Source of the DNA: Gnetum montanum
Lineage: Eukaryota; Plantae; Gnetophyta
Assembly (NCBI GenBank): GCA_015680685.1
Contig: MNCI01002112.1
Coordinates: 432,932-496,931 of the forward strand
Direction: 5' to 3'
DNA length: 64,000 nucleotides
The notes under the pieces: model-generated
The model's input: the letters and a program-made list of their open reading frames with translations, nothing else
Told to the model about the DNA's origin: nothing
The model's database searches: none
Shown: piece after piece, positions 1-64,000 of the stretch
Layout of the letters: every line of letters starts with the position of its first letter
Numbering within the stretch: the first letter of the stretch is position 1
Program-made: the position numbers and the translations under genes

Positions 1-272
1 TTAGACTTAGATCTTAGTTAGAGTTAGTTTAGTTTTCTCAACCCTTTCTCCTGGTAGCATAGAAGATAAGCCAAAAATACCAAAAAAATCACATACCTCA
101 GACTTGCTTAACCATACACCGTGACACATACAAGCAAGCCTGGGAAGACAACGAATGATTAACCCCAAGTGTTTCTTGTGGCGTTAAGGCATTTAGTCTG
201 CGGAGTTCGACCGGATCGCGCGTGTACGCTCGTTTCGTATGGTGGAGTGTAGGGGTACCTCACCACTCATCA
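1..272 (+). mobile_element. 3' end of a gypsy (Athila-like) LTR, CpG-rich, same family as the LTR at 57421-58339
   Basis: Ends ...GGGGTACCTCACCACTCATCA at 272. Its reverse complement aligns with TGATGAGTGGCGAGGTACCCCTATGCTCAACCATACG... at 57421. Confidence 0.8.
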
Positions 273-909
273 GATGCCTAGAAAGGAAATCTTGTAGGAC
301 AAAAGGGAGTGAAAGAGAAATTGAAAGTGTAAGGAAAGCAAAAAGGTGTGGAGAATTAAGAAAAAAAAGAAGGTGAAAGAACTCTCACCAACAATTTCAT
401 GAAGGGAAGTCAAACATTAGAAATACAAGAAATTTTTATGAAGAAAGGAGGAACCCCAAAAGGAGAACCTCATTCCCATTCATCATAGACTACATAATCT
501 TCCATTAGCAAGAAAGATAAGTAGAGGTAAGTTTTCATTTCTTTGTTTCATTTAAAAATCTTGTAGGACTATAATCCATGGAAGCTATCCCTAAAAATCT
601 CCATACTCTAGACTTTTTCCTACCATTTTAAACATGCACTAGTAGATGTCTACCCTTAAATTTCTACATATGGAAGATAGATGTCTACATCTATAAATAG
701 ACATCTCTTTGAGTTACATTGGATGCGAGATAGACATCTACTACTTGAATTAGATGTCCAAATTTATGGAAAAAAACCCTAATAGTCATGATTATATAAG
801 GCAAAAACTCTTCATTTTTCTCATTTTTCCTCATCCAAGCTTAGACATTCAAGAGTAGTCCACCAAGGCTTTCACCAAAGTGCAAATTAGTTTATTTCCT
901 TGTAAATCC

Positions 910-2546
910 ATGGCCCACAAGAAGATTGGGATGTCTAGAGCTCCACCACACAAGAGAAAAAAGTTCAAGGAAGCATCTTAAAGAACAGAAAAGACATATC
1001 TACCTTGGTTCTGTTCGACTAAAGCACAACATCAAATTGAAGCAATACACGTTGTCTTAATTGTGTTTGAAAGATCTCTTTACTTCCAACAATGTCATCA
1101 AAAGAAGTTAATGAAATTTTTTAAGGCTATCAATTGGGTCTCCTTCATTTCAATTAATTTTTATGTTCCTAATATCCTTATTAGGAAATTTTAGAGTAAT
1201 ATTGCCATCACTAATGCTAATGTTGGGGCTGTTACTTCTATTTTTGGAGGCATTTTGATTAAGGTAACTTCCCAAGTAGTCAATAACATTCTTGGAATTT
1301 CTAGCTTAGAGGTTCATAGGATCACCATTCATTCTATGTATGATATTTTGTCAAATGGTGTAATCCTTGTTTTCCATGATGAGTTTTGTGATACTTTCTT
1401 TGGTCAGTTAGTATCATTGAGAAGTGACAAAGTTCTTAGAAATTAGATGGTCATAGGTTGATCTACACATTCTCTTATTATGATGTATAATATCATTATT
1501 AAAGGGGGATGTTACAGTTATTTTCTACCAACCCAAGCTTTTGTCTTGTATTTTCTTCTTGCTTGTAAGCTGTTAGACTTGGGACATATCCTTTGTAGAG
1601 ACATGTTGGAACTTTTCACTAGAGAGAGAGAGATTATGGACATCATCTTCTTATCATTGTATTAATTCATCAGAGAGGGGATTCTATTCATTATATGCCT
1701 CTACTGAAAGGTAAAAGAAGTCTTGGTGAATATTTAGACAAAAGGAGTATCACTCACATGGGACCTGTGGAACAGAGCTCTAGACCTCAAAAAGAAAGAA
1801 AGAAGAATGCTTCATCACCTCCTAGGGTCTCTTCTAACCTGAGAAGGTTTAAATCTATTAGAGGACAAGTGAAATCAACTTTCAAGAAGATGCTAAAATC
1901 TTTTGCTATGACTCTTGGGATAATTGAAAAAAATCTCTCTTACCTTTGTAAGAGAATGGATGCAACTAGAGTACTACCTCTTCCTCAATATGGGTAGTAG
2001 TTCGAGAAGATTACCATCCCTCTCATGTCAAATAATGAAGAGGACTATCCCACACCAATTAGTCATTCTACAGCTACTAGGCAATCTTGAGCATATGACT
2101 TATGAAATGCCTATGATTCTAAGGATCTTGATGCACCACCAGCACATATCTAGGGGGAGTTTACTAATCTTGCATAGCCTAGACCCAACCCTTATATTCA
2201 TGAGGATGTTTCCCAAACCTTTGATCAGTAGGTGATGGAGAGCACCTTTGGTACCACATTTGAGTGGAGACTAGTTGACCCTATTACATTTTAGAGAAAG
2301 GATGCTTCCTCATCTTCTCAATAGCCTCCATCTCATCCACCTACATCATCTTAGTTTTAGGTGAAGCTACATCACCATAGAGCTCCTATCATAGTTCCAT
2401 ATTCAGATGATGAAGATGAGCAACATGTTTCCAATAGTAATACCAACATCAATAGTGATGATGATGAAGAGGATACATATAGACCTTCTCATGTAGTAGC
2501 TACCTCCAATGATGACTCTGATGATGGCACCAAGGTTAGTGGATAG
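910..2546 (+). pseudogene. Degenerate env-like / putative plant transposon protein ORF of the SIRE-like element
   Basis: Broken frames reading LIRKF..NI...VTS.FGGILIKVTSQVVNNILGI, followed by an acidic tail (SDDEDE, SDDDEED). Lies directly upstream of the first PPT. Confidence 0.5.
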
Positions 2547-3176
2547 ACACTCTTGATAGTCCTCTTCTTTTAGGTGATGTTCAAAAGGGGAAGAATTTAT
2601 GAAGTTGTGTTAGTGTATGAATAGCCTTATGCATAGCTATGTCTTTACCAATTATGATTTATTTGGGAAGTTTGTAATGATGGTATTTTTTGGCTATTTG
2701 GATAGTTTGTGATATGTTGTTGAAGGAATAAACTTGCAGTTGGTTTGTGTGATACAAACACTATTTTGCAGTCTCATGATAAGAGCTGATTACTTCTTGA
2801 GTGAAGTAGATCCTCTAGTGCATACGCTATGCGACATCTCCATTAGAGTTATTGAGCAACAATTCAGTCTGTAAGCTTTCGATGTGCTATGCGGCATCGC
2901 TCATGAAAGTGCTCAAGTTCTTAATTTCTGCGATCGTGTAGTGCTTTTTCATTTCTTGTTTATTATCACCATCGCCATGGCTACCCCTCCAAATACTCCA
3001 TCAACCTTCGACCAGCCATATGGTTCCTATTCTGATGAATACTCACCTGATTCACCTCCATATTATACTTCATTTCCCTCTCCAGCCACCTATCATGCTC
3101 GAGTAAATGAAGCCATATTCAGTCACGTCATGAACCGTAGCCCAGAATCAGCAACGCCCTAGGTTGCACCCCCAAA

Positions 3177-3189
3177 TGGTATCAGAGCC
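3177..3189 (+). other. tRNA-Met(i) primer binding site of EVE1
   Basis: TGGTATCAGAGCC. Confidence 0.92.
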
Positions 3190-3783
3190 TGTGTAGAAGC
3201 TATAGTAACGCAAAACCAAAACTTTTGTTCACCTTCTACAGTACCCTAGCTTGAATTCACTAATGAATTAGCCAAGATCGCATCAAAAAGTGCAGATGAG
3301 CACATCGCTATAACAAGTCAATATTATCATCTTATGGGACTCATGTATAGCTCAACGCTAGCATTAGAACATCTTGCAAAGACAGATGTAACTCTGGATG
3401 ATTTTGTTCTTGTCAAACAAAGAAGACCTAGGAGTGCACCAGGAAAATTAGAAGGAGAATTGATAAAAGTGGATCAATTATATATGGAAATCCAAGAAAA
3501 CAATGGAAAAGTAGAGAAGCCAAGTCAATGGACTTCTACTCAAATGGAATATGAAGCTCCAGGACCTTATCAACAAGAAGATGCGGAAATATTAAGACAA
3601 TGGAGTAATGATCAGATAGATGTTTATAAGCTGAAGATGGACAAGATTTATGATGAAGATCTAGCTGTACAATAGACAGAAGAAGAAAATGCTACTTGGT
3701 ATAGATGGGAACAAGGAGAACAAGCTGATGTAGTCTATGATGAGTATCTAGAGGATATAGATGGGGAAACGCATTGAGCTTTT

Positions 3784-4460
3784 ATGATGAAGTCTACAAC
3801 ACAAGATGTGGATCAGACAGAGCTTACGGAAGATGAAAAAGCAGTCATCCCTTTTCATGAAGCCCTGCTTAGCAAAAAGTCTTTTGTGTCTGAAGACGGA
3901 AGAATAGAGTTTCCAGAGATCACCATGAAAGCTATTTACAATTTTACAAATCTGTTCAATCATCGCCTAACAACATCAGTAAAATAGTCCAAAGCAATTC
4001 TTGACATCAAAGGTAATGGCATCAGACCAGTCTTTATACCGTTCTTCATTGAGGAAGAAGTCAACATGTGGAAGAGAAAGAATCATCATTATGTGCATCT
4101 CAGACAAATTGACATAATATTAAGTCCAAAATTTAACTATGATCTCAATGCTGAATTTCTTGTTACATTGTTAGATAGTAGAATCATTGGGAATGGATTT
4201 GATGATGATCCAGAAACAGTCTGGGAGTTATCTAAGATTTGTCAGTTCAAAGGAATTTTAAATGCTGATGCTATATGTTCTGTCCAACAAAATTTTTAAT
4301 TATCACTAAATGATGAACATATCACATCAACTTTACTACTTTGTGTGGAAGTACATGGTGTTAAGTTATTACCAGGAAGTGTTTATGCTGCTATTGGTGC
4401 TAGAAGTACATTTCAATTAACAAATACAGTTTTTATGAACCATAAGCTTAAATGGGGAGT
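3784..4460 (+). pseudogene. 30K-family viral movement protein domain
   Basis: HHYVHLRQIDIILSPKF...FLVTLLDSR matches the caulimovirid MP pattern (YVHxxxIxI...LLDxR). Confidence 0.8.
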
Positions 4461-5291
4461 AAAATTTCCAGTTGGTAGCAAACATTTATTAGCATGTGGT
4501 AGATCTATAGAAGCAGACGGTTATATTCAAGGTTTTCCTAGAATTCAGAAGTTTTTAAAAGATCAGGAATTTCAAAAAAGTCCAAAAACAAAAAGAAGAA
4601 TTAGCAAATATCCTATACAGCAATTTGACATAAATGCAGTAATAGATTTAGCCTCTTTGCCACCAGTCTTACCATCAGTTAAATATGATAGTAGACCTAG
4701 TAGCAGTACAAATAGTAGTAAAGGCAGCAATATTGACCCCAAAGGATCATTATTTATGATGCAATATAGAGATGTAAAAGGAAAAAGAATACATCAAGGA
4801 GGAAAATGGCCACCAAAGGCATCCTATCATACAACCATTTCAGAGGATCAGATACCAGAAATTAGAGTAGACTATAGCTATCTGTTAGAACACAGCATAG
4901 AAGATAGCACGAATCAGAAAGAAGAAATTCATCAGTTAAAATATTTGTGCCATTGGACCAGCTATTGTAGCAACAACATGAATCAATTAGAAATAAGTTG
5001 CAAGAAGTGTAGGAACATGTAGGTCATTATGAAGATATCATAAAGCATCAAAGGTGCAAAAAGAAGGATAAAAAAGGAACGTTTTTAAAAGAAGTTCAAA
5101 GTTTAGAAAAGAAACTAGTTGCTCATGAAATCAGGGAAAAGGATCCAAAGAAAGATGGTTGGGAACCAACAAAATTAAAAGAAAAATTACAAAATCTTCA
5201 AGAAGAAAAGAAGTTAAAACAGCCAGCAGTAAAGTCATCAAGGTCATCAGCATCTTCAGATTCAGAACAGAAAGGTTGTCAGGGACAAATA

Positions 5292-5995
5292 ATGATGTCA
5301 TATCCTCTAAAATTACAAAGAATTCCACCAGGTTTTATGGCATATCAAGAACTAAATCCAATAGCAGTACCATTAATCAACATTGATTATACACCACCAA
5401 GAGAAATAATACACACTCTCAAAAATTGGGTTGAGCATTTAATGATTACAGCAACAGCAGCGCAAGCAGATAATGAGATAGGAATCAAAATTGGAATGAG
5501 AAGAACATCTGGCAAAATTAGATATTGGTGGGATAATTCAACAGACGAAGCTAAAAATGAAGTCATCGACAGCGAATATGAAGGTCTGTACACTACTTTA
5601 TCTACAGAATTTTCAATTGAACAAACTAACTATTTAACAATGAGTGATAAGATGATGCTAAGCCAAAAGAAGCTACATCGACTAGAAGACTTTGAAGAAT
5701 ATAGCGCAGAGTATGGAAGAGAAGTTTATCGCCTGGCCTTACACAGAGATCCCCTTACAAATCAGCTGTATCTTAGCTCTTTGCCTAGTAAGTTGGGATA
5801 ATTCGTCATTCATAATGCTTTAATGAGGGATATAAATATTTCTTATCAGTATTTTGTAGATGTAGTTCATCTAGTTAGACAAGAACTACAGAAAGCATGT
5901 TATGATGTAAGCCTTAGGAAAATTATTCCTAATGTAAATATTTGTAACAATATTGATGGAGTAGATTACCGTCCAAAAACATTAAAAAAAAGATT
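5292..5995 (+). pseudogene. Caulimovirid capsid protein core (zinc knuckle deleted)
   Basis: LINID..., EVYRLALHRD...LYLSSLPSKLG. Homologous to EVE2 38810-39460, where a CX2CX4HX4C knuckle follows. Confidence 0.75.
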
Positions 5996-5999
5996 CCAT

Positions 6000-6785
6000 A
6001 GTAGAGCACTATGAACACTTGAAAGTTGTTGCAAAATTATGCATAGAACATGGCATAGGACTTTCTGGATCACCGCAAAAGTTTTAGGTTTGTTGCAAGA
6101 AGATTGAATTCTTAGGAGTTTCCATGGAAGAAGGAAAAATTTTAATGCAGCCACATATATTAGAAAAAATTGTGAAGTTTCCAGACCAATTAGAGTCCAA
6201 GGAATAATGCATGAGGTTTCTTGGATGTGTCAACTACATCTTAAGGTATATCAATTCTTTGTCAGACAAAACACTAGCTTTGAGGAAATGCAAGAATTCA
6301 GCTCCATTTCAATGGATAGAAGCAGCAACCAAAGAAGTTTGTGAATTAAAGAAGATCAGCTAGAATCTATTGCCATTAGAGCCTATCTGGGAAGGATCCT
6401 TTATCCTAAATATATATGCAAGCTACGATGCTTGGGGAGCAGTTTTACTAAAAGTGGGAAAAAGAGAAGAAAATGAAGCAATTTGTGCCTATGCTTCAGG
6501 ATGTTTCGCTAGTAATGAGCTCAACTACTAGCCAGCAGAGAAAGAGATCCTTGCAGCCATTAAAGGATTAGAGAATTTTCATGTGTATTTAATTGAAGAA
6601 ACATTTATCCTACGGACGGATTCAAGTAACCTAGCCACACTGATGAAGAGAAAGCTCACAGCTTCACCAAAGTTACAGAGATTTGCATGGTGGCAATTTC
6701 TTTTGTCCCAGTATGATTTCTTAGTTTAGCAGGTATTGTCAACCATGAATGCCTTACCTGACGCCTTAACACATGAATTAAAATG
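6000..6785 (+). pseudogene. RT C-terminal part and RNase H of EVE1
   Basis: EHLKVVAKLCIEHGIGLS...IEFLG; ASYDAWGAVLL; CAYASG.F...ELNY...EKEILAAIKGLENFHVYLI...FILRTDS; NALPDALT.EL. Confidence 0.88.
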
Positions 6786-6789
6786 TTTT

Positions 6790-7332
6790 ATGCTTAGAGG
6801 ACCCAGAGCCGTAGGTTCCAGTTCCGGCGAGTCAGCTGAAGAAGAATGGAAGAAATGGCCTCTAGAAACCCTAGAGAATCGAGTAGCATGGTGTCAAAAC
6901 ATAACCATGTTATTCCCGCAAGATTCAACAAGCAGTGTTTCAAGGCTGTATCCAAACTTGGATGTATTCATCAACATGGCAGGTTGCATTGATTGTATCG
7001 TCAACAATTCAAAGTGGACCAGACTTGAACCAAGGATTCTTCATCATCTACAAGATCATGCTGTCCTTGACAATATCTTACTCATCCGATGCCAGTTGTT
7101 TTCAAATCAGTTTGCACGCAATTATTTCAACCACTTACTGCAATGGAATGGATGGGAAGTAGCACTTTGCAACACATTTCAATGGATCAACTTGTACGAA
7201 GAAGTCACTGTCTACCACAATGAAGTAAAAGTGGAACGACCGCCTTTGCTTGAAGATAAAGATGCCCAAGACCCTACGTCACCGCCAAGCCTACTTGAAG
7301 ATATGGCACGACTCATCCACCTTTGTGCGTAG
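6790..7332 (+). CDS. Orphan ~170-aa domain fused C-terminal to viral RNase H (open in this copy)
   Basis: In frame with the RNase H end NALPDALTHEL. Homologous to ORF 35754..36338 of EVE2. Confidence 0.8.
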   Translation: MLRGPRAVGSSSGESAEEEWKKWPLETLENRVAWCQNITMLFPQDSTSSVSRLYPNLDVFINMAGCIDCIVNNSKWTRLEPRILHHLQDHAVLDNILLIRCQLFSNQFARNYFNHLLQWNGWEVALCNTFQWINLYEEVTVYHNEVKVERPPLLEDKDAQDPTSPPSLLEDMARLIHLCA

Positions 7333-7801
7333 CATCCATAGAGTGATCTTGAAAGCTCTATAAGGTCTAACCTAGGCGTAATAATAGAATGTAAAAGTCA
7401 ACAAGCAGTGTTTCAAGGTTGTATCCAAACTTGGATGTATTCATCAACATGGCAGGTCGCATTGATTGTATCGTCAACAACTTGAAGTGGATCAGACTTG
7501 AACCAAGGATTCTTCATCATCTACAAGATTGTGCTGTCCTTGACAATATCTTACTCATTCGACACCAGTTGTTTTCAAATCAGTTTGCACACAATTATTT
7601 CAACCACTTGCTTCAATGGAATGGATGGGAAGCAGCACTTTGCAACACATTTCAACAGATCAACTTGTATGAAGAAGTCACTGTCTACCACAATGAAGTA
7701 AAAGTGGAACGACCGCCTTTGCTTGAAGATGAAGATGCCCAAGACCCTACGTCACTGCCAAGCCTACTTGAAGATATGGCACGACTCATCCACCTTTGTG
7801 C
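6925..7801 (+). repeat. 473-bp-period tandem duplication of the orphan-domain region
   Basis: TCAACAAGCAGTGTTTCAAGG starts at 6925 and again at 7398. The copies differ at about 20 of 404 positions. Confidence 0.9.
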
Positions 7802-8040
7802 CNNNNNNNNNNNNNNNNNNNNNNNNNNNNNNNNNNNNNNNNNNNNNNNNNNNNNNNNNNNNNNNNNNNNNNNNNNNNNNNNNNNNNNNNNNNNNNNNNN
7901 NNNNNNNNNNNNNNNNNNNNNNNNNNNNNNNNNNNNNNNNNNNNNNNNNNNNNNNNNNNNNNNNNNNNNNNNNNNNNNNNNNNNNNNNCGTTCCTATTCT
8001 GCTGAATACTCACCCGATTCACCTCCATATTAAACTTCAT

Positions 8041-8100
8041 TTTCCTCTCCAGCCACCTATCATGCCCGAGTTCCCTCTCCAGCCACCTATCATGCCCGAG
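8041..8100 (+). repeat. 30-bp tandem duplication in the 3' terminal repeat of EVE1
   Basis: TT(T/C)CCTCTCCAGCCACCTATCATGCCCGAG twice. Single copy in the 5' repeat. Confidence 0.9.
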
Positions 8101-9769
8101 TAAATGAAGCCATATTCAGTCACGTCATGAACCATAGCCCAGAATCAGCAACGCCCTGGGTTGTCCTCTTGGCTATATCATATGGTGGAGACCTCATAAT
8201 ATTATCAGTTTTCCTTCTTGTGGAGTCATGTGATTTGGACCCTTTGACTTAAGCATTTATACTCTTATTCAAGCAATACTCTTTACTATCATTGGAGTTT
8301 ATACATCTTAAATTCTTTTATTTTATATCATAATATTATATATTATGAAATGTAATAACCCATTTTCTTAAGTTTTGAACTTCACTAAAAAGGGAGAGAT
8401 TTTTGACCTTTTGATATGTCAAAACCTTAGAGAAATTAAAGAATGTAGAATGTGTGTGTGTGTGTGTAATTGATGTTTTTTAGGTTGAAAATGAGCAAGG
8501 ACATTACATGAGGATCCAAGATTTCAAGAATGATATCCACAATGATGAAATGAAGACAAAGGTAGAAAAGATGAGAGAATGAATGAAAACAAAGTCTACA
8601 AGCTAAACGAAGATGTTTTGGGGATTACTGAGATGCCCAAAAAAAAAAAGAATGCTCCAAATATCAAAGTGTCTAAGCAAAGTAGATGTCTCATTAAAAA
8701 ATAAACATCTAACTTAGAGAATAGACATATCAGGGTAGACGTCTCCACTTTTAGATAGATGTCTCTCCTACATTAAGGCTAGTTTCAAATAGACATATCA
8801 TCCTTGAAGTAGATGTCTAAACTAGTCATTTAATAGTCATTGCCTAAATTATGAAGAGTTTTGGAAACTCAAAGGGTATAAGAATAAGTGAAATTCTTGA
8901 GAATTGTGTGATCACTATTCATTAAAAGATCTATTCTTGGTTTCTTATGCGAATTTTTCCTTGCTCTTCATTAATTTATCATTTGTATATTTTGTATGTT
9001 GTGATCTTCAAGTGTAAGGAATCATTAAATCAAGTTACACTCTTGCCTTTATCTTTTTCTTTCTTTATTTGTAGGCTTGTAGGGTTGATGTGCTTCTTGT
9101 AAGAAGGGGTATTAATTGAGCTTGTTAAGACCTTGTGGGGTTGAGTGATTTTATAGTAACAAAACACTTTGGTGTGGAGCTAAAATTTGTAAACGTTGTG
9201 GAATCCTTTAAACCACATTTTCAACTTGTTGGGGCCCTATGGCATTAAGTGGCTTCGTAGTAATGAAACACATCAAAGAAAAGCTCAAATCTTGTAATGG
9301 TTATGGTGCCCTTAAAATCACATTTTTGAAGCAAGAAAGTGTAGAGGTGTGCATGGAATCTACCCTCTGAGTGTGAGCTACTAATGTTGAAAAACCACAT
9401 AAAAATTATGTTTGATTTTGGTGGCGGTAGATATTTTGATTAGGGAACTTATTTAATCCCTCTTCTAAGTTATTGATTCACAATTTCATTAGTAGTCCAT
9501 AAATATTGCTAGAAGATTCTCAACACTAGAACCCAGTGTATGAACCTATTTCTAGCTTGGTTTTGCAAGGGAATCATATGAGAGCTAGATTTGACAGTCA
9601 ATACCAAAACACTCAACACTTAATAGTAATTATTATATCTACCCAATCCTAAGCGTAACATGATTGCAGTAGAGGTGAGAATTTGGGTTTCTATCATTAA
9701 CAGGATAAGATAGAACTACTCAAGCTTTAACAATTATGGATAAGTAGGACTTACATATCAATAACTTCA

Positions 9770-12400
9770 TTTACCTGACCTTCTCAACATTGCTCCCAGC
9801 TAGAGTAACCTTACTCTAGATGGTACTCTAGTAGCATGACCACTTGATTTCTTGAGTATGCAATGAGTCTCTATTTGCTACAAAAGCCTCTATAAACTCT
9901 TTACGATCCTTAAGACTCCTATTCTTATTTGATAACTCTTTAACTTAATTTTCCAAGGCTACAACCCTCTCCCACAGAAACTCATTGGAGCATTAGGTCT
10001 TTCAAGTTGTCTTTGCACAAGACATAGCATAGTTGGTAGCCCCTTCATACAATATTCATGGAACATATTTCCCATTAGATGGTATCTCATGGAGATCATC
10101 AAGGTTGATGTCATGTGTAGGGTTCCATCTAACTTTTGACACTGCAATGGAAACAAAATACAAGAAAAGCAAAAACAAATAAAACATTTAAAAGACCACT
10201 AAAAAAATATAGCCATAAAACATAAAAAACATAAAAATATAGAAACAAAAATTGCAAAGAAAAATGTTCTAAATTTTCTTTCCAACATTAGGGGCTATCT
10301 ACTGTAACCTATCAATCATGTCATCTACTGTTTCTTGCATGAATTCCAACTTGTTTGGGGTCTTTACCTAAGGCTTGGGATGAAATGTACATGTAGATGA
10401 TTTAGGGGGAGACTCATGTATTGCAAAAATCATAACCATCAACATAGTTTGCAACAAAACATATAACCTTTAAAAAAAGAAGTGTAAACAACATAAAAAA
10501 CTTACTAGGAAGATCATGATGCAAGTCTATTGAAGGGTTATCCTTTGTAGGAAAATCATCTAGGATGAAATCCAAGGCATCTAACACTTCCTGAGATGTC
10601 CTTTCCTCTTCTTCCTAGCATTTTTTCTCCTCCTCTATAAAAGTTTGTGCAATCAACACCTATTTCTTTCCTATAACAAATCAACTCCAACAACAAAACA
10701 AGTTAGTAAACATTTCCAGAAACAAAAATATAGTAAAAAAATATGATAAAAGAAAATGATAAATAATTAAAGATGAAAAATATAACAAATATGAATGGAC
10801 CTCCAACATTCTAATTAACTTTTCTAGGCTTGATGGCTAGCTTCTTACATGCGAGCTAGTCAATAATGGAAACATGTTTTTTAACATGTGACTTCTTCAT
10901 CCTTTCTTTGGATGCACATTTAGCTGATGTGTGTATTCTCTTGGCCCTTCCTGAATTACCACATTTAGCATAGGGTTTCACCCCCATGTTGTTAATGGAG
11001 TAACAACATACACCACTAGAATTCTTAGTGATAATTAATAGTGACTTTTCAACCTTTTCCATGAGTGGATCTTGGGCACGTATCATTAGAACAATGTGAT
11101 GGGCTTAATGTTTGAAAAGTTGGAAGACATATTGAGGCATCCATTTTTCATTCCTCCCTACCACTAAGAACTCTAAAAATCATCTAAGATATGCAACAAA
11201 GAATGTGTAATACATATAACATATAGAATTTATGGTGTTATGAAATTTTGGATTTCATCCCATAGACCAATAACTAGAAAGGTAGTTCAATCAAACCTAG
11301 TGTCATTAATTAAGACATTTTTTTATTGTCCAAGCATGCTAAATCCCTATTATTTTCTTCTATGTTAGTAGCATGGGAAATGCCCTAGAATGGAAGAGAG
11401 GGTAGTTCTCATTAGATTCATCAACTTCACACTTACTAAAAGTCAATGCACCATAAGTAGAGGAGTTAAGCCAAGTTTCCATTTCTTCTCTATGGCTCCC
11501 ATCTTTTTCTACTCTAATGGATACCTTAACACTATTAGAGGATATGCCAAATATATTACTAAATATAGATTCATTAATGCTCAAAACCATAGAATAACCA
11601 TGAACACAAATGATGAATTTGGTGATCTTCTCATCAAAAGAATCAACCACATATAACATCTCAACCATAGACACTTATGGACTAGGTAGCATGAATAGGT
11701 TAAAAAAACTTGCATTATTAGTGTTTTGTTGGATAATCATAGGAGCCTTATTTGCCAACCATTCTTACTATGAGTGTACTTTATCCCATTTAAGTTAAAT
11801 TTTCTCCTCAACACGAGTTGAAATGATCACATCGATCGTAGACTCATGTATAGAATTTGTAATACAACATAGGTAGCATGTTAGCCCCTTACATAGTAGA
11901 CAATATGAGACCATAAAAAATTATAAAAAAAACTCAAAGCTCTAAAAAACAAAAAATACCAAAAAGTGTAGACCATGCTTAGACAACTTTTACTTACTAG
12001 ACTTAGGAAAAGCTTAATATTTGGAATGAGCTTGAATAGGTGCTCCTAAGTTTGCATGGGCCCACCATTTATGTGCGTGATTGGTAACTAAATTTATTTC
12101 ATACACATGAGAATACCAGGAATGGTATCTATTGAACTTAGCTTCAAGTTGATCAAGCAGTTTCACCCTCATGATCTAACCTTACCTGAATTCTTTCAAG
12201 GCTATATGAGCCATAGGTAGAGTTTGGTCATTCCTCACTAATCCTTTAAGATGTATCCTATACTTTCAAAAACAAAGCATCAAAACAATTAGAACCAAAC
12301 AAACTTAGATCCAAAAACAAACAAAAATATCAATTTAGAAGTAGACTTATGATTTTTAGCAGGTAGACGATTCTTGGAGGATTTTAAAAATGGATGTTTT
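9770..12400 (-). pseudogene. Degenerate multi-exon TE-associated gene of unknown family (copy A)
   Basis: VVDSFDEK...SHREEMETWLNS...YPLFHSRAFPMLL is homologous to 25240-25570 (+). Coding blocks alternate with T-rich GT..AG intron-like segments on the minus strand. Confidence 0.55.
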
Positions 12401-14539
12401 TCTAGTGGCCTATCATCAAGGTATTTTTAAAATTGTCTTGAGAATACATAGGAATTTCCAAAATTTGGGATAACCATATAACACCTACTGAGTATGAGAT
12501 CTTGTTATACTCTATATCTATCTCAGTGTTAGGATCATTTATTATGAACTACAAGATATAGGAAGAAGATCCTGTCAAGAGGATATATGTTATGAATAAG
12601 GTAACATCCACTACCAAGTATGATCACATCATCACACTATAGTTGTAGAGCAAGTATGACAAGAATTCTCTTACACTAGGTCTAAAACATATTAAAGTAC
12701 TTCTATCAATGCATATATATGGGTTTAGACTCTTTTGTATGGTTGTCCCAGTGCAACATAGAATTCCTACTAGCTCCATAATGATCAAATTGAGCTTTAA
12801 TAATGTCCTATACATAGCCAAACCATACAATCATAGCCATGAAAAACCATAAAAGCCTTAAAAAATTTGATAAAATTAAAGAAAAAATAAACTCTACAAT
12901 GACATCGTTGGTACTAAAAATGCCAAAAATAACTAACTTCATCACTCTAAATCCCAATATGAACCAAATTTTATCCTTGTGACATCTTAAAAAGCACTTA
13001 AGATAAAAATAAAATAGATTGACATTTCAACAAACAATTTACATGTAAGGTTCTAAAACAAGCATTACTATAGATAGTTGATAATAAACTAAGTTCTAAC
13101 AAAACTAGAAGACCAAAATTAAAAACATTAAAACCTCATATATGTTGCAAGGAAAAGTGGTAAAATCATCCACATAGAGCTCATACACTGGGAATTGTGG
13201 GGATGCAAGGGAGAGTGGTGGTGCAAAACATGAATTTTCTTGAATATTAAAGCCTATACACTACCATTAAACCATATTAAAAATCTCAAAATATCCCATA
13301 GCCTACTCCAATAACCTCAAAAAGTATCATACTTTAGCTATAGGATTGGAAAAAAGCATTTTACAATAGTCAAAGAAGCTTGAAACTCATCATTAAAATT
13401 GCAATTGATAAACATAGCTATCATAGTTTGGAAAAGCCTCTGAGAAATTCTAAAAGATTAATTTTAACTCCAAATGTTGAAAATAGGCTTAGGAAAACAC
13501 AAATCAATCTCCAATGCTACATTGGAAAGTTTGAAAAAAGCAAACTTCAACCTAGCAATGCATAGAATTTTATTGAGAAAACCTAGTTTATGGCAAAATG
13601 ACTGAAGTCAAACCTTTGGGAAAACATTTTAAAAAATTCTAAAAATTTCAAAATTTATCTAGGACATCTCTACATTACACTAGTGATCTACAATGATCCA
13701 TGACACTTCTCATAGGTGATCAAAAATATGTAGATGCTACTAGTTTTTTTTAATAGAAAAAATGTTAATGTTTGACCAAATTTGACTAGAACTATGAAAA
13801 AAGTTTTATAAAAATATTTGGAGAAAACCAAAATATTTTGTAAAACATGTCCTAAAACTTGAATTTTATTTAAATCACAATTGTATAGCCTAAACCTTGC
13901 ATTCGGTGTACATAGAGTGAAAAATTTCAATAAGAGAAAGCATAGGGATAGAAAAACATTTCCATAATTTAAACAAAAATTAGAAAGAATGATAGGAGAT
14001 GTGTACCTAGAAATTCTTGATGAAGATCATTTACCTATACAAGCATCTAGGAGCCTAGATATGATTCATAAAACATCATATATATCATCAAATATTTGAT
14101 TCCACCTTGTTGATTCCATCTTCCTCATCATAATTGTTGAAACTTGAGTAGTTTTGTCTTAGCCTATTGATGATAGAAGCCCAAATTCTCACCTTTGATA
14201 CAACCACACTATGCTTTTGGATGGGTATATATAAGAATTACTATTAAGTATTGGCTGTTTGGGTATTGACAATCAAATCAAGCTCTGATACATTACCCTT
14301 GAAAAACTAAGCTAGAGATACGTTCATATGATGGTTTTTGGTGTTGAGAATCCTCTCCAAATACTTATTCACTACCAATGTAACCTCTATACACTAGTAA
14401 ATTAATTCACCCTAATGTGGACAAAATATTGATCAAGAAATAGGCCTTGTATACTAAGTTTTTCCTAAGAGTTGACTTCTCATGGCTGAACATGGATGGG
14501 GACCATTGGACTTGGGCAAGAAAACCAAGCAATTCCACA

Positions 14540-15790
14540 TGCTAGGATATATCCCCAAGATGTCAACATGCTATGGAATCCTACTCCACACACTGTGGCA
14601 ATGCATGGGATAACATGTGTAGCTTGCAGTATCCTTCCTTCTTACCAAACTTATCCATACATTTCATGGTGGGACTTGGAAGGCCTAGGAAAAATTAGAA
14701 AAATTCCAATATATAAAATGCATTCAAAATTACTAAAGATGGAAGCATAGATGTTTACATGATAGGATTTCACCTTCCACACACTATGGCACCATGTGGG
14801 GTAGCTTGTGAAGCCCCCCAAAAAATCTTAATTTCATCAATAGAGGCCATTCATAAGTCAAACTTTTTAAACAAGTTGCAAAAATTCTCTCATAGCCCTA
14901 ATGCTACCTTAGCAGCTTGAAGAGACTATAAATGGAGTCCAAATCCATTAAATTAACATGGGTATATTTCACATACTAAAGAACCTATTCCACGTACTAT
15001 GGTAGCGTGTGGAGTAGCATGTGAGTCTTTCACTACTAAACAACAAGCCAAAATTTCTCATTAGATGTTTGGTAGACACTATAAGACCCAGAATGATAAG
15101 TTTAGCAAAAATGACTTATGCAAGATATTGGAGTTGGATCTTAGTCTCACACATTAGGCACACATGTTCCACATGCTATGGAAACATGTGGGGTAGTGTG
15201 TAAGGTCTTGGAAACTTCTAAATGTGCTTAGCACACATCAAACGTTTTTCAAGATGGTCAAAAAATCTATAGATTTTCTCATATACCTTGGATTCTACCA
15301 TGAAACACTAGAAACTTGGTCAAAAACACTTGTAAACTATCAAATCTCATTTCACACATTAGAAATTCTATCCCACATGATGTGGTAGCATATGGGATGG
15401 TTTATGGAAAGATACACCATGATTAGTATTGCCCATAAGTTGTTTGTTATGTCCCAAAAGCATTGGGATGGAAGGTTGACCAAAGATTTGACCCTTACAA
15501 GCTACAAAAACTAGGTCTTCATCCCACATGAGGGGGCACATTGTCCTACAAGTTATGGAAATGTATGAGGTAGTGTGTGGGGATTTAACAAGCTAAAACC
15601 TTGTGCAAACTTTCTTATGTATAGCTTAGAATAGTTGAACAAGCATCACACCAGTGCTACGTAGCCTAAATGTGGTCAAATCAAGTTATATAAGTCCCAA
15701 ATTTGGAGATTATTCTTTACACACTAGGGATTTAGGTCCCACACATTGTGATGGTAATCTAGACTACCCACACACTATGAAAATAGTGCC
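14540..15790. repeat. Dispersed array of decayed palindromic motifs (approx. CCCACACGCTACGGTAGCGTGTGGG)
   Basis: For example CACGTACTATGGTAGCGTGTGG at 14991, TCCCACATGATGTGGTAGCATATGGGA at 15371, CCACACACTATGGCACCATGTGGGG at ~14778. Confidence 0.6.
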
Positions 15791-16217
15791 AATACACTAA
15801 GAATTTAATATTTTGGCTCTTTTAATTATTTAACCAATAAAAATCCCTTTTTCAAGTTGTTTACAACTAGTTTACATGAGTTTTTTTTTGCCTAATTTAA
15901 TTATTTTATTAAATTTCATTTATTCTAATATTTTAACCAATATTTTTCCTTATTTTCACAATATTTCTACTTGTTTTAACAATTTATAGCCTTTTTTACA
16001 AGATTTTTTCCTATTTTAGTAGTTTATGGCTTGTATTTTCTGAATTTTAACTTATCTTGATAACTTATAGCCTATCTTTTGTAAGTTTTACCTTATTTTA
16101 ACTATAAAATCAACTAAAAAACTAAATATTACCATTTTTGACCATTTTAAATCATTTTAAACCATATTTAACTATGTTTGACCATGTTAGCCATGTTCAA
16201 CCCCTTTCTACACTAGA

Positions 16218-16500
16218 TATCATTTGACATCATCTGGTATCATTTGACATCATTTGGTATCATTTGGCCATCATTTGGTGTCATTCAACACCATTTGACA
16301 TCATTTCTGATCATTTTGACAACATTTAATGTTATTTAGCATCAATTTGATACATTTTACATCAGTTTGACTTCATGTTATGTCATTTAACATCATTTTG
16401 CCAACATTTGACATTGTTTGATATCATTTGATGTCATTTGTTAGTACTAAGGTCTCATTCAATCTTGTTTGACATCATTTTGCATGATTTTGATCTTCAT
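16218..16500 (+). repeat. Degenerate 10-bp tandem repeat (CATTTGACAT)n
   Basis: CATTTGACAT CATCTGGTAT CATTTGACAT CATTTGGTAT..., over 20 decayed units. Confidence 0.85.
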
Positions 16501-17077
16501 TTAATCCTTATTTAGTATAATTTAACATCATGTAGCCTTGATTCCACCTTGTGATGCCATAATCTACCTCCCTTTTCCTTAATCCACCATGTTATGACCT
16601 CACTTAAGCCTTTTTTTTTTGTCTTGTTCCACTTCATGTTAGCCCTATTCGACTATGTTATGCTTCATTATTGCAATATTTTGCATTACTTTAACTTTTT
16701 TTTAATAATTATGCAATACATATGGTAGTTAAAGAGCTTTTATTGACATGTAGGACTGAATCATGAATACATGGGCACAACTTGAACTACCTTTGAGCGT
16801 GAATGGATCATATGGTGATGTCAAACAAAAAATTGACCTAGAATGCCTAGATCTCAAGCCTGGGAGCCTATTTGATCATATAGCCTCAATAGAAAAGTCC
16901 ATAGAATGGCCTGGATACATAGTCAAAACTCTTGATTTAGAGCCTGAAGACATTATAGAAGACTCTCTAGTTGGAATTCCCATTACAATCCATTATGATG
17001 AGGAAAAAATGCTAAAATTAAGTTCCTCACTAGAACCCAAGATCGTTGGTGTAAGAACACCTCTTCCAATTCCCTTG

Positions 17078-20000
17078 TGATTGTCTTACAAGTTTTTTTT
17101 GCAGGTTTTTACACTTGGAGAAGACCTATATGTGTGTGTCTTATTTTTGTGTTGATTTTTATGATAAATATTTTTGGATGTTTTGGTGTGTTTAGAGGTG
17201 TTTTTGGCTTATTTTGATGAGTTTAGGAGGTTTTAGGATCTATGGGAAATTTTGGGAAGGCATCCAGAGGCTTCCAACATCAAAATGAGAACTTTTATTT
17301 TTGGCACTTTACAAGAGATGTCTTCCTAGAAATAAATATGTTTTTCCAAAGATGTATCCCCTAAAGTGAAGATGTCTCTAGCATAGAGAATACAACTTCC
17401 AAAAATAGTAGACATCTCTCTTGAGAACATGGCTTTTACAGAAAAAATCTCCCTAGAAAGATAGAAGTTATTCCAAAGAGTATAGATGTCTATATTGTAG
17501 AAAAGACATCTTTCAAAAATAGTAGATGTCTCTTTTGAGAATAGAGTTCTCACAGAAGATGTTTACATAAAAGAAGAGACATCTATTTCTGCAAAGAAGA
17601 AAAGCTTTGACATGACATTTTGATTAGGAAACATCCAAAAAACTCCAAATTCATGTGGGAAGCATCTAGGTAGGGAAATAAAAAGCTTCCTATGGTTTTG
17701 AATCTTTATGATTATGTATTCCATCATCCATGAGAAGGAGGAGAGTTTTTATGTAAGGCAAACTAGGAAAAAGAGATTGGGTGAACACATTAGGTGAGTG
17801 AAATAGGTTATTGTAGCTCCAAGGTTGGCTTCTGGTGTGTTGATCTATGTGTTCTATTCTATTGTACCTCACTTGTGAGTTGAGATCTTAGTCCCAAGTT
17901 TTGGGAGATATTTCTATTGGTTGTGTTTTACATTAAGAGAAACCATTGTATGATTATAGAGCCTCATGCTCTACAATATTGTTTAAGTGTGATAGGTTTT
18001 TGGATGCTTTTGGGTTGTGTGAACCTTATTGTAATCCTCAAATAATTTAATTGAAGATAGCTAGTTTTCTTATTTTCTAGCAAAAAAATTTATCTTTTCA
18101 TAATATCTGGATTTAGTGCTTTGAAAGTGATTTAATTATGGAGTGAACCTACTCTATCATTATTGGTATCAAAGCCTAGTTTTATTGTTTCTTGGATTTT
18201 GGTTGAAGATTCTATCAATTTTAGATGGCAACCCAAAAGCAACAAGTGCAAGCTCTAAATCATGACATAGAGAGCATGAAGTTAGCCTTCTAGATGATGG
18301 TTGCTTGATTGGATGAAATCAACATGAAGATGGATAGATAAGCTAGTGCTAGCCATATCCAAACACATGGAGGTGAAGAGCCTATATGTTTAGATGAAGA
18401 AGTTTCATAACCAAGTCAAGAAGGAGTAGATGAAGAGGAAGGTCAATCCAGCTATGGGAGTGTAGGAAATCATTAGCTGATCAAAATTTAAGTGCTACAG
18501 TGTGGAGAATGGGAACATAAGTAATGGAAATGTTTGCTTCACAAGGTAGCCAAGGGAAAAGATGTGCAAACCATGGAGGTGGAGGAGACATAAAACCAAG
18601 CTCTTAAGAGAGGTAATTCTAATGCTCCAAAAATTGAGAATGTTTTTGAATAAAAATCTTGTGCATTCATAGGGAATCTAAATAAAGGAGATCATCCTAA
18701 TAGAAGATTGTTGTTTTGAATTAGGGCTAGTTGTTTTCTTAGTGGGGAATGGATTCATGTTTTAATTGATGGGGGAGCCCAACAAAATTTTATTTATTCA
18801 AAGGTAGTTACTAAATTGGGTTTGGAAAATCATCCTCATTCAAGACCCTATAAGGTGCATTGGTTATTTAAATATTTTTTCCAAGAGATGAGGGAATGTA
18901 CTTTGAAATTTAAAATTAAAATTTTTCATGATGTTATGAGGTGCGATGTGCTTCCAATAGACTTTGCTGATGTAATTCTTAGTAGAACTTGCAATTTTGA
19001 CAATGGTGCTTAGTTTGATGAAGTAAGAAATGTGTGGAGTGTTGTTAGAATCGATGGAGTCCATGATTTGATTCTTATGATAGCTGAACAAGTGAGGTAG
19101 AAAAGCTCACTTAATGCTTTCTTAATCCTTCTAGGAGAGAGGAAAAATATTAAGGAACATGATGAAACTAGTTTTGGTTTTGTTGTTATGAAAACAGTTG
19201 CTACTAACCATGATGTTGTGTAGGTTAAAATTCCTACAGGTGTGCTAGGCTTGAAGGAGAAATCTTCCAAGGTATTTAAGGGGCAATTAGATGGACTACC
19301 ATTGATGAGAAATGTACACCATTAGATTGACATCATTCCTAGTGTTATCATTCCAAATGAGAAAGCTTATTGGATAGCAACAAATCAAAGGGATGAATTG
19401 CAAAGGTAAATAGAGGGGTTACTTGCAAATGGCTTTGTGACAAAATCCATTTACCTTGTGAAATTCTAGTAGTTTTAGTACCAAAGAAGGAAAATAATGA
19501 ATGGAGGATGGAAATGGATTCCAGGACAATGAATAGGATAATAGTAAGATACAAGTTTCCTATTCCAAGGATGGATGATATCCTTAATGCCCTTACAAAT
19601 GTTGAAATTTTTAGCAAAAATGACTTGAAGAATGGGTACCATCAAATTAGAAGTAGACCTATTAATGAGTGGAATATAGCTTTCAAAACATTAAATGGAT
19701 TGTTTGAGTTGTTGGTGATGCCATCTGGGCTCATGAATGCACTTTCTACATTCATGAGGTTGATGCATGATGTATTGAAGGACTTGATTGGTAAGTGATG
19801 TACTTTTTTTTTGATGATATTTTGGTGTATAGCTCTAATGAGGAAGAGCACTTGAATCACTTGAGGATGATGTGCCTTAATTTGGAGGAGGCATAGTTGG
19901 TGATCAGTGTGAAGAAATTTCTTCAAGAGGGAAATCACATATTTAGGACATGTGGTTTCTAAAAATTAGATTCAAATGGAAGCTACCAAGGTGAAGACTA

Positions 20001-21740
20001 TAATGGATTGGCCAACCCTAAGAATGTTGGATAGGTAAGATCATTCCTTGGTTTAGTAGGTTTTTATAAATGGTTCATAAAAACTTTTAATACCATTTCA
20101 TGATCTATGTTGGCTTTGTTGAAGAAAAATGAAAAATTTAGATGTGATAATGAAACCCAAGGGGGCTTTGACTTGTTAAAAGAAAAAATTACCAGTGAAC
20201 TAGTACTTGAAATTCTAGATTTTTAGAAGGTTTTTCATGTGGAGGTGGATGCAAGTGGACTTGCCATTGGTGGGGTACTTTTACAAGAAGGTAGGCTTGT
20301 TTCTTTATTTTCTAAAAAATTGAATAATTCAAGGCAATAATATAGTGTATATAATAAGAAGGGGTTGTACGTGATTCTTTAAGAAATTAAGCATTGGAGG
20401 CATTACTTGTTGTCCTAAGAATTCACTTTGATGATGAACAACAAAGTACTTCAATTTCTAAATTTAGAAAAGAAGTTGAGTGCAAAGCACATGAAGTAGG
20501 TTGCACAGTTACAAGAGTTCAATTTTTTGTTAAAGTAAAAAAGTGGAAAAGCTAATGTGGTAGCTGATGCATTATCCAGGGTGCATGTTGCAAATTTTTG
20601 CATACCTCATGTGGAAGGTATGGATGATTTTACTTCTTTATATGACCATGATGCTAATTTTGGATAGGTTTCGAGGAGCCTCAAAGAGCTATTGATGAAT
20701 AGGATAGACCAATTGAGGGACTATCATATTCAAGATGAACTATTATTTAATAATGAAAAGGAATGTGTTCCTAATTGTGATTTTAGAAAAAAATATTTTC
20801 CGTGAAAAGCATTGTAGTGGCATGGTAAGTCACATGGGTAGGGATAAAACATTGGAACTTGTGGGTCAACACTATTTTTTGCCTAGTATGGCAATAGAAG
20901 TCTCTAAATTTGTGAAGGATTTCTTGACATGTCAGAAGTTCAAAGGAGGTAAAGGTGTGAATGGACACTATATGCCTTTGCCAATTCCAAATGGTCCATG
21001 GGAAAGTGTGTCAATGGACTTTGTGAGTGGTATTCTAAAGACCAAGAGTGGGAATGGTGCAATTTTTGTTTGGTGAATAGGTTCTATAAGATGACACATT
21101 TTATTCTATGCAAGAAGGTGAGTGATGCCTCTCATATTGCAAATTTATTTTTCCAACATGTTGTGAAGTTGCATGGTATTCCTTTGAATATTGTTAGTGA
21201 CAAAGACTCCAATTTTACAAGTCATTTTTTGAGGTTCCTTTGGAAGATTTTAAGGACCAAGTTAAATTTTTTAGTGCATATCATCCACAATCTAATGATC
21301 AAATGGAGGCAGTGAATAAATCTTTGTTAAACATATTAAGATGTTTGTGTGATGGATAGCCAAATAGGTGGAAAAACTTGTTTTGTCATGTTGAACTTTC
21401 ATATAATAATTCTTTTCATGTTTCAGTTGGAAAAATCCCATTTGAGGAGAAGTATGGGTTTTGTCCAAAGATGGTGGATACTTTAAGGAGCTTTAATGGT
21501 GAAGCTCAACTTAGTTATGATTTTGTGTAAGAGATGAAGGATCTCCATGCACAAGTAAAATAAAATCTTAAGAATAAGGCTAAACATATAGTTCTTAAGA
21601 TGAATGAGAATAAGTGGAAGCCTAATTTTGCTATTGGTAACTTGGATTGGATGTAGTTGAAGAAGAAGTGGTTGAGAGCTGTTAACTTCTCCAAATATAA
21701 AAATAAGAAGATGGGGCCTTTTAAAATCAAGGCTAAAATT
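17078..21740 (+). mobile_element. Degenerate chromovirus-like (CRM-like) Ty3/gypsy element: 5' LTR, gag-pol, 3' end missing
   Basis: LTR ~17078-18162. PBS TGGTATCAAAGC at 18164. Zinc knuckle KCYSCGEWEH..WKC ~18490; protease LIDGGAQQNF ~18765; RT YKFPIPRMDD/DLKNGYHQIR; RNase H EVDASGLAIGGVL; integrase [11 protein letters not shown]; GPF motif ~21715. Confidence 0.88.
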
Positions 21741-22158
21741 ATGTACTCCTTTGCATCACAATGGATCATCTCATACTCTTATTTTTCATCCACTTCCATT
21801 CTAGGAGAGAGCATGCTAGCCTAAATTTTAGCACAAACAAAGTGGTAATGATCTTCATTTATCACTAAAATTTCTAGGCCTTCTCCCCTAAGCGTAAGTG
21901 ATTGCCTACACTTAGCTATAGTGGGATCTTTCAGGTCATAAACCCTTATAGCCTATTGGTTAGATGCTATGTTGGTAATGTTAAGAGGAAAAATGATTAA
22001 TTGGCTAAATGACATGTTGATAACATTTGAAATTCACCTAATAAAAATGTTTAATTAACTAGTAAAATAAAAATTCTAGCAAATGGATCATTTAAAACAT
22101 AAAAGGGGGATCGTTATAAAAGTTTTGTACACTGCAACTCTAAAAATAGAATGTAGGT

Positions 22159-22907
22159 TGTAGTGAAAAGGGGTACACCCTTTACTTAGAAAAAAAATAC
22201 AAGGATTTTGTGTCAAACCCCCAGCACACTAGTTCTACCAATAGTACCCATGTTGGAGATGGATGGAAAGAAGGGGGATAAGATATAAAATCTTACATAT
22301 CTCTTTACAATGTTGGGATCTTTCCCCTTTTGCAAGATTGATGGTTGTTTCCAAGAATCAAGGTGAAATTTTTTTTCAAATTTTTGTTGGTCTTGGTGGA
22401 ACACCAACTTTGGCCTTGCTATGAAATTTTCATAGTGGAGGAGTATAAGGTTTTGGTTGATTGAGTCACCAATGTTGGCCTTGCTAGAAAAGTTTTGCAA
22501 TAGAAGAGATGAAGGTTTTGTAGAACACCAATGCTTGTCTAAAATTTCTAGCAATTGCTTTGAAAATTTTTCTAAAACCCAAATCATTGCAACCTCCACA
22601 TTGCGTTTTGGTGGGAGGGGGATGTTTCTTTTGATAGAAAAAATATTATTAAAGTTAGATAATTTTTGGGTATAAATTCAAGGTTTTTCACTTGGAAATA
22701 TCTTTGTCATAGTGGCCAATAAGATTGGATGCAAAACATGAGTAGAGGCCCTCCATCTAGTGCTAGAAAATTATAGCAATTGGAAAATTCGATTGTTGGA
22801 AAATCAAAGATTCTAGGTAGAAAAACTTTAACCTCAAATCCCAAGGGCCTCTTAAAAAAGGATCCCAGGTATCCTTGATGGTCTTGCCACTCATCTAGGG
22901 ACTTACA
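22159..22907 (-). mobile_element. Old Ogre/Tat-like LTR, probably solo
   Basis: Minus strand starts TGTAAGTCCCTAG and ends TTTCACTACA. Terminal ~200 bp is loosely similar to 40640-40880. Confidence 0.55.
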
Positions 22908-24599
22908 AAGTGTAAACAAGGGTAATAAAATAAAAATGCTATGTAGATTTAAAAAATAAATCCACACTAACTTACACAACATATAAAATTGTAAACTTTA
23001 TTATGATAAAAATAAGGAGAGTTCAAAAATTTTTTCATGGGGTGCCTAAGGAAGAAATGGGATCAGTTCATTATGGATTTAGAGATTATTAAAGCTATTA
23101 GCCTTGAATTCTATTGTCAACTCCATAGTCTAGATGCCCCACAACTCCCAAAATTGTAAAACCTTACTGTACTCCTCACCCGATCTATAGCATTGGTGGT
23201 GCATGCAAGTAAGATGTTTGTAGGTTTTAAGCCATGTTAGGAGTATCAATGCATAGGTTTCTTAATGTTTTTGCAATATCTCACACAATATCAGGGGTGT
23301 AACAATGGTCACAATGGCTATGGCTTCCATGCTGAAAACTACTCCAAAAGCTTTTTATTTCTAAGGGATTCTCAAAGGTATGGGATTCAAAATGGTGGAA
23401 CCCTTTTATGGTGTTCAAGCTTGGTTTATATAGGTTTCATGATCATAATTTATGCTACACATTTCTATCCTAATTTTTGAGAGAATAATGTCACATGTAG
23501 GTGTTGCATGTGTTCGAATCCAGCATGGTTTACCATACTGAAACTCCAAATCAAAGCCCATATAGACCTATCTCTTCTCAATTAACATTCCAAAACCACT
23601 AGATGCTTATTTTTTAGGTTTATCTTTAAATATTGAATATTGGAAAAGGTTGCATGCTTTTACCCATCTTTAAACCTTCCTCTTAGATCTTATTCGACCC
23701 TCTGAGATCCTGCTTTCTAAGATGAGCATTGAGGTTATAGTTTTTAGGCAATGATCCTTGTAACTTTGTTTACTAGGTTACTAGCCACTCTAGTTAGCAG
23801 AAATAGTAAATAGGAATTTTACGCATGTTGGACTTCTAGGAGCAACATTGAGCCTAGAAGAGGCACACTAGGTTTCATGGGTAATGTTTGGTTGCATGAG
23901 CAATGATGGAGTGCAAGATCAACACTAAGGTTGCTGGGGCCATGCTAGAGCTATAGGTGCCACATTGAAGCTTCTAGAGCGATGCTGAGATTGTTGGATG
24001 AATGTTGAGCATGCTTAACTCTAGGAGAAACCTTGGGGTCGTATGAGCCATGCTAAGGCTACAAGAGTTAAATTCCCCAAGGTTTAGCATAAGTGACTCC
24101 AACGTAGCAAAGGTTATACCCCACCACAAAAACCATGAAAATGCCAATTTTGGTAGTCTAAATGGAATTTTTGAGCACCCAAGACAAAATATAGGCACTT
24201 TTATCACTTAGGTATGAAGGCTATGACCACTTATGAGGCATTTTATAGCCCTAAAAATTAAGGTATGTGAAATTGCATCTCTTGGATTATAATCTTTACA
24301 TTTTACAATAAAGTTCTTTCCTTGGATTTCATGGGGTGAAAGTGACAATGTCAAAAGGTTAAAACATGTAGTTTCTTGGTGGTATTTTAGCAAGTTATCC
24401 TAGATTTGGGACATACCTATGTTCACTCTATATAATGTCAACAACACCTTAATGGTAGACCATCAGATCAACAATTTGTTTTTGAATCCTCTTAGCACCT
24501 TCTACCTTTTGCAAGTGTAAGTGTCATCTTAAGTTTTTATGTTGTTCCTCTTTTTTTTTTGTTAGGATATTTTCTTGAATGGTTTGTATGTTCACATGT

Positions 24600-27500
24600 T
24601 GCAGGTATAGGAGGCATGTTGAAGGATTGATGAAAAGTAACCAAATCCTATCTATGACATAGATAGATTTGAAAATTTTGCAGAAGGCCTAGTTGTGAGA
24701 CTTGTGGTGTTGAAACAACTAAAGGATGACTTTAGAAAATATACTTCATGGTTTTCTCAAGTCTACCATAATTGTTTGGCCACTAAAAATGGTCATACTT
24801 GGTGGGATCTTGCAGATCTTGGCATACATGCACTTGTGATTTTCAAGGTCCTACATTGCCTAAGCTAGCTAAGTAGTTTTTTCGTATAATTTTTGTTCAT
24901 GTAATGTCATTGATTTCTAGTTTTCTTACTTTGAAATTACTTTGGCCTTAATTATTTGATTAGTTTCAATGGTTTGGTTGTAAATTTAATTTCAATTTAT
25001 TATGTTTATTATTTTTTGATTTTGTATGGTCTACCTATGCCAAAAGCTAATGGGCTATTCACATTGGTTGTAGGTCCTATGACAAGATCTACTATTCTTG
25101 TGATCATCTTAGGATGTGAGGAGGAAAAGATCATTCTTAAGTACATTGAAGTAGAATCAGTGTAAGAGCAGTTAGGAATCAAAGCACCTAGGAAAATCTA
25201 GCAAAGGATCATTAGTGCAGGTTTACTTGATTTTTTCATGCTTTATAGCTTATCAATGCCTACTACAAAAATGGTGATTGTAATTGATTCCTTTGAAAAA
25301 GAAGTTAAGAAAATTCATCTCTCATGTTCATTGTGTGTCTATTACCTCAAGCATCAATAAATCCACATTAGTGATCTCTTTAGTGTACCTTATGATGGCA
25401 TCAAGGTTTCCACAAGAGCATGGAAAGAGGTGAGCCATAGAGAGAATGTTGAAGAGTGGCTTAATTCTCGTGCTAGTAGAGGATTGACCTTAGATCAATG
25501 TAAATTCATAGAGGCAAACGATATGTATCCTTTATTCAAATCTAAAGAATTTCCATTATTGCTATCATAGTAGAAGACCCTTAGTATTTGGTAGGCTTGG
25601 ACCATGAATAAGGTCCTCACCAAGGGTACTAAATTCAATTGTGCTACATTCTTAGTCTCTAGGCTAAAATAGGAGATTCAAAAATTTTGCAATAACCTTG
25701 ATACGATATGCCACATGCACTTTGAATTTTTTGCTACATATCTAAGAAGCTTTGCAAAATTCCTATTGGTCAATAAGGATTGAAAGTGGATGAGTAATGA
25801 TCTCTCCTAATTTTTCAAGCCTTGGGTAAAACACATTGTTTCAGTTATGTAGTTTTAGGACCCACCAATTGAAGATGTTGGAGAATCACTATTAGTTAAC
25901 ACTACGAAATTTAGTGGTGTACATTGTTCTTCCCTTGATAGCATGGGGAAAAAACCTCATATTACCCATGGGAGTACCAAGAGATCTAAAGAGGTATGTG
26001 CACAGGTTGATGGTGTAGCCAAGGCAAGGTTGAAAAGGCCACGAGTTGAAAAAATAGTTCCTATGTTGAAAAACCATTAAGGAAGAACATATCCCTTAGG
26101 TTTGACAAGGCACATCATACTATTTCAGGTATGTTTTATATGATTTTTTTATTTTTTATTTATTATGTCATTTTCTATATTTATTTTTTATATATTTTTA
26201 TTTTTTTACATAAAATTCGCTAACTTGTCCTATGTTTTGCCTTTGCAATTCTTGCAAGGAAGTGACAAGAATTGGTAGCCTAGGCAGTGTCACAGGTGGA
26301 GTAACGAAACCAAGAAGAAAAATCACTAAGCAAACAAGAGGAAGATAAAGGAAATCTAACAAAGCATTAGATGCCCTAGATGCTATAGTTGAAGATTCAA
26401 CATTTGATGAGAAACCTCCTATTGACATTCCACATGGTCTTCCAGGTACTTATGCATTTTAGTTTGTGCATTTTTTATAGTTTTATGGTAAAGTTTGTTT
26501 AATTTTTTTTAATTGTGTTGATAGTAATATTTGTTGTAGTTCTTGAAACTCTTCCAAAGGCATTCACCTCTACATTTCATTTGAAGCCTTGGGCTAAGGC
26601 TCTAGACAAGACTGAGTTTATTCAAGGAATGGTAGAAGACATGGTTAATATGTTGCAACAAGTAGCTCTTGATGTTGGTAAGAATAGTTAGCATATTCTA
26701 CCTTAATAGTTTACCATTTATATATATTTTTTTCATATTTTTATAGCTTTCTATGTTTTATGCCTACATGGTTGTAGTAGTTTAAAGTGTTTTTTGTTGC
26801 CTTTGTTTCTTACTATTTTTAAGTGTGTATATATATATATTGCAATGTCCAAGCTTAGATGGGATCCTAAGCATGATGTTGAACTTGATGAGTTACCTAC
26901 ACTACTACTTGATGTGAAAAATGTTCCATGAAAGTTGTATGAGGGGATCACTAAATGTGCCCTCTCATGTGCTTGGACATCTTGGGAGTTCCAACACTTT
27001 AATGAATTTCTATTGGAAAGGGTTATGGCTTTGTAGAAAAAAAACAAGTGACAAGTAGCTGAAATTAGGAACCTTAGAGATAGCAAAGAGTTTATAGAGG
27101 TTCATGTAGTCAATAGAGACTCCTTGCGTGATAAGGAAATTGAGTGGTCATGCTATTGGAGTGCCATCAATGTAAAAGTTACTCTAGTTAGGATCAATGC
27201 CAAAAAGGACATATATATGAATTTATTGATGCGTAAGATTAGAGATTGGAGGAATTACTATGCTTTGTTTCTTGAATGGGATAAGAAGCAAAAGGACCAC
27301 CAGTTATAGTACAAGGAAGAAAAAGAAGGCTACCTCAAGCAGCTATAGGACGAGGTTGTGAAGAGTTGAAAGCTTGAAATGTTTATGCAAAGAATAAATG
27401 TAGAGTGTACTTTCAAGCTATTCAAAGACTCTCTAGTAGTGTTTGATTTCCCTACTCTTCATATCACTACTGCTTCCAAAGAGGCTACTACTACTTCAGT

Positions 27501-30500
27501 TTCTTGAGAGCCTCTAGAGTGGACCAATGTTGAGAGGAGGAACATCTTAATAGATGTAGATCTTGGAGAAGTAGACTGTTGGCGACCGTTTGGGACGCGA
27601 TCGCCAACGAGTGTCCTCGAACAGGATTTAGGTGCCTGCTGGTCTCTGGCAACACCAAGGCCCAGATACCTCCAAATAACTCAGTAGTTAATGTGAGTAT
27701 GTGCGTGTGCTGTTGTGGCGTGTGGTTGTGTGCAATGTAACGATTGCGTGTGTGTGAAATACAACTGACTTACTTTAAAGAGTTTCAGCCAACTTTATCA
27801 AGTACTGTGAGTCGTTGAGAGTTTCCTATTTTGTTCAAACTACCTAGTCTATGCGGTCCCTATAATACCTGCTTGTAACAATTAAAATTTTGCATAAACA
27901 TTTGAGCACAACTCCGCAAATCTACTCCTAATTTTCCCCAGAGAGAGATATATAGTTCCACAAGAAAACTAGAAATAGAGCAAGATTCAAAGGAAATAGA
28001 CAGAAAGAAAAGAAAGCAGATTTGTGTGGACCTCAAATATTTAAACAAGGTAAAATGACACGAGTAAACACTTCGCAATAAAGCTATTCCAAATTCAATA
28101 TCTATGAATTGTTCAAACTTCCAAGACTCAAACAAGCAATATCTTCAAGACAATCCTACTGTACTACCAAAAATTGCTGCGTAAACTACCATGTACGAGA
28201 CTCCATTTTGGCTAGACAGTAGATGTCAACGATTGCATTTAAACAGAACCTTTAAAAGACTTGACAATTTCTGATTGAAATAACACGGAAAATCACTCTA
28301 AAGATAAAAAGAAGCTATTCTGGTCCCATCAAAATACCAAAGATTTTCTGAACCCTCTCGACTACCAAATTGTTCCACGGCGTGACTACAAACAGAGGCT
28401 CTCTTCCAACAATCCAATAGCAGTTCCCAAACGTTGCACAATAACGAAATTTACTACTAAAATGCTCTCAAGGCTTTTTGAACACAAGCGCTTCTATGGC
28501 AAAATTTTAACAGAAATTCCTATTGGGCAACAAGAACAATAAGAGCAATCTAAAAATCCCAAAATTACTTGCCAAGAATGATACTACCTAAACCACTAGC
28601 TAAGCAATTAAAACAAAACAAAAATGAAATGCATAACTCACAGGACCATGACAAAGAGGCTGAAATCTTTATTCTAGCAAATCATCTTGCAAATCATCTT
28701 CTTTACAAATCTTCAAAGTGTGATAATGATGCTTTCTTCCTTCTTGATGTGATGTCTTTTTTCCTTCTTGATGTGATGTCTTCCCCCTTGATGTGATGTC
28801 TTCCCCCCTTTCCTTCCTTCCCTTGAAGCCTATTTATAGGATTCCAAGGTAGGTAGGGAAGTTACAATTTCAAAAATATCTCTCCTAACTTTTCTCTCAA
28901 GTAACTTGACTAACCAATTAGAGAATTCCTTGCCCAACAAGTTAGGAGGTTACTTGCCCAACAAGTTAGGTAAGTTACAACAATTTTAGGTGGTTTTAAC
29001 CACAAAAGAGATAAAAAAGGTTGTAATTGACAAGTGGCCTTGGTATAATATAAAATTAAAATACAATATATGTCCCTTTATTTTGCTTATTCAAATGAAA
29101 GGTCAACTTTAAAATATCAAAAATATCTCAAATATCTTTCCCAACTTCTTTCTTAAATAATTAGACTAACCAATTAGAAGATAAGTTAGGAGAAGGTTAA
29201 GTAGTTAGGGAGTTAGGAAATTATGCATAAAATGAGGAGCATTTTATGCTAATTTTAATATAATGAGAACTTCATAGGGTAATTAAAGTTGCAAATCTTC
29301 AATGGCATTTCATAACTTGGGATAATTGGAAGCATGTCTCTAAATCAAGGTGCCACATTATAAGTATTTCAATGGTCATAATATGTGTATTATATATGTT
29401 TGATTAAACCACCGATACTCCCGTGAAGCTATAGATTAATATTTATTTTATATGTGCTTTGGTGCAAAGTTTGTGGTTAAAACATTGGTGTTGTATGTAA
29501 AAATCGCGCGTCACCGTGGAGGTTTTATCGGTTTCAGGCAACGGTCTTTCTCCTTCTTTTTTGGCGAGAAACTGCACCGATTCAAACTGTCCCNNNNNNN
29601 NNNNNNNNNNNNNNNNNNNNNNNNNNNNNNNNNNNNNNNNNNNNNNNNNNNNNNNNNNNNNNNNNNNNNNNNNNNNNNNNNNNNNNNNNNNNNNNNNNNN
29701 NNNNNNNNNNNNNNNNNNNNNNNNNNNNNNNNNNNNNNNNNNNNNNNNNNNNNNNNNNNNNNNNNNNNNNNNNNNNNNNNNNNNNNNNNNNNNNNNNNNN
29801 NNNNNNNNNNNNNNNNNNNNNNNNNNNNNNNNNNNNNNNNNNNNNNNNNNNNNNNNNNNNNNNNNNNNNNNNNNNNNNNNNNNNNNNNNNNNNNNNNNNN
29901 NNNNNNNNNNNNNNNNNNNNNNNNNNNNNNNNNNNNNNNNNNNNNNNNNNNNNNNNNNNNNNNNNNNNNNNNNNNNNNNNNNNNNNNNNNNNNNNNNNNN
30001 NNNNNNNNNNNNNNNNNNNNNNNNNNNNNNNNNNNNNNNNNNNNNNNNNNNNNNNNNNNNNNNNNNNNNNNNNNNNNNNNNNNNNNNNNNNNNNNNNNNN
30101 NNNNNNNNNNNNNNNNNNNNNNNNNNNNNNNNNNNNNNNNNNNNNNNNNNNNNNNNNNNNNNNNNNNNNNNNNNNNNNNNNNNNNNNAGAGTGGACCAAT
30201 GTTGAGAGGAGGAAAATCTTAATAGATGTAGATCTTGGAGAAGTAGACTAGACCAACATGAGTGAAGAGTAAGTTCTTCATAGGTTGGATATTGGTATCC
30301 TTAGCTTTCTCCTAAAAGACCTTGCTACAGACTCTCTAAAGGTTTGTTTTAGAGGTTTTAATTTAACATTTTTTAAACTTGAAATTTTTTTGTTTTTTTT
30401 TATTTTTTGTGGTTATGTTTTGGCTATAATGACTATTAATTAAATTTTTTATTTTATGTTTTTGTTGCATGCAGGCTTCAAGTGATGGCAACGATCCTAA

Positions 30501-30560
30501 AGGTAAGGTTGCTGATGATGTTTCTCCTCCTCTAGTTTTACCTTAGGCATACTAGTCTTA
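24600..30560 (+). pseudogene. Degenerate multi-exon TE-associated gene of unknown family (copy B), interrupted by an LTR at 27577
   Basis: VIDSFEKE...SHRENVEEWLNS...YPLFKSKEFPLLL. Donor-like CAG/GTATG ~26129, CAG/GTACT ~26446, AAG/GTTTG ~30342, each followed by a T-rich tract and an acceptor-like site. Confidence 0.55.
27577..29593 (-). mobile_element. Young LTR (solo or partial) of the same Tat family as 40894-53803, running into a gap
   Basis: TGTTGGCGACCGTTTGGGACGCGATCGCCAACGAGTGTCCTCG is the reverse complement of the LTR ends at 44236 and 53803. Homology continues through R/U5 and the promoter. Many CpGs are retained. Confidence 0.9.
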
Positions 30561-31449
30561 TCCTGTTTTTGGTCATTTTAGTTATGGTGTTGATTTTTGT
30601 TATTCATAGAAGTTGGGGACAATGAGAAATTTTATTATTATTCATTGTTACACAATACAACTAAGTCTATAGGACACTCTATTCATTTTTGTCAATTTTA
30701 ACATTTTTATCATACAGTGTGACTATGGCTGTTGGCATGGATATTTTGGCTATAATATTTTAAATTTGTATATTTTTTAGAATTTTTATTTTTATGTATT
30801 TTATGTTTTATTTGTATAAATAAGTATATATGTTTAAACTATAAGTCCATACAGAAAAACTTGTAATGGAATGTAAATGTAAGGTAATCAACTGATGAAA
30901 GTGTAGAATACATTGTAATAGGTTATAATGTGGTAGGAAAAATACTAAAATTGCATTACTAGATTAAGGCCTTGGTAGGCTACCAATTTAAGGCCTTGCC
31001 AAGACATGATTAAATTTTTATAGATTTCTATGTTTTAAAATTTTAAGGTGTTTTCATGGTTTTTAAAGAAAAGCATAAAAGAGAAATCATCAAAGTGAAA
31101 AAATTATAAATCACATGCAAATGTGTAGAAGTGAGGATAAGTAGTTATAATAAGGCTAAAACAAGATAAAGCATGATGAAACAAAATGGCACATGTATAC
31201 AAAAGGTTAAAATTAGGCTCTAAAATAAAAAGAAAAAGGTCATATGATTTTAACATAGGGTTCAATGAGTAGAAAATGTATTCAATTGTGCAACTATTTC
31301 CTAATTTTTGAAAGATTAGTAAAAGTATACTACCTCTATTGCACAATCTTGTACTTTCCATTTCCCTCACTAACAATGTTAAATGGGAGCTTTTCCCACA
31401 CCTCTTTCATGGCTTAGTTGTCTTTGGTCTTGGCTTGGTCAACTCCATT

Positions 31450-34400
31450 GGGCCTCTTACCTTCACTCTTGATAGTAGAAGTTTCTTCTTTAAACTCCAC
31501 TTTAGATATTTGTTCCAAGTCAATGTTATTGATTGATAAATAGACCACACTATTACCATGTATGATTATTTTACCTTCCTTGTAAGACAAGTGAATTTCT
31601 TGGTGGATGGGGGAGGAAACTTCTAGTAATTAAGCTAACTAGGAAATCCCTATGATTTCATTAAATCCTAGTGTCTCTTCCATCATTAAGAAGTTGGTAG
31701 ATGTGTGGAATTACTCCCCTGCTATGAGGTCTAGGGAGATAGAATGCTTCACTGCTACCTATGATCCATTGTAGGATTTGAGAGAAGTAAGAGTGGTTTG
31801 CATGTGCTTTGCTAGGCCTAGATGCTAAACAATTGTAAAAGGTAGAACATTAATATCTACTTTGTCATCAACATGTACCCTATGTATTTTATATTTTCCA
31901 ACTATTATGGTTATAAAGAGAGGAGTCCTCATTATCTCGCCATCCTATAGGTTGGTATTTACCTCACTATCATGACATACTAGGATAGTTGAATTCATTT
32001 CTTTCTTAAGAGAAGTTGGCATCATTACTGCATGAATGGATTCCTCACTATCATGAATATCCTCACTAAGCAAAATTGAAGTTAGCATCCTCACTAAGGC
32101 TTCATAGTGAGAAAAGGAGGTCATTACTAGATCATATAGGTTCAACAAGGTGTTTTTTTGTTTTATTGAAAGTTTCACCTACTCCATGGCATTGAGGAAG
32201 CCCTTATCATTGGTCATTTTGTTTTATTGTTATTATTCTTAAATTCCTCCATTCTACCTAGGGTTTTAACCTTATGCTTTAATGTTTGTGGTTTGCACCC
32301 CATGCCTTTTTCATGTGGTTTATAGTCCTCCCTAGGTTGACTAGTTGAAGTAGTTTGAGCATTGGAGCTCATAGAGATGGTAGATATAGGTGTGGGCTTT
32401 AGTAGGTCCACTTCCTTCCACACCTTTATTTTCTTATTATCTTCGGTCTTATGCTTGGGAGCATGTTTCTTACATTGCTTAGTAGGTGAATTCTTGTTAC
32501 TAGGCTATGAAGAGGTTGTTGCATTAGCCACCATGGGAGGATGCTGGTCAACTAGGGTTGTAGGTCCAATCATAGTGTAACATAGCACTATGATGACAAA
32601 TTGGCAGTTTGGGAGGTGTAGGTGATGGTATCCATACGACTAAATGAGTTCTTGAATTTGATGAAGTTGAAGGACCCTTTTCATCAAGAGAAGGTATCTG
32701 AATCATAAATTTCTCCTTGATAGGTCTTGGACCATTACTAATGTTGAATGTTACTATTGTGTAATGGTTGCTATTTGCATTAAATGGATCTTTGTATACC
32801 TACATATGTTGATTCTTGAGCCTAATTGGATTGGAAGTATCTAACAATAACTCTTCATTGTCTATCATCTTTTGCAAGTCATCCTTTAAGCCAAGTAGAA
32901 ATTGGTATCATGACTAGGTAGCTGATGATAGTGGTAGAATTGGTCTAATTTGAAATATTTTGGCATTGGTGGATCATCCTTCATTGCTAAAATGGGATCC
33001 TTAGCAATCTCATAGAATCAATCATACCTATTATAGGAATTCTTTGTCATTTGCTTATACTAGATACAACCACTTTTGAGCAACTAGTCAAGGATCTTAG
33101 ATGGTTTCAAGTGCAACTTTTTGTATTTTAACATATCCTTTCTATAAAATTTAGGCCTAGCTTTATTAGAGGTAGAGGCCCCCAACATTGAAGATTGAGT
33201 GATTGCAGTAGGACCTTCTATGGATTCGATTTTGACCCCTATGTAGCTTTTGCTTCTTAGGCCATAGTGGTCACTACTACATGTTTTTGCTTTCCCCTAT
33301 TCCTATACTCTCTTATATGATGGTTCTTGTATGCTATGTAGGCTAGGTTATCACTAGCTTCAATGACATCTTCTATGCTTTTTATTTGAGAGAAAGCTTG
33401 GCTAAGGGCCCATAGGTTCAAGTAATAAGGTTTGGAAATGATAATGTCATTGGCCATCAACTTAAAAAATGTCTAGAAGGTAAGTTTTGACTATAGGTTT
33501 AGGAATATCATTAAGGAGAGTATTCCATTGTTGAATAAACTTAACATGTTCAAGAGGCCCCTACATCATTTTTATTAGATGATCAAGGATTGTGTTTCAT
33601 TTTAAATTATACTTAAAATGGTTGAAAAATTATGAGATCATGTCTTCTAACAAGGAAATGGACCCTCTAGGTAATGTGTGGTACCAATCCATGGCTTTCC
33701 TAGTTAGGGATATAGGGAAGATGTGCATAATAGTTTGAGGTCAGACTTGTAATAATAATCACTCAAAATGAAATGTATTAAGGTATGTGTTGGGATCACC
33801 CTTGTCATTATACTTGGTGAATTGGGAAATGGGAATGCTTGAAGGAAGAGTGATTTTTGGGGTGGTAGGACTAATGGGATCATCTTGGTAGAAGTTCATT
33901 ATTTTAACTGTCTATATGGTAGAAGCCTTAAGCTTTTATAGCTCTTTGGTAAGGTCTTAGATCATCTGGAAGGCTTGATCTAAGCCTTGGGGCATTCTAG
34001 TGGTTTTCAAGCTATCTACAAATGGCTACAAGGGAATTTGAAAGGATTGAGATCATGTGATGGAAAATGAAAATAATGGAAGAGGCTAGATGATCATGGT
34101 GATAGAGGGGTTGAACAATGAGAAGGAGATTTATGTTGGAACTTGACGGGTAAAAGGAGAAAAGGGAGTATGAGAGGACTAAATAGTTTAGGGTCTCATT
34201 GAGGGATTCACCAGGATGGAGAAGGGATGGGATGTGGTAAACACCATGGGTATTAGTCATGAAAAGTGAGGTTGTGTTGGATAGGTCATTAATGAGAAGG
34301 GGGAGATTGATTGAGGCATATGGTAAGCTGGATGTGTGGTGATACTGGGTGTTGACCCAAAAATGGTGGGATGAAAAGTAGAAGAAGAAGGTTGGAAAAC

Positions 34401-34900
34401 TTGTTCCATAGATAACATAGGAGATGAAAAATTAGGGATATTTGTTTGGAGAGCTAATTATTGAAAGAGGCTCTGGATGAAGGTGTCTAATTTTTATTCA
34501 ACCTTAAATTCATCTTTTTTCTCTCGAGGCCCATTGGAACTAATCTTCTTACTCCACTCATTGACATTTATAAGTTGTATTAACATGTGTGCATAGAAGT
34601 TAGTGAGGAAAATTTTATCATAGGATGATGGGATGTATTCTTTTCCATCTTGATGAATAATTTTGAACTGATGCTTATTGTCAAATTCAAAATGTTCTAT
34701 GAGAAGGCTAGATTGTATTTTAACATAGAGGAAATTATAAAACTTCTCAATGATCATGGAGAAGTCTTGGTTCTTGGCCCTCTACCTAAGAAATTGTTTA
34801 TTGTCTATGGTCATTAAGTATTTTGGATCATAGACATAGACTCTATCTTGGTTGGGAACCATGTAGGCAAGGTTGAGTGGCAATATGATTGACCTATGAA
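31450..34900 (-). pseudogene. Ogre/Tat-like gag-protease remnant (no RT or integrase seen)
   Basis: KYNDKGDPNTYLNTF...IFPISLTRKAMDWYHTLPRGSI (gag, ~33660-33830). RVHVDDKVDINVLP (protease, ~31845-31885). Confidence 0.7.
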
Positions 34901-35092
34901 AAGATATTAATTGAGGATTTAGCTAGGTTATGAATTACAAGTTTCAACAGATGAGACTACTCAGTGTATAAAAGACTTAACCTATGGAATATGGTAAAAT
35001 AGGCAACTTCAAGAGTAATGCTAGTGGTAGAAGCAACATTGTTCACTACATTGGTAAATATTAAATAATTAATTTTCTTTTAAAAATTTTTA
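34766..35092 (+). repeat. Left copy of 327-bp host duplication flanking EVE2
   Basis: Colinear with 39692-40018; 13 mismatches counted, no indels. Confidence 0.95.
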
Positions 35093-35685
35093 GGATGTGA
35101 CTCCGCGAGCCACGACTAGAGCATGCAGTGCTTGTCTCAGGTTTATGTGGAACCTAGCAGGACTGTCAAAACATAGGAACATCTACCTAGGACAATGATC
35201 CAAAAGACTCGATAGGCCATATCACATCCATGATATAGTGACAGGGCTCGACGTCAATAATGTGCTCTTGTCTCGACACTTCTCAAGATGAAGCAATTCT
35301 ATCAGACTCTCCTAGCTGATCTTCTAACCTTTCTTTAGCAAACGCGACTGATTCGGGCAGCGACTGATTACGGTACACCTAATCAAGAGAGAATTGGCCG
35401 CAACACTAGGGTTTCTCCAGGAAAACACAATGCAAGTGGATTTTAGTAGAATGTAGCAACGATTCACAAGTAAACTATTAATGTGATACCCATAAGAATG
35501 CAACATATGAAAATTGGGTAACCAAGGATTAGGAACACAACTTCTATATCTTCTTGATTCATATTATAGGCTTGTAGACAGACATGCAAACTTGCAGAAC
35601 TTCAGAATTGACTCTTCGACTTCAAATCCTCTCTATTGCTATTGCTCTTTTTTTTTGCTCTCTATTCTTGGTTTTCCATGCCTCT

Positions 35686-35805
35686 TATTTATAGAAATTG
35701 AGGTTGGGTTTGGTGTACAAGCCATGCCAATGACTCACACACTTATCTAGATGTTACTCACACTTATCTAGATAGACACTATGACTCAGATGCTGTGACT
35801 TAGCA
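35686..35805 (-). promoter_or_regulatory. Probable EVE2 pregenomic-RNA promoter
   Basis: CTATAAATA at 35686-35694 (-) just after the polyprotein. Upstream are TGACTCA-like motifs (35731, 35782, 35796) and CACTTATCTAGAT twice. Confidence 0.65.
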
Positions 35806-36410
35806 TCCTTATCTTCAAATGTCTTTGAGGATAGCCTTGTGGACAGGACAAATTTCCCACGTGTTTTTGTACAATCAAGACAATATTTTATCAGCTTTGC
35901 AAGTTCAGACAACACATTGGATGGCGTTGACAATGATGCTTCCTCTGGCAGCGGTAACAACTTTGGAACTAATTGCTCATTCTCGTACCAATTTTTTTCT
36001 TCAAAGAAATTAATCCGTTGGAACGAACTACATAATTTAGATTCCCATTGTGTTGCACCGATGACATGGTTGAGATAAGTTCTAGCATTATCATTTGGGA
36101 ATAATGGCCTTCGGATGAGCAACAAGTTGTCTAGCACTTCTAGTTGAGACAAATCTGTTAAGATCCTTCGCTCGAGGCAGCTCCACCATAGATTGTTGAT
36201 GATACAATCTATCCTGCCTGCCATGTTGATGAATAGATCAAGCATAGGATATTGCTTGCTGATACTCATTGCAAAATCTTGAGGGAAGAACTTGATGATG
36301 AGGTGACACCATTGGACTCTGTCTTCTAGGCTATTCAACGGTCATGATAGCCAATCATCTATATCCTGTAATGGATTCTGAGAGCTACTACTTCCTTCAG
36401 GCTACAACAT
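35754..36410 (-). pseudogene. Orphan C-terminal domain of the EVE2 polyprotein
   Basis: In frame with the RNase H end NFLPNSLTKEL through three C-to-T-type stops. FINMAGRIDCI is shared with EVE1. Confidence 0.8.
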
Positions 36411-36429
36411 TTCTATCTAAGCTTGTGGC

Positions 36430-38345
36430 ATGAGTTCTTTAGTTAGAGAATTAGGTAAGAAATTAACTATTCTTGGTATCCTTTCCATTGAAAATTGGTA
36501 TTGGGTTAATAAGAACTTCCACTAGGCAAATCTCTATAGCTTTGGAGAAGGAGTGATCTTTCTCCTTAACAGGGCTGCAAGATTAGCTAAATCAGTATGC
36601 AAAATAAAATTACCTTAAATTAAGTAGATATGGAAATTCTCCAATCCTCTGATTGCTGCAAGTATTTCCTTCTCAGTTGGCCAATAGATTAATTCATGCT
36701 TATGAAATGAACCAGAAGCATATGCACAAATTTATTCATCATTTCTTGCACCTTTCCTTAGTAACACTGCTACCCAAGCATCATAGCTTGCATCTGTATT
36801 TAACACAAACCAACCTTTGATGATCGGATTAAGGGGTGGTAGGTTCTGACATTCATTCTTCAGTTGAATAACCTGTTCTGAAGCTTTCTTTGTCCAGTTG
36901 AACGGGACTTGATTCTTACACCATCTTATCTCTATATTTTTATCAGAAAACTTATTTATATGCTTAAAAACATAATTTACACATCCTAAAAACCTTAAAC
37001 ACTATTCTTTGTTTTCAAGGTGATCAGGAAATTAAGTGATCTTTTGGAGGACATGCGGCTGCATGTATATCTTTCCATCTTTGAGTTGGACTCCGAGAAA
37101 TTCTATTTCTCTTTTCCCAATTTGAAAATTTTGTGGATCTTTGGACAAACCAATCCCATGCTGCTTACACATCTTAGCAAACTACTGCAAATGGATGACA
37201 TGTTCTTCTATGGATTATGAGAAAATCAGGAATTCATCAATATAATTAGCAATAAATTTATGGTACCTTCTAAAGACTTTATCCATTCTATGCTGAAACT
37301 ACGATGGCACATTTTTGAGGCCGAATGGCATGCCTATCCATTCATATAGTCCTTGAGGTGTACTGGATGCAGTTTTATGGATGTCTTCTTCTGAGATTTT
37401 GATCTAATGGTACCCACTCTTACAATCAAACTTACTGAAATAAGAATTCACTGCAACCTTCTGGATTAAATTCTCCTTGTTTGGTAATGACCATTTAACA
37501 TCAATGGTTATGACATTCAAAGGAATGTAATTGATAACCATTCTTGCTTTACCTCGTTTTACTGTGGACTATGAAACTTGCACAAAAATAATTAGACTGT
37601 GAAGGTCTAATTAATCCCTTTTTTAGAAATTCTTCAATCTGTTTTTCCATCTCTTCTGTATCCACTGGGTTGAGTATAATTTTCTTGCTTTGAACTGGGA
37701 TATTATGAATTGTTGGAATAAAAGCAACTAGACTATCCTTGTCCTTAAATCTAATGGGTGTTCATTGCAACATGCTTGTAATTCCTGAAAACAGAGAACT
37801 AACTTATGGTCTTTAGTATTTACATCTATATGGGCTTTCTTGAGCTGTTGAAAATGCTGGTACTTTGCTCTTGCAATGTCTTCCATCTCATACTACGAGA
37901 TTATCTTTGAAACTGTAGGATTCTATTTGAACTACTTCAACTAAGGGTGCTTATTTCATTGCATAGCTGCTGGGATCCTTCATATGATAATCTTCGATCT
38001 TGGATCTTGAAGTGGAGATGAATAGACAATCATCTCTAGACCAACTATGTAAGGACCTATGCAATCCATAAAGTGTGCTCCTAAGCCAATGTCAAATCCA
38101 CTATCCAAACCTTGCACAAAATTGGTTGTGCCCACATATTCATCATTAAGCAAGATAGGGATATTAAATGGAAAATGAGACAAAATTCTAACACCATTCA
38201 TAGTTTCCAAAGTAACTGGCTTAGTGTTTTCTTCCCATTTTTCTAGCACATTCTTATGGAAAAAATTTAAAGTAGCACTTGTGTCGATGAAGGCTTGATA
38301 TTTTCTCCATTTCTTGTCACCATCCACTACAATCTTGATTGGAAT
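36430..38345 (-). pseudogene. EVE2 aspartic protease, RT and RNase H
   Basis: ORF 37980..38327 (FIDTSAT). RT motifs GKARMVINY, FSKFDCKSGY, MPFGLKN. RNase H EKEILAAIRGLENFHIYLI. Confidence 0.92.
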
Positions 38346-39691
38346 CAGAAAAATAGTATGTAGTGAGATTAGGTGTTTGATTTTACGTTGAATCTCTGGA
38401 GCATGCTTCTTTCTTTTACTTCTAGTCTTCTTTTCTTCTAAATTAATAGGAAACTTTTTCTGAGATCATCAATTGGTTTCCATTCTGGATAAGCTTCAAA
38501 AAAGGCTTTAATATTTCCACCATCTTTCTTTAAACCATCAGGAAATTCATAGGAATAATGACCTTGTCTTTAGTAGGTGTAGCAGGTGATTGACTTTCTT
38601 CTGACTGGGCCACTTCTTTTCTTGGCAAAGAATCTCTTTCTTCCTAGCTTGAATGTTCTTCGAGCCATCCATCTTTTCCTTAAAAATCTTGGAAAACTTA
38701 TTTTCTTTAAAAATCTTCTTTTTGGATGTTGTGAGGGAGCTCGGGCTGGAGGACCAAAAGAATCAACTCTATTTAAGTTCTTACACACTTCTGCTGACGG
38801 TAACAGCTTCTATAGAGAGACATTGTAGCATGAAAATTGTAGCTTTTGTCTAACCATATGAACTACATCTATGAAAGAAGTTAAAGATAAATCTACATCT
38901 TTTTCTAATGCTTTATACAATACCATTTGTCCTAACTTAGCAGGTAAACTCAAAAAATATAAATAATTAATCATCTTATCTCTGTGTAATGCTAGTCTGT
39001 AAACCTCATTAGCATATTTTGTGCTAAATTGTTCAAAGTAGCACAAATCATGCAATTTCCTTTGGCTTAACAACAACTTATCTTTAAATCTTTACTTGGA
39101 AGACAAATCTACTATAAATTCAGTAACAAGGGCAACAAATACACCATGTAAACCAATTTGAAGGATTTTCTCTTGTTGCTCTTGGGTAGCACTTTCCCAC
39201 CTATGAAGAATATTTCCTGCTGCTCTGATGAAGGTTCCAATGATTGTAGTCCTTTCATCAATGTTGAGGATGTTCATGGCAATTCTCAACTGATCTATCC
39301 ATAACCTTAAAGCATGGAGTACCTCTTTCGGTGGTAAGTAATCAATGTTGATTACAGGAATTGTAGATGCTGGCCATTGTTGAAAAGCTAAGAATGCTGG
39401 AGGAGCATTTACTGTAGGACGTTGCCGTGATCTTGTGGGTTGTTGTCTTCTAGCGATCATAATCCTTTGTTGGTATTCCTATAAGCTTAGTTGTTTTTAG
39501 CTTTTCATCTTCTTCTTCTTATGATGGAGGCACTGTAGGTTGTGTTGTAGGTTGACTTGTGGAGGCTTTCTTTCCTTTCTTTTCTTCCATTAATCTTTTG
39601 ATTCTTTCCAGTAGAAATTTATCTCTAGGATCAATGGTTGATTCAGGAGCTTTAGGAGCTTGAACTAGAATTGGTTCCTTAGTTGGTTGAA

Positions 39692-40018
39692 CTTGGTTCT
39701 TGCCCCTCTACCTAAGAAATTGTTTATTTTCTGTGGCCATTAGGTATTTTGGATCATAAACATAGACTCTATCTTGGTTGGGAACCATGTAGGCAAGGTT
39801 GAGTGGCAATATGATTGACCTATGAAAAGACATTAACTGAGGATTTAGCTAGGTTGTGAATTACAAGTTTCAACATATGAGACTACTCAGTGTATAAAAG
39901 ACTTAGCCTATGGAATATGGTAAAATAGGCAACTGCAAGAGTAATGCTAGTGGCAGAAGCAACATTGTTCACTACATTGGTAAATATTAAATAATTAATT
40001 TTCTTTTAAAAATTTTTA
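39692..40018 (+). repeat. Right copy of 327-bp host duplication flanking EVE2
   Basis: Matches 34766-35092. Confidence 0.95.
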
Positions 40019-40126
40019 TGCTTTGAAATCTTGGAAATAATGGCTACACTACAAATGGTTGCTAGGAAGAATTAATTTGAAAATGTCTAGATAGGTTACT
40101 AACCTTTACATCCAGTTTGGGTAATC

Positions 40127-40880
40127 AACCAATGGAGCCCATAGTGTAAAAATATGCTAGGCTTTAGGAGAATCCCAATAATTTTTTTTGAAAAATTACG
40201 AGTCAAAAAATGGGAAAAGTGTTATACGTTGGCTTCCAAAGAAGACTAAAGGTAAATTTTGAAAAAAAATTGTAGATTATTGTAGGTTTTATGCTTGATT
40301 TAAAAAGTCTAGCACTTATTGTGAAAATGGAAGATTGCCCAAACCTACTACAACTTATATGCTCAGCTTGGATAAGCCTAGCATTTAGCATAAAATTTTT
40401 AGATTACCAAAATTCCATAGCTTATACACTAGGTTTTAGGAAACCCTAGCAACAACAAAAGAATTTCAAGTGTGAGAGACTAGGCTATAATTTTTATGTT
40501 GGGTTTTAGGGGAAAATCCAAAATCAATTTTGAGTATTTAAAATGAAGTCAAAGTAGGTTGTAGGATAACATTGACTTTGAAAGAAAGCCAATCAAAATT
40601 GTAGCATACCAAGGCTACACTAGCTTTGGGAAGGATCCCAAAGAAAAATTTAAAGGTAAACATTGGTAAAAATCGATTTCTATGAAAAGGAAGAGTAGAA
40701 TTGGAGGAAAAATTTGGACAACTGTCCTTCTTATGGTGATAAAAATTGTTGCACCTAAAAAATTGGGTGCTTGAGGGCTGAAAATCTCAAGATGAAATAG
40801 TTTAGCTTCAAATCCCATAGGCCTTAAGAAGAGGATCCAAACTTCCATTGATGGTCTTTCCAATTACCTAGGGACTTATA
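40127..40880 (-). mobile_element. Probable 5' LTR and decayed PBS of the Ogre/Tat-like element
   Basis: Minus strand starts T(A)TAAGTCCCTAGG at 40880 and ends TTTACACTA, followed by TGGGCTCCATTGG. Lies upstream of the gag remnant. Confidence 0.5.
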
Positions 40881-41049
40881 ATCTATTATTAATTGTTAGC
40901 ACATTTGGCCATTTCATGGAACAGTTGGACTATCTTATCAAAAATTGAAACATCTTGGTGTTGGTACATTTTTCCCATTTAATGGAGTAGGCTTTATGAT
41001 TGAAAGGGAATTTCATTTATCGTTTGTTCTATATTGATTTAAGAGAGAG

Positions 41050-41780
41050 ATGATCTACCCATCCAAACATTTTTACACTAAATTTTTAAAAATAATGTAT
41101 GGTTGGAAATTTAGAAGTAAACATGTAGCTTTAAGGTTATGGGTTGATGGGTGTTTTGGAGAAGTAAGCAGACTACTAAACATAGATGGGATAGAGGAGC
41201 CTACAGTTGCACTTGTTATTTGGGGAATGGGAGGTATCGGTAAGAGCACTTTGGCTATTGCCTCTATTAAGAGCCTGGAGAACAAACTCTCACAAAAATA
41301 CAACTTTGCCAGAATCAAGTTTGACAACATTGTAAAACAAGCAAAGCATTTCCATATTGCTAAGTTGCAAAAACAAATTCTTCATTATTTGTTTATAGGA
41401 AAAACAGAAGAATTTTTGTTTAGTGGAAGGCATGATGTTGAGGATGATTATTACATCCCATGTACAGGAAGTCAAAGATGAAGTTCCAAACTGTTGTGAA
41501 AAAATTTAAAATTTATCAAAGACACCGTCTCCATGACTGATTATTAGAGCATTTACTGGAAAAAAAGTGATGGGCCCTGTCACGAAAGAATTCAGAGAAG
41601 CATTTGCAAATGAGATGAGCATGTTGAGGGAGGTAGCATACTTATACTGTAGGATTCCTTTGCTGCTAACTATGGTTGGAGGACAGCTACGTAAAAATAG
41701 ACACTCCAATACTTATGATGAGTTTATTCAAAAATTAAAAATGGGAAATGTTAATTTCAAAATTGTTGAGTATGATAAAA
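41050..41780 (+). pseudogene. Captured NLR NB-ARC fragments in the 5' LTR U3
   Basis: P-loop IWGMGGIGKSTLA, RNBS-A-like LQKQIL, GLPL-like (C)CGIPLLL.MVGGQL. Kinase-2 segment absent. Confidence 0.88.
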
Positions 41781-42398
41781 TGCAACAAAATAGAGGCATC
41801 TTCATCGATAAATTCATGTTTCCTTTCCTGGCCAAGGCCTGCACCATGCTCTAAGACTTGCACCAGGGCCAGAATGTGTATCGTCATGCCAGAAGAGCTC
41901 GATTTGATTCCAACTTGGTCATCATGAACTCATTCATTTTCATGTTTAGCAAATGCTGCTACCTAGACCTTGCGAGAAAGGTGTTTAAGAAAATTCCTAA
42001 CAAAATCCTAGTTTCATGGAACTCTATGGTTGCGGCTTATGTCGAAAATGGATACTTGGATAAGGCCTTCGAAATTCTGGAAGTCACATGGGACATTAGG
42101 GTCTACCCTGATAAGGTCATTATTTTGAGTTTGCTCAGTGGATGCACTAAATTTGGGGATAGGAATGTAGAGTTTGTGCATGACTGGGCTATAGAACATG
42201 GTTTGGATTCAGATGTTGCCGTGGGCAACGCATGGGAGAATTGGGGATGATTTCCCAGGGCTAGTCCGTTTGTGCCCTGATTTTGAAAAAGGGCTTTGAT
42301 GTAGATACTATTATTAGAATAGCTTTCATTAATATGTATTCCAAACACAGGGATATGTGCAAAGTTAGGAAATTACTTCCAGAGAATATTTTGCAATG
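41780..42398 (+). pseudogene. Captured PLS-class PPR fragments in the 5' LTR U3
   Basis: DKF.FPFLAKAC, ARKVF..IP.K.LVSWNSMVAAYVENG, PD.V.ILSLLSGC, GLDSDVAVGNA, A.INMYSK. Confidence 0.9.
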
Positions 42399-44359
42399 AT
42401 GAACCTGTAAACAACCTTACCAAAAATAGCAGCAGTGCCAGATGCCAATGCATTCGTCTTCGCCATTACCAATCCATCCAGTGTGGTCACAGAGACATGA
42501 AGACATAGCAAGATAGGTGTAAAACTGAATCAACAGAACTAGGAGACATTTTAGCTGATGTCAATAAATCAGGGTTATAGTTTATTCAGAAGAAACCATC
42601 ATCGCTGAAGAAAAATAAAAAACCTGAATGCACAGAATTAAAGTCACAAAATAAAATTACAATTTCATATGGTTCAGTGGCTAAATATAATTTTAGCAAA
42701 TTTCCTTACAAGAAACAATTGTATGAAGTGCTTATTAAAGACCTAGCATTAATTTAATTATCTCAAATGAATTACTAAGGCTTTATACAAGGTGGGTGAT
42801 TAAAATCCTAAATAAAATATGACAATTGTATGAAGCTCGTAGGAGATCTTGGATTTATTTTTAGGTTATTGATTATAAAAGAAATATTTGCACATGCCAA
42901 TGTTAGCATGATTTTCTCCTAATTTTATGTATAAGTTACAACTTCCTAACTTGTTGGGCAAGTAATATCTCCTAACTTGTTGGGTAAGTTATAACTTCCT
43001 TTCTTGGGAGAGAAGCTACCTAAGATATTTTTAATTTCTAACTACCTTTTGAACCCTATAAAAAGGCTTCATGGGTTTGAAAAAGAGAGGGAACTATACT
43101 TGCTCTCATTGAGAGATCACACACTTTGGGGTCTCACACTTGGGGTCTTGGAGGAAGATTGTAAAGAAGACATTGTGAAAGATTGCTTGTAAGATGACTT
43201 GTTAAAGACAACATTTCAGCCTCTTTGTCATAGTCCTGTGAGTTATGCTTATTATTTTTTATTTTGTTTAAATTCTTTAGCTAGTGGTTTAGATAGTATC
43301 ATGCTTCGCAAGTAATTTTTGGATTTTTAGATTTCTCTTATTGTTCTTGTTGCACGATAGAAAATTTCTAATAAAGTTTTGCCATAGAAGAGCTTGTGTT
43401 TGAAATCCTTAAGAGCATTTTAGTAGTGAATTTTATTATTGTGCAATGTATAAGAACCGCTATTGAGATTGTTGTAAGATAGCCTCTGCATATAGTCAAG
43501 TCGTTGAACGATTCAATAGTCAAGAGGGTTCAGAAAATATTTGGTATTTTGATAGGACTAGAAAAGCTTCTTTTATCTTTAAAGTGAATCTCTATGGTAG
43601 TTCAATCAGAAATTATCAAGTATTTTGAAGGTTCTATTGAATGCAATCATTGACATCCATTATCTAGCCAAAATAGAGTCTGGTACATGATAGTTTACGT
43701 AGCAATTTTTTGGGTAGCATAGTAGGATTGTCTTGAAGAAATTGCTTATTTGAGCCTTGGAAGTTTGAACAATTCGTAGTTATTGAATTTGGGACAAATT
43801 TATTGCGAAGTGTTTACTCATATCATTTTACCTTGTTTAAATATTTGAGATCTTTACACAAATCTGCTTTCTTTTTCTCTTCTTTCTAATTCCATTGAAT
43901 CTTGCTCTATTTCTAGTTTTCTTGTGGATCTATCTCTTTCTTTGGGGAAAATTAGAAGTAGATTCACAGAGTTGTGCTCAAATGTTTTTGCAAAACTTTA
44001 TTTGTTAAAAGTAGGTATTATAAGGACTGCATAGACTAGGCAATTGAANGTTTAACACACAACCCAATTATTTCATTTTTCACAATAGCACACCAAAATA
44101 GCACACACACATACTCACATTCACTACTGAGTCTATTTCGAGGTATCTAGGCCTTGGTGTTGCCAAAAGACCAGTAAGCACCTAAATCCTATTCGAGGGC
44201 ACTCGTTGACGGTCGCATCCCAAACGGTCGACAACAATTGTTTTGGCACTAGAAGAAGGGCTGAAAATTTTGCCTCTAAGTTCATAAGCCTTATAATTTT
44301 AGCACATCAACAATTCTTTGTTACTAAAAAGGCTTAAGAAATTAAATACTATTTTCAGT

Positions 44360-45930
44360 TCATGACCAAGAATATTGATAGTTTGGAAAATTTAAAAGTT
44401 TCAAAAGATATTCTTGATTATAAGACCGATTCTTCATCAGAAGAAGAAAAAAAAAAGTTTTGAATTAGGAACAAGTTGTGGAGCGAACTAGAAGATCGAG
44501 AAGATCACCCATTATATCTATTTTATCGATTTATAAGAGAAGATCTAGAAAGTCTAAGAGTTCAATTATCCAAAGGAATAGGATGGCAAATCCTTGGCAA
44601 AGAGTTACACCATTAGGATTTTAAAATTACAATGATATTCCTAAGGTAGTTTACAAATATTTTCCTGAACCTTTCATTCTTAGAAAATCTTATTTAGCTA
44701 AAGAATATATTCACATGTTTGAGTTAGCTTTAGCTCATGCAAATATTCGACATCAAGATCAAGCTTGTAGGTTGTTTGTATCAAATTTAAAGGATATGGC
44801 TTAGATTTGGTATTCGAACTTACCAAGTAATAGTATTACAAGTTGGGATGACATGAAAAATATTTTCTTGGCCCATTTTGGTAATCAATTAGATCAACAA
44901 CAACTATACTATGGGCTAATACAAGCTAAACAAGGAGTTAAAGAGTCAATTAGAGATTTTAACATCAAGTTTCAACGAATTTGTATACTCTTTCAAAGAC
45001 AATATAGGCCATCAGAAGAAATACTTAAAGAAACTTATCTTAAAGCTGTCAAGCCCAACATTTCAATTTGGTTAAGGAGAACTCCAAACTTAACTATACT
45101 AAATGACTACTTTAGTGAAGCTATACAGTTAGAAAAATAGTTGAACTTGAATCTTGAAGAAAATATTGCAATTCAAAAAAGAGAAGAAAGAGTTATGATT
45201 CCTATGCAAGATTTTTCTCAATTTAAATATTTATCAGGTCCATCTCATGTTAAGATAGAGCAAGAACATGAAAGAGTAGAATCTGGAAAAGGACAATTAA
45301 TGAGAGATATGTCTAACAAAATAGTGAAGCTTGAAAAAGACTTGGTAAGAGTTAATATCAAGGAAGAAAGGAAAAATAGAAAGCATAAACATCAAGACAC
45401 TAAGTTAGCAGAAGATGAGGATGAAATTGACCTTATTATGTCCAACTTTCTTGATATTGAATCTGATAATGAGTAATCTAGTGTTCATTATGCAAGTAAA
45501 TCTTCTAGCAATGGATCTAGTGATATTTCTTCTCTATCAAGTTCTGAAGAAGATATGTCTTCAGATGAAGAATGTAATAATAATGAGGAAAATGGATATT
45601 TTCTTTGATCTAAAGAAAGATTAACTACTTCTAGACTCCCAAATTTTATTACTGATCCATCTACTAAGAGAAAATCTTTTGGGCTAAATAGAAGAGATAA
45701 GAATAAAGGTAAAGATAATAAAGTTGAGCAAAGTACTCCAAATCAGTCTTTTAATAAATGTATAAGGAAACCAAGCTTTATTGGCGATGGAGATTATGAT
45801 TTGATTGAAGACCTTAAACATGTCAAGGCCAATATTATCTTTTAGCAGTTGCTTCAAATAGGAGATCAGCAAAGAAAGGCTTTAGAGTTTATTAAAGGTA
45901 AAAGGAGAATTAGAGAATCAGAGTTAAGTT
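44360..45930 (+). pseudogene. Tat gag
   Basis: CRLFVSNLKD.A..WYSNLPSNSITSWDDMKNIFL...QGVKESIRDFNIKF. Confidence 0.85.
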
Positions 45931-46435
45931 NNNNNNNNNNNNNNNNNNNNNNNNNNNNNNNNNNNNNNNNNNNNNNNNNNNNNNNNNNNNNNNNNNNNNN
46001 NNNNNNNNNNNNNNNNNNNNNNNNNNNNNNNNNNNNNNNNNNNNNNNNNNNNNNNNNNNNNNNNNNNNNNNNNNNNNNNNNNNNNNNNNNNNNNNNNNNN
46101 NNNNNNNNNNNNNNNNNNNNNNNNNNNNNNNNNNNNNNNNNNNNNNNNNNNNNNNNNNNNNNNNNNNNNNNNNNNNNNNNNNNNNNNNNNNNNNNNNNNN
46201 NNNNNNNNNNNNNNNNNNNNNNNNNNNNNNNNNNNNNNNNNNNNNNNNNNNNNNNNNNNNNNNNNNNNNNNNNNNNNNNNNNNNNNNNNNNNNNNNNNNN
46301 NNNNNNNNNGATAATATTACTTCAAATGGAAATAGTAAAATGGTTGAAAAAGAAGGTGTTGAAAACAAAATTTGTACACTCCAAGAAAATTATAATTCTG
46401 AAAAAGAACAATCAAAGAATGAGGATAAATGAGAG

Positions 46436-46810
46436 TTATACTTTGAAGGTTCATGTAATTCAAAAGGTGCAGGAGTTGGTATAGTTATATTAAAGAATGA
46501 CTCACCTAAAATTCTTAAAGAAATTCATCTATCTTTCCCTTGTACGAACAACAAGGCTGAGTATGAAGCTTTATGTATTGGTGTAAGAATAGCTCTAGAT
46601 AAAAAGATCAGAGTAATCACTATAAAAGGAGACTCAAGATTAGTTTGTGAACAAGTAAATGGTAAATGTGTAGTAAAGAGCTCATTCTTAAGACCTTATA
46701 AGCAACTTGCTTGTAAGATGTTAGATCAGTTTCAACATTGTTGAATAGAGCATATAAAAAGAGCAGAGAATCTTATAGCAGATGATCTAGCAAAAGCAGC
46801 TTCAGCATTG
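46436..46810 (+). pseudogene. Additional archaeal-type RNase H (aRH) upstream of RT
   Basis: Frame absent from the ORF track: LYFEGSCNSKGAGVGIV...CTNNKAEYEAL...GDSRLVCEQVNG...R.ENLIADDLAK. Confidence 0.9.
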
Positions 46811-47199
46811 GATATGCAAATAATAAAAATTTACAAAGATGTAATGGTTGAAGAAGAACATCAGCCATCAGTACCAAATAATATAAGACATTTACAAGTA
46901 TTTGAAGATGATGATCAAGTACTAAGATTTATGAAAAAAAAACAAGAATTTGAGGGTCAAGTGATACCTAAAACATCATCAAACTCCAAAGATAATTTTA
47001 TTCCAAAAAGGATGATTGACTTGGAACATGAGTTCAAGGAAAATTTACTTACTAGAAAGGATATACAAAACCTAGATAATCAAGCTTTCGAGGTATTGAA
47101 TTTTGGATTAGACAGAATGCCAAAGGTGTTGAATGTTACAAAGGGAAGAGATTCGAGTTTCTAGAAAAACTTGTTAACATGTCTAAGAAATAATTTGGA

Positions 47200-49310
47200 C
47201 AATTTTTCTTGGTCTTATGATGATCTTAAAGATTTTAGACCAAATGTGATGACGCATAAAATTCCTTTAATAGAATGTTGTAAAAGAGTCAAGCAAAAAT
47301 AAAGGAAATTTAATCCATCATTTGAACCAGCTATAGAAGCCGAAATCAAGAAGTTGTTACAAGCATGAATCATATATCCAGTATGATATTCAACATGGCT
47401 TTCTAACCTTGTTCCAGTGAGAAAGAAAAATGGTGATATAAGGCTTTGTGTAGACTTTAGAAATCTGAATGATGCCTCAAAAAAGGATAAGTATCCACTT
47501 CCAAGAATTGATGAGATGCTAATTAAAGTCTCAGGTTGTCAAGCATGTTCTTTCTTAGATGGTTTCTCAGGTTATAATCAAATCGTGGTAGATAAGAATG
47601 ATAGATATAAAACAACATTTATCACCAAATGGGAAACTTTCGCTTACCAAAGAATGCCATTTGGATTGTCAAACGCTAGAGCTACTTTCCAAGGAGCAAT
47701 GGATCTAGCATTTAAGGATTTATTAGGAAAATTCATGGTGGTTTATTTGGATGATATTACAATATTCTCAAAGAAAAAAGATCATATTAATCATCTCCAT
47801 CAAGTTTTCGACAGATGTTGTGAGTTTGGTATTTCATTAAATTCTAAGAAGTGTATCTTCGGGGTTAAATCTGGAAGCTTATTAGGCCATGTGATATGTC
47901 AAGAAGGAATTGCCATAGATAATTCCAAAATCCAAGTAGTATAGAATATTAAACATCCCACAAGTAAGAAATCTATAAGATCTTTCTTTAGGAAGATAAA
48001 CTTTGTGAAAAAGTTCATCTCCGGGTTTACTAAAATTACCAAGCCTTTGATGCATATGCTAAAAAAGATGTCCAAGTAGAGAAAACACCAGAATAAGAGG
48101 GAGCTTTATCATAAATTAAAATTGCTATACAAGAGGCTCCATATTTGGTGAAGCCTAGGCTTAAATAAGATTTTTGGTTATATTCTTTTACTTTGAATGA
48201 TTCTATCGTTGTTGTTTTAACAAAAAAAGATGTTGAAGGTCAAGATGAACCAATTGGATTTTTTGGGTATCATTTGAAAGGTTTAGAATTAAATTATTCA
48301 GACTTAGAGAAACAAGCATTTGCAGTCATTAAAGCACATCAGCATTGTAAATATTATTTGGAAAGTTCATTAGTCCACATTATGCTAATTGAACCTGTAG
48401 TCAAGCGATTCGTAGCCCAAAATGAGATTGGGTTAAAAAAAAAAGAAAATGGCTTATAAAGTTGCAAAGTTTTAGATTTTCATTGAAAATATGAAAAAAA
48501 ATCAAGGGAATGGGTTTAGCCAAGTTAATGACTAGAGAAAGTGAAGTATGTACACTTGACACCCATGAAGAGAATTGGTATGATGAAATTCTTAAATTTC
48601 TTAATACAAGGAAAATCCCAAATAATTTAACTACAAGTCAAAATAGATCTTTCTTCAAAAGAGCACAAAGATTCATTGTTAAAGATGGTATATTATATAG
48701 AAAATATTTTAGAGGGGTTTTATTGGAATGTGTTCATAATGATTAAATTAGTTTCATTTTGGAACAATTTCATGATCATTTAAATTTATTTTATGAATCC
48801 CCTAAGTCAACTACACAACATATACTTTGATATGGACATTACTAGCCTTCCATGTATCAAGAAATTAGTTCAAAGATTCAAAAATGCTATAAATGTCAAA
48901 TTCATGGGCCCAAGATTAAAAAGGCTAGAGCCCCTTTAAAGCCAGTAGTTGCAGATAAACCATTTCAGCAATGGGCTTTGGATTTTATTGGTACAATTAC
49001 TCCTTCAAGAATTGGACACAAGTTTATTCTCACGGCTACTGATTATTTCACTAAATGTTCTGAAGCAAAGGCTCTAAGAGGAAGTTCAACATCAGATGTG
49101 ATTAAGTTTCTAGAAGATCACAATCTACGTAGATTTGGTATACCCGAAGTGTTAGTGTCAGACAATGGACCTACCTTCAAATCGGAAGAATTTATCAAAT
49201 GGGCATCAGAAAAATCTATTTTCTTATTTTCCTCATCAAACTATTATCCTCAAGGAAATGGCCTAGCAGAATCCACCAATAAAAAGCTTATCGCTTATAT
49301 CAAGAAATCN
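47200..49310 (+). pseudogene. Tat RT, RNase H and integrase
   Basis: RLCVDFRNLN, FLDGFSGYNQ, MPFGLSNA, YLDD; NYSDLEKQ; PFQQWALDFIG, SDNGPTF, YYPQGNGLAE. Confidence 0.93.
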
Positions 49311-49929
49311 NNNNNNNNNNNNNNNNNNNNNNNNNNNNNNNNNNNNNNNNNNNNNNNNNNNNNNNNNNNNNNNNNNNNNNNNNNNNNNNNNNNNNNNNNN
49401 NNNNNNNNNNNNNNNNNNNNNNNNNNNNNNNNNNNNNNNNNNNNNNNNNNNNNNNNNNNNNNNNNNNNNNNNNNNNNNNNNNNNNNNNNNNNNNNNNNNN
49501 NNNNNNNNNNNNNNNNNNNNNNNNNNNNNNNNNNNNNNNNNNNNNNNNNNNNNNNNNNNNNNNNNNNNNNNNNNNNNTTAGATAAGTAGATAGTATATTA
49601 TAATAATAAATATATTTAGGATAAGTTTATTTAAATTATAAATTAGTTTTGTAAGGTAATCCCTACAAGTGAAACAAGTGGAAGCCTACAAGTGAGGCAA
49701 GTGAAATCCTACAAGTGTGACAAGCAGAGAAGGTGACTCATCCACCACTTAGTAAGGATTTTGACAAGTGGTTAGAATGCCTAAAAGGAGGAAAAATTGG
49801 TTGAAGACTCTTGGGGGGAATTTTAAATTTCTAGCTACTATAAAAAGAGGATTGGGTTGCCTAGGATTTCTTCATCTTCCAATTCATGTTAAGTAGAGAA
49901 AGTAAGAGAGAGCTAATTTCAAAGAGGAG

Positions 49930-50330
49930 ATGGAGTTTGGGAGAATAATGAGAAAGCCTTTCATTCCTTATGTGATGGGATGTTGCCCAGAACATGTGTT
50001 GAAGGCTTACTTGAAAGCTAGATCATGTGGACCACCGAAAGAGTGTCCTTTCATGGCTTGGTTGGCTGATGAATTCTCATTTCTCACAAGAGGTTTAGAG
50101 ATAGAGTCAAATGTTTGGGGGCAATATCAAGATTGCACCCAAGAATAGGAGAGGGGAGAAGAGCAACCAACCAATGAGGAGTCATGGAAAGAAGCATTCG
50201 TGTCTCAAGAGGAAGATAAAGGACCCAATGGTGAAGACCAGAAGGATTTATCTGAAAAAGAAAATGAGAAGATTGCTGAAGAAAAATTCAAGTAGATCAA
50301 GTTGAGAGCTCCACCAAGCTAGAAAATAAC
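49930..50330 (+). pseudogene. Extra Cys-rich/acidic ORF between integrase and the 3' LTR
   Basis: ORF 49930..50148 continues past one TAG into an acidic tract. TATA at 49838, AATAAA at 50557. Confidence 0.55.
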
Positions 50331-50630
50331 AGAACAGCCTTCATCATGTCAGAAATTTCCTATGATAGAGTTAGAGATATGAGGATTTCTAATAGAGTAA
50401 CCCTCACAGTTCTGTTTCCATCTCAAGAATAGTCCATGAATGAAGGACTTGCTAATGTATAGTTTTTTTTTAGGAATGAGGTTTTTGTACCATCAAACCT
50501 AATGTTTGTTGGGAATTTTCCTTCAAAAATATTTTTCTGTTCAACTGTAAAAATTCAATAAAAGTTTTAGTATGTTTTAGTTTTAAAATGGGGCTGCATA
50601 AATTTCTTTAAGCTTTTAAGGGGGCAAAAA

Positions 50631-53600
50631 TGTTGGCACATTTGGCCATTTCATGGAAAAATTGGACTATTTTATCAAAAATTGGAACATCTTGGTGTTG
50701 GTACATTTTGCCCATTTAATGGAGTAGGATTTATGATTGAAAAGGGATTTCATTTATCGTTTGTTCTATATTGATTTAAGAGAGAGATGATCTACCCATC
50801 CAAACATTTTTACACTGAATTTTTAAAAACAATGTATGGATGGAAATTTAGAAGTAAACATGTAGCTTTAAGGTTATGGGTTGATGGGTGTTTTGGAGAA
50901 GTAAGCATAATGTTAAACATAGATGGGATAGAGGAGCCTACAGTTGCACTTGTTATTTGGGGAATGGGAGGTATCGGTAAGAGCACTTTGGCTATTGCCT
51001 CTATTAAGAGCCTGGAGAACAAACTCTCACAAAAATACAACTTTTCCAAAATCAAGTTTGACAACACTGTAAAACAAGCAAATAATTCCCATATTGCTAA
51101 GTTGCAAAAACAAATTCTTCATTATTTGTTTCTAGGAAAAATAGAGGAATTTTTGTTTAGCGGAAGGCATGATGTTGAGGATGATTATTACATCCTCTGT
51201 ACAGGAAATCGAAGATGAAGTTCCAGACTATTGTGAAAAAATTTAAAATTCATCAAAGATACCATCTCCATGACTGATTATCAAAGCATTTACTGGAAAC
51301 AAAAGTGATGGGCCCTATCATCGAAGAATTCAGAGAAGCATTTGTGGATGAGATGAACATGTTGAGGGAGGTAGCACACTTATGCTGCGGGATTCATTTG
51401 CTGCTAACTATGATTGGAGACCAGCTACGTAAAAACAAACACTCCAATACTTATGATGAGTTTATTCAAAAAGTAAAAATTGGAAATGTTAATTTCAAAA
51501 TTGTTGAGCATGAGAAAATGCGCTAAAATAGAGGTGTCTTCACCGATAAATTCACATTTCCTTTCCTAGCCAAGGCATGCGCCATGCTCTGAGACTTGCA
51601 CCAGGGCCAGAATGTGTATCTTCATGGCAGAAGAGCTTAGCTTGATTCCAACTTGGTTTTTGCGAACTCGTTCATTTTCATGTTCAAAAAATGCTACCGC
51701 CCAAACCTTGTGAGAAAGGTGTTCGAGAAAATGCCTGACAAATCCCTAGTTTCATGGAACTCTATGGTTGCGGCTTACGTTAAAAATGGATACTTGGATA
51801 AGGCTTTCAAAATTTTGGAAGTTATGCAAGATGCCAGGGTTTGCCCTGATAGGGTCACTATTTTGAGTTTGCTCAGTGGATGCAGTGAATTTGGGGATAG
51901 GAAGGTAGGGTTTGTGCATGACTGGGCTGTAGAACACGATTTGGATTCGAATGTTGCCGTGGGCAACGCGTGGGAGAATTGGGGACGACAGTCTGTTCAT
52001 GCCCTGATTTTGAAAAAGGGCTTTGATGTAGATACTATTCTTAGAATAGCTTTGATTAATATGTATTTCAAATGCAAGGATATGTTTGAAGTTATGAAAT
52101 TGCTTCCAGAGAAGATTTTGCAATGATGAACCTGCAAACAACCTTACCAAAAATAGCAGCAGTGCCCGACGCCAATGCATTCGTCTTCACCATTACCAAT
52201 CCATCTAGTGTGGTCACAAAGACATGAAGTCATAGAAAGATAGGTGTACAACTGAATCAGCAGAACCTGGAGATGTTTTAGCCGATGTCGATACCTCAGG
52301 GTTATAGTTTATTCAGAAGAAACCATCATCGCTGAAGAAAAATACAAAACCTGAATGCACAGAATTAAAGTCACAAAATAAAATTACAATTTCATAGGGT
52401 CCAATGGCTAAATATAATTTCAGAAAATTTCCTTACAGGAAAAAATTGTATGAATCACTTATTAAAGACCTAGCATTAATTTAATTATCTCAAATGAATT
52501 ACTAAGGCTTTATACAAGGTAGGTGATTAAAATCCTAAATAAAATATGACAATTGTATGAAGCTCTTAGGAGATCTTGGATTTATTTTTAGGTTATTTCT
52601 TATAAAAGAAATATTTTCACATGCCAATGTTAGCATGATTTTCTCCTATTTTTATGTATAAGTTACAACTTCCTAACTTGTTGGGCAAGTAATATCTCCT
52701 AACTTGTTAGGCAAGTTATAACTTCCTTTCTTGGGAGATAAGTTACCTAAGATATTTTAAATTTCTAACTACCTTTTGAACCCTATAAAAAGGTTTCATG
52801 GGTGAGAAAAAGAGAGGGGACACTACTTGCTCTCATTGAGAGATCACACACTTTGGGGTCTCACACTCGGGGTCTTGGAGGAAGATTGTAAAGAAGACAT
52901 TGTGAAAAATTACTTGTAAGATGACTTGTTAAAGACAACATTTCAGCCTCTTTGTCATAGTCTTGTGAGTTATGCTTATTATTTTTTATTTTGTTTAAAT
53001 TTTTTAGCTAGTGGTTTAGATAGTATCATGCTTGGCAAGTAATTTTGGGATTTTTAGATTGCTCTTATTGTTCTTGTTGCACAATAGAAAATTTCTATTA
53101 AAGAAAATCTTTGGTAGAGCTTGTGTCTGAAAGCCTTAAGAGCATTTTAGTAGTGAATTTTATTATTTTCCAATGTATAAGAACCACTATTGAGATTGTT
53201 GTAAGAGATCCTTTGCATATAATCAAGCCGTTGAACGATTCAATAGTCAAGAGGGTTCAGAAAATCTTTGGTATTTTGATAGGACCAGAATAGCTTCCTT
53301 TATCTTTAAAGTGAATCTTTTTGGTATTTCAATCAAAAATTATCAATTCTTTTGAAGGTTCTGTTGAATGCACTTGTTGACATCCATTATCTAGCCAAAN
53401 NNNNNNNNNNNNNNNNNNNNNNNNNNNNNNNNNNNNNNNNNNNNNNNNNNNNNNNNNNNNNNNNNNNNNNNNNNNNNNNNNNNNNNNNNNNNNNNNNNNN
53501 NNNNNNNNNNNNNNNNNNNNNNNNNNNNNNNNNNNNNNNNNNNNNNNNNNNNNNNNNNNNNNNNNNNNNNNNNNNNNNNNNNNNNNNNNNNNNNNNNNNN

Positions 53601-53803
53601 NNNNNNNNNNNNNNNNNNNNNNNNNNNNNNNNNNNNNNTTCAATTTTCACAATAGCACACTACAACAACACACACAAATACTCATATTAACTACTAAGTC
53701 TATTTGAAGGTATCTGGGCCTTGGTGTTGCCAAAAGACTAGCAAGCACCTAAATCCTATTCGAGGACACTCGTTGGCAATTGCGTCCCAAATGGTCGCCA
53801 ACA
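50631..53803 (+). repeat. 3' LTR
   Basis: Starts TGTTGGCACATTTGGCC after the PPT. Ends GGTCGCCAACA before the TSD. Confidence 0.93.
50787..52126 (+). pseudogene. Second copy of NB-ARC + PPR cargo (3' LTR U3)
   Basis: ORFs 50787, 51305 and 51653 parallel 41050, 41567 and 41858. Confidence 0.9.
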
Positions 53804-54849
53804 TTAATATGAATAAATTAAATTGCCAATTTAGATCTAAATGTAGAAAAATAGAGAATAAATTTGTACTTAAGAAAATGAGACTACTAAATTTTTATTA
53901 CGACAATGAACTTCCTCACATAAATAGAGTCTATATGGTACAAATTTTTGAATTTCAATGCACAGAAAGCAAAAGCAAGAATGCTTTGGATTCAATCGAG
54001 TTGGTAGGATGTGTCCTATAGTTAGCTCTACTCTTGATGGTCCCATATTTTCTACACCTTAAACTTGTCACTAGTTTCTCTATCACTGGATTTTCATTTT
54101 GTGTGGAAGATTGGTTGTGGACTCTTGCTAAAATGCACTACTTTGAAATTCTTGGTGTCCAACTTGAATGCAAATTGTCAGAATTCCTTTCAATATGATC
54201 AAATTTGGTTTAAATAGGCCATATTGTGATTGATTCATTGCTGCAAATCTTTTCCATGATTGCTAATAGATTGCTAAAATTTCTAGTGTATGTAGGGAAT
54301 CTCTTGGCATTTTATTTATCAAATTTGGAAATATTATGCTTTTTTACACTAGCTTCATCTACTTTCCAGCATAAAAATTCAAGGCCTAGAATAAAAATTC
54401 AACACCCAAATTTATACATTGGATTTGTAGGTTTTCTAGCATAAAAATTCAAGGCCTACATAAAGCCAAAAAGCACAAATTTTCTACACTACCCTTGTAG
54501 GTTGCTTCAGTGTAAAAGCTACCATAGCTACCATATAATCCTAGAAGTTCCCAAATTTGGTAGTTTACAAGAAATTTTTAACTTTCCCAATCCTAGATAC
54601 ATGAAAACTATAGTTTTTCCTACCTAGAAGATGAGGCATTCACAACTTATGAAGCATTTTTCTTAGCCTTCATAAGCTAAGATGTGTGAGATTGTAGCTA
54701 CTGAGTTGAAAATTTCATATTTTACAATAAAAATACTACCTCAAATTCTAGTGGCTAAGGTTACAATGCTAGATCTTGCCTAAAATAAGGCAATTGTGTT
54801 TGACATTATTCTTCCCCAAATTACAAATAATTTTGATTATAGGTTTCAA

Positions 54850-57420
54850 CATGAATTTTCTTTGTGGTGTTTGAATTATGATTTCATCATATTCTTTCTT
54901 CATTACTTTCTTCCAACCTTGGGATTTTAGTACCACTTGAACATTGGTAGACTCATGAAGAAGGGCTAAATATTCCTTAGCATGATGCCTTATGATCTTG
55001 TAAATCATCTTTCAAATTTCTAATCAAAAATCAAATTTTTGGAATGGTTGCTTTCCACCCATAGCTTTATAGAAAATTTTGATTTTTCTTCATCAACTTC
55101 TTTGAATATATCAAGACCAAATATTTCTTCATAAAAAATGACATTTCTTATGGATCATAACATTTGTATCCACTTGTTTTGGAATCATAGCTTTGAAAAA
55201 TGACTTTCTTTCTCTATCATCTAGGTTATCTAGTGATTCATTGGCTATTTTAACATAAAAAATACATCCAAAAACTTTCATGTGAGACATGTTTGAAAAT
55301 TTACCATAAAATAGCTAATAAGGTGACTTCTCTTTCCTTGATGTGGTGATAAGCATATTTAGGATATAGGCTAAAACATGCAAATCTTTACTCCGAAACT
55401 AATGTTAAATTGAAGCATTCTTAAGGAGGAATCTTGAAATCTTTTCAATTACTCCATTTTTTCTTTTAATAATATCATTACTTTGTGGTGAATATCCATA
55501 AGTTATTTTCTCTTCAATTCCATGATTAATGTAAAATTCCTCAAATTCTTAAATGAAAAATTCACCTTCTCTATCTAATCTTATTATCTTATTCTCTATC
55601 AAGCATTTGAAATTCAAAAATATGCCAAAATTTTCATCTTTGAAATGTAAAGAATATGTATAAACATACCTACTATAATCATTAACAATAACAAAGAAAT
55701 ATTTTCTCCCTCCTTGAGCTAGAGTAGATATTGGACTTGGCAAATTCATATGGAGAAGCTCCAGAGGTCTTTTCTTCCTTTGGATTTGAGCATTATGAGG
55801 TAAGGCTATTTTCTTTCTTTGAGGCATATCTTACATACTTATGGTCTTCTATACATTTAACTTTAATAGTTATATAATTATTGATTAACTTCTCAATGTT
55901 GAAGTAGGACGCATGACCTAGCCTCCAATGCCATAATGGTGAGAGAAATGCATGAGAAGAATTTTATTGAAAAATCTAAGTATTTAAAAATTTAGCATCT
56001 TTTTGAGATTTTTCTTTCAACAATAAATGTGATTGTCCTATCTCTTTAGTTTTTCAATAGTAAAATGACCATTTGAAATAGTGCAAATATCATAATGAAA
56101 AACCACTTTATTTTCTATACTAATAATTTGATCAACTAATAATAAGGAACTTAATAATTGAGAAACATAGTAAACATCATGCACATTGATTTTGTGATCA
56201 TTTGAAAGTATAAGCCTTATATTGCCAATTCTTTCTATATTTACACTTGCACGATGTTCCATCTTAAAGCTTCCAAGAGTATTATTTGGAGTGTAACTAG
56301 TAAAATTATTTCAAAATAAAGTGATATGATTTGAACAACCACTATCTTTAATCCATGTAAGAGGAATAACATTTTTGATCATTTGGTGTGTAGCAAAATA
56401 AGAATTTAGATCCTTAAATTTTGATTGATCTTGTGATTTTTCAAAGTTTCTTTGAGGTTGAGAAAAGTCTTCACTTGATTTGAAGAATCATTTAGAGAGT
56501 AGAAAGGGAACATACCTTTCACTAGCATTTATCTTCATAATGTCCTTTCTTCTTGCACTATTTGTATCATAAAATATTTGATGATGATGCTTCATGTTGA
56601 TTCCATGAAGTGAAGTTAAATCTTCCTTCTCTTTAATCTTTTTTTTCTCTAAGATTACTTCTTACTCTTAAATTTTTAGATATAGAATTTAGATTTTGAT
56701 GTGAATATTAACCTCTTTCATCTTTGAAATTTGGACTTTTGCCTCTACCTCCATTAAATCTTCCTCTTCCTCTAATATTTCTTGGGAAATATACTTGTTC
56801 ATTTTAGCTTTGATTATCTTGTCATTTTAGATCCTCCAAACTTCTAACTTGTGTTAAGAATTCATCAATTATAATATTATGTAAGTCTTTATTTTGAACA
56901 ATATTCATCACATATCATATTTGAACCTTCCATCATTATATAGCACTTGAATTGTTTTATCTAACTTTTACATTTTATTATACTGATATTCATATTCATC
57001 TAGATTTTGTATGCAAGCATACATTTTATCAAAGAATTTCTTAATATTTTCACCTCAATTAAGATCTAAATTCTTCTCTATATCTTAATATCTTAATTTG
57101 AATGTTTGTAATAAAGGCTCCTTCATACTCTTGATGTAGCACATACCATGTTTCTTTAGCATTTGGCTTTTCTATGATTCTTGAACTAATAGCTTTTGAA
57201 ACTAATGTGCAAATAATCATCTTTGCTAATGCACTATTCCTTATATCTTCTTGAAGCTTTCTTTTTTTCTCTCTATTCAAAGCATTTAGATTTGTAAATT
57301 CTTAGCATGCATGATCCACAATGTCTCAGCATTCATTGATTTGAAATAAAGTCTTTATATGGTTCCTCCAATAGGTGAAGTCTTAGCTTCCATTGAAGAT
57401 TATATTTTACTTTGGAATAT
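54850..57420 (-). mobile_element. Degenerate Ty1/copia gag-protease-integrase, truncated before RT
   Basis: Gag NAKETW..L..EYEG; knuckle CKKKGHYEDKC ~56530; WIKDSGCSNH; LWHWRLGH; PLELLHMNL..P...GGRKYFFVIVNDYSRY. Confidence 0.88.
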
Positions 57421-58339
57421 TGATGAGTGGCGAGGTACCCCTATGCTCAACCATACGAATACAAGTGTTACGTGCAATCCGATCGAACTCCAAGGACTAA
57501 GTGCTTATGCACCTTCATAGAACAAGGATGGGTTAGGCGATCATTGTCTTCCCAAACTTACTCATATGGAATGATTGCATGGTTAAGTAAACTTGAGGTA
57601 TATGATTTTTATGCTTTTTATGCCACATTCATGAATTAGCAAGGGTAGATAAGACATAATGCTATTGATACCTTGCCTCGATATGAAGCACATTGGCTAG
57701 GTTGTGGGTATGGCAGATATTGGGTTAGAGGTTTATCACTGGTGACTACCCAAGGTGTAGGGGTGAGATAAGTAATGGAATGGAAAAAATTTCTGACATG
57801 GCCCCCATGACTAAGAGCAAACCTTTAGTAGCAATAGGGTGAAAAACTTAAAGAATACGAAAGATGAGAGAAATAACAATAGTGAAGCCATGAAAACAAA
57901 AGCAAAAATGGATGTCATTGATGGGGTGAACGAGAAATAGTCGATTGCAAGAAATATTTAAGGGAAAGAGCTTAACAATTGCACCAAAAAAGAATGCCAA
58001 TGAGTTCTTCCCAAAGTAGGCTAATGCCCTTTATGACCTAACATACCCACAAACCAAAGAGTCCATAGCCTCTAGGAATGACATATGGAAACAATGGTTA
58101 AGTACTTACCCACAAGAATTTACCAAAGAATAACAATGCATCAACCAAGATATAGATTAATCATAAAAATGGCAATGAGGTGGAATATGGAAGGTAATAT
58201 GGAAAGAGAGGAGAGAATAGAATGGGATCCCAAAATCATGGTTGTATAAAGTCCCTTGTGTAGTATGTGATTAAGGTGACTTAATAAAATTTGGCCCAAA
58301 TCTAGATTAAAACTAACCACATCCAGTGACCTTGCATCA
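57421..58339 (-). repeat. 3' LTR of an Athila-like gypsy element
   Basis: Minus strand TGATG (58339) ... CATCA (57421). Homologous to 1-272. The inner boundary is less certain. Confidence 0.7.
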
Positions 58340-61300
58340 ACACACTTGACCAATTCATCCCTTGTGATCTCCCTATTGGTGACTTTGGCTTGACCATTGG
58401 CTTGAAGATGATATGGTGTAGTCAGCTTATGTTCAACTCCTAAGCATTGCATTAGCTTTCGAAAACTCACACCTGTAAAATATGTACCATTGTCAGAAAT
58501 AAGTGCAGGAGGCACACCAAACCTATTTACAATTTATTGTTGAACAAATCGTGTAGCAATAGATGATGTATAGTCCATAACAGTGGATGCTTCTACCCAC
58601 TTTGTAAAATAATCAATAGCAACAATGATATATGCTTTTCCATCGGACATCAGTGTAATAGGTCCCATAAAATCAATACCCCATATGTTGAAGGGTTATA
58701 AAGATTGAATCCATTATTGTGGATCCTTCATTCTAGTAGTAATTCCCCCATCATGTTGATAGCACTCAAAAGATTGGATGAAATGGTGAGCATCTCAGAA
58801 CAATGTAGGCTAATAATATCTTGTGAGTAATATTTTAATGGTTGTTCATCTCCTAGAGTAATGACCCCCACAAGGGCCCTCATGAGCATCTTGGAGAACT
58901 CACAATTGATCTACATCAGGAACACACCATCGAACTAAGCCATCAAGACATACCTTATAAAGGTGTCTATTGATTTCCATGAAATATTTAGCCCGATGAA
59001 GAAACTATTGTTTCTTTTTAACATCTAACACTTGTGGTGTTTCTTGTGTAAGCAGATAAGTGAGAATGCTACTATACCAATTTGTAGTAGTGGGTAAGTG
59101 ATTGTTTATCACACCCGCAAAGAGGATTTCATCATGGAAACAATCAGAAATTGGATATTCATGCTCTTTGTTGTCCCATCGTAACTAAGATAAATGATCA
59201 GCGAAAACATTCTTGGTGCCTTTATAATCGATCATCATAAGATCGAACTCTTGCAAGATCATGAGACATCGTATGATGCGAGGGTTCACCATTGGTTTAT
59301 TCATTATGAACTATATTGCACTATGATTCATATGTACAAATATCTTATAGCCTAATACATAGTGACTAAATTTTTCTAGTGCAAACACCACAACCATTAA
59401 TTCTTTTTCTATTATAGTGTAGCTGAGTTGTGCACCAACAATACTTTGACTTGCATAATTAATGTAATAGGGGAATTTTTGATCATCTAATAGTGTAAGT
59501 ATAGCTCCTAAGGCAAAGTTGGATGCATCAGTCATTATGTGGAATGGTCTAGACCAATCAGGAGCTTATAGAATTGGTGTTTCTACAAGCTTCTATTTCA
59601 AGGTTTGGAAGGCTAACTCACATTCCCTGGTCCATTCAAAGGGTATGTCCTTTTTTGTTAGTTCTACCAAAGGTTCTGTAATCTTTGAAAAGTTCTCAAT
59701 GAAGCATTTATAATAGCTATTATGTCCAAGGAATGATCAGATATCTTTTATAGTTTCAGGTTGACGAGTGATTCCTTGGATGATTTTAATCTTTTCATGA
59801 TCTACCTCTTTCCCTATTTGTGAAATATTGTGCCCTAATACAATGCCTTATTGAACCATTAAATGGATTTTTTTCCAATTGAGCCTTAAGTTGGTTTCAA
59901 CACATTGTTTTAGTAGTTGCTCTAATTGGTCCAATGCTTGTTCGAATTCCACTCCATAAGTGGAGAAATTGTCCATAAATACCTCCACATCATTCCGTAT
60001 TTGCTGCTGAAATATACTTAGAACCAAACATTGAAATGTTGTTGGGGCATTGCACAAGCCAAACAACATCTATCTATATGTGAATGTTCCCGAAGGACTC
60101 ATGAATGTAGTCTTGGCTTGGTCTTTTGATGCTATTTGAATCTAATTGTATCCACTATAACCATCTAGAAAACTATAGTAGCAATGCCCTGCAATGGTAT
60201 CTAAGACTTGGTCAACGAATGGCAATGGGAAGTCGTCCTTGAATGTTGCCATATTTAACAGCCTAAAGTCTATACACACCCTCCCTTTACCTCCTTTTTT
60301 AGGCACAATGACTAATGGACTAACCCATTCACTATTAGCAATGGGGTAGATGAACCTAGCTTTTATAAGTTATTCAACTTCTTCCTTAACCAGTTTCTTA
60401 AGCTTTAGTTTTAGTCACCTTTGTGGTTGTCGTCGAGGTTTCATGGAGGGGTCAGTGTAAATTCTATGTTGGCATATCCTAGGATCTACTCTAGTTAATT
60501 TAGGATATGACCAAGAAAACACTTTGAACCATTTCTTTACCATTTTTAGTAGTATTTCTTTTTGTTGAGGAGTGAGCTTACCATTTATGCTTATCGATTT
60601 TCCATTCTTGAGAAATGTGTACTCCATACTAGTGGGCAACTATTTTAACTCAAGGGCCTCTTTCTTGAAATCGTCAAGGATTTCCAACTTCCCCTAATTG
60701 ATATTTTCAATGTTAGGACTTGGAAGTTGGCAATGGACTTGCTCTAATGTATCTATGCTATCGATATAGGCACAAGTCAAGCTTTCAGTTGATTCTATGC
60801 ATAGAGTTGAATCACTCTCTTGGTCAACTATCAACCACTGGGTGGCTTCCTATCTTATGGCTACTACATATAGGCATCTTTGTATGTTAGTTATTTGTGC
60901 ACACTAGTTGCATGTAGGCAATGTTAAACATTGTATGAACTAAGACTTCTACACACAATTACAACCTGTGTCACTGTATGTGATGCATGGAACTTTCTTC
61001 TTCTTGATCTTTCTAAACATATTTTTCTTTGATATTTCTAGGGAAATATCATGTATTCCTAGGCACACATCAATTATGCTTAGCCAAGCTCTTCCCATAA
61101 TGATTGGAAAGTCCCCCTTGTAGTTGTTGACTTGAATCACTAGGAAATCGGCTAGATACAACCACTCACAAGTAGTGGTGATAATATCTTCCACTAGTCC
61201 TAATGGAACACTGATAGACTGGTTGGCTAACTCTGAATGAGTGTTACTCTTTCTTAGTGGAGGCAGGTTCCAGTATTTGTACATTTCATGAGAGATTAAG

Positions 61301-64000
61301 TTAACACCAGAACCTAAATCAAAAATAGCTTTGCAAGGCTCATTTCTTGTGATTTGTAAATAAATAAGAGGTTTTCCAAGATCAGAGAATTTCCTAGGAA
61401 GATAGCCAACTTTAATCCAACTAGTAATGACATGAGTGAACATGACCATGTGCATTGAGTGTGGTCTTTGGTTCAAAGGAAGCTTCGAAGATTTGAATAA
61501 TGGTAAGGCCTTTGGAGAATTAGTTGCTTGTGGTTGTAAGGACTTGGTTGAACTATTGGTTCTAAAGAAAGATCTCTTTTTTGTGTGGTTGTCTAAACCA
61601 ACAGTGGGATGAGGGTTGATAGCCCTTGTAACGTTACATTGCTGCAGCTAGGTAGGGAGCTCACCCTGCATAGTTAGAGCAAGTGGTAATGGAGCTAAGG
61701 GTGGAAGAGGTGTGGCCAAATAATAATGATAGTACATTTTTGGAACATATCCCCTAGGAGAAGGAGTTCTATAGTACTCATGGGTTTGGTAGTGAGGTTG
61801 AGGAGTGACGTGACTAGTGGAGTCATGTAAAGAGATCGACTGCTGCACATAGTATCCATATGGGTCAGGTTGACAGTAAGGGTATTGTTGACATGGTGGT
61901 GGCATTTCCCATGATTGTGGATGTTGCCACTATTGATACTGTTCATTTGGTTGTGGTGGAGCTCCACTCAGATAATACGTCAAGGGTTGGTGGAACTACC
62001 TTGGGTTACCTTGAGGATAAGGTAACCTTTGGGGTGTTTGCTATTTGTTTAATTGTAGGTTTAGTGCATACACCCTAGAATCTTATAGATGTGACACTAC
62101 TGGGTAACATCACTTAGGATGGTCATATTGGCATGTCTCACATTTTCTATCATTATCTATGTTTGAATCCATAACCTCTTCAATTATGACAACTTTGCCC
62201 TTATCCTTGTTACGTGCATATTTAGCTTCTCTCTTTTTCCTTCTCTCCTGATCACTACTTTGCTCTCTAAACTTCTCTACTATTTTTAGAATGGTTTAAA
62301 ATTTATAATCTAGGGAGTTCCACATTTGATCTACCTTTTTTGATACTTCTGATGCAAATTTCTAAATGGACAATGTTTTCCTATTCACCATCTCTTCAAG
62401 TAACGACTCTTCATCTTCACAAAATCTAACTTCCTTCTTTTGGAGGGAAGGATCTCTATTGTATTCCTCTATACTTTCTCTTTTCCTTAACTCACCTTTT
62501 TCTTTGGAAACTTTCTCCAATAATCTTTGTACTTGATGGGCTTTAAGCTTGGATAGTCTCCCTTGGGCATAAGTCCCAAAGGTTCTTCACATTTTGTACA
62601 TAACCCCATCTACGAGATGGCGTACTTGTTTCCTTTTCAAGTAACCATAGCCAAGGCAATGATGTAATAGTGCATACTATTGGCCCATAAAAGCATCCAA
62701 GGGCTCATGTTTTCCTTGTTTCCATCCTTGGATTTGCTTATGTAGGTTGCACACTTGGGAGTATGTTTGATACTTATCAATGAATAGCCCTAACATGGGA
62801 CTCCATCAATGAATGGATTCTAGTTCTAAAGACTAGTACCAGCTTTCCACTTCCTTAATCAATGTCCACAGAAATAACTTTAGTTTTTGCCATCCATTTT
62901 CCATACTTTGCAAGGCACGTGCATCATAAAACACTTGTAGATGATTTTGAGGATTAGCGTTGTATCTCTCTTCAAATCATGGGATATTGTTCATGTCTAA
63001 TCTTTTGATCCTACTATCCTTTTGGTGCCTTGTTGAAATCCTAATAGCCTCAGTTATATCTAGCATACTTTGGCTAGTGAGTAGGGGTTCATTGTGATCA
63101 TATTCTCTATGGCATCTATGATTCCTATGTTGTTCCCTATTCTTCCATGTTTCATGATGTGTTTCTCTAGAATGCCCTCGTCCCCTTTCTTGATTATTTC
63201 ATCTATAATCTCTATTTCGCTTACCATTTTCCTCATGGTCTTTCTCTTTACAACTACATCTAGATCCCGAAGGAGAGGGGGAAGGAGATGATGAAGGTGG
63301 AGAAGGAGGATTGGCACCATGACGGTGCTTATCACTTTCTCTTTGGTGGTCTCGACCTTGGTCATTTTTACGATTGTAATGTCCATCAATGTCACGTGTT
63401 TGTGTTTCTTTTTTGGACCCTTTGTGTTTGTTGGTATCAGAACCTAGGTTATGAATAGCTGAGTGAAGGTTCTAGTACAAAATGCCTTGACCGAAGTCAA
63501 CAAGAGGAACATCATTTTGTGAGAAACCTCTTGAGGCAGGTTCACCACCCTCATTTTCACTTAGGACATATGGGACATCCTGAGGCCACTTCGCCTTCAT
63601 AAATTTATAATGTCTCTCTTGTTGTAGGTCACTTTGGCATTATGCCTCCATAGATTGATACTCTCTTGAGTCATGTTCATGCACAACGTACTCTACCTAT
63701 AAGTGCTACATACCAATTCATGTGAGAGCATGAAGAAGCATGCTTGGAACTGAGCGATCAAGAGATAACACTATGTTACCTTTTAAACCATGCCAATGCA
63801 GTTTTTCATCTTAGTGGAGGATACAAGTAAATTTTGGTATATACTCATTGGGATGAGCGTATGCCACACGAAACTGTTGGGGCACTGGTGGGTCATCATG
63901 TGTACTACGCCTGTGATTGTTCAATGTGTCAGACCTAGGTAGTAAAGCACTCTCATAAGAAGAAGGAGATATGATTAATTATTTAGTGTGCAATACTCTT
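57421..64000 (-). mobile_element. Degenerate Athila-like (non-chromovirus) Ty3/gypsy element inserted in the copia gag
   Basis: Gag ~62600-62950; protease FDLGSGVNL; RT VCIDFR.LN..T.KDDFPLPF.DQ, FGLCNAPTTFQ; RNase H TDASNFALGAIL; integrase GPCGGH, WGIDFMGP, ANGQA.V.NREI. Confidence 0.9.

Follow-up and report, generated by a model that had tools for sequence, protein, structure and literature searches.

In two decayed caulimovirid insertions, EVE1 and EVE2, the coding frame continues past the end of RNase H and through a short linker into a conserved domain of 179 aa and 20.9 kDa (domain X), which has been under purifying selection and which carries, in its intact relatives, a C-terminal Cys/His motif of the form C-x2-C-x7-C-x2-H. 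We propose that X is the last polyprotein module in a lineage of caulimovirids whose sister is Welwitschia mirabilis virus 1 (WMV1), with the viral aspartic protease likely to cut it from RNase H at a hydrophobic-Met linker. This would yield a predicted ~24-kDa protein (counted from the linker Met), likely to bind zinc through the terminal motif, that may act on the host, in counter-defence or host regulation, and not in reverse transcription. Taken as a whole, this reading of X as a protease-released, zinc-binding, host-directed accessory protein is the one preferred here, at slightly less than even confidence.

Two caulimovirid insertions in the window

The window (the whole 64-kb stretch of DNA that was analysed) consists of low-GC plant DNA with assembly gaps, RT fragments of LTR elements and the two insertions. 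EVE1 lies on the + strand (~2977-8163) and its order is primer binding site, movement protein, capsid, RT thumb, RNase H, domain X twice and a gap, with an out-of-frame jump at the junction from capsid to RT thumb. EVE2 lies on the - strand (~40026-34766) in the order capsid, protease, RT, RNase H and X; a comparison of the elements within the window found no movement-protein match in it, and no tRNA-Met primer binding site was found there within two mismatches. The features are as follows.

3177..3188, + strand: EVE1 tRNA-Met primer binding site (exact 12-mer, the only exact match in the window)
3844..4662, + strand: EVE1 30K movement protein (44% to WMV1)
5325..5966, + strand: EVE1 capsid protein region (DUF7746, below the Pfam cut-off)
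5995..6771, + strand: EVE1 RT C-terminal part and RNase H (upstream zinc knuckle, protease and RT core missing; junction out of frame)
6772..6855, + strand: EVE1 linker, a candidate protease site with a Ser run and a hydrophobic-Met junction (Met at 6790)
6856..7329, + strand: EVE1 domain X, first copy (premature stop at 7330-7332 inside the Cys/His motif; remainder of the motif in another frame to ~7363)
7398..7801, + strand: EVE1 domain X, second partial copy (95% nt identity to the first; runs into the N gap at 7803-7988)
35688..35694, - strand: TATA-like box CTATAAA (~120 nt beyond the natural end of EVE2 X)
35815..36359, - strand: EVE2 domain X (frame broken within the Cys/His motif; ends naturally near 35815)
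36360..36431, - strand: EVE2 linker (Met and Ser run)
36432..37568, - strand: EVE2 RT-RNase H (49% to WMV1; RT core 65%)
37992..38345, - strand: EVE2 aspartic protease (Peptidase_A3, E 8.4e-7)
38762..39403, - strand: EVE2 capsid protein region

The Caulimoviridae gene set, in which integrase is not expected, is found in its usual order across both elements: EVE1 contributes movement protein, capsid and part of RT-RNase H, EVE2 contributes capsid, protease and RT-RNase H, and each alone lacks part of the set. From its position the TATA-like box of EVE2 is likely the pregenomic promoter, and X is thus likely the last coding unit before it.

A 335-bp direct repeat of 95% identity (34766-35100 and 39692-40026) brackets EVE2. 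The resulting unit of ~4.9 kb spans capsid, protease, RT, RNase H, X and the TATA-like box but lacks both a movement protein and a primer binding site; it could represent a circle, deleted or dependent, that integrated as more than one unit length. EVE1 is also longer than one unit, the stretch before its primer binding site (3023-3166) recurring past the gap at 7990-8163. The second EVE1 X copy adjoins the N gap and differs from the first evenly over codon positions (identity 0.95/0.94/0.95); it is either a post-integration duplication or an assembly join. A bipartite reading, with EVE1 and EVE2 as complementary components in the florendovirus style, was rejected: their DNA is only ~64-67% alike with no non-coding match, and the junction in EVE1 both breaks the frame and is the point at which related contigs diverge.

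Several other observations were made in the window. Between the movement protein and capsid of EVE1 (4760-5010, +) there is a GGKWPP segment, apparently unannotated, which by eye resembles segments in published gymnendovirus 2 genomes. A 2.8-kb duplication of 91% identity (40891-43672 and 50628-53399) holds gene fragments that look NB-ARC-like and PPR-like by eye. The other RT fragments, at 19484-20580 (+), 47411-48121 (+) and 59143-60363 (-), have 23-36% identity to caulimovirid RTs and are probably Ty3/gypsy elements.

Conservation and reading frame of domain X

EVE1 6730-7329 (+) and EVE2 35757-36341 (-) were aligned by BLASTP with 77/156 identities (49%, E 4e-48) and one 2-residue gap. Between the first EVE1 copy and EVE2, identity is 76/153 (50%) over the whole domain and 67/126 (53%) in the ungapped core, a recount from that copy alone which agrees with the roughly 69/123 gapless identities of an earlier note on this DNA; the sequence motifs that it listed are all present. 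The local alignment score of 361 compares with 31 +/- 5.5, and a maximum of 67, for 1000 shuffles. Elsewhere the two elements share 90/211 residues in the capsid (43%), 68/121 in the RT thumb (56%) and 81/126 in RNase H (64%), so X is indeed at least as conserved as the capsid. The linkers, which had been described as similar, are alike in their Met and Ser run but otherwise unlike along their length (4/26, 15%).

The X core has a pN/pS of 0.51 (95% 0.38-0.73) and codon-position identities of 0.63/0.71/0.48, the linker a near-neutral 0.79 (0.59-1.08), the capsid 0.62, and RT and RNase H 0.31-0.35; with synonymous sites close to saturated, and with post-integration decay raising such ratios, these values understate selection. 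A constrained core and a near-neutral linker fit a folded domain behind an unconstrained spacer. Purifying selection shows that X was used and not that it was essential, as had been suggested.

EVE1 is free of stops from the end of RNase H up to 7330. EVE2 keeps the frame, but three stops interrupt it on the way from RNase H to X, out of 23 met in the 903 codons read in that frame. The intact natural ORF P0038 reads from the end of RNase H through the linker and the whole domain to its stop, without an internal stop; its RNase H end is identical to that of EVE1 at 31/42 positions and to that of WMV1 at 20/46. This unbroken reading shows that the fusion of X to RNase H is genuine, and the central claim of the earlier note, an unrecognised and selected domain fused after RNase H in both elements, is upheld. 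Sequencing runs from two organisms (A and B) contained many diverged contigs over X, and the X family is therefore multi-copy; a contig of run X1 spans 6555-7239, with 108 differing letters over its 693 bases. No RNA data set was listed as containing the sequence. No reads fell on EVE2 X in two RNA runs, and EVE1 X had, in one of two RNA runs, a depth of 0.1-2.4, every read being <95% alike, which is too thin for use.

Members of the X family and the terminal Cys/His motif

A HMMER search over 1.84 billion protein representatives returned six proteins, five of which are true, unnamed X fragments; the sixth, P0032, was rejected as a repeat artefact (a false match to a 70-aa tandem repeat). X marks a lineage, as had been proposed, with EVE1, EVE2, P0033 and its cluster mate P0038, and four more fragments as its members. 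In P0038, P0034 and P0037 the C-terminus of X is C-x2-C-x7-C-x2-H followed by a short helix and the end of the protein, and these are three of the four members from outside the window that reach that far; P0035 diverges at its end and is without the motif. All six aligned rows that have a residue at the first Cys position keep it. In EVE1 and EVE2 alike the frame breaks within the motif, the rest of which is in another frame ending near 7363 and 35815; in EVE2 this puts the last ~30 residues of the ORF out of frame. The ends given before, 7332 and 35754, are not natural ones; the domain has ~180 aa, and the motif, its most informative feature, had been overlooked.

Judging from this conserved spacing, X is quite likely to bind zinc through the terminal motif. 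It is charge-neutral (20 K+R, 19 D+E) and has no transmembrane stretch (maximum KD19 1.1). AlphaFold2, run with the 8-row alignment, predicted a core of alpha/beta type followed by an acidic, disordered spacer and, bearing the Cys/His motif, a helical end (pLDDT 58.0, pTM 0.41), and the core alone, also with eight rows, gave a pLDDT of 54.5 and a pTM of 0.37; both are low-confidence models and neither shows a confident fold.

Searches for known relatives of X

No Pfam family passed its cut-off for X, including its eight members, and PDB sequences gave no match at E <= 10 by single sequence or by profile. The best ESM Atlas scores, 0.89 and 0.80, are both in the chance range. A word-index search with X found nothing among proteins of 288-2000 aa, the X profile gave back only four fragments already known, and contig scans found nothing in viral_contigs or metagenome_contigs. 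The structural check that had been recommended, AlphaFold with Foldseek, was run with the first, low-confidence model and gave no match at E <= 0.001 in BFVD and PDB; VIA-align, given the same model and 48,161 chains, had a best Z of 4.3, with none at Z >= 5. No known fold for X is shown by these searches of predicted models, which is not proof of a new one.

The X profile was also run over six frames of 145 caulimovirid-like loci (65 from viral_contigs, 80 from metagenomes), where the best domain E was 0.15; neither these loci nor Pfam gave the match to a described caulimovirid C-terminal domain that would have spoken against novelty. In profile-profile comparison with tail groups from 128 loci the probability was at most 1.3%, but with profiles this shallow even related tail groups score no more than 20-70% against one another, which leaves room for a deep homology of X to other tails; the largest group had been joined up through the RNase H ends that its members share and is not informative. 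No description of the domain was found in the literature searched. Its peptide motifs are absent from 12 of the 14 supplements of PMC13308828, and X may sit unnamed in the sequence libraries behind the 35 new OTUs of that paper.

Relation to Welwitschia mirabilis virus 1

Among named sequences WMV1 (BK061147; P0003) is the best match in RT-RNase H, with 178/360 identities (49%) and 108/167 in the RT core (65%). In the RT phylogeny, which had also been recommended, a quick IQ-TREE search was made on 51 rows: 45 picked by hand among the 118 loci in which RT-RNase H is complete, together with EVE1, EVE2, WMV1 and three gypsy rows. EVE1 and EVE2 group at an SH-aLRT of 99 and are sister to WMV1 at 98 among the rows tested, and the caulimovirid side that includes them stands apart from the gypsy rows at 100. 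WMV1 has been placed with subclade B.1, of gymnosperms, ANA-grade angiosperms and magnoliids (PMC13308828, in part). For the WMV1 OTU in that subclade the threshold is an RT identity of at least 62%, against which the RT core stands at 65% to WMV1, with RT boundaries that differ from those of that paper and a tree without WMV2 and OTUs 1 and 30.

WMV1 shares with EVE1 and EVE2 a Met/GSSS-type linker after RNase H and a single large ORF, and its movement protein is 44% identical to that of EVE1. Its 454-aa tail, however, has no detectable similarity to X (hhalign 0.1%) and is without C-x2-C-x7-C-x2-H, so between these sister lineages the post-RNase H tail seems, from the sequences compared, to have been replaced or to have diverged past detection. 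Inspection by eye had suggested florendovirus ORF2 as the family of the WMV1 tail, but this was not supported (hhalign 0.14%). The WMV1 polyprotein begins at the movement protein, whereas EVE1 has ~270 further in-frame codons upstream. This stretch (2977-3780, +) is in the movement-protein frame with four stops, crosses the tRNA-Met primer binding site and ends in a hydrophobic-Met junction; it is a second unrecognised module, at the polyprotein N-terminus, absent from WMV1 and without a Pfam match over 3250-3672.

The post-RNase H slot in other caulimovirids

The position of X had been presented as a surprise, but in-frame tails after RNase H reach at least 100 aa in 51 of 65 viral genomes and at least 40 aa in 61 (<20 aa in four), in a set that is mostly badnavirus-like owing to the retrieval patterns. 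A lineage-specific in-frame tail is the rule in the caulimovirid genomes examined, and the architecture of X is ordinary. Across the family the slot acts as an accessory module that can be replaced, X being one occupant that had not been annotated.

By published coordinates, 389 aa follow RNase H in Pinus nigra virus 1 (PnV1; PMC6256638) and 552 aa in WMV2 (bioRxiv 10.1101/2022.02.23.481439, in part). PnV1 is 79% identical to PtGy2 (PMC6256638), the tail of which, translated by eye, is unlike X, and no X motifs were seen in the tails of seven of the eight gymnendovirus genomes of PMC5766536 supplement 2, also translated by eye. X is a new protein family in a known architectural slot, unannotated in the libraries and literature searched, WMV2 being known by its coordinates only.

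PVCV and petuvirus-like genomes likewise encode a single polyprotein with an unannotated in-frame tail. A 7206-bp locus (L025), taken as PVCV on account of its length and of its 373-aa tail, which fits the 1115-nt 3' fragment of PMC7496347 (in part), has a linker with a Met and rich in Ser. The PVCV-like tail resembles X neither in sequence nor by profile (hhalign 0.08%, seven sequences against eight), is longer and is without the terminal Cys/His motif; that its strands and helices follow one another much as in X is no more than a by-eye guess. Florendovirus ORF2, a protein specific to its genus and without an assigned function, also occupies this slot; in most species it is a separate ORF, and in some genomes it is fused, lying within one ORF in Amborella trichopoda B virus (PMC4241990, in part). 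Together with the gymnendovirus 1-4 tails and PnV1 it exemplifies lineage-specific proteins in this slot, fused or separate. Comparison of X with florendovirus ORF2 and the gymnendovirus 3-4 tails gave at most 1.3% by hhalign, with shallow profiles, and one member shares the Cys/His spacing. This is the gymnendovirus 4 tail (L104, and published PtGy4 by eye), with C-x2-C-x7-C-x1/2-H, but internal and in surroundings unlike X. In L104:6217-7167 the form is C-x2-C-x7-C-x1-H, the only one in 194 tail segments (128 loci and WMV1), where the chance expectation of C-x2-C-x7-C-x1/2-H over all tails is 0.02; this common spacing may be taken as a lead only.

In-frame badnavirus ORF3 tails are of 50-260 aa and some bear zinc motifs, which differ from that of X, with no similarity between the tails. 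A GRF-like Cys motif was seen in 11 tail segments of the fetched loci, and GRF-like zinc ribbons occur in badnavirus-type tails at L064:6623-7096, L033:6402-6830, L037:6198-6542 and L057:6681-7055; the L064 tail matched Zn_ribbon_GRF at E 1.5e-4, below the cut-off. A literature search for 'badnavirus' with 'zf-GRF' found nothing.

CaMV P6/TAV and RTBV P4 are encoded at the post-RNase H position, and P6 suppresses silencing and bears a C-terminal zinc finger (PMC5902531, in part). Like X they lie after RNase H and before the pregenomic promoter; unlike X they are larger and are separate ORFs with their own mRNAs. There is no Pfam match of X to TAV and no similarity in six frames of the 65 viral genomes, in agreement with the earlier note, which saw neither TAV nor integrase motifs, and the separate downstream ORFs of L001-L003, L015 and L105 gave 0.36% by hhalign. 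By analogy, P6/TAV would be the most likely functional counterpart of X.

Release of X and its possible role

The pattern hydrophobic-hydrophobic-Met-hydrophobic occurs three times in EVE1: just before the movement protein, just after it at 4756, and in the X linker. WMV1 has a hydrophobic-Met site followed by GSSS at the corresponding place after RNase H, and in Ginkgo gymnendovirus 2 (PMC5766536 supplement 2, translated by eye) that place and two further boundaries show a C-[FL]-M junction. An unconstrained spacer with such a junction, found also beside the EVE1 movement protein and in WMV1, fits a cleavage site. The pattern was defined post hoc, after inspection, and its enrichment is not significant (P 0.09 and 0.39 in the 5' and 3' parts of EVE1, 0.07 in WMV1); as written it has no match in the EVE2 or P0038 linkers or at the EVE1 capsid boundary. 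RTBV cleavage sites have no obvious consensus (PMC1087892, in part). On balance X is probably cleaved from RNase H, and the earlier suggestion of release by protease is plausible.

The slot proteins of known function act on the host, and the slot appears to be exchanged between sister lineages, which fits an accessory role better than a core one; a host-directed role for X is put forward tentatively, by analogy. In its neutral charge X differs from many RNA-binding suppressors. The 3' fragment of PVCV alone did not suppress silencing, while the whole ORF did (PMC7496347, in part), and so the slot analogy does not give the function of X. A bolder version, in which X would be a zinc-finger counter-defence protein with a fold absent from the PDB, defining a genus-level lineage and swapped into the slot after the split from WMV1, we regard as unlikely.

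X might instead stay on or with Pol as a zinc-containing cofactor of reverse transcription or packaging. It is fused directly to RNase H, and its conservation of 50-53% is near that of the RT thumb (56%) and above that of the capsid (43%); yet its sister WMV1 replicates with a similar RT and a tail without detectable similarity, four of the 65 viral genomes have tails of <20 aa, and the linker is unconstrained, which makes such a cofactor quite improbable.

Translation of X from a start of its own, the linker Met, through a subgenomic or spliced RNA or leaky scanning in the manner of CaMV P6 and RTBV P4, and with the fusion incidental, has a small chance of being correct. Separate expression is documented or presumed for ORFs in the slot (PMC5902531, in part) and presumed for florendovirus ORF2, mostly separate and joined in the Amborella virus (PMC4241990, in part), and the linker Met is present in EVE1, EVE2 and P0038. 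However, these three lineages, up to 50% divergent, keep the linker frame, stop-free in the intact one; the start context in EVE1 is weak (T at -3), and similar Met junctions stand at internal polyprotein boundaries.

Virion-associated proteins are coiled coils, usually encoded before the capsid, and EVE1 has a charged and, by eye, coiled-coil-like sequence in that usual place, which argues against X being a virion-associated or vector-transmission helper protein, as does its being unlike any ORF in the 65 viral genomes. The lineage-restricted auxiliary proteins of caulimovirids do include transmission factors (PMC10377300, in part), and the C-terminal part of X is predicted to be helical, but we find this role decidedly improbable.

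An enzyme, either a PD-(D/E)xK-like nuclease as hinted in the earlier note or a decayed integrase, is the least probable reading by far: X occupies the Ty3/gypsy integrase position, keeps Asp77 and Glu106 (alignment A2) in all eight rows, has a predicted alpha/beta core and drew one ESM Atlas row with Integrase_H2C2 on 13% of members, but that row's score of 0.77 lies within what chance gives, GRID varies in P0035 as does the ExR Arg in P0038, P0035 and P0036, no integrase or nuclease family of Pfam passes in any of the eight members (no integrase family at E <= 1; the best nuclease-like row AHJR-like, E 0.16, in one member), and the X profile does not match integrase-bearing gypsy polyproteins. 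As to a restriction-endonuclease-like core fold, structural rows of nuclease type were at noise level (E 1.2; Z 3.2) with models of pLDDT 58 and 54.5. The zinc motif of integrase is an N-terminal HHCC, whereas that of X is CCCH and C-terminal.

Under the bolder version described above, the slot would be a protease-released cassette of exchangeable effectors, playing in pararetroviruses the part that swappable suppressor modules play in RNA viruses, and X would be a probe of antiviral immunity in little-studied plant hosts. PVCV has silencing-suppressor activity, the location of which is not mapped in the available part of PMC7496347, and in the literature examined no silencing suppressor or host-interaction protein has been mapped for single-ORF caulimovirids. 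X is small and conserved, has a clear motif and is available as an intact natural ORF, and it therefore offers a direct test of what post-RNase H tails do. The apparent replacement of the tail between sister lineages suggests a fast turnover of accessory genes in a family that is usually classified by RT alone.

Follow-up and report, generated by a model that had tools for sequence, protein, structure and literature searches.

The window analysed here, a stretch of 64,000 nt of Gnetum montanum DNA, contains a dead gypsy retrotransposon copy with broken NB-ARC and PPR gene fragments in the U3 region of both of its LTRs. The element measures 12.9 kb and shows the TatII order of domains (gag, aRH, RT, RH, INT). 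We consider it probable that the fragments were acquired by template switching and that they are non-functional passengers. The element boundaries, the presence of the cargo in both LTRs, the lesions common to the two copies and their neutral divergence since insertion are established. Plant LTR elements commonly capture genes; what is unusual here is the position of the cargo in U3.

Element boundaries and domain order

The following features delimit the element.

40889..40893, + strand: left target-site duplication TTAAT (chance of a TTAAT pair ~0.0045)
40894..44236, + strand: 5' LTR, 3343 nt, TG..CA
44244..44260, + strand: PBS-like site, starting with TGG, 7 nt past the 5' LTR
50618..50630, + strand: polypurine tract, adjoining the 3' LTR
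50631..53803, + strand: 3' LTR, 3173 nt, with an N gap at 53400-53638
53804..53808, + strand: right target-site duplication TTAAT

The two LTRs align from end to end (K2P 0.094 over 2933 sites) and terminate in TGTT..AACA. Together with the flanks, this alignment bears out the original prediction of a single element with TG..CA ends, a polypurine tract and the target-site duplication TTAAT, the features expected of a full-length LTR retrotransposon. A tandem or segmental duplication mimicking LTRs is ruled out, as the homology runs from the TG directly after the polypurine tract to the CA before the target-site duplication. At the predicted PBS there is a PBS-like site starting with TGG 7 nt after the LTR; it may resemble a tRNA-Asn PBS, as would suit TatII. 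No tRNA genes were found in the 64,000-nt window.

The internal region retains the following domains.

44805..45137, + strand: gag fragment (Retrotrans_gag, E=2e-9)
46433..46741, + strand: additional RNase H (aRH) upstream of RT (RVT_3 E=8e-12, RNase_H E=1e-5)
47387..47941, + strand: reverse transcriptase fragment with stops on either side (E=3e-27)
48169..48456, + strand: RT-linked RNase H (E=8e-11)
48846..49292, + strand: integrase core (E=7e-11)

The Pfam matches follow the RT-RH-INT order of Ty3/gypsy elements. The aRH lies between gag and RT, and the protease presumably falls in the N gap at 45931-46309; an aRH between protease and RT is the mark of the Tat clades TatI and TatII (PMC6317226). 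We use the TatII label for this domain order and not for a position in an RT tree. As described by Neumann et al. (2019, PMC6317226), TatII elements average 12.8 kb (range 8.3-18.1 kb), and a tRNA-Asn PBS is listed for 15% of them; the present element resembles them in its aRH upstream of RT, 5-bp target-site duplication, length of 12.9 kb and gymnosperm-type host.

NB-ARC and PPR fragments in both LTRs

According to the original prediction, apparent NLR/PPR duplicates lie inside the two LTRs of one element, and NB-ARC and PPR similarity was indeed found in both.

41050..41481, + strand: 143-codon ATG ORF, with NLR homology only at ~41143-41403 (P-loop, RNBS-A; Pfam NB-ARC E=3e-4, below the curated cut-off)
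41392..41426, + strand: out-of-frame deletion junction, with loss of ~45 NB-ARC profile positions, Walker B among them, in both LTRs
41426..41767, + strand: NB-ARC remainder (RNBS-B to GLPL and the next helix), with stops at ~41500-41540 common to both LTRs
41771..42398, + strand: PLS-type PPR fragment, in frame with the GLPL piece; TAA at 41852-41854, internal deletion and frameshift at ~42233
50880..51520, + strand: NB-ARC fragment of the 3' LTR, with the Walker B deletion as in the 5' LTR
51509..52126, + strand: PPR fragment of the 3' LTR, with stops at 51524, 51590 and 51638 and an 11-nt loss relative to 42251-42261

With respect to the start of the cargo, predicted at ~150 bp into the LTR, the ATG at 41050 agrees, but NLR homology itself sets in only at ~41143, ~250 nt into the 5' LTR, and the ATG opens ~31 codons with no NLR match. 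In a phmmer search, this ORF matched a Welwitschia NLR (E=3.6e-12), and gymnosperms account for 8 of the 10 named NLR matches (16 matches in all, the best from Welwitschia), indicating a gymnosperm-type fragment. Among proteins of 78-251 aa, a word-based search with the same ORF yielded 0 of 14 candidates. In both LTRs, the NB-ARC match ends at profile position 97-98, restarts one frame over at 142-143 and stops short of the winged helix and MHD; LRRs are absent. In a functional NLR, a single frame would run through P-loop, Walker B, GLPL and MHD, and LRRs would be present as well; here, Walker B has been deleted out of frame.

As also predicted, the GLPL part of NB-ARC is joined in frame to the PPR repeats, which follow the GLPL motif in both LTRs. 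The P-loop half, however, is in a different frame from this GLPL-PPR fusion in both copies. The PPR frame jumps at ~42233 within sequence common to both LTRs, and the fusion frame terminates at a stop near 42278 that is likewise shared. PPR homologues match the 11 nt that the 5' LTR has and the 3' LTR lacks, which makes the in-frame appearance of the 3' copy a secondary effect. An NLR with an integrated PPR would consist of one open frame joining an intact NLR to PPR, which neither LTR contains. The pieces are damaged representatives of familiar folds. By chance, a join of two coding pieces would be in frame in one case in three.

Lesions predating insertion

The TAA in one LTR and TGA in the other that had been predicted at a shared stop position are present, at 41852-41854 (5' LTR) and 51590-51592 (3' LTR). 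The further claim, that both derive from an ancestral CGA and that the fusion was probably open at insertion, was not supported: a stop already present fits the pair 13-24 times better than two independent CGA decays. TGA to TAA requires one CHG-context transition, and of the CTG sites here 11 have changed and 12 have not. The posterior probability that the codon at 41852 was sense at insertion is 0.11-0.57, depending on the prior. Even with this codon open, the fusion is broken, with the P-loop half off frame, Walker B deleted and the stop near 42278. Since the Walker B deletion, the further stops and the PPR deletion and frameshift are common to both LTRs, these lesions predate insertion; the original prediction had overlooked the Walker B and PPR deletions with their frameshifts. 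The cargo was already damaged when this copy inserted.

Position of the cargo relative to the promoter

A second LTR of the same family in the window served as a control.

27577..29593, - strand: sibling LTR, 5' end in the N gap at 29594-30187
42915..43063, + strand: short promoter-proximal repeats and TATA box (43057) of the 5' LTR, homologous to the sibling LTR and with a putative promoter function

The sibling is 84-85% identical to the element's LTR in R/U5 and ~70% in the promoter repeats, with no identity further upstream; it thus keeps the promoter and R/U5 and not the upstream U3. R/U5 of the 5' LTR is placed at 43179-44236. As predicted, the TATA box, at 43057 in the 5' LTR and 52784 in the 3' LTR, stands downstream of the cargo, and a matching TATA motif occurs in the sibling. 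In the LTR cycle, genomic RNA contains a single U3, at its 3' end, and reverse transcription places a copy at either end of the cDNA, doubling any U3 content. The presence of the cargo in both LTRs upstream of the TATA box therefore supports the claim that it was reverse transcribed and integrated with the element. Tolerance of the cargo may reflect a far-upstream U3 that the element can do without, in contrast to the promoter-proximal part, R and U5, which are kept.

Several further frames were considered as coding cargo and rejected. A 49-codon frame of the sibling (29446-29592) has P=0.57 and no Pfam or Atlas match. A third fragment at 42392-42751 contains 2 stops in 120 codons (against shuffles, P=0.09 for the 5' LTR and 0.63 for the 3' LTR; no Pfam match), and a frame at the very start of the LTR has P=0.14-0.30 and no Pfam match.

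Divergence, selection and methylation

K2P divergence between the LTRs is 0.16 in the PPR stretch versus 0.05 in the adjacent NB stretch of equal age. The raw dN/dS of the PPR piece (0.47, p=0.011) would suggest purifying selection, but off-frame controls gave 0.53 (p=0.039) and 0.28, and we rejected this reading. The signal disappeared once CG/CHG columns were excluded, with a pN/pS of 0.99 for PPR, a value based on only 19 differences and covering only the time since insertion. The corresponding values were 0.65 for NB-N (p=0.45) and 1.37 for GLPL+PPR. After removal of methylation sites, the divergence between the LTRs is neutral. The heavy CG/CHG decay suggests that the copy was methylated after insertion, and the PPR piece likely decayed fastest.

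At insertion, the observed/expected CpG ratio was ~1.2 in the PPR piece versus 0.2-0.6 in the NB piece and other U3 sequence (CpG at 29 of 617 visible sites versus 7 of 721, p=2.5e-5), a ~5-fold difference in CpG density between the two pieces. The contrast hints at stepwise capture. The composition of the donor genes themselves could alternatively be mirrored in it.

Origin of the cargo

We favor template switches of the reverse transcriptase onto host RNAs, which would have brought the NB-ARC and PPR pieces into U3, in at least two steps, the PPR piece being the later arrival, as its CpG content was still high at insertion. Further template jumps may have deleted Walker B and the PPR motifs. 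LTR-mediated retroposition by template switching has been described (Tan et al. 2016, PMC5131818), and multi-gene chimeras formed in this way are documented (PMC5131818). No donor gene was found among the protein matches (identity 23-49%), in insensitive searches that included no close relative; the best identities were 49% for the NB piece and 38% for the PPR piece. Capture at the RNA level, whose marks would be microsimilarity to the donor mRNA at the junctions and loss of introns, is therefore inferred.

An unlikely, though the most viable, alternative is that the fragments entered the 3' LTR of the parent copy at the DNA level, whether by ectopic conversion, by break repair or within a Helitron or DNA transposon whose ends have since disappeared, and that retrotransposition then copied them into both LTRs. 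The cargo would be equally passive, differing in its route of entry. The missing donor and RNA hallmark leave room for such a route, several deletions could have built up in a resident copy, and RNA- and DNA-mediated capture are both discussed for gymnosperms (PMC13477047). Against it, no TIRs, own target-site duplication or Helitron 3' end bound the cargo in the LTRs, the sort of ends that would have contradicted the original prediction. We found no inverted repeats bounding the cargo and common to both LTRs, and no shared CTRR|T Helitron end at 42300-43075, although decayed ends of a nested Pack-TIR element or Helitron could escape detection. Moreover, both pieces are coding sequence in the sense orientation of the element, and the undepleted CpG of the PPR piece speaks against a long stay in a methylated copy.

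We regard it as improbable that the host already had the NB-PPR junction, in NLR and PPR genes that were fused or lay side by side or in a read-through RNA, and that deletions eroded the cassette after it had been captured whole. The in-frame join would suit such an origin, and since the cassette has other internal deletions, the join could be another of them. The ~5-fold CpG difference between the pieces argues against a common source, as does the absence of a PPR domain from all 16 NLR matches (identity 23-49%) and of NB-ARC from all 12 PPR matches of one search and from the 120 listed, out of 183, of another, all from insensitive searches with no close relative.

Proteins encoded in U3 are known from retroviruses, as in MMTV sag and the position of nef. 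That this family likewise keeps its cassette for a benefit, as a GLPL-PPR protein or a silencing-softening decoy expressed from the U3 of the 3' LTR, is very improbable: the in-frame join, a PPR piece fresh at insertion, its raw dN/dS of 0.47 and a first stop that was possibly a sense codon (posterior up to 0.57) are outweighed by the loss of Walker B, MHD and LRR, the frames broken in both LTRs, a cargo that precedes the presumed start site in the 5' LTR and follows gag-pol in genomic RNA, heavy CG/CHG decay pointing to a methylated copy, and the finding that fragment capture brought Platycladus TEs no advantage in methylation (PMC13477047).

Beyond capture by template switching in this copy, a gymnosperm TatII lineage might use the far-upstream U3 as an exchangeable slot, filled here by NLR and later by PPR sequence; the sibling holds other CpG-rich DNA there. 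We advance this only tentatively, the window holding one cargo-bearing element and one sibling LTR with an unrelated upstream U3. If true, such a slot would double its cargo at each insertion and leave it in solo LTRs, seeding pairs of NLR and PPR pseudogenes, and would supply templates for small RNAs directed against immune genes and genes of organelle RNA editing. Exact-pattern scans of metagenome contigs (U5 motif and NB motif) and of viral contigs, collections unlikely to include this plant, gave 0 matches.

Comparison with known systems

MMTV sag and nef are functional viral genes in the LTR, copied to both ends, unlike the broken host cargo described here. For TatII, the available text places extra ORFs on the 5' or the 3' side of the polyprotein (PMC6317226); host NLR/PPR pieces in the LTR set the present element apart. 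Like template-switch retrocopies (PMC5131818) and maize Bs1 (PMC13317346, PMC5131818), it combines coding pieces of more than one host gene. In those cases, however, the cargo replaces part of the internal ORFs, whereas here gag-pol is retained and the U3 cargo is doubled and would persist in solo LTRs; furthermore, the Bs1 chimera is translated (PMC13317346, PMC5131818) and the present one is broken.

Plant LTR elements are already known to carry NB-ARC and PPR cargo, in the form of annotated genes within elements whose available descriptions give no LTR position. Gymnosperm genomes contain ~400,000 captured fragments each, with at least two in ~14% of host TEs, mostly silenced (PMC13477047), and capture of gene fragments by TEs is also described in maize (10.1101/777037). 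The fragments in both surveys are like ours; their position within LTRs is not reported in the available text. Acquired sequence residing in LTRs and copied to both ends is found in Cassandra, Helenus and Ajax (PMC10886601) and in BARE-2, whose LTRs carry Wis-2 sequence (PMC13317346), but this cargo consists of small-RNA promoters or TE sequence, in contrast to the broken host protein-coding fragments here. Titles and abstract openings yielded no description of host protein-coding fragments in the U3 of a plant LTR element, which only weakly suggests that none exists.

As a single decayed copy, the element is a curiosity; if its cargo were family-wide, large gymnosperm genomes would gain through it a means of shuffling domains and a source of silencing cross-talk with immune genes. 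Every insertion doubles the cargo in U3, which would survive the element itself as part of solo LTRs. Annotation can mistake such cargo for tandem NLR/PPR duplicates, and the cargo distorts LTR dating, as the K2P values of the PPR and NB stretches (0.16 and 0.05) illustrate. The paired LTRs also provide a rare internal record of lesions that predate insertion and of the CpG state of the cargo when the element inserted.

Host gene fragments in both LTRs of a TatII-like element

The element, a dead gypsy retrotransposon, carries an NB-ARC fragment and PPR repeats in both of its LTRs:

40894-44236, 5' LTR, starts TGTT and finishes AACA
50631-53803, 3' LTR, starts TGTT and finishes AACA

The LTRs are alignable over their entire length (K2P 0.094, 2933 sites), the TTAAT target duplication lies on each flank (chance ~0.0045), a purine tract directly precedes the 3' LTR, and a PBS-like TGG site begins 7 nt past the 5' LTR. 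The alignment and flanks support the TG..CA ends, PPT and TSD of the original prediction. The internal region contains, 5' to 3', gag, an N gap, an additional RNase H (aRH), RT, RNase H and integrase, with all domains interrupted by stops. TatI of club-mosses and TatII of gymnosperms are distinguished by an aRH lying between protease and RT (PMC6317226); the 12.9-kb length and 5-bp TSD are consistent with the TatII row of that paper's supplement. At ~49780-50300 (+), in the integrase-PPT interval, a remnant of an extra sense ORF with an acidic end and no Pfam match resembles eORF-3'F, present in 26% of TatII elements (PMC6317226).

A full HMMER search with the NB ORF (143 codons, 41050-41481) returned 16 matches, led by a Welwitschia NLR (E=3.6e-12, 46% identity); 8 of the 10 looked up were from gymnosperms. 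NLR homology spans ~41143 to ~41767, opening some 250 nt from the LTR start, and PPR homology begins at 41771 in the same frame, confirming the predicted in-frame join within the two LTRs. The TATA box at 43057 has a matching motif at the homologous place in a sibling LTR (27577-29593, -), so the cargo most likely lies in U3. LTR elements normally replicate by copying the U3 at the 3' end of their RNA to both cDNA ends; the cargo, being in both LTRs, therefore moved with the element, as predicted. As to TIR or Helitron ends of the cassette's own, which had been named as counter-evidence, we found neither inverted repeats bounding it and common to both LTRs nor a shared CTRR|T end 3' of it. Directly 3' of the PPR piece runs a stop-poor frame (42392-42751 and 52122-52481, +), whose first codons in the 3' LTR weakly extend the PPR alignment; the frame itself is not significant versus shuffles.

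The cargo was broken before insertion

Lesions common to both LTRs are older than insertion. Against a profile built from 11 related NLRs, positions 18-98 match in one frame, and in each LTR the match then restarts at 142-143, shifted by one frame; Walker B falls within the missing part, and frameshift-aware alignments concur. From RNBS-B to GLPL, at least one stop is common to both LTRs in any frame chosen. The same profile comparison found no winged helix, MHD or LRR in the cargo. After the PPR motif ending VAVGNA, an out-of-frame jump to a later repeat occurs at letters common to both LTRs. Because of these shared lesions, the fusion frame closed near 42278 at the latest. Eleven nucleotides unique to the 5' LTR agree with PPR homologues, which means that a later loss restored the frame in the 3' LTR.

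The original prediction derived a TAA (41852-41854, 5' LTR) and a TGA (51590-51592, 3' LTR) at one PPR codon from CGA, making the fusion probably open at insertion. This was not borne out. CG and CHG sites are heavily decayed: 14 CpG sites are retained in both LTRs versus 31 in one; of the CTG sites, 11 have changed and 12 have not. The pair requires one change from a pre-existing TGA and three from CGA, and a likelihood ratio of 13-24 favours a stop already present. One point favours the predicted reading: CpG in the PPR piece was undepleted at insertion (o/e ~1.2), making CGA more likely a priori; assuming 10-40% prior decay, the sense-codon posterior is 0.11-0.57. The codon leans closed, and even an open one gives no functional NLR-PPR.

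In the comparison of the two LTRs, PPR had a raw dN/dS of 0.47 (p=0.011), the NB ORF 0.67 and the GLPL piece (41426-41767) 0.98. Off-frame controls were also low (0.53 and 0.28), and removing CG/CHG columns gave 0.99 for PPR and 1.37 for GLPL+PPR; we therefore rejected purifying selection on the PPR piece. With 19 differences in PPR, this weak test covers only the time since insertion and does not bear on selection in the active family.

Transversions between LTRs are alike in PPR and NB, while visible CpG sites are far denser in PPR (29/617 versus 7/721, p=2.5e-5) and K2P is higher (0.16 versus 0.05). The PPR piece was therefore still fresh when the element inserted, and afterwards decayed quickest. 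Its freshness suggests that it was captured last; donor gene composition is an alternative explanation of the CpG contrast.

Origin of the cargo

We consider it probable that reverse transcriptase, while copying U3, switched template to co-packaged host RNAs. The host pieces would have been acquired in more than one step, deletions would reflect further template jumps, and the cargo would have ridden along passively. Entry into the parent's 3' LTR at the DNA level is unlikely. Capture of a neighbouring host NLR-PPR pair as a single piece is quite improbable: a low-sensitivity search found no PPR domain in 16 NLR matches, and no NB-ARC in 12 PPR matches or in the 120 listed of 183. Retention of the cargo by selection is very improbable.

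Family-wide use of U3 as a cargo slot, the broader proposal, is doubtful. The sibling LTR is 84-85% identical to the element's LTRs in R/U5 and ~70% in the promoter repeats; the next ~600 bases upstream have no match. Because it keeps R/U5 and the promoter repeats and differs upstream, upstream U3 appears exchangeable in this lineage, compatible with both a family slot and an accident. Its 5' end lies inside a ~600-N gap (29594-30187), into which the cassette would not fit if the gap size is correct. Exact-pattern scans of metagenome and viral contigs, collections unlikely to hold this plant, gave 0 matches. The sibling is probably a solo LTR (candidate TSD TAGAC). A 62-nt flank repeated on both sides of it and the gap (27516-27577, 30188-30249; 98%) is likely an assembly effect. 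The top 148 nt of the sibling LTR are rich in CpG (o/e 1.2) and contain an open frame of 49 codons lacking Pfam or Atlas matches.

MMTV sag and nef sit in U3; judged by titles and abstract openings, we found no plant example of protein-coding U3 cargo in the literature. Gene capture itself is already known, and what stands out is the U3 position: the cargo is dead, a cleanly readable capture at an unusual place. In animals, multi-gene chimeras made by template switching have host pieces replacing internal ORFs (PMC5131818), whereas here U3 is the most likely site of the cargo. Three host genes are present in Bs1 (PMC5131818; PMC13317346), and transduced ORFs mostly occur in one or few copies (PMC7264820). 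NLRs are reported inside LTR elements of pepper, tomato, potato and rice (PMC5664825), and LTR-captured domains in rice and sorghum include PF00931 and PF01535 (PMC3726574). Captured fragments reportedly number ~400,000 per gymnosperm genome (PMC13477047) and occur in 3% of maize Sireviruses (10.1101/777037). LTR-internal foreign DNA includes small-RNA pieces (PMC10886601) and Wis-2 in BARE-2 (PMC13317346).

Other elements in the window

Two related ~5-kb stretches, bounded by direct repeats (79-96%) and with 42-61% protein similarity, are likely endogenous caulimovirid-like sequences; they are listed here with other repeats of the window:

3023-8163 (+), first stretch; PBS at 3177, presumably of tRNA-Met type; no RT match found
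6925-7328 / 7398-7801, 404-nt tandem duplication (95%) inside the first stretch, reaching an N gap; may be an assembly artefact
34766-39991 (-), second stretch; caulimovirus-type A3 protease (E=8e-7) and RT remnant 37143-37559
16213-16503, degenerate tandem array, 10-nt period
19397-21315 (+), decayed retrotransposon piece; RT 19397-19795
58141-61647 (-), decayed retrotransposon piece; RT 59779-60333 (40% to the element's RT), integrase 58144-58533
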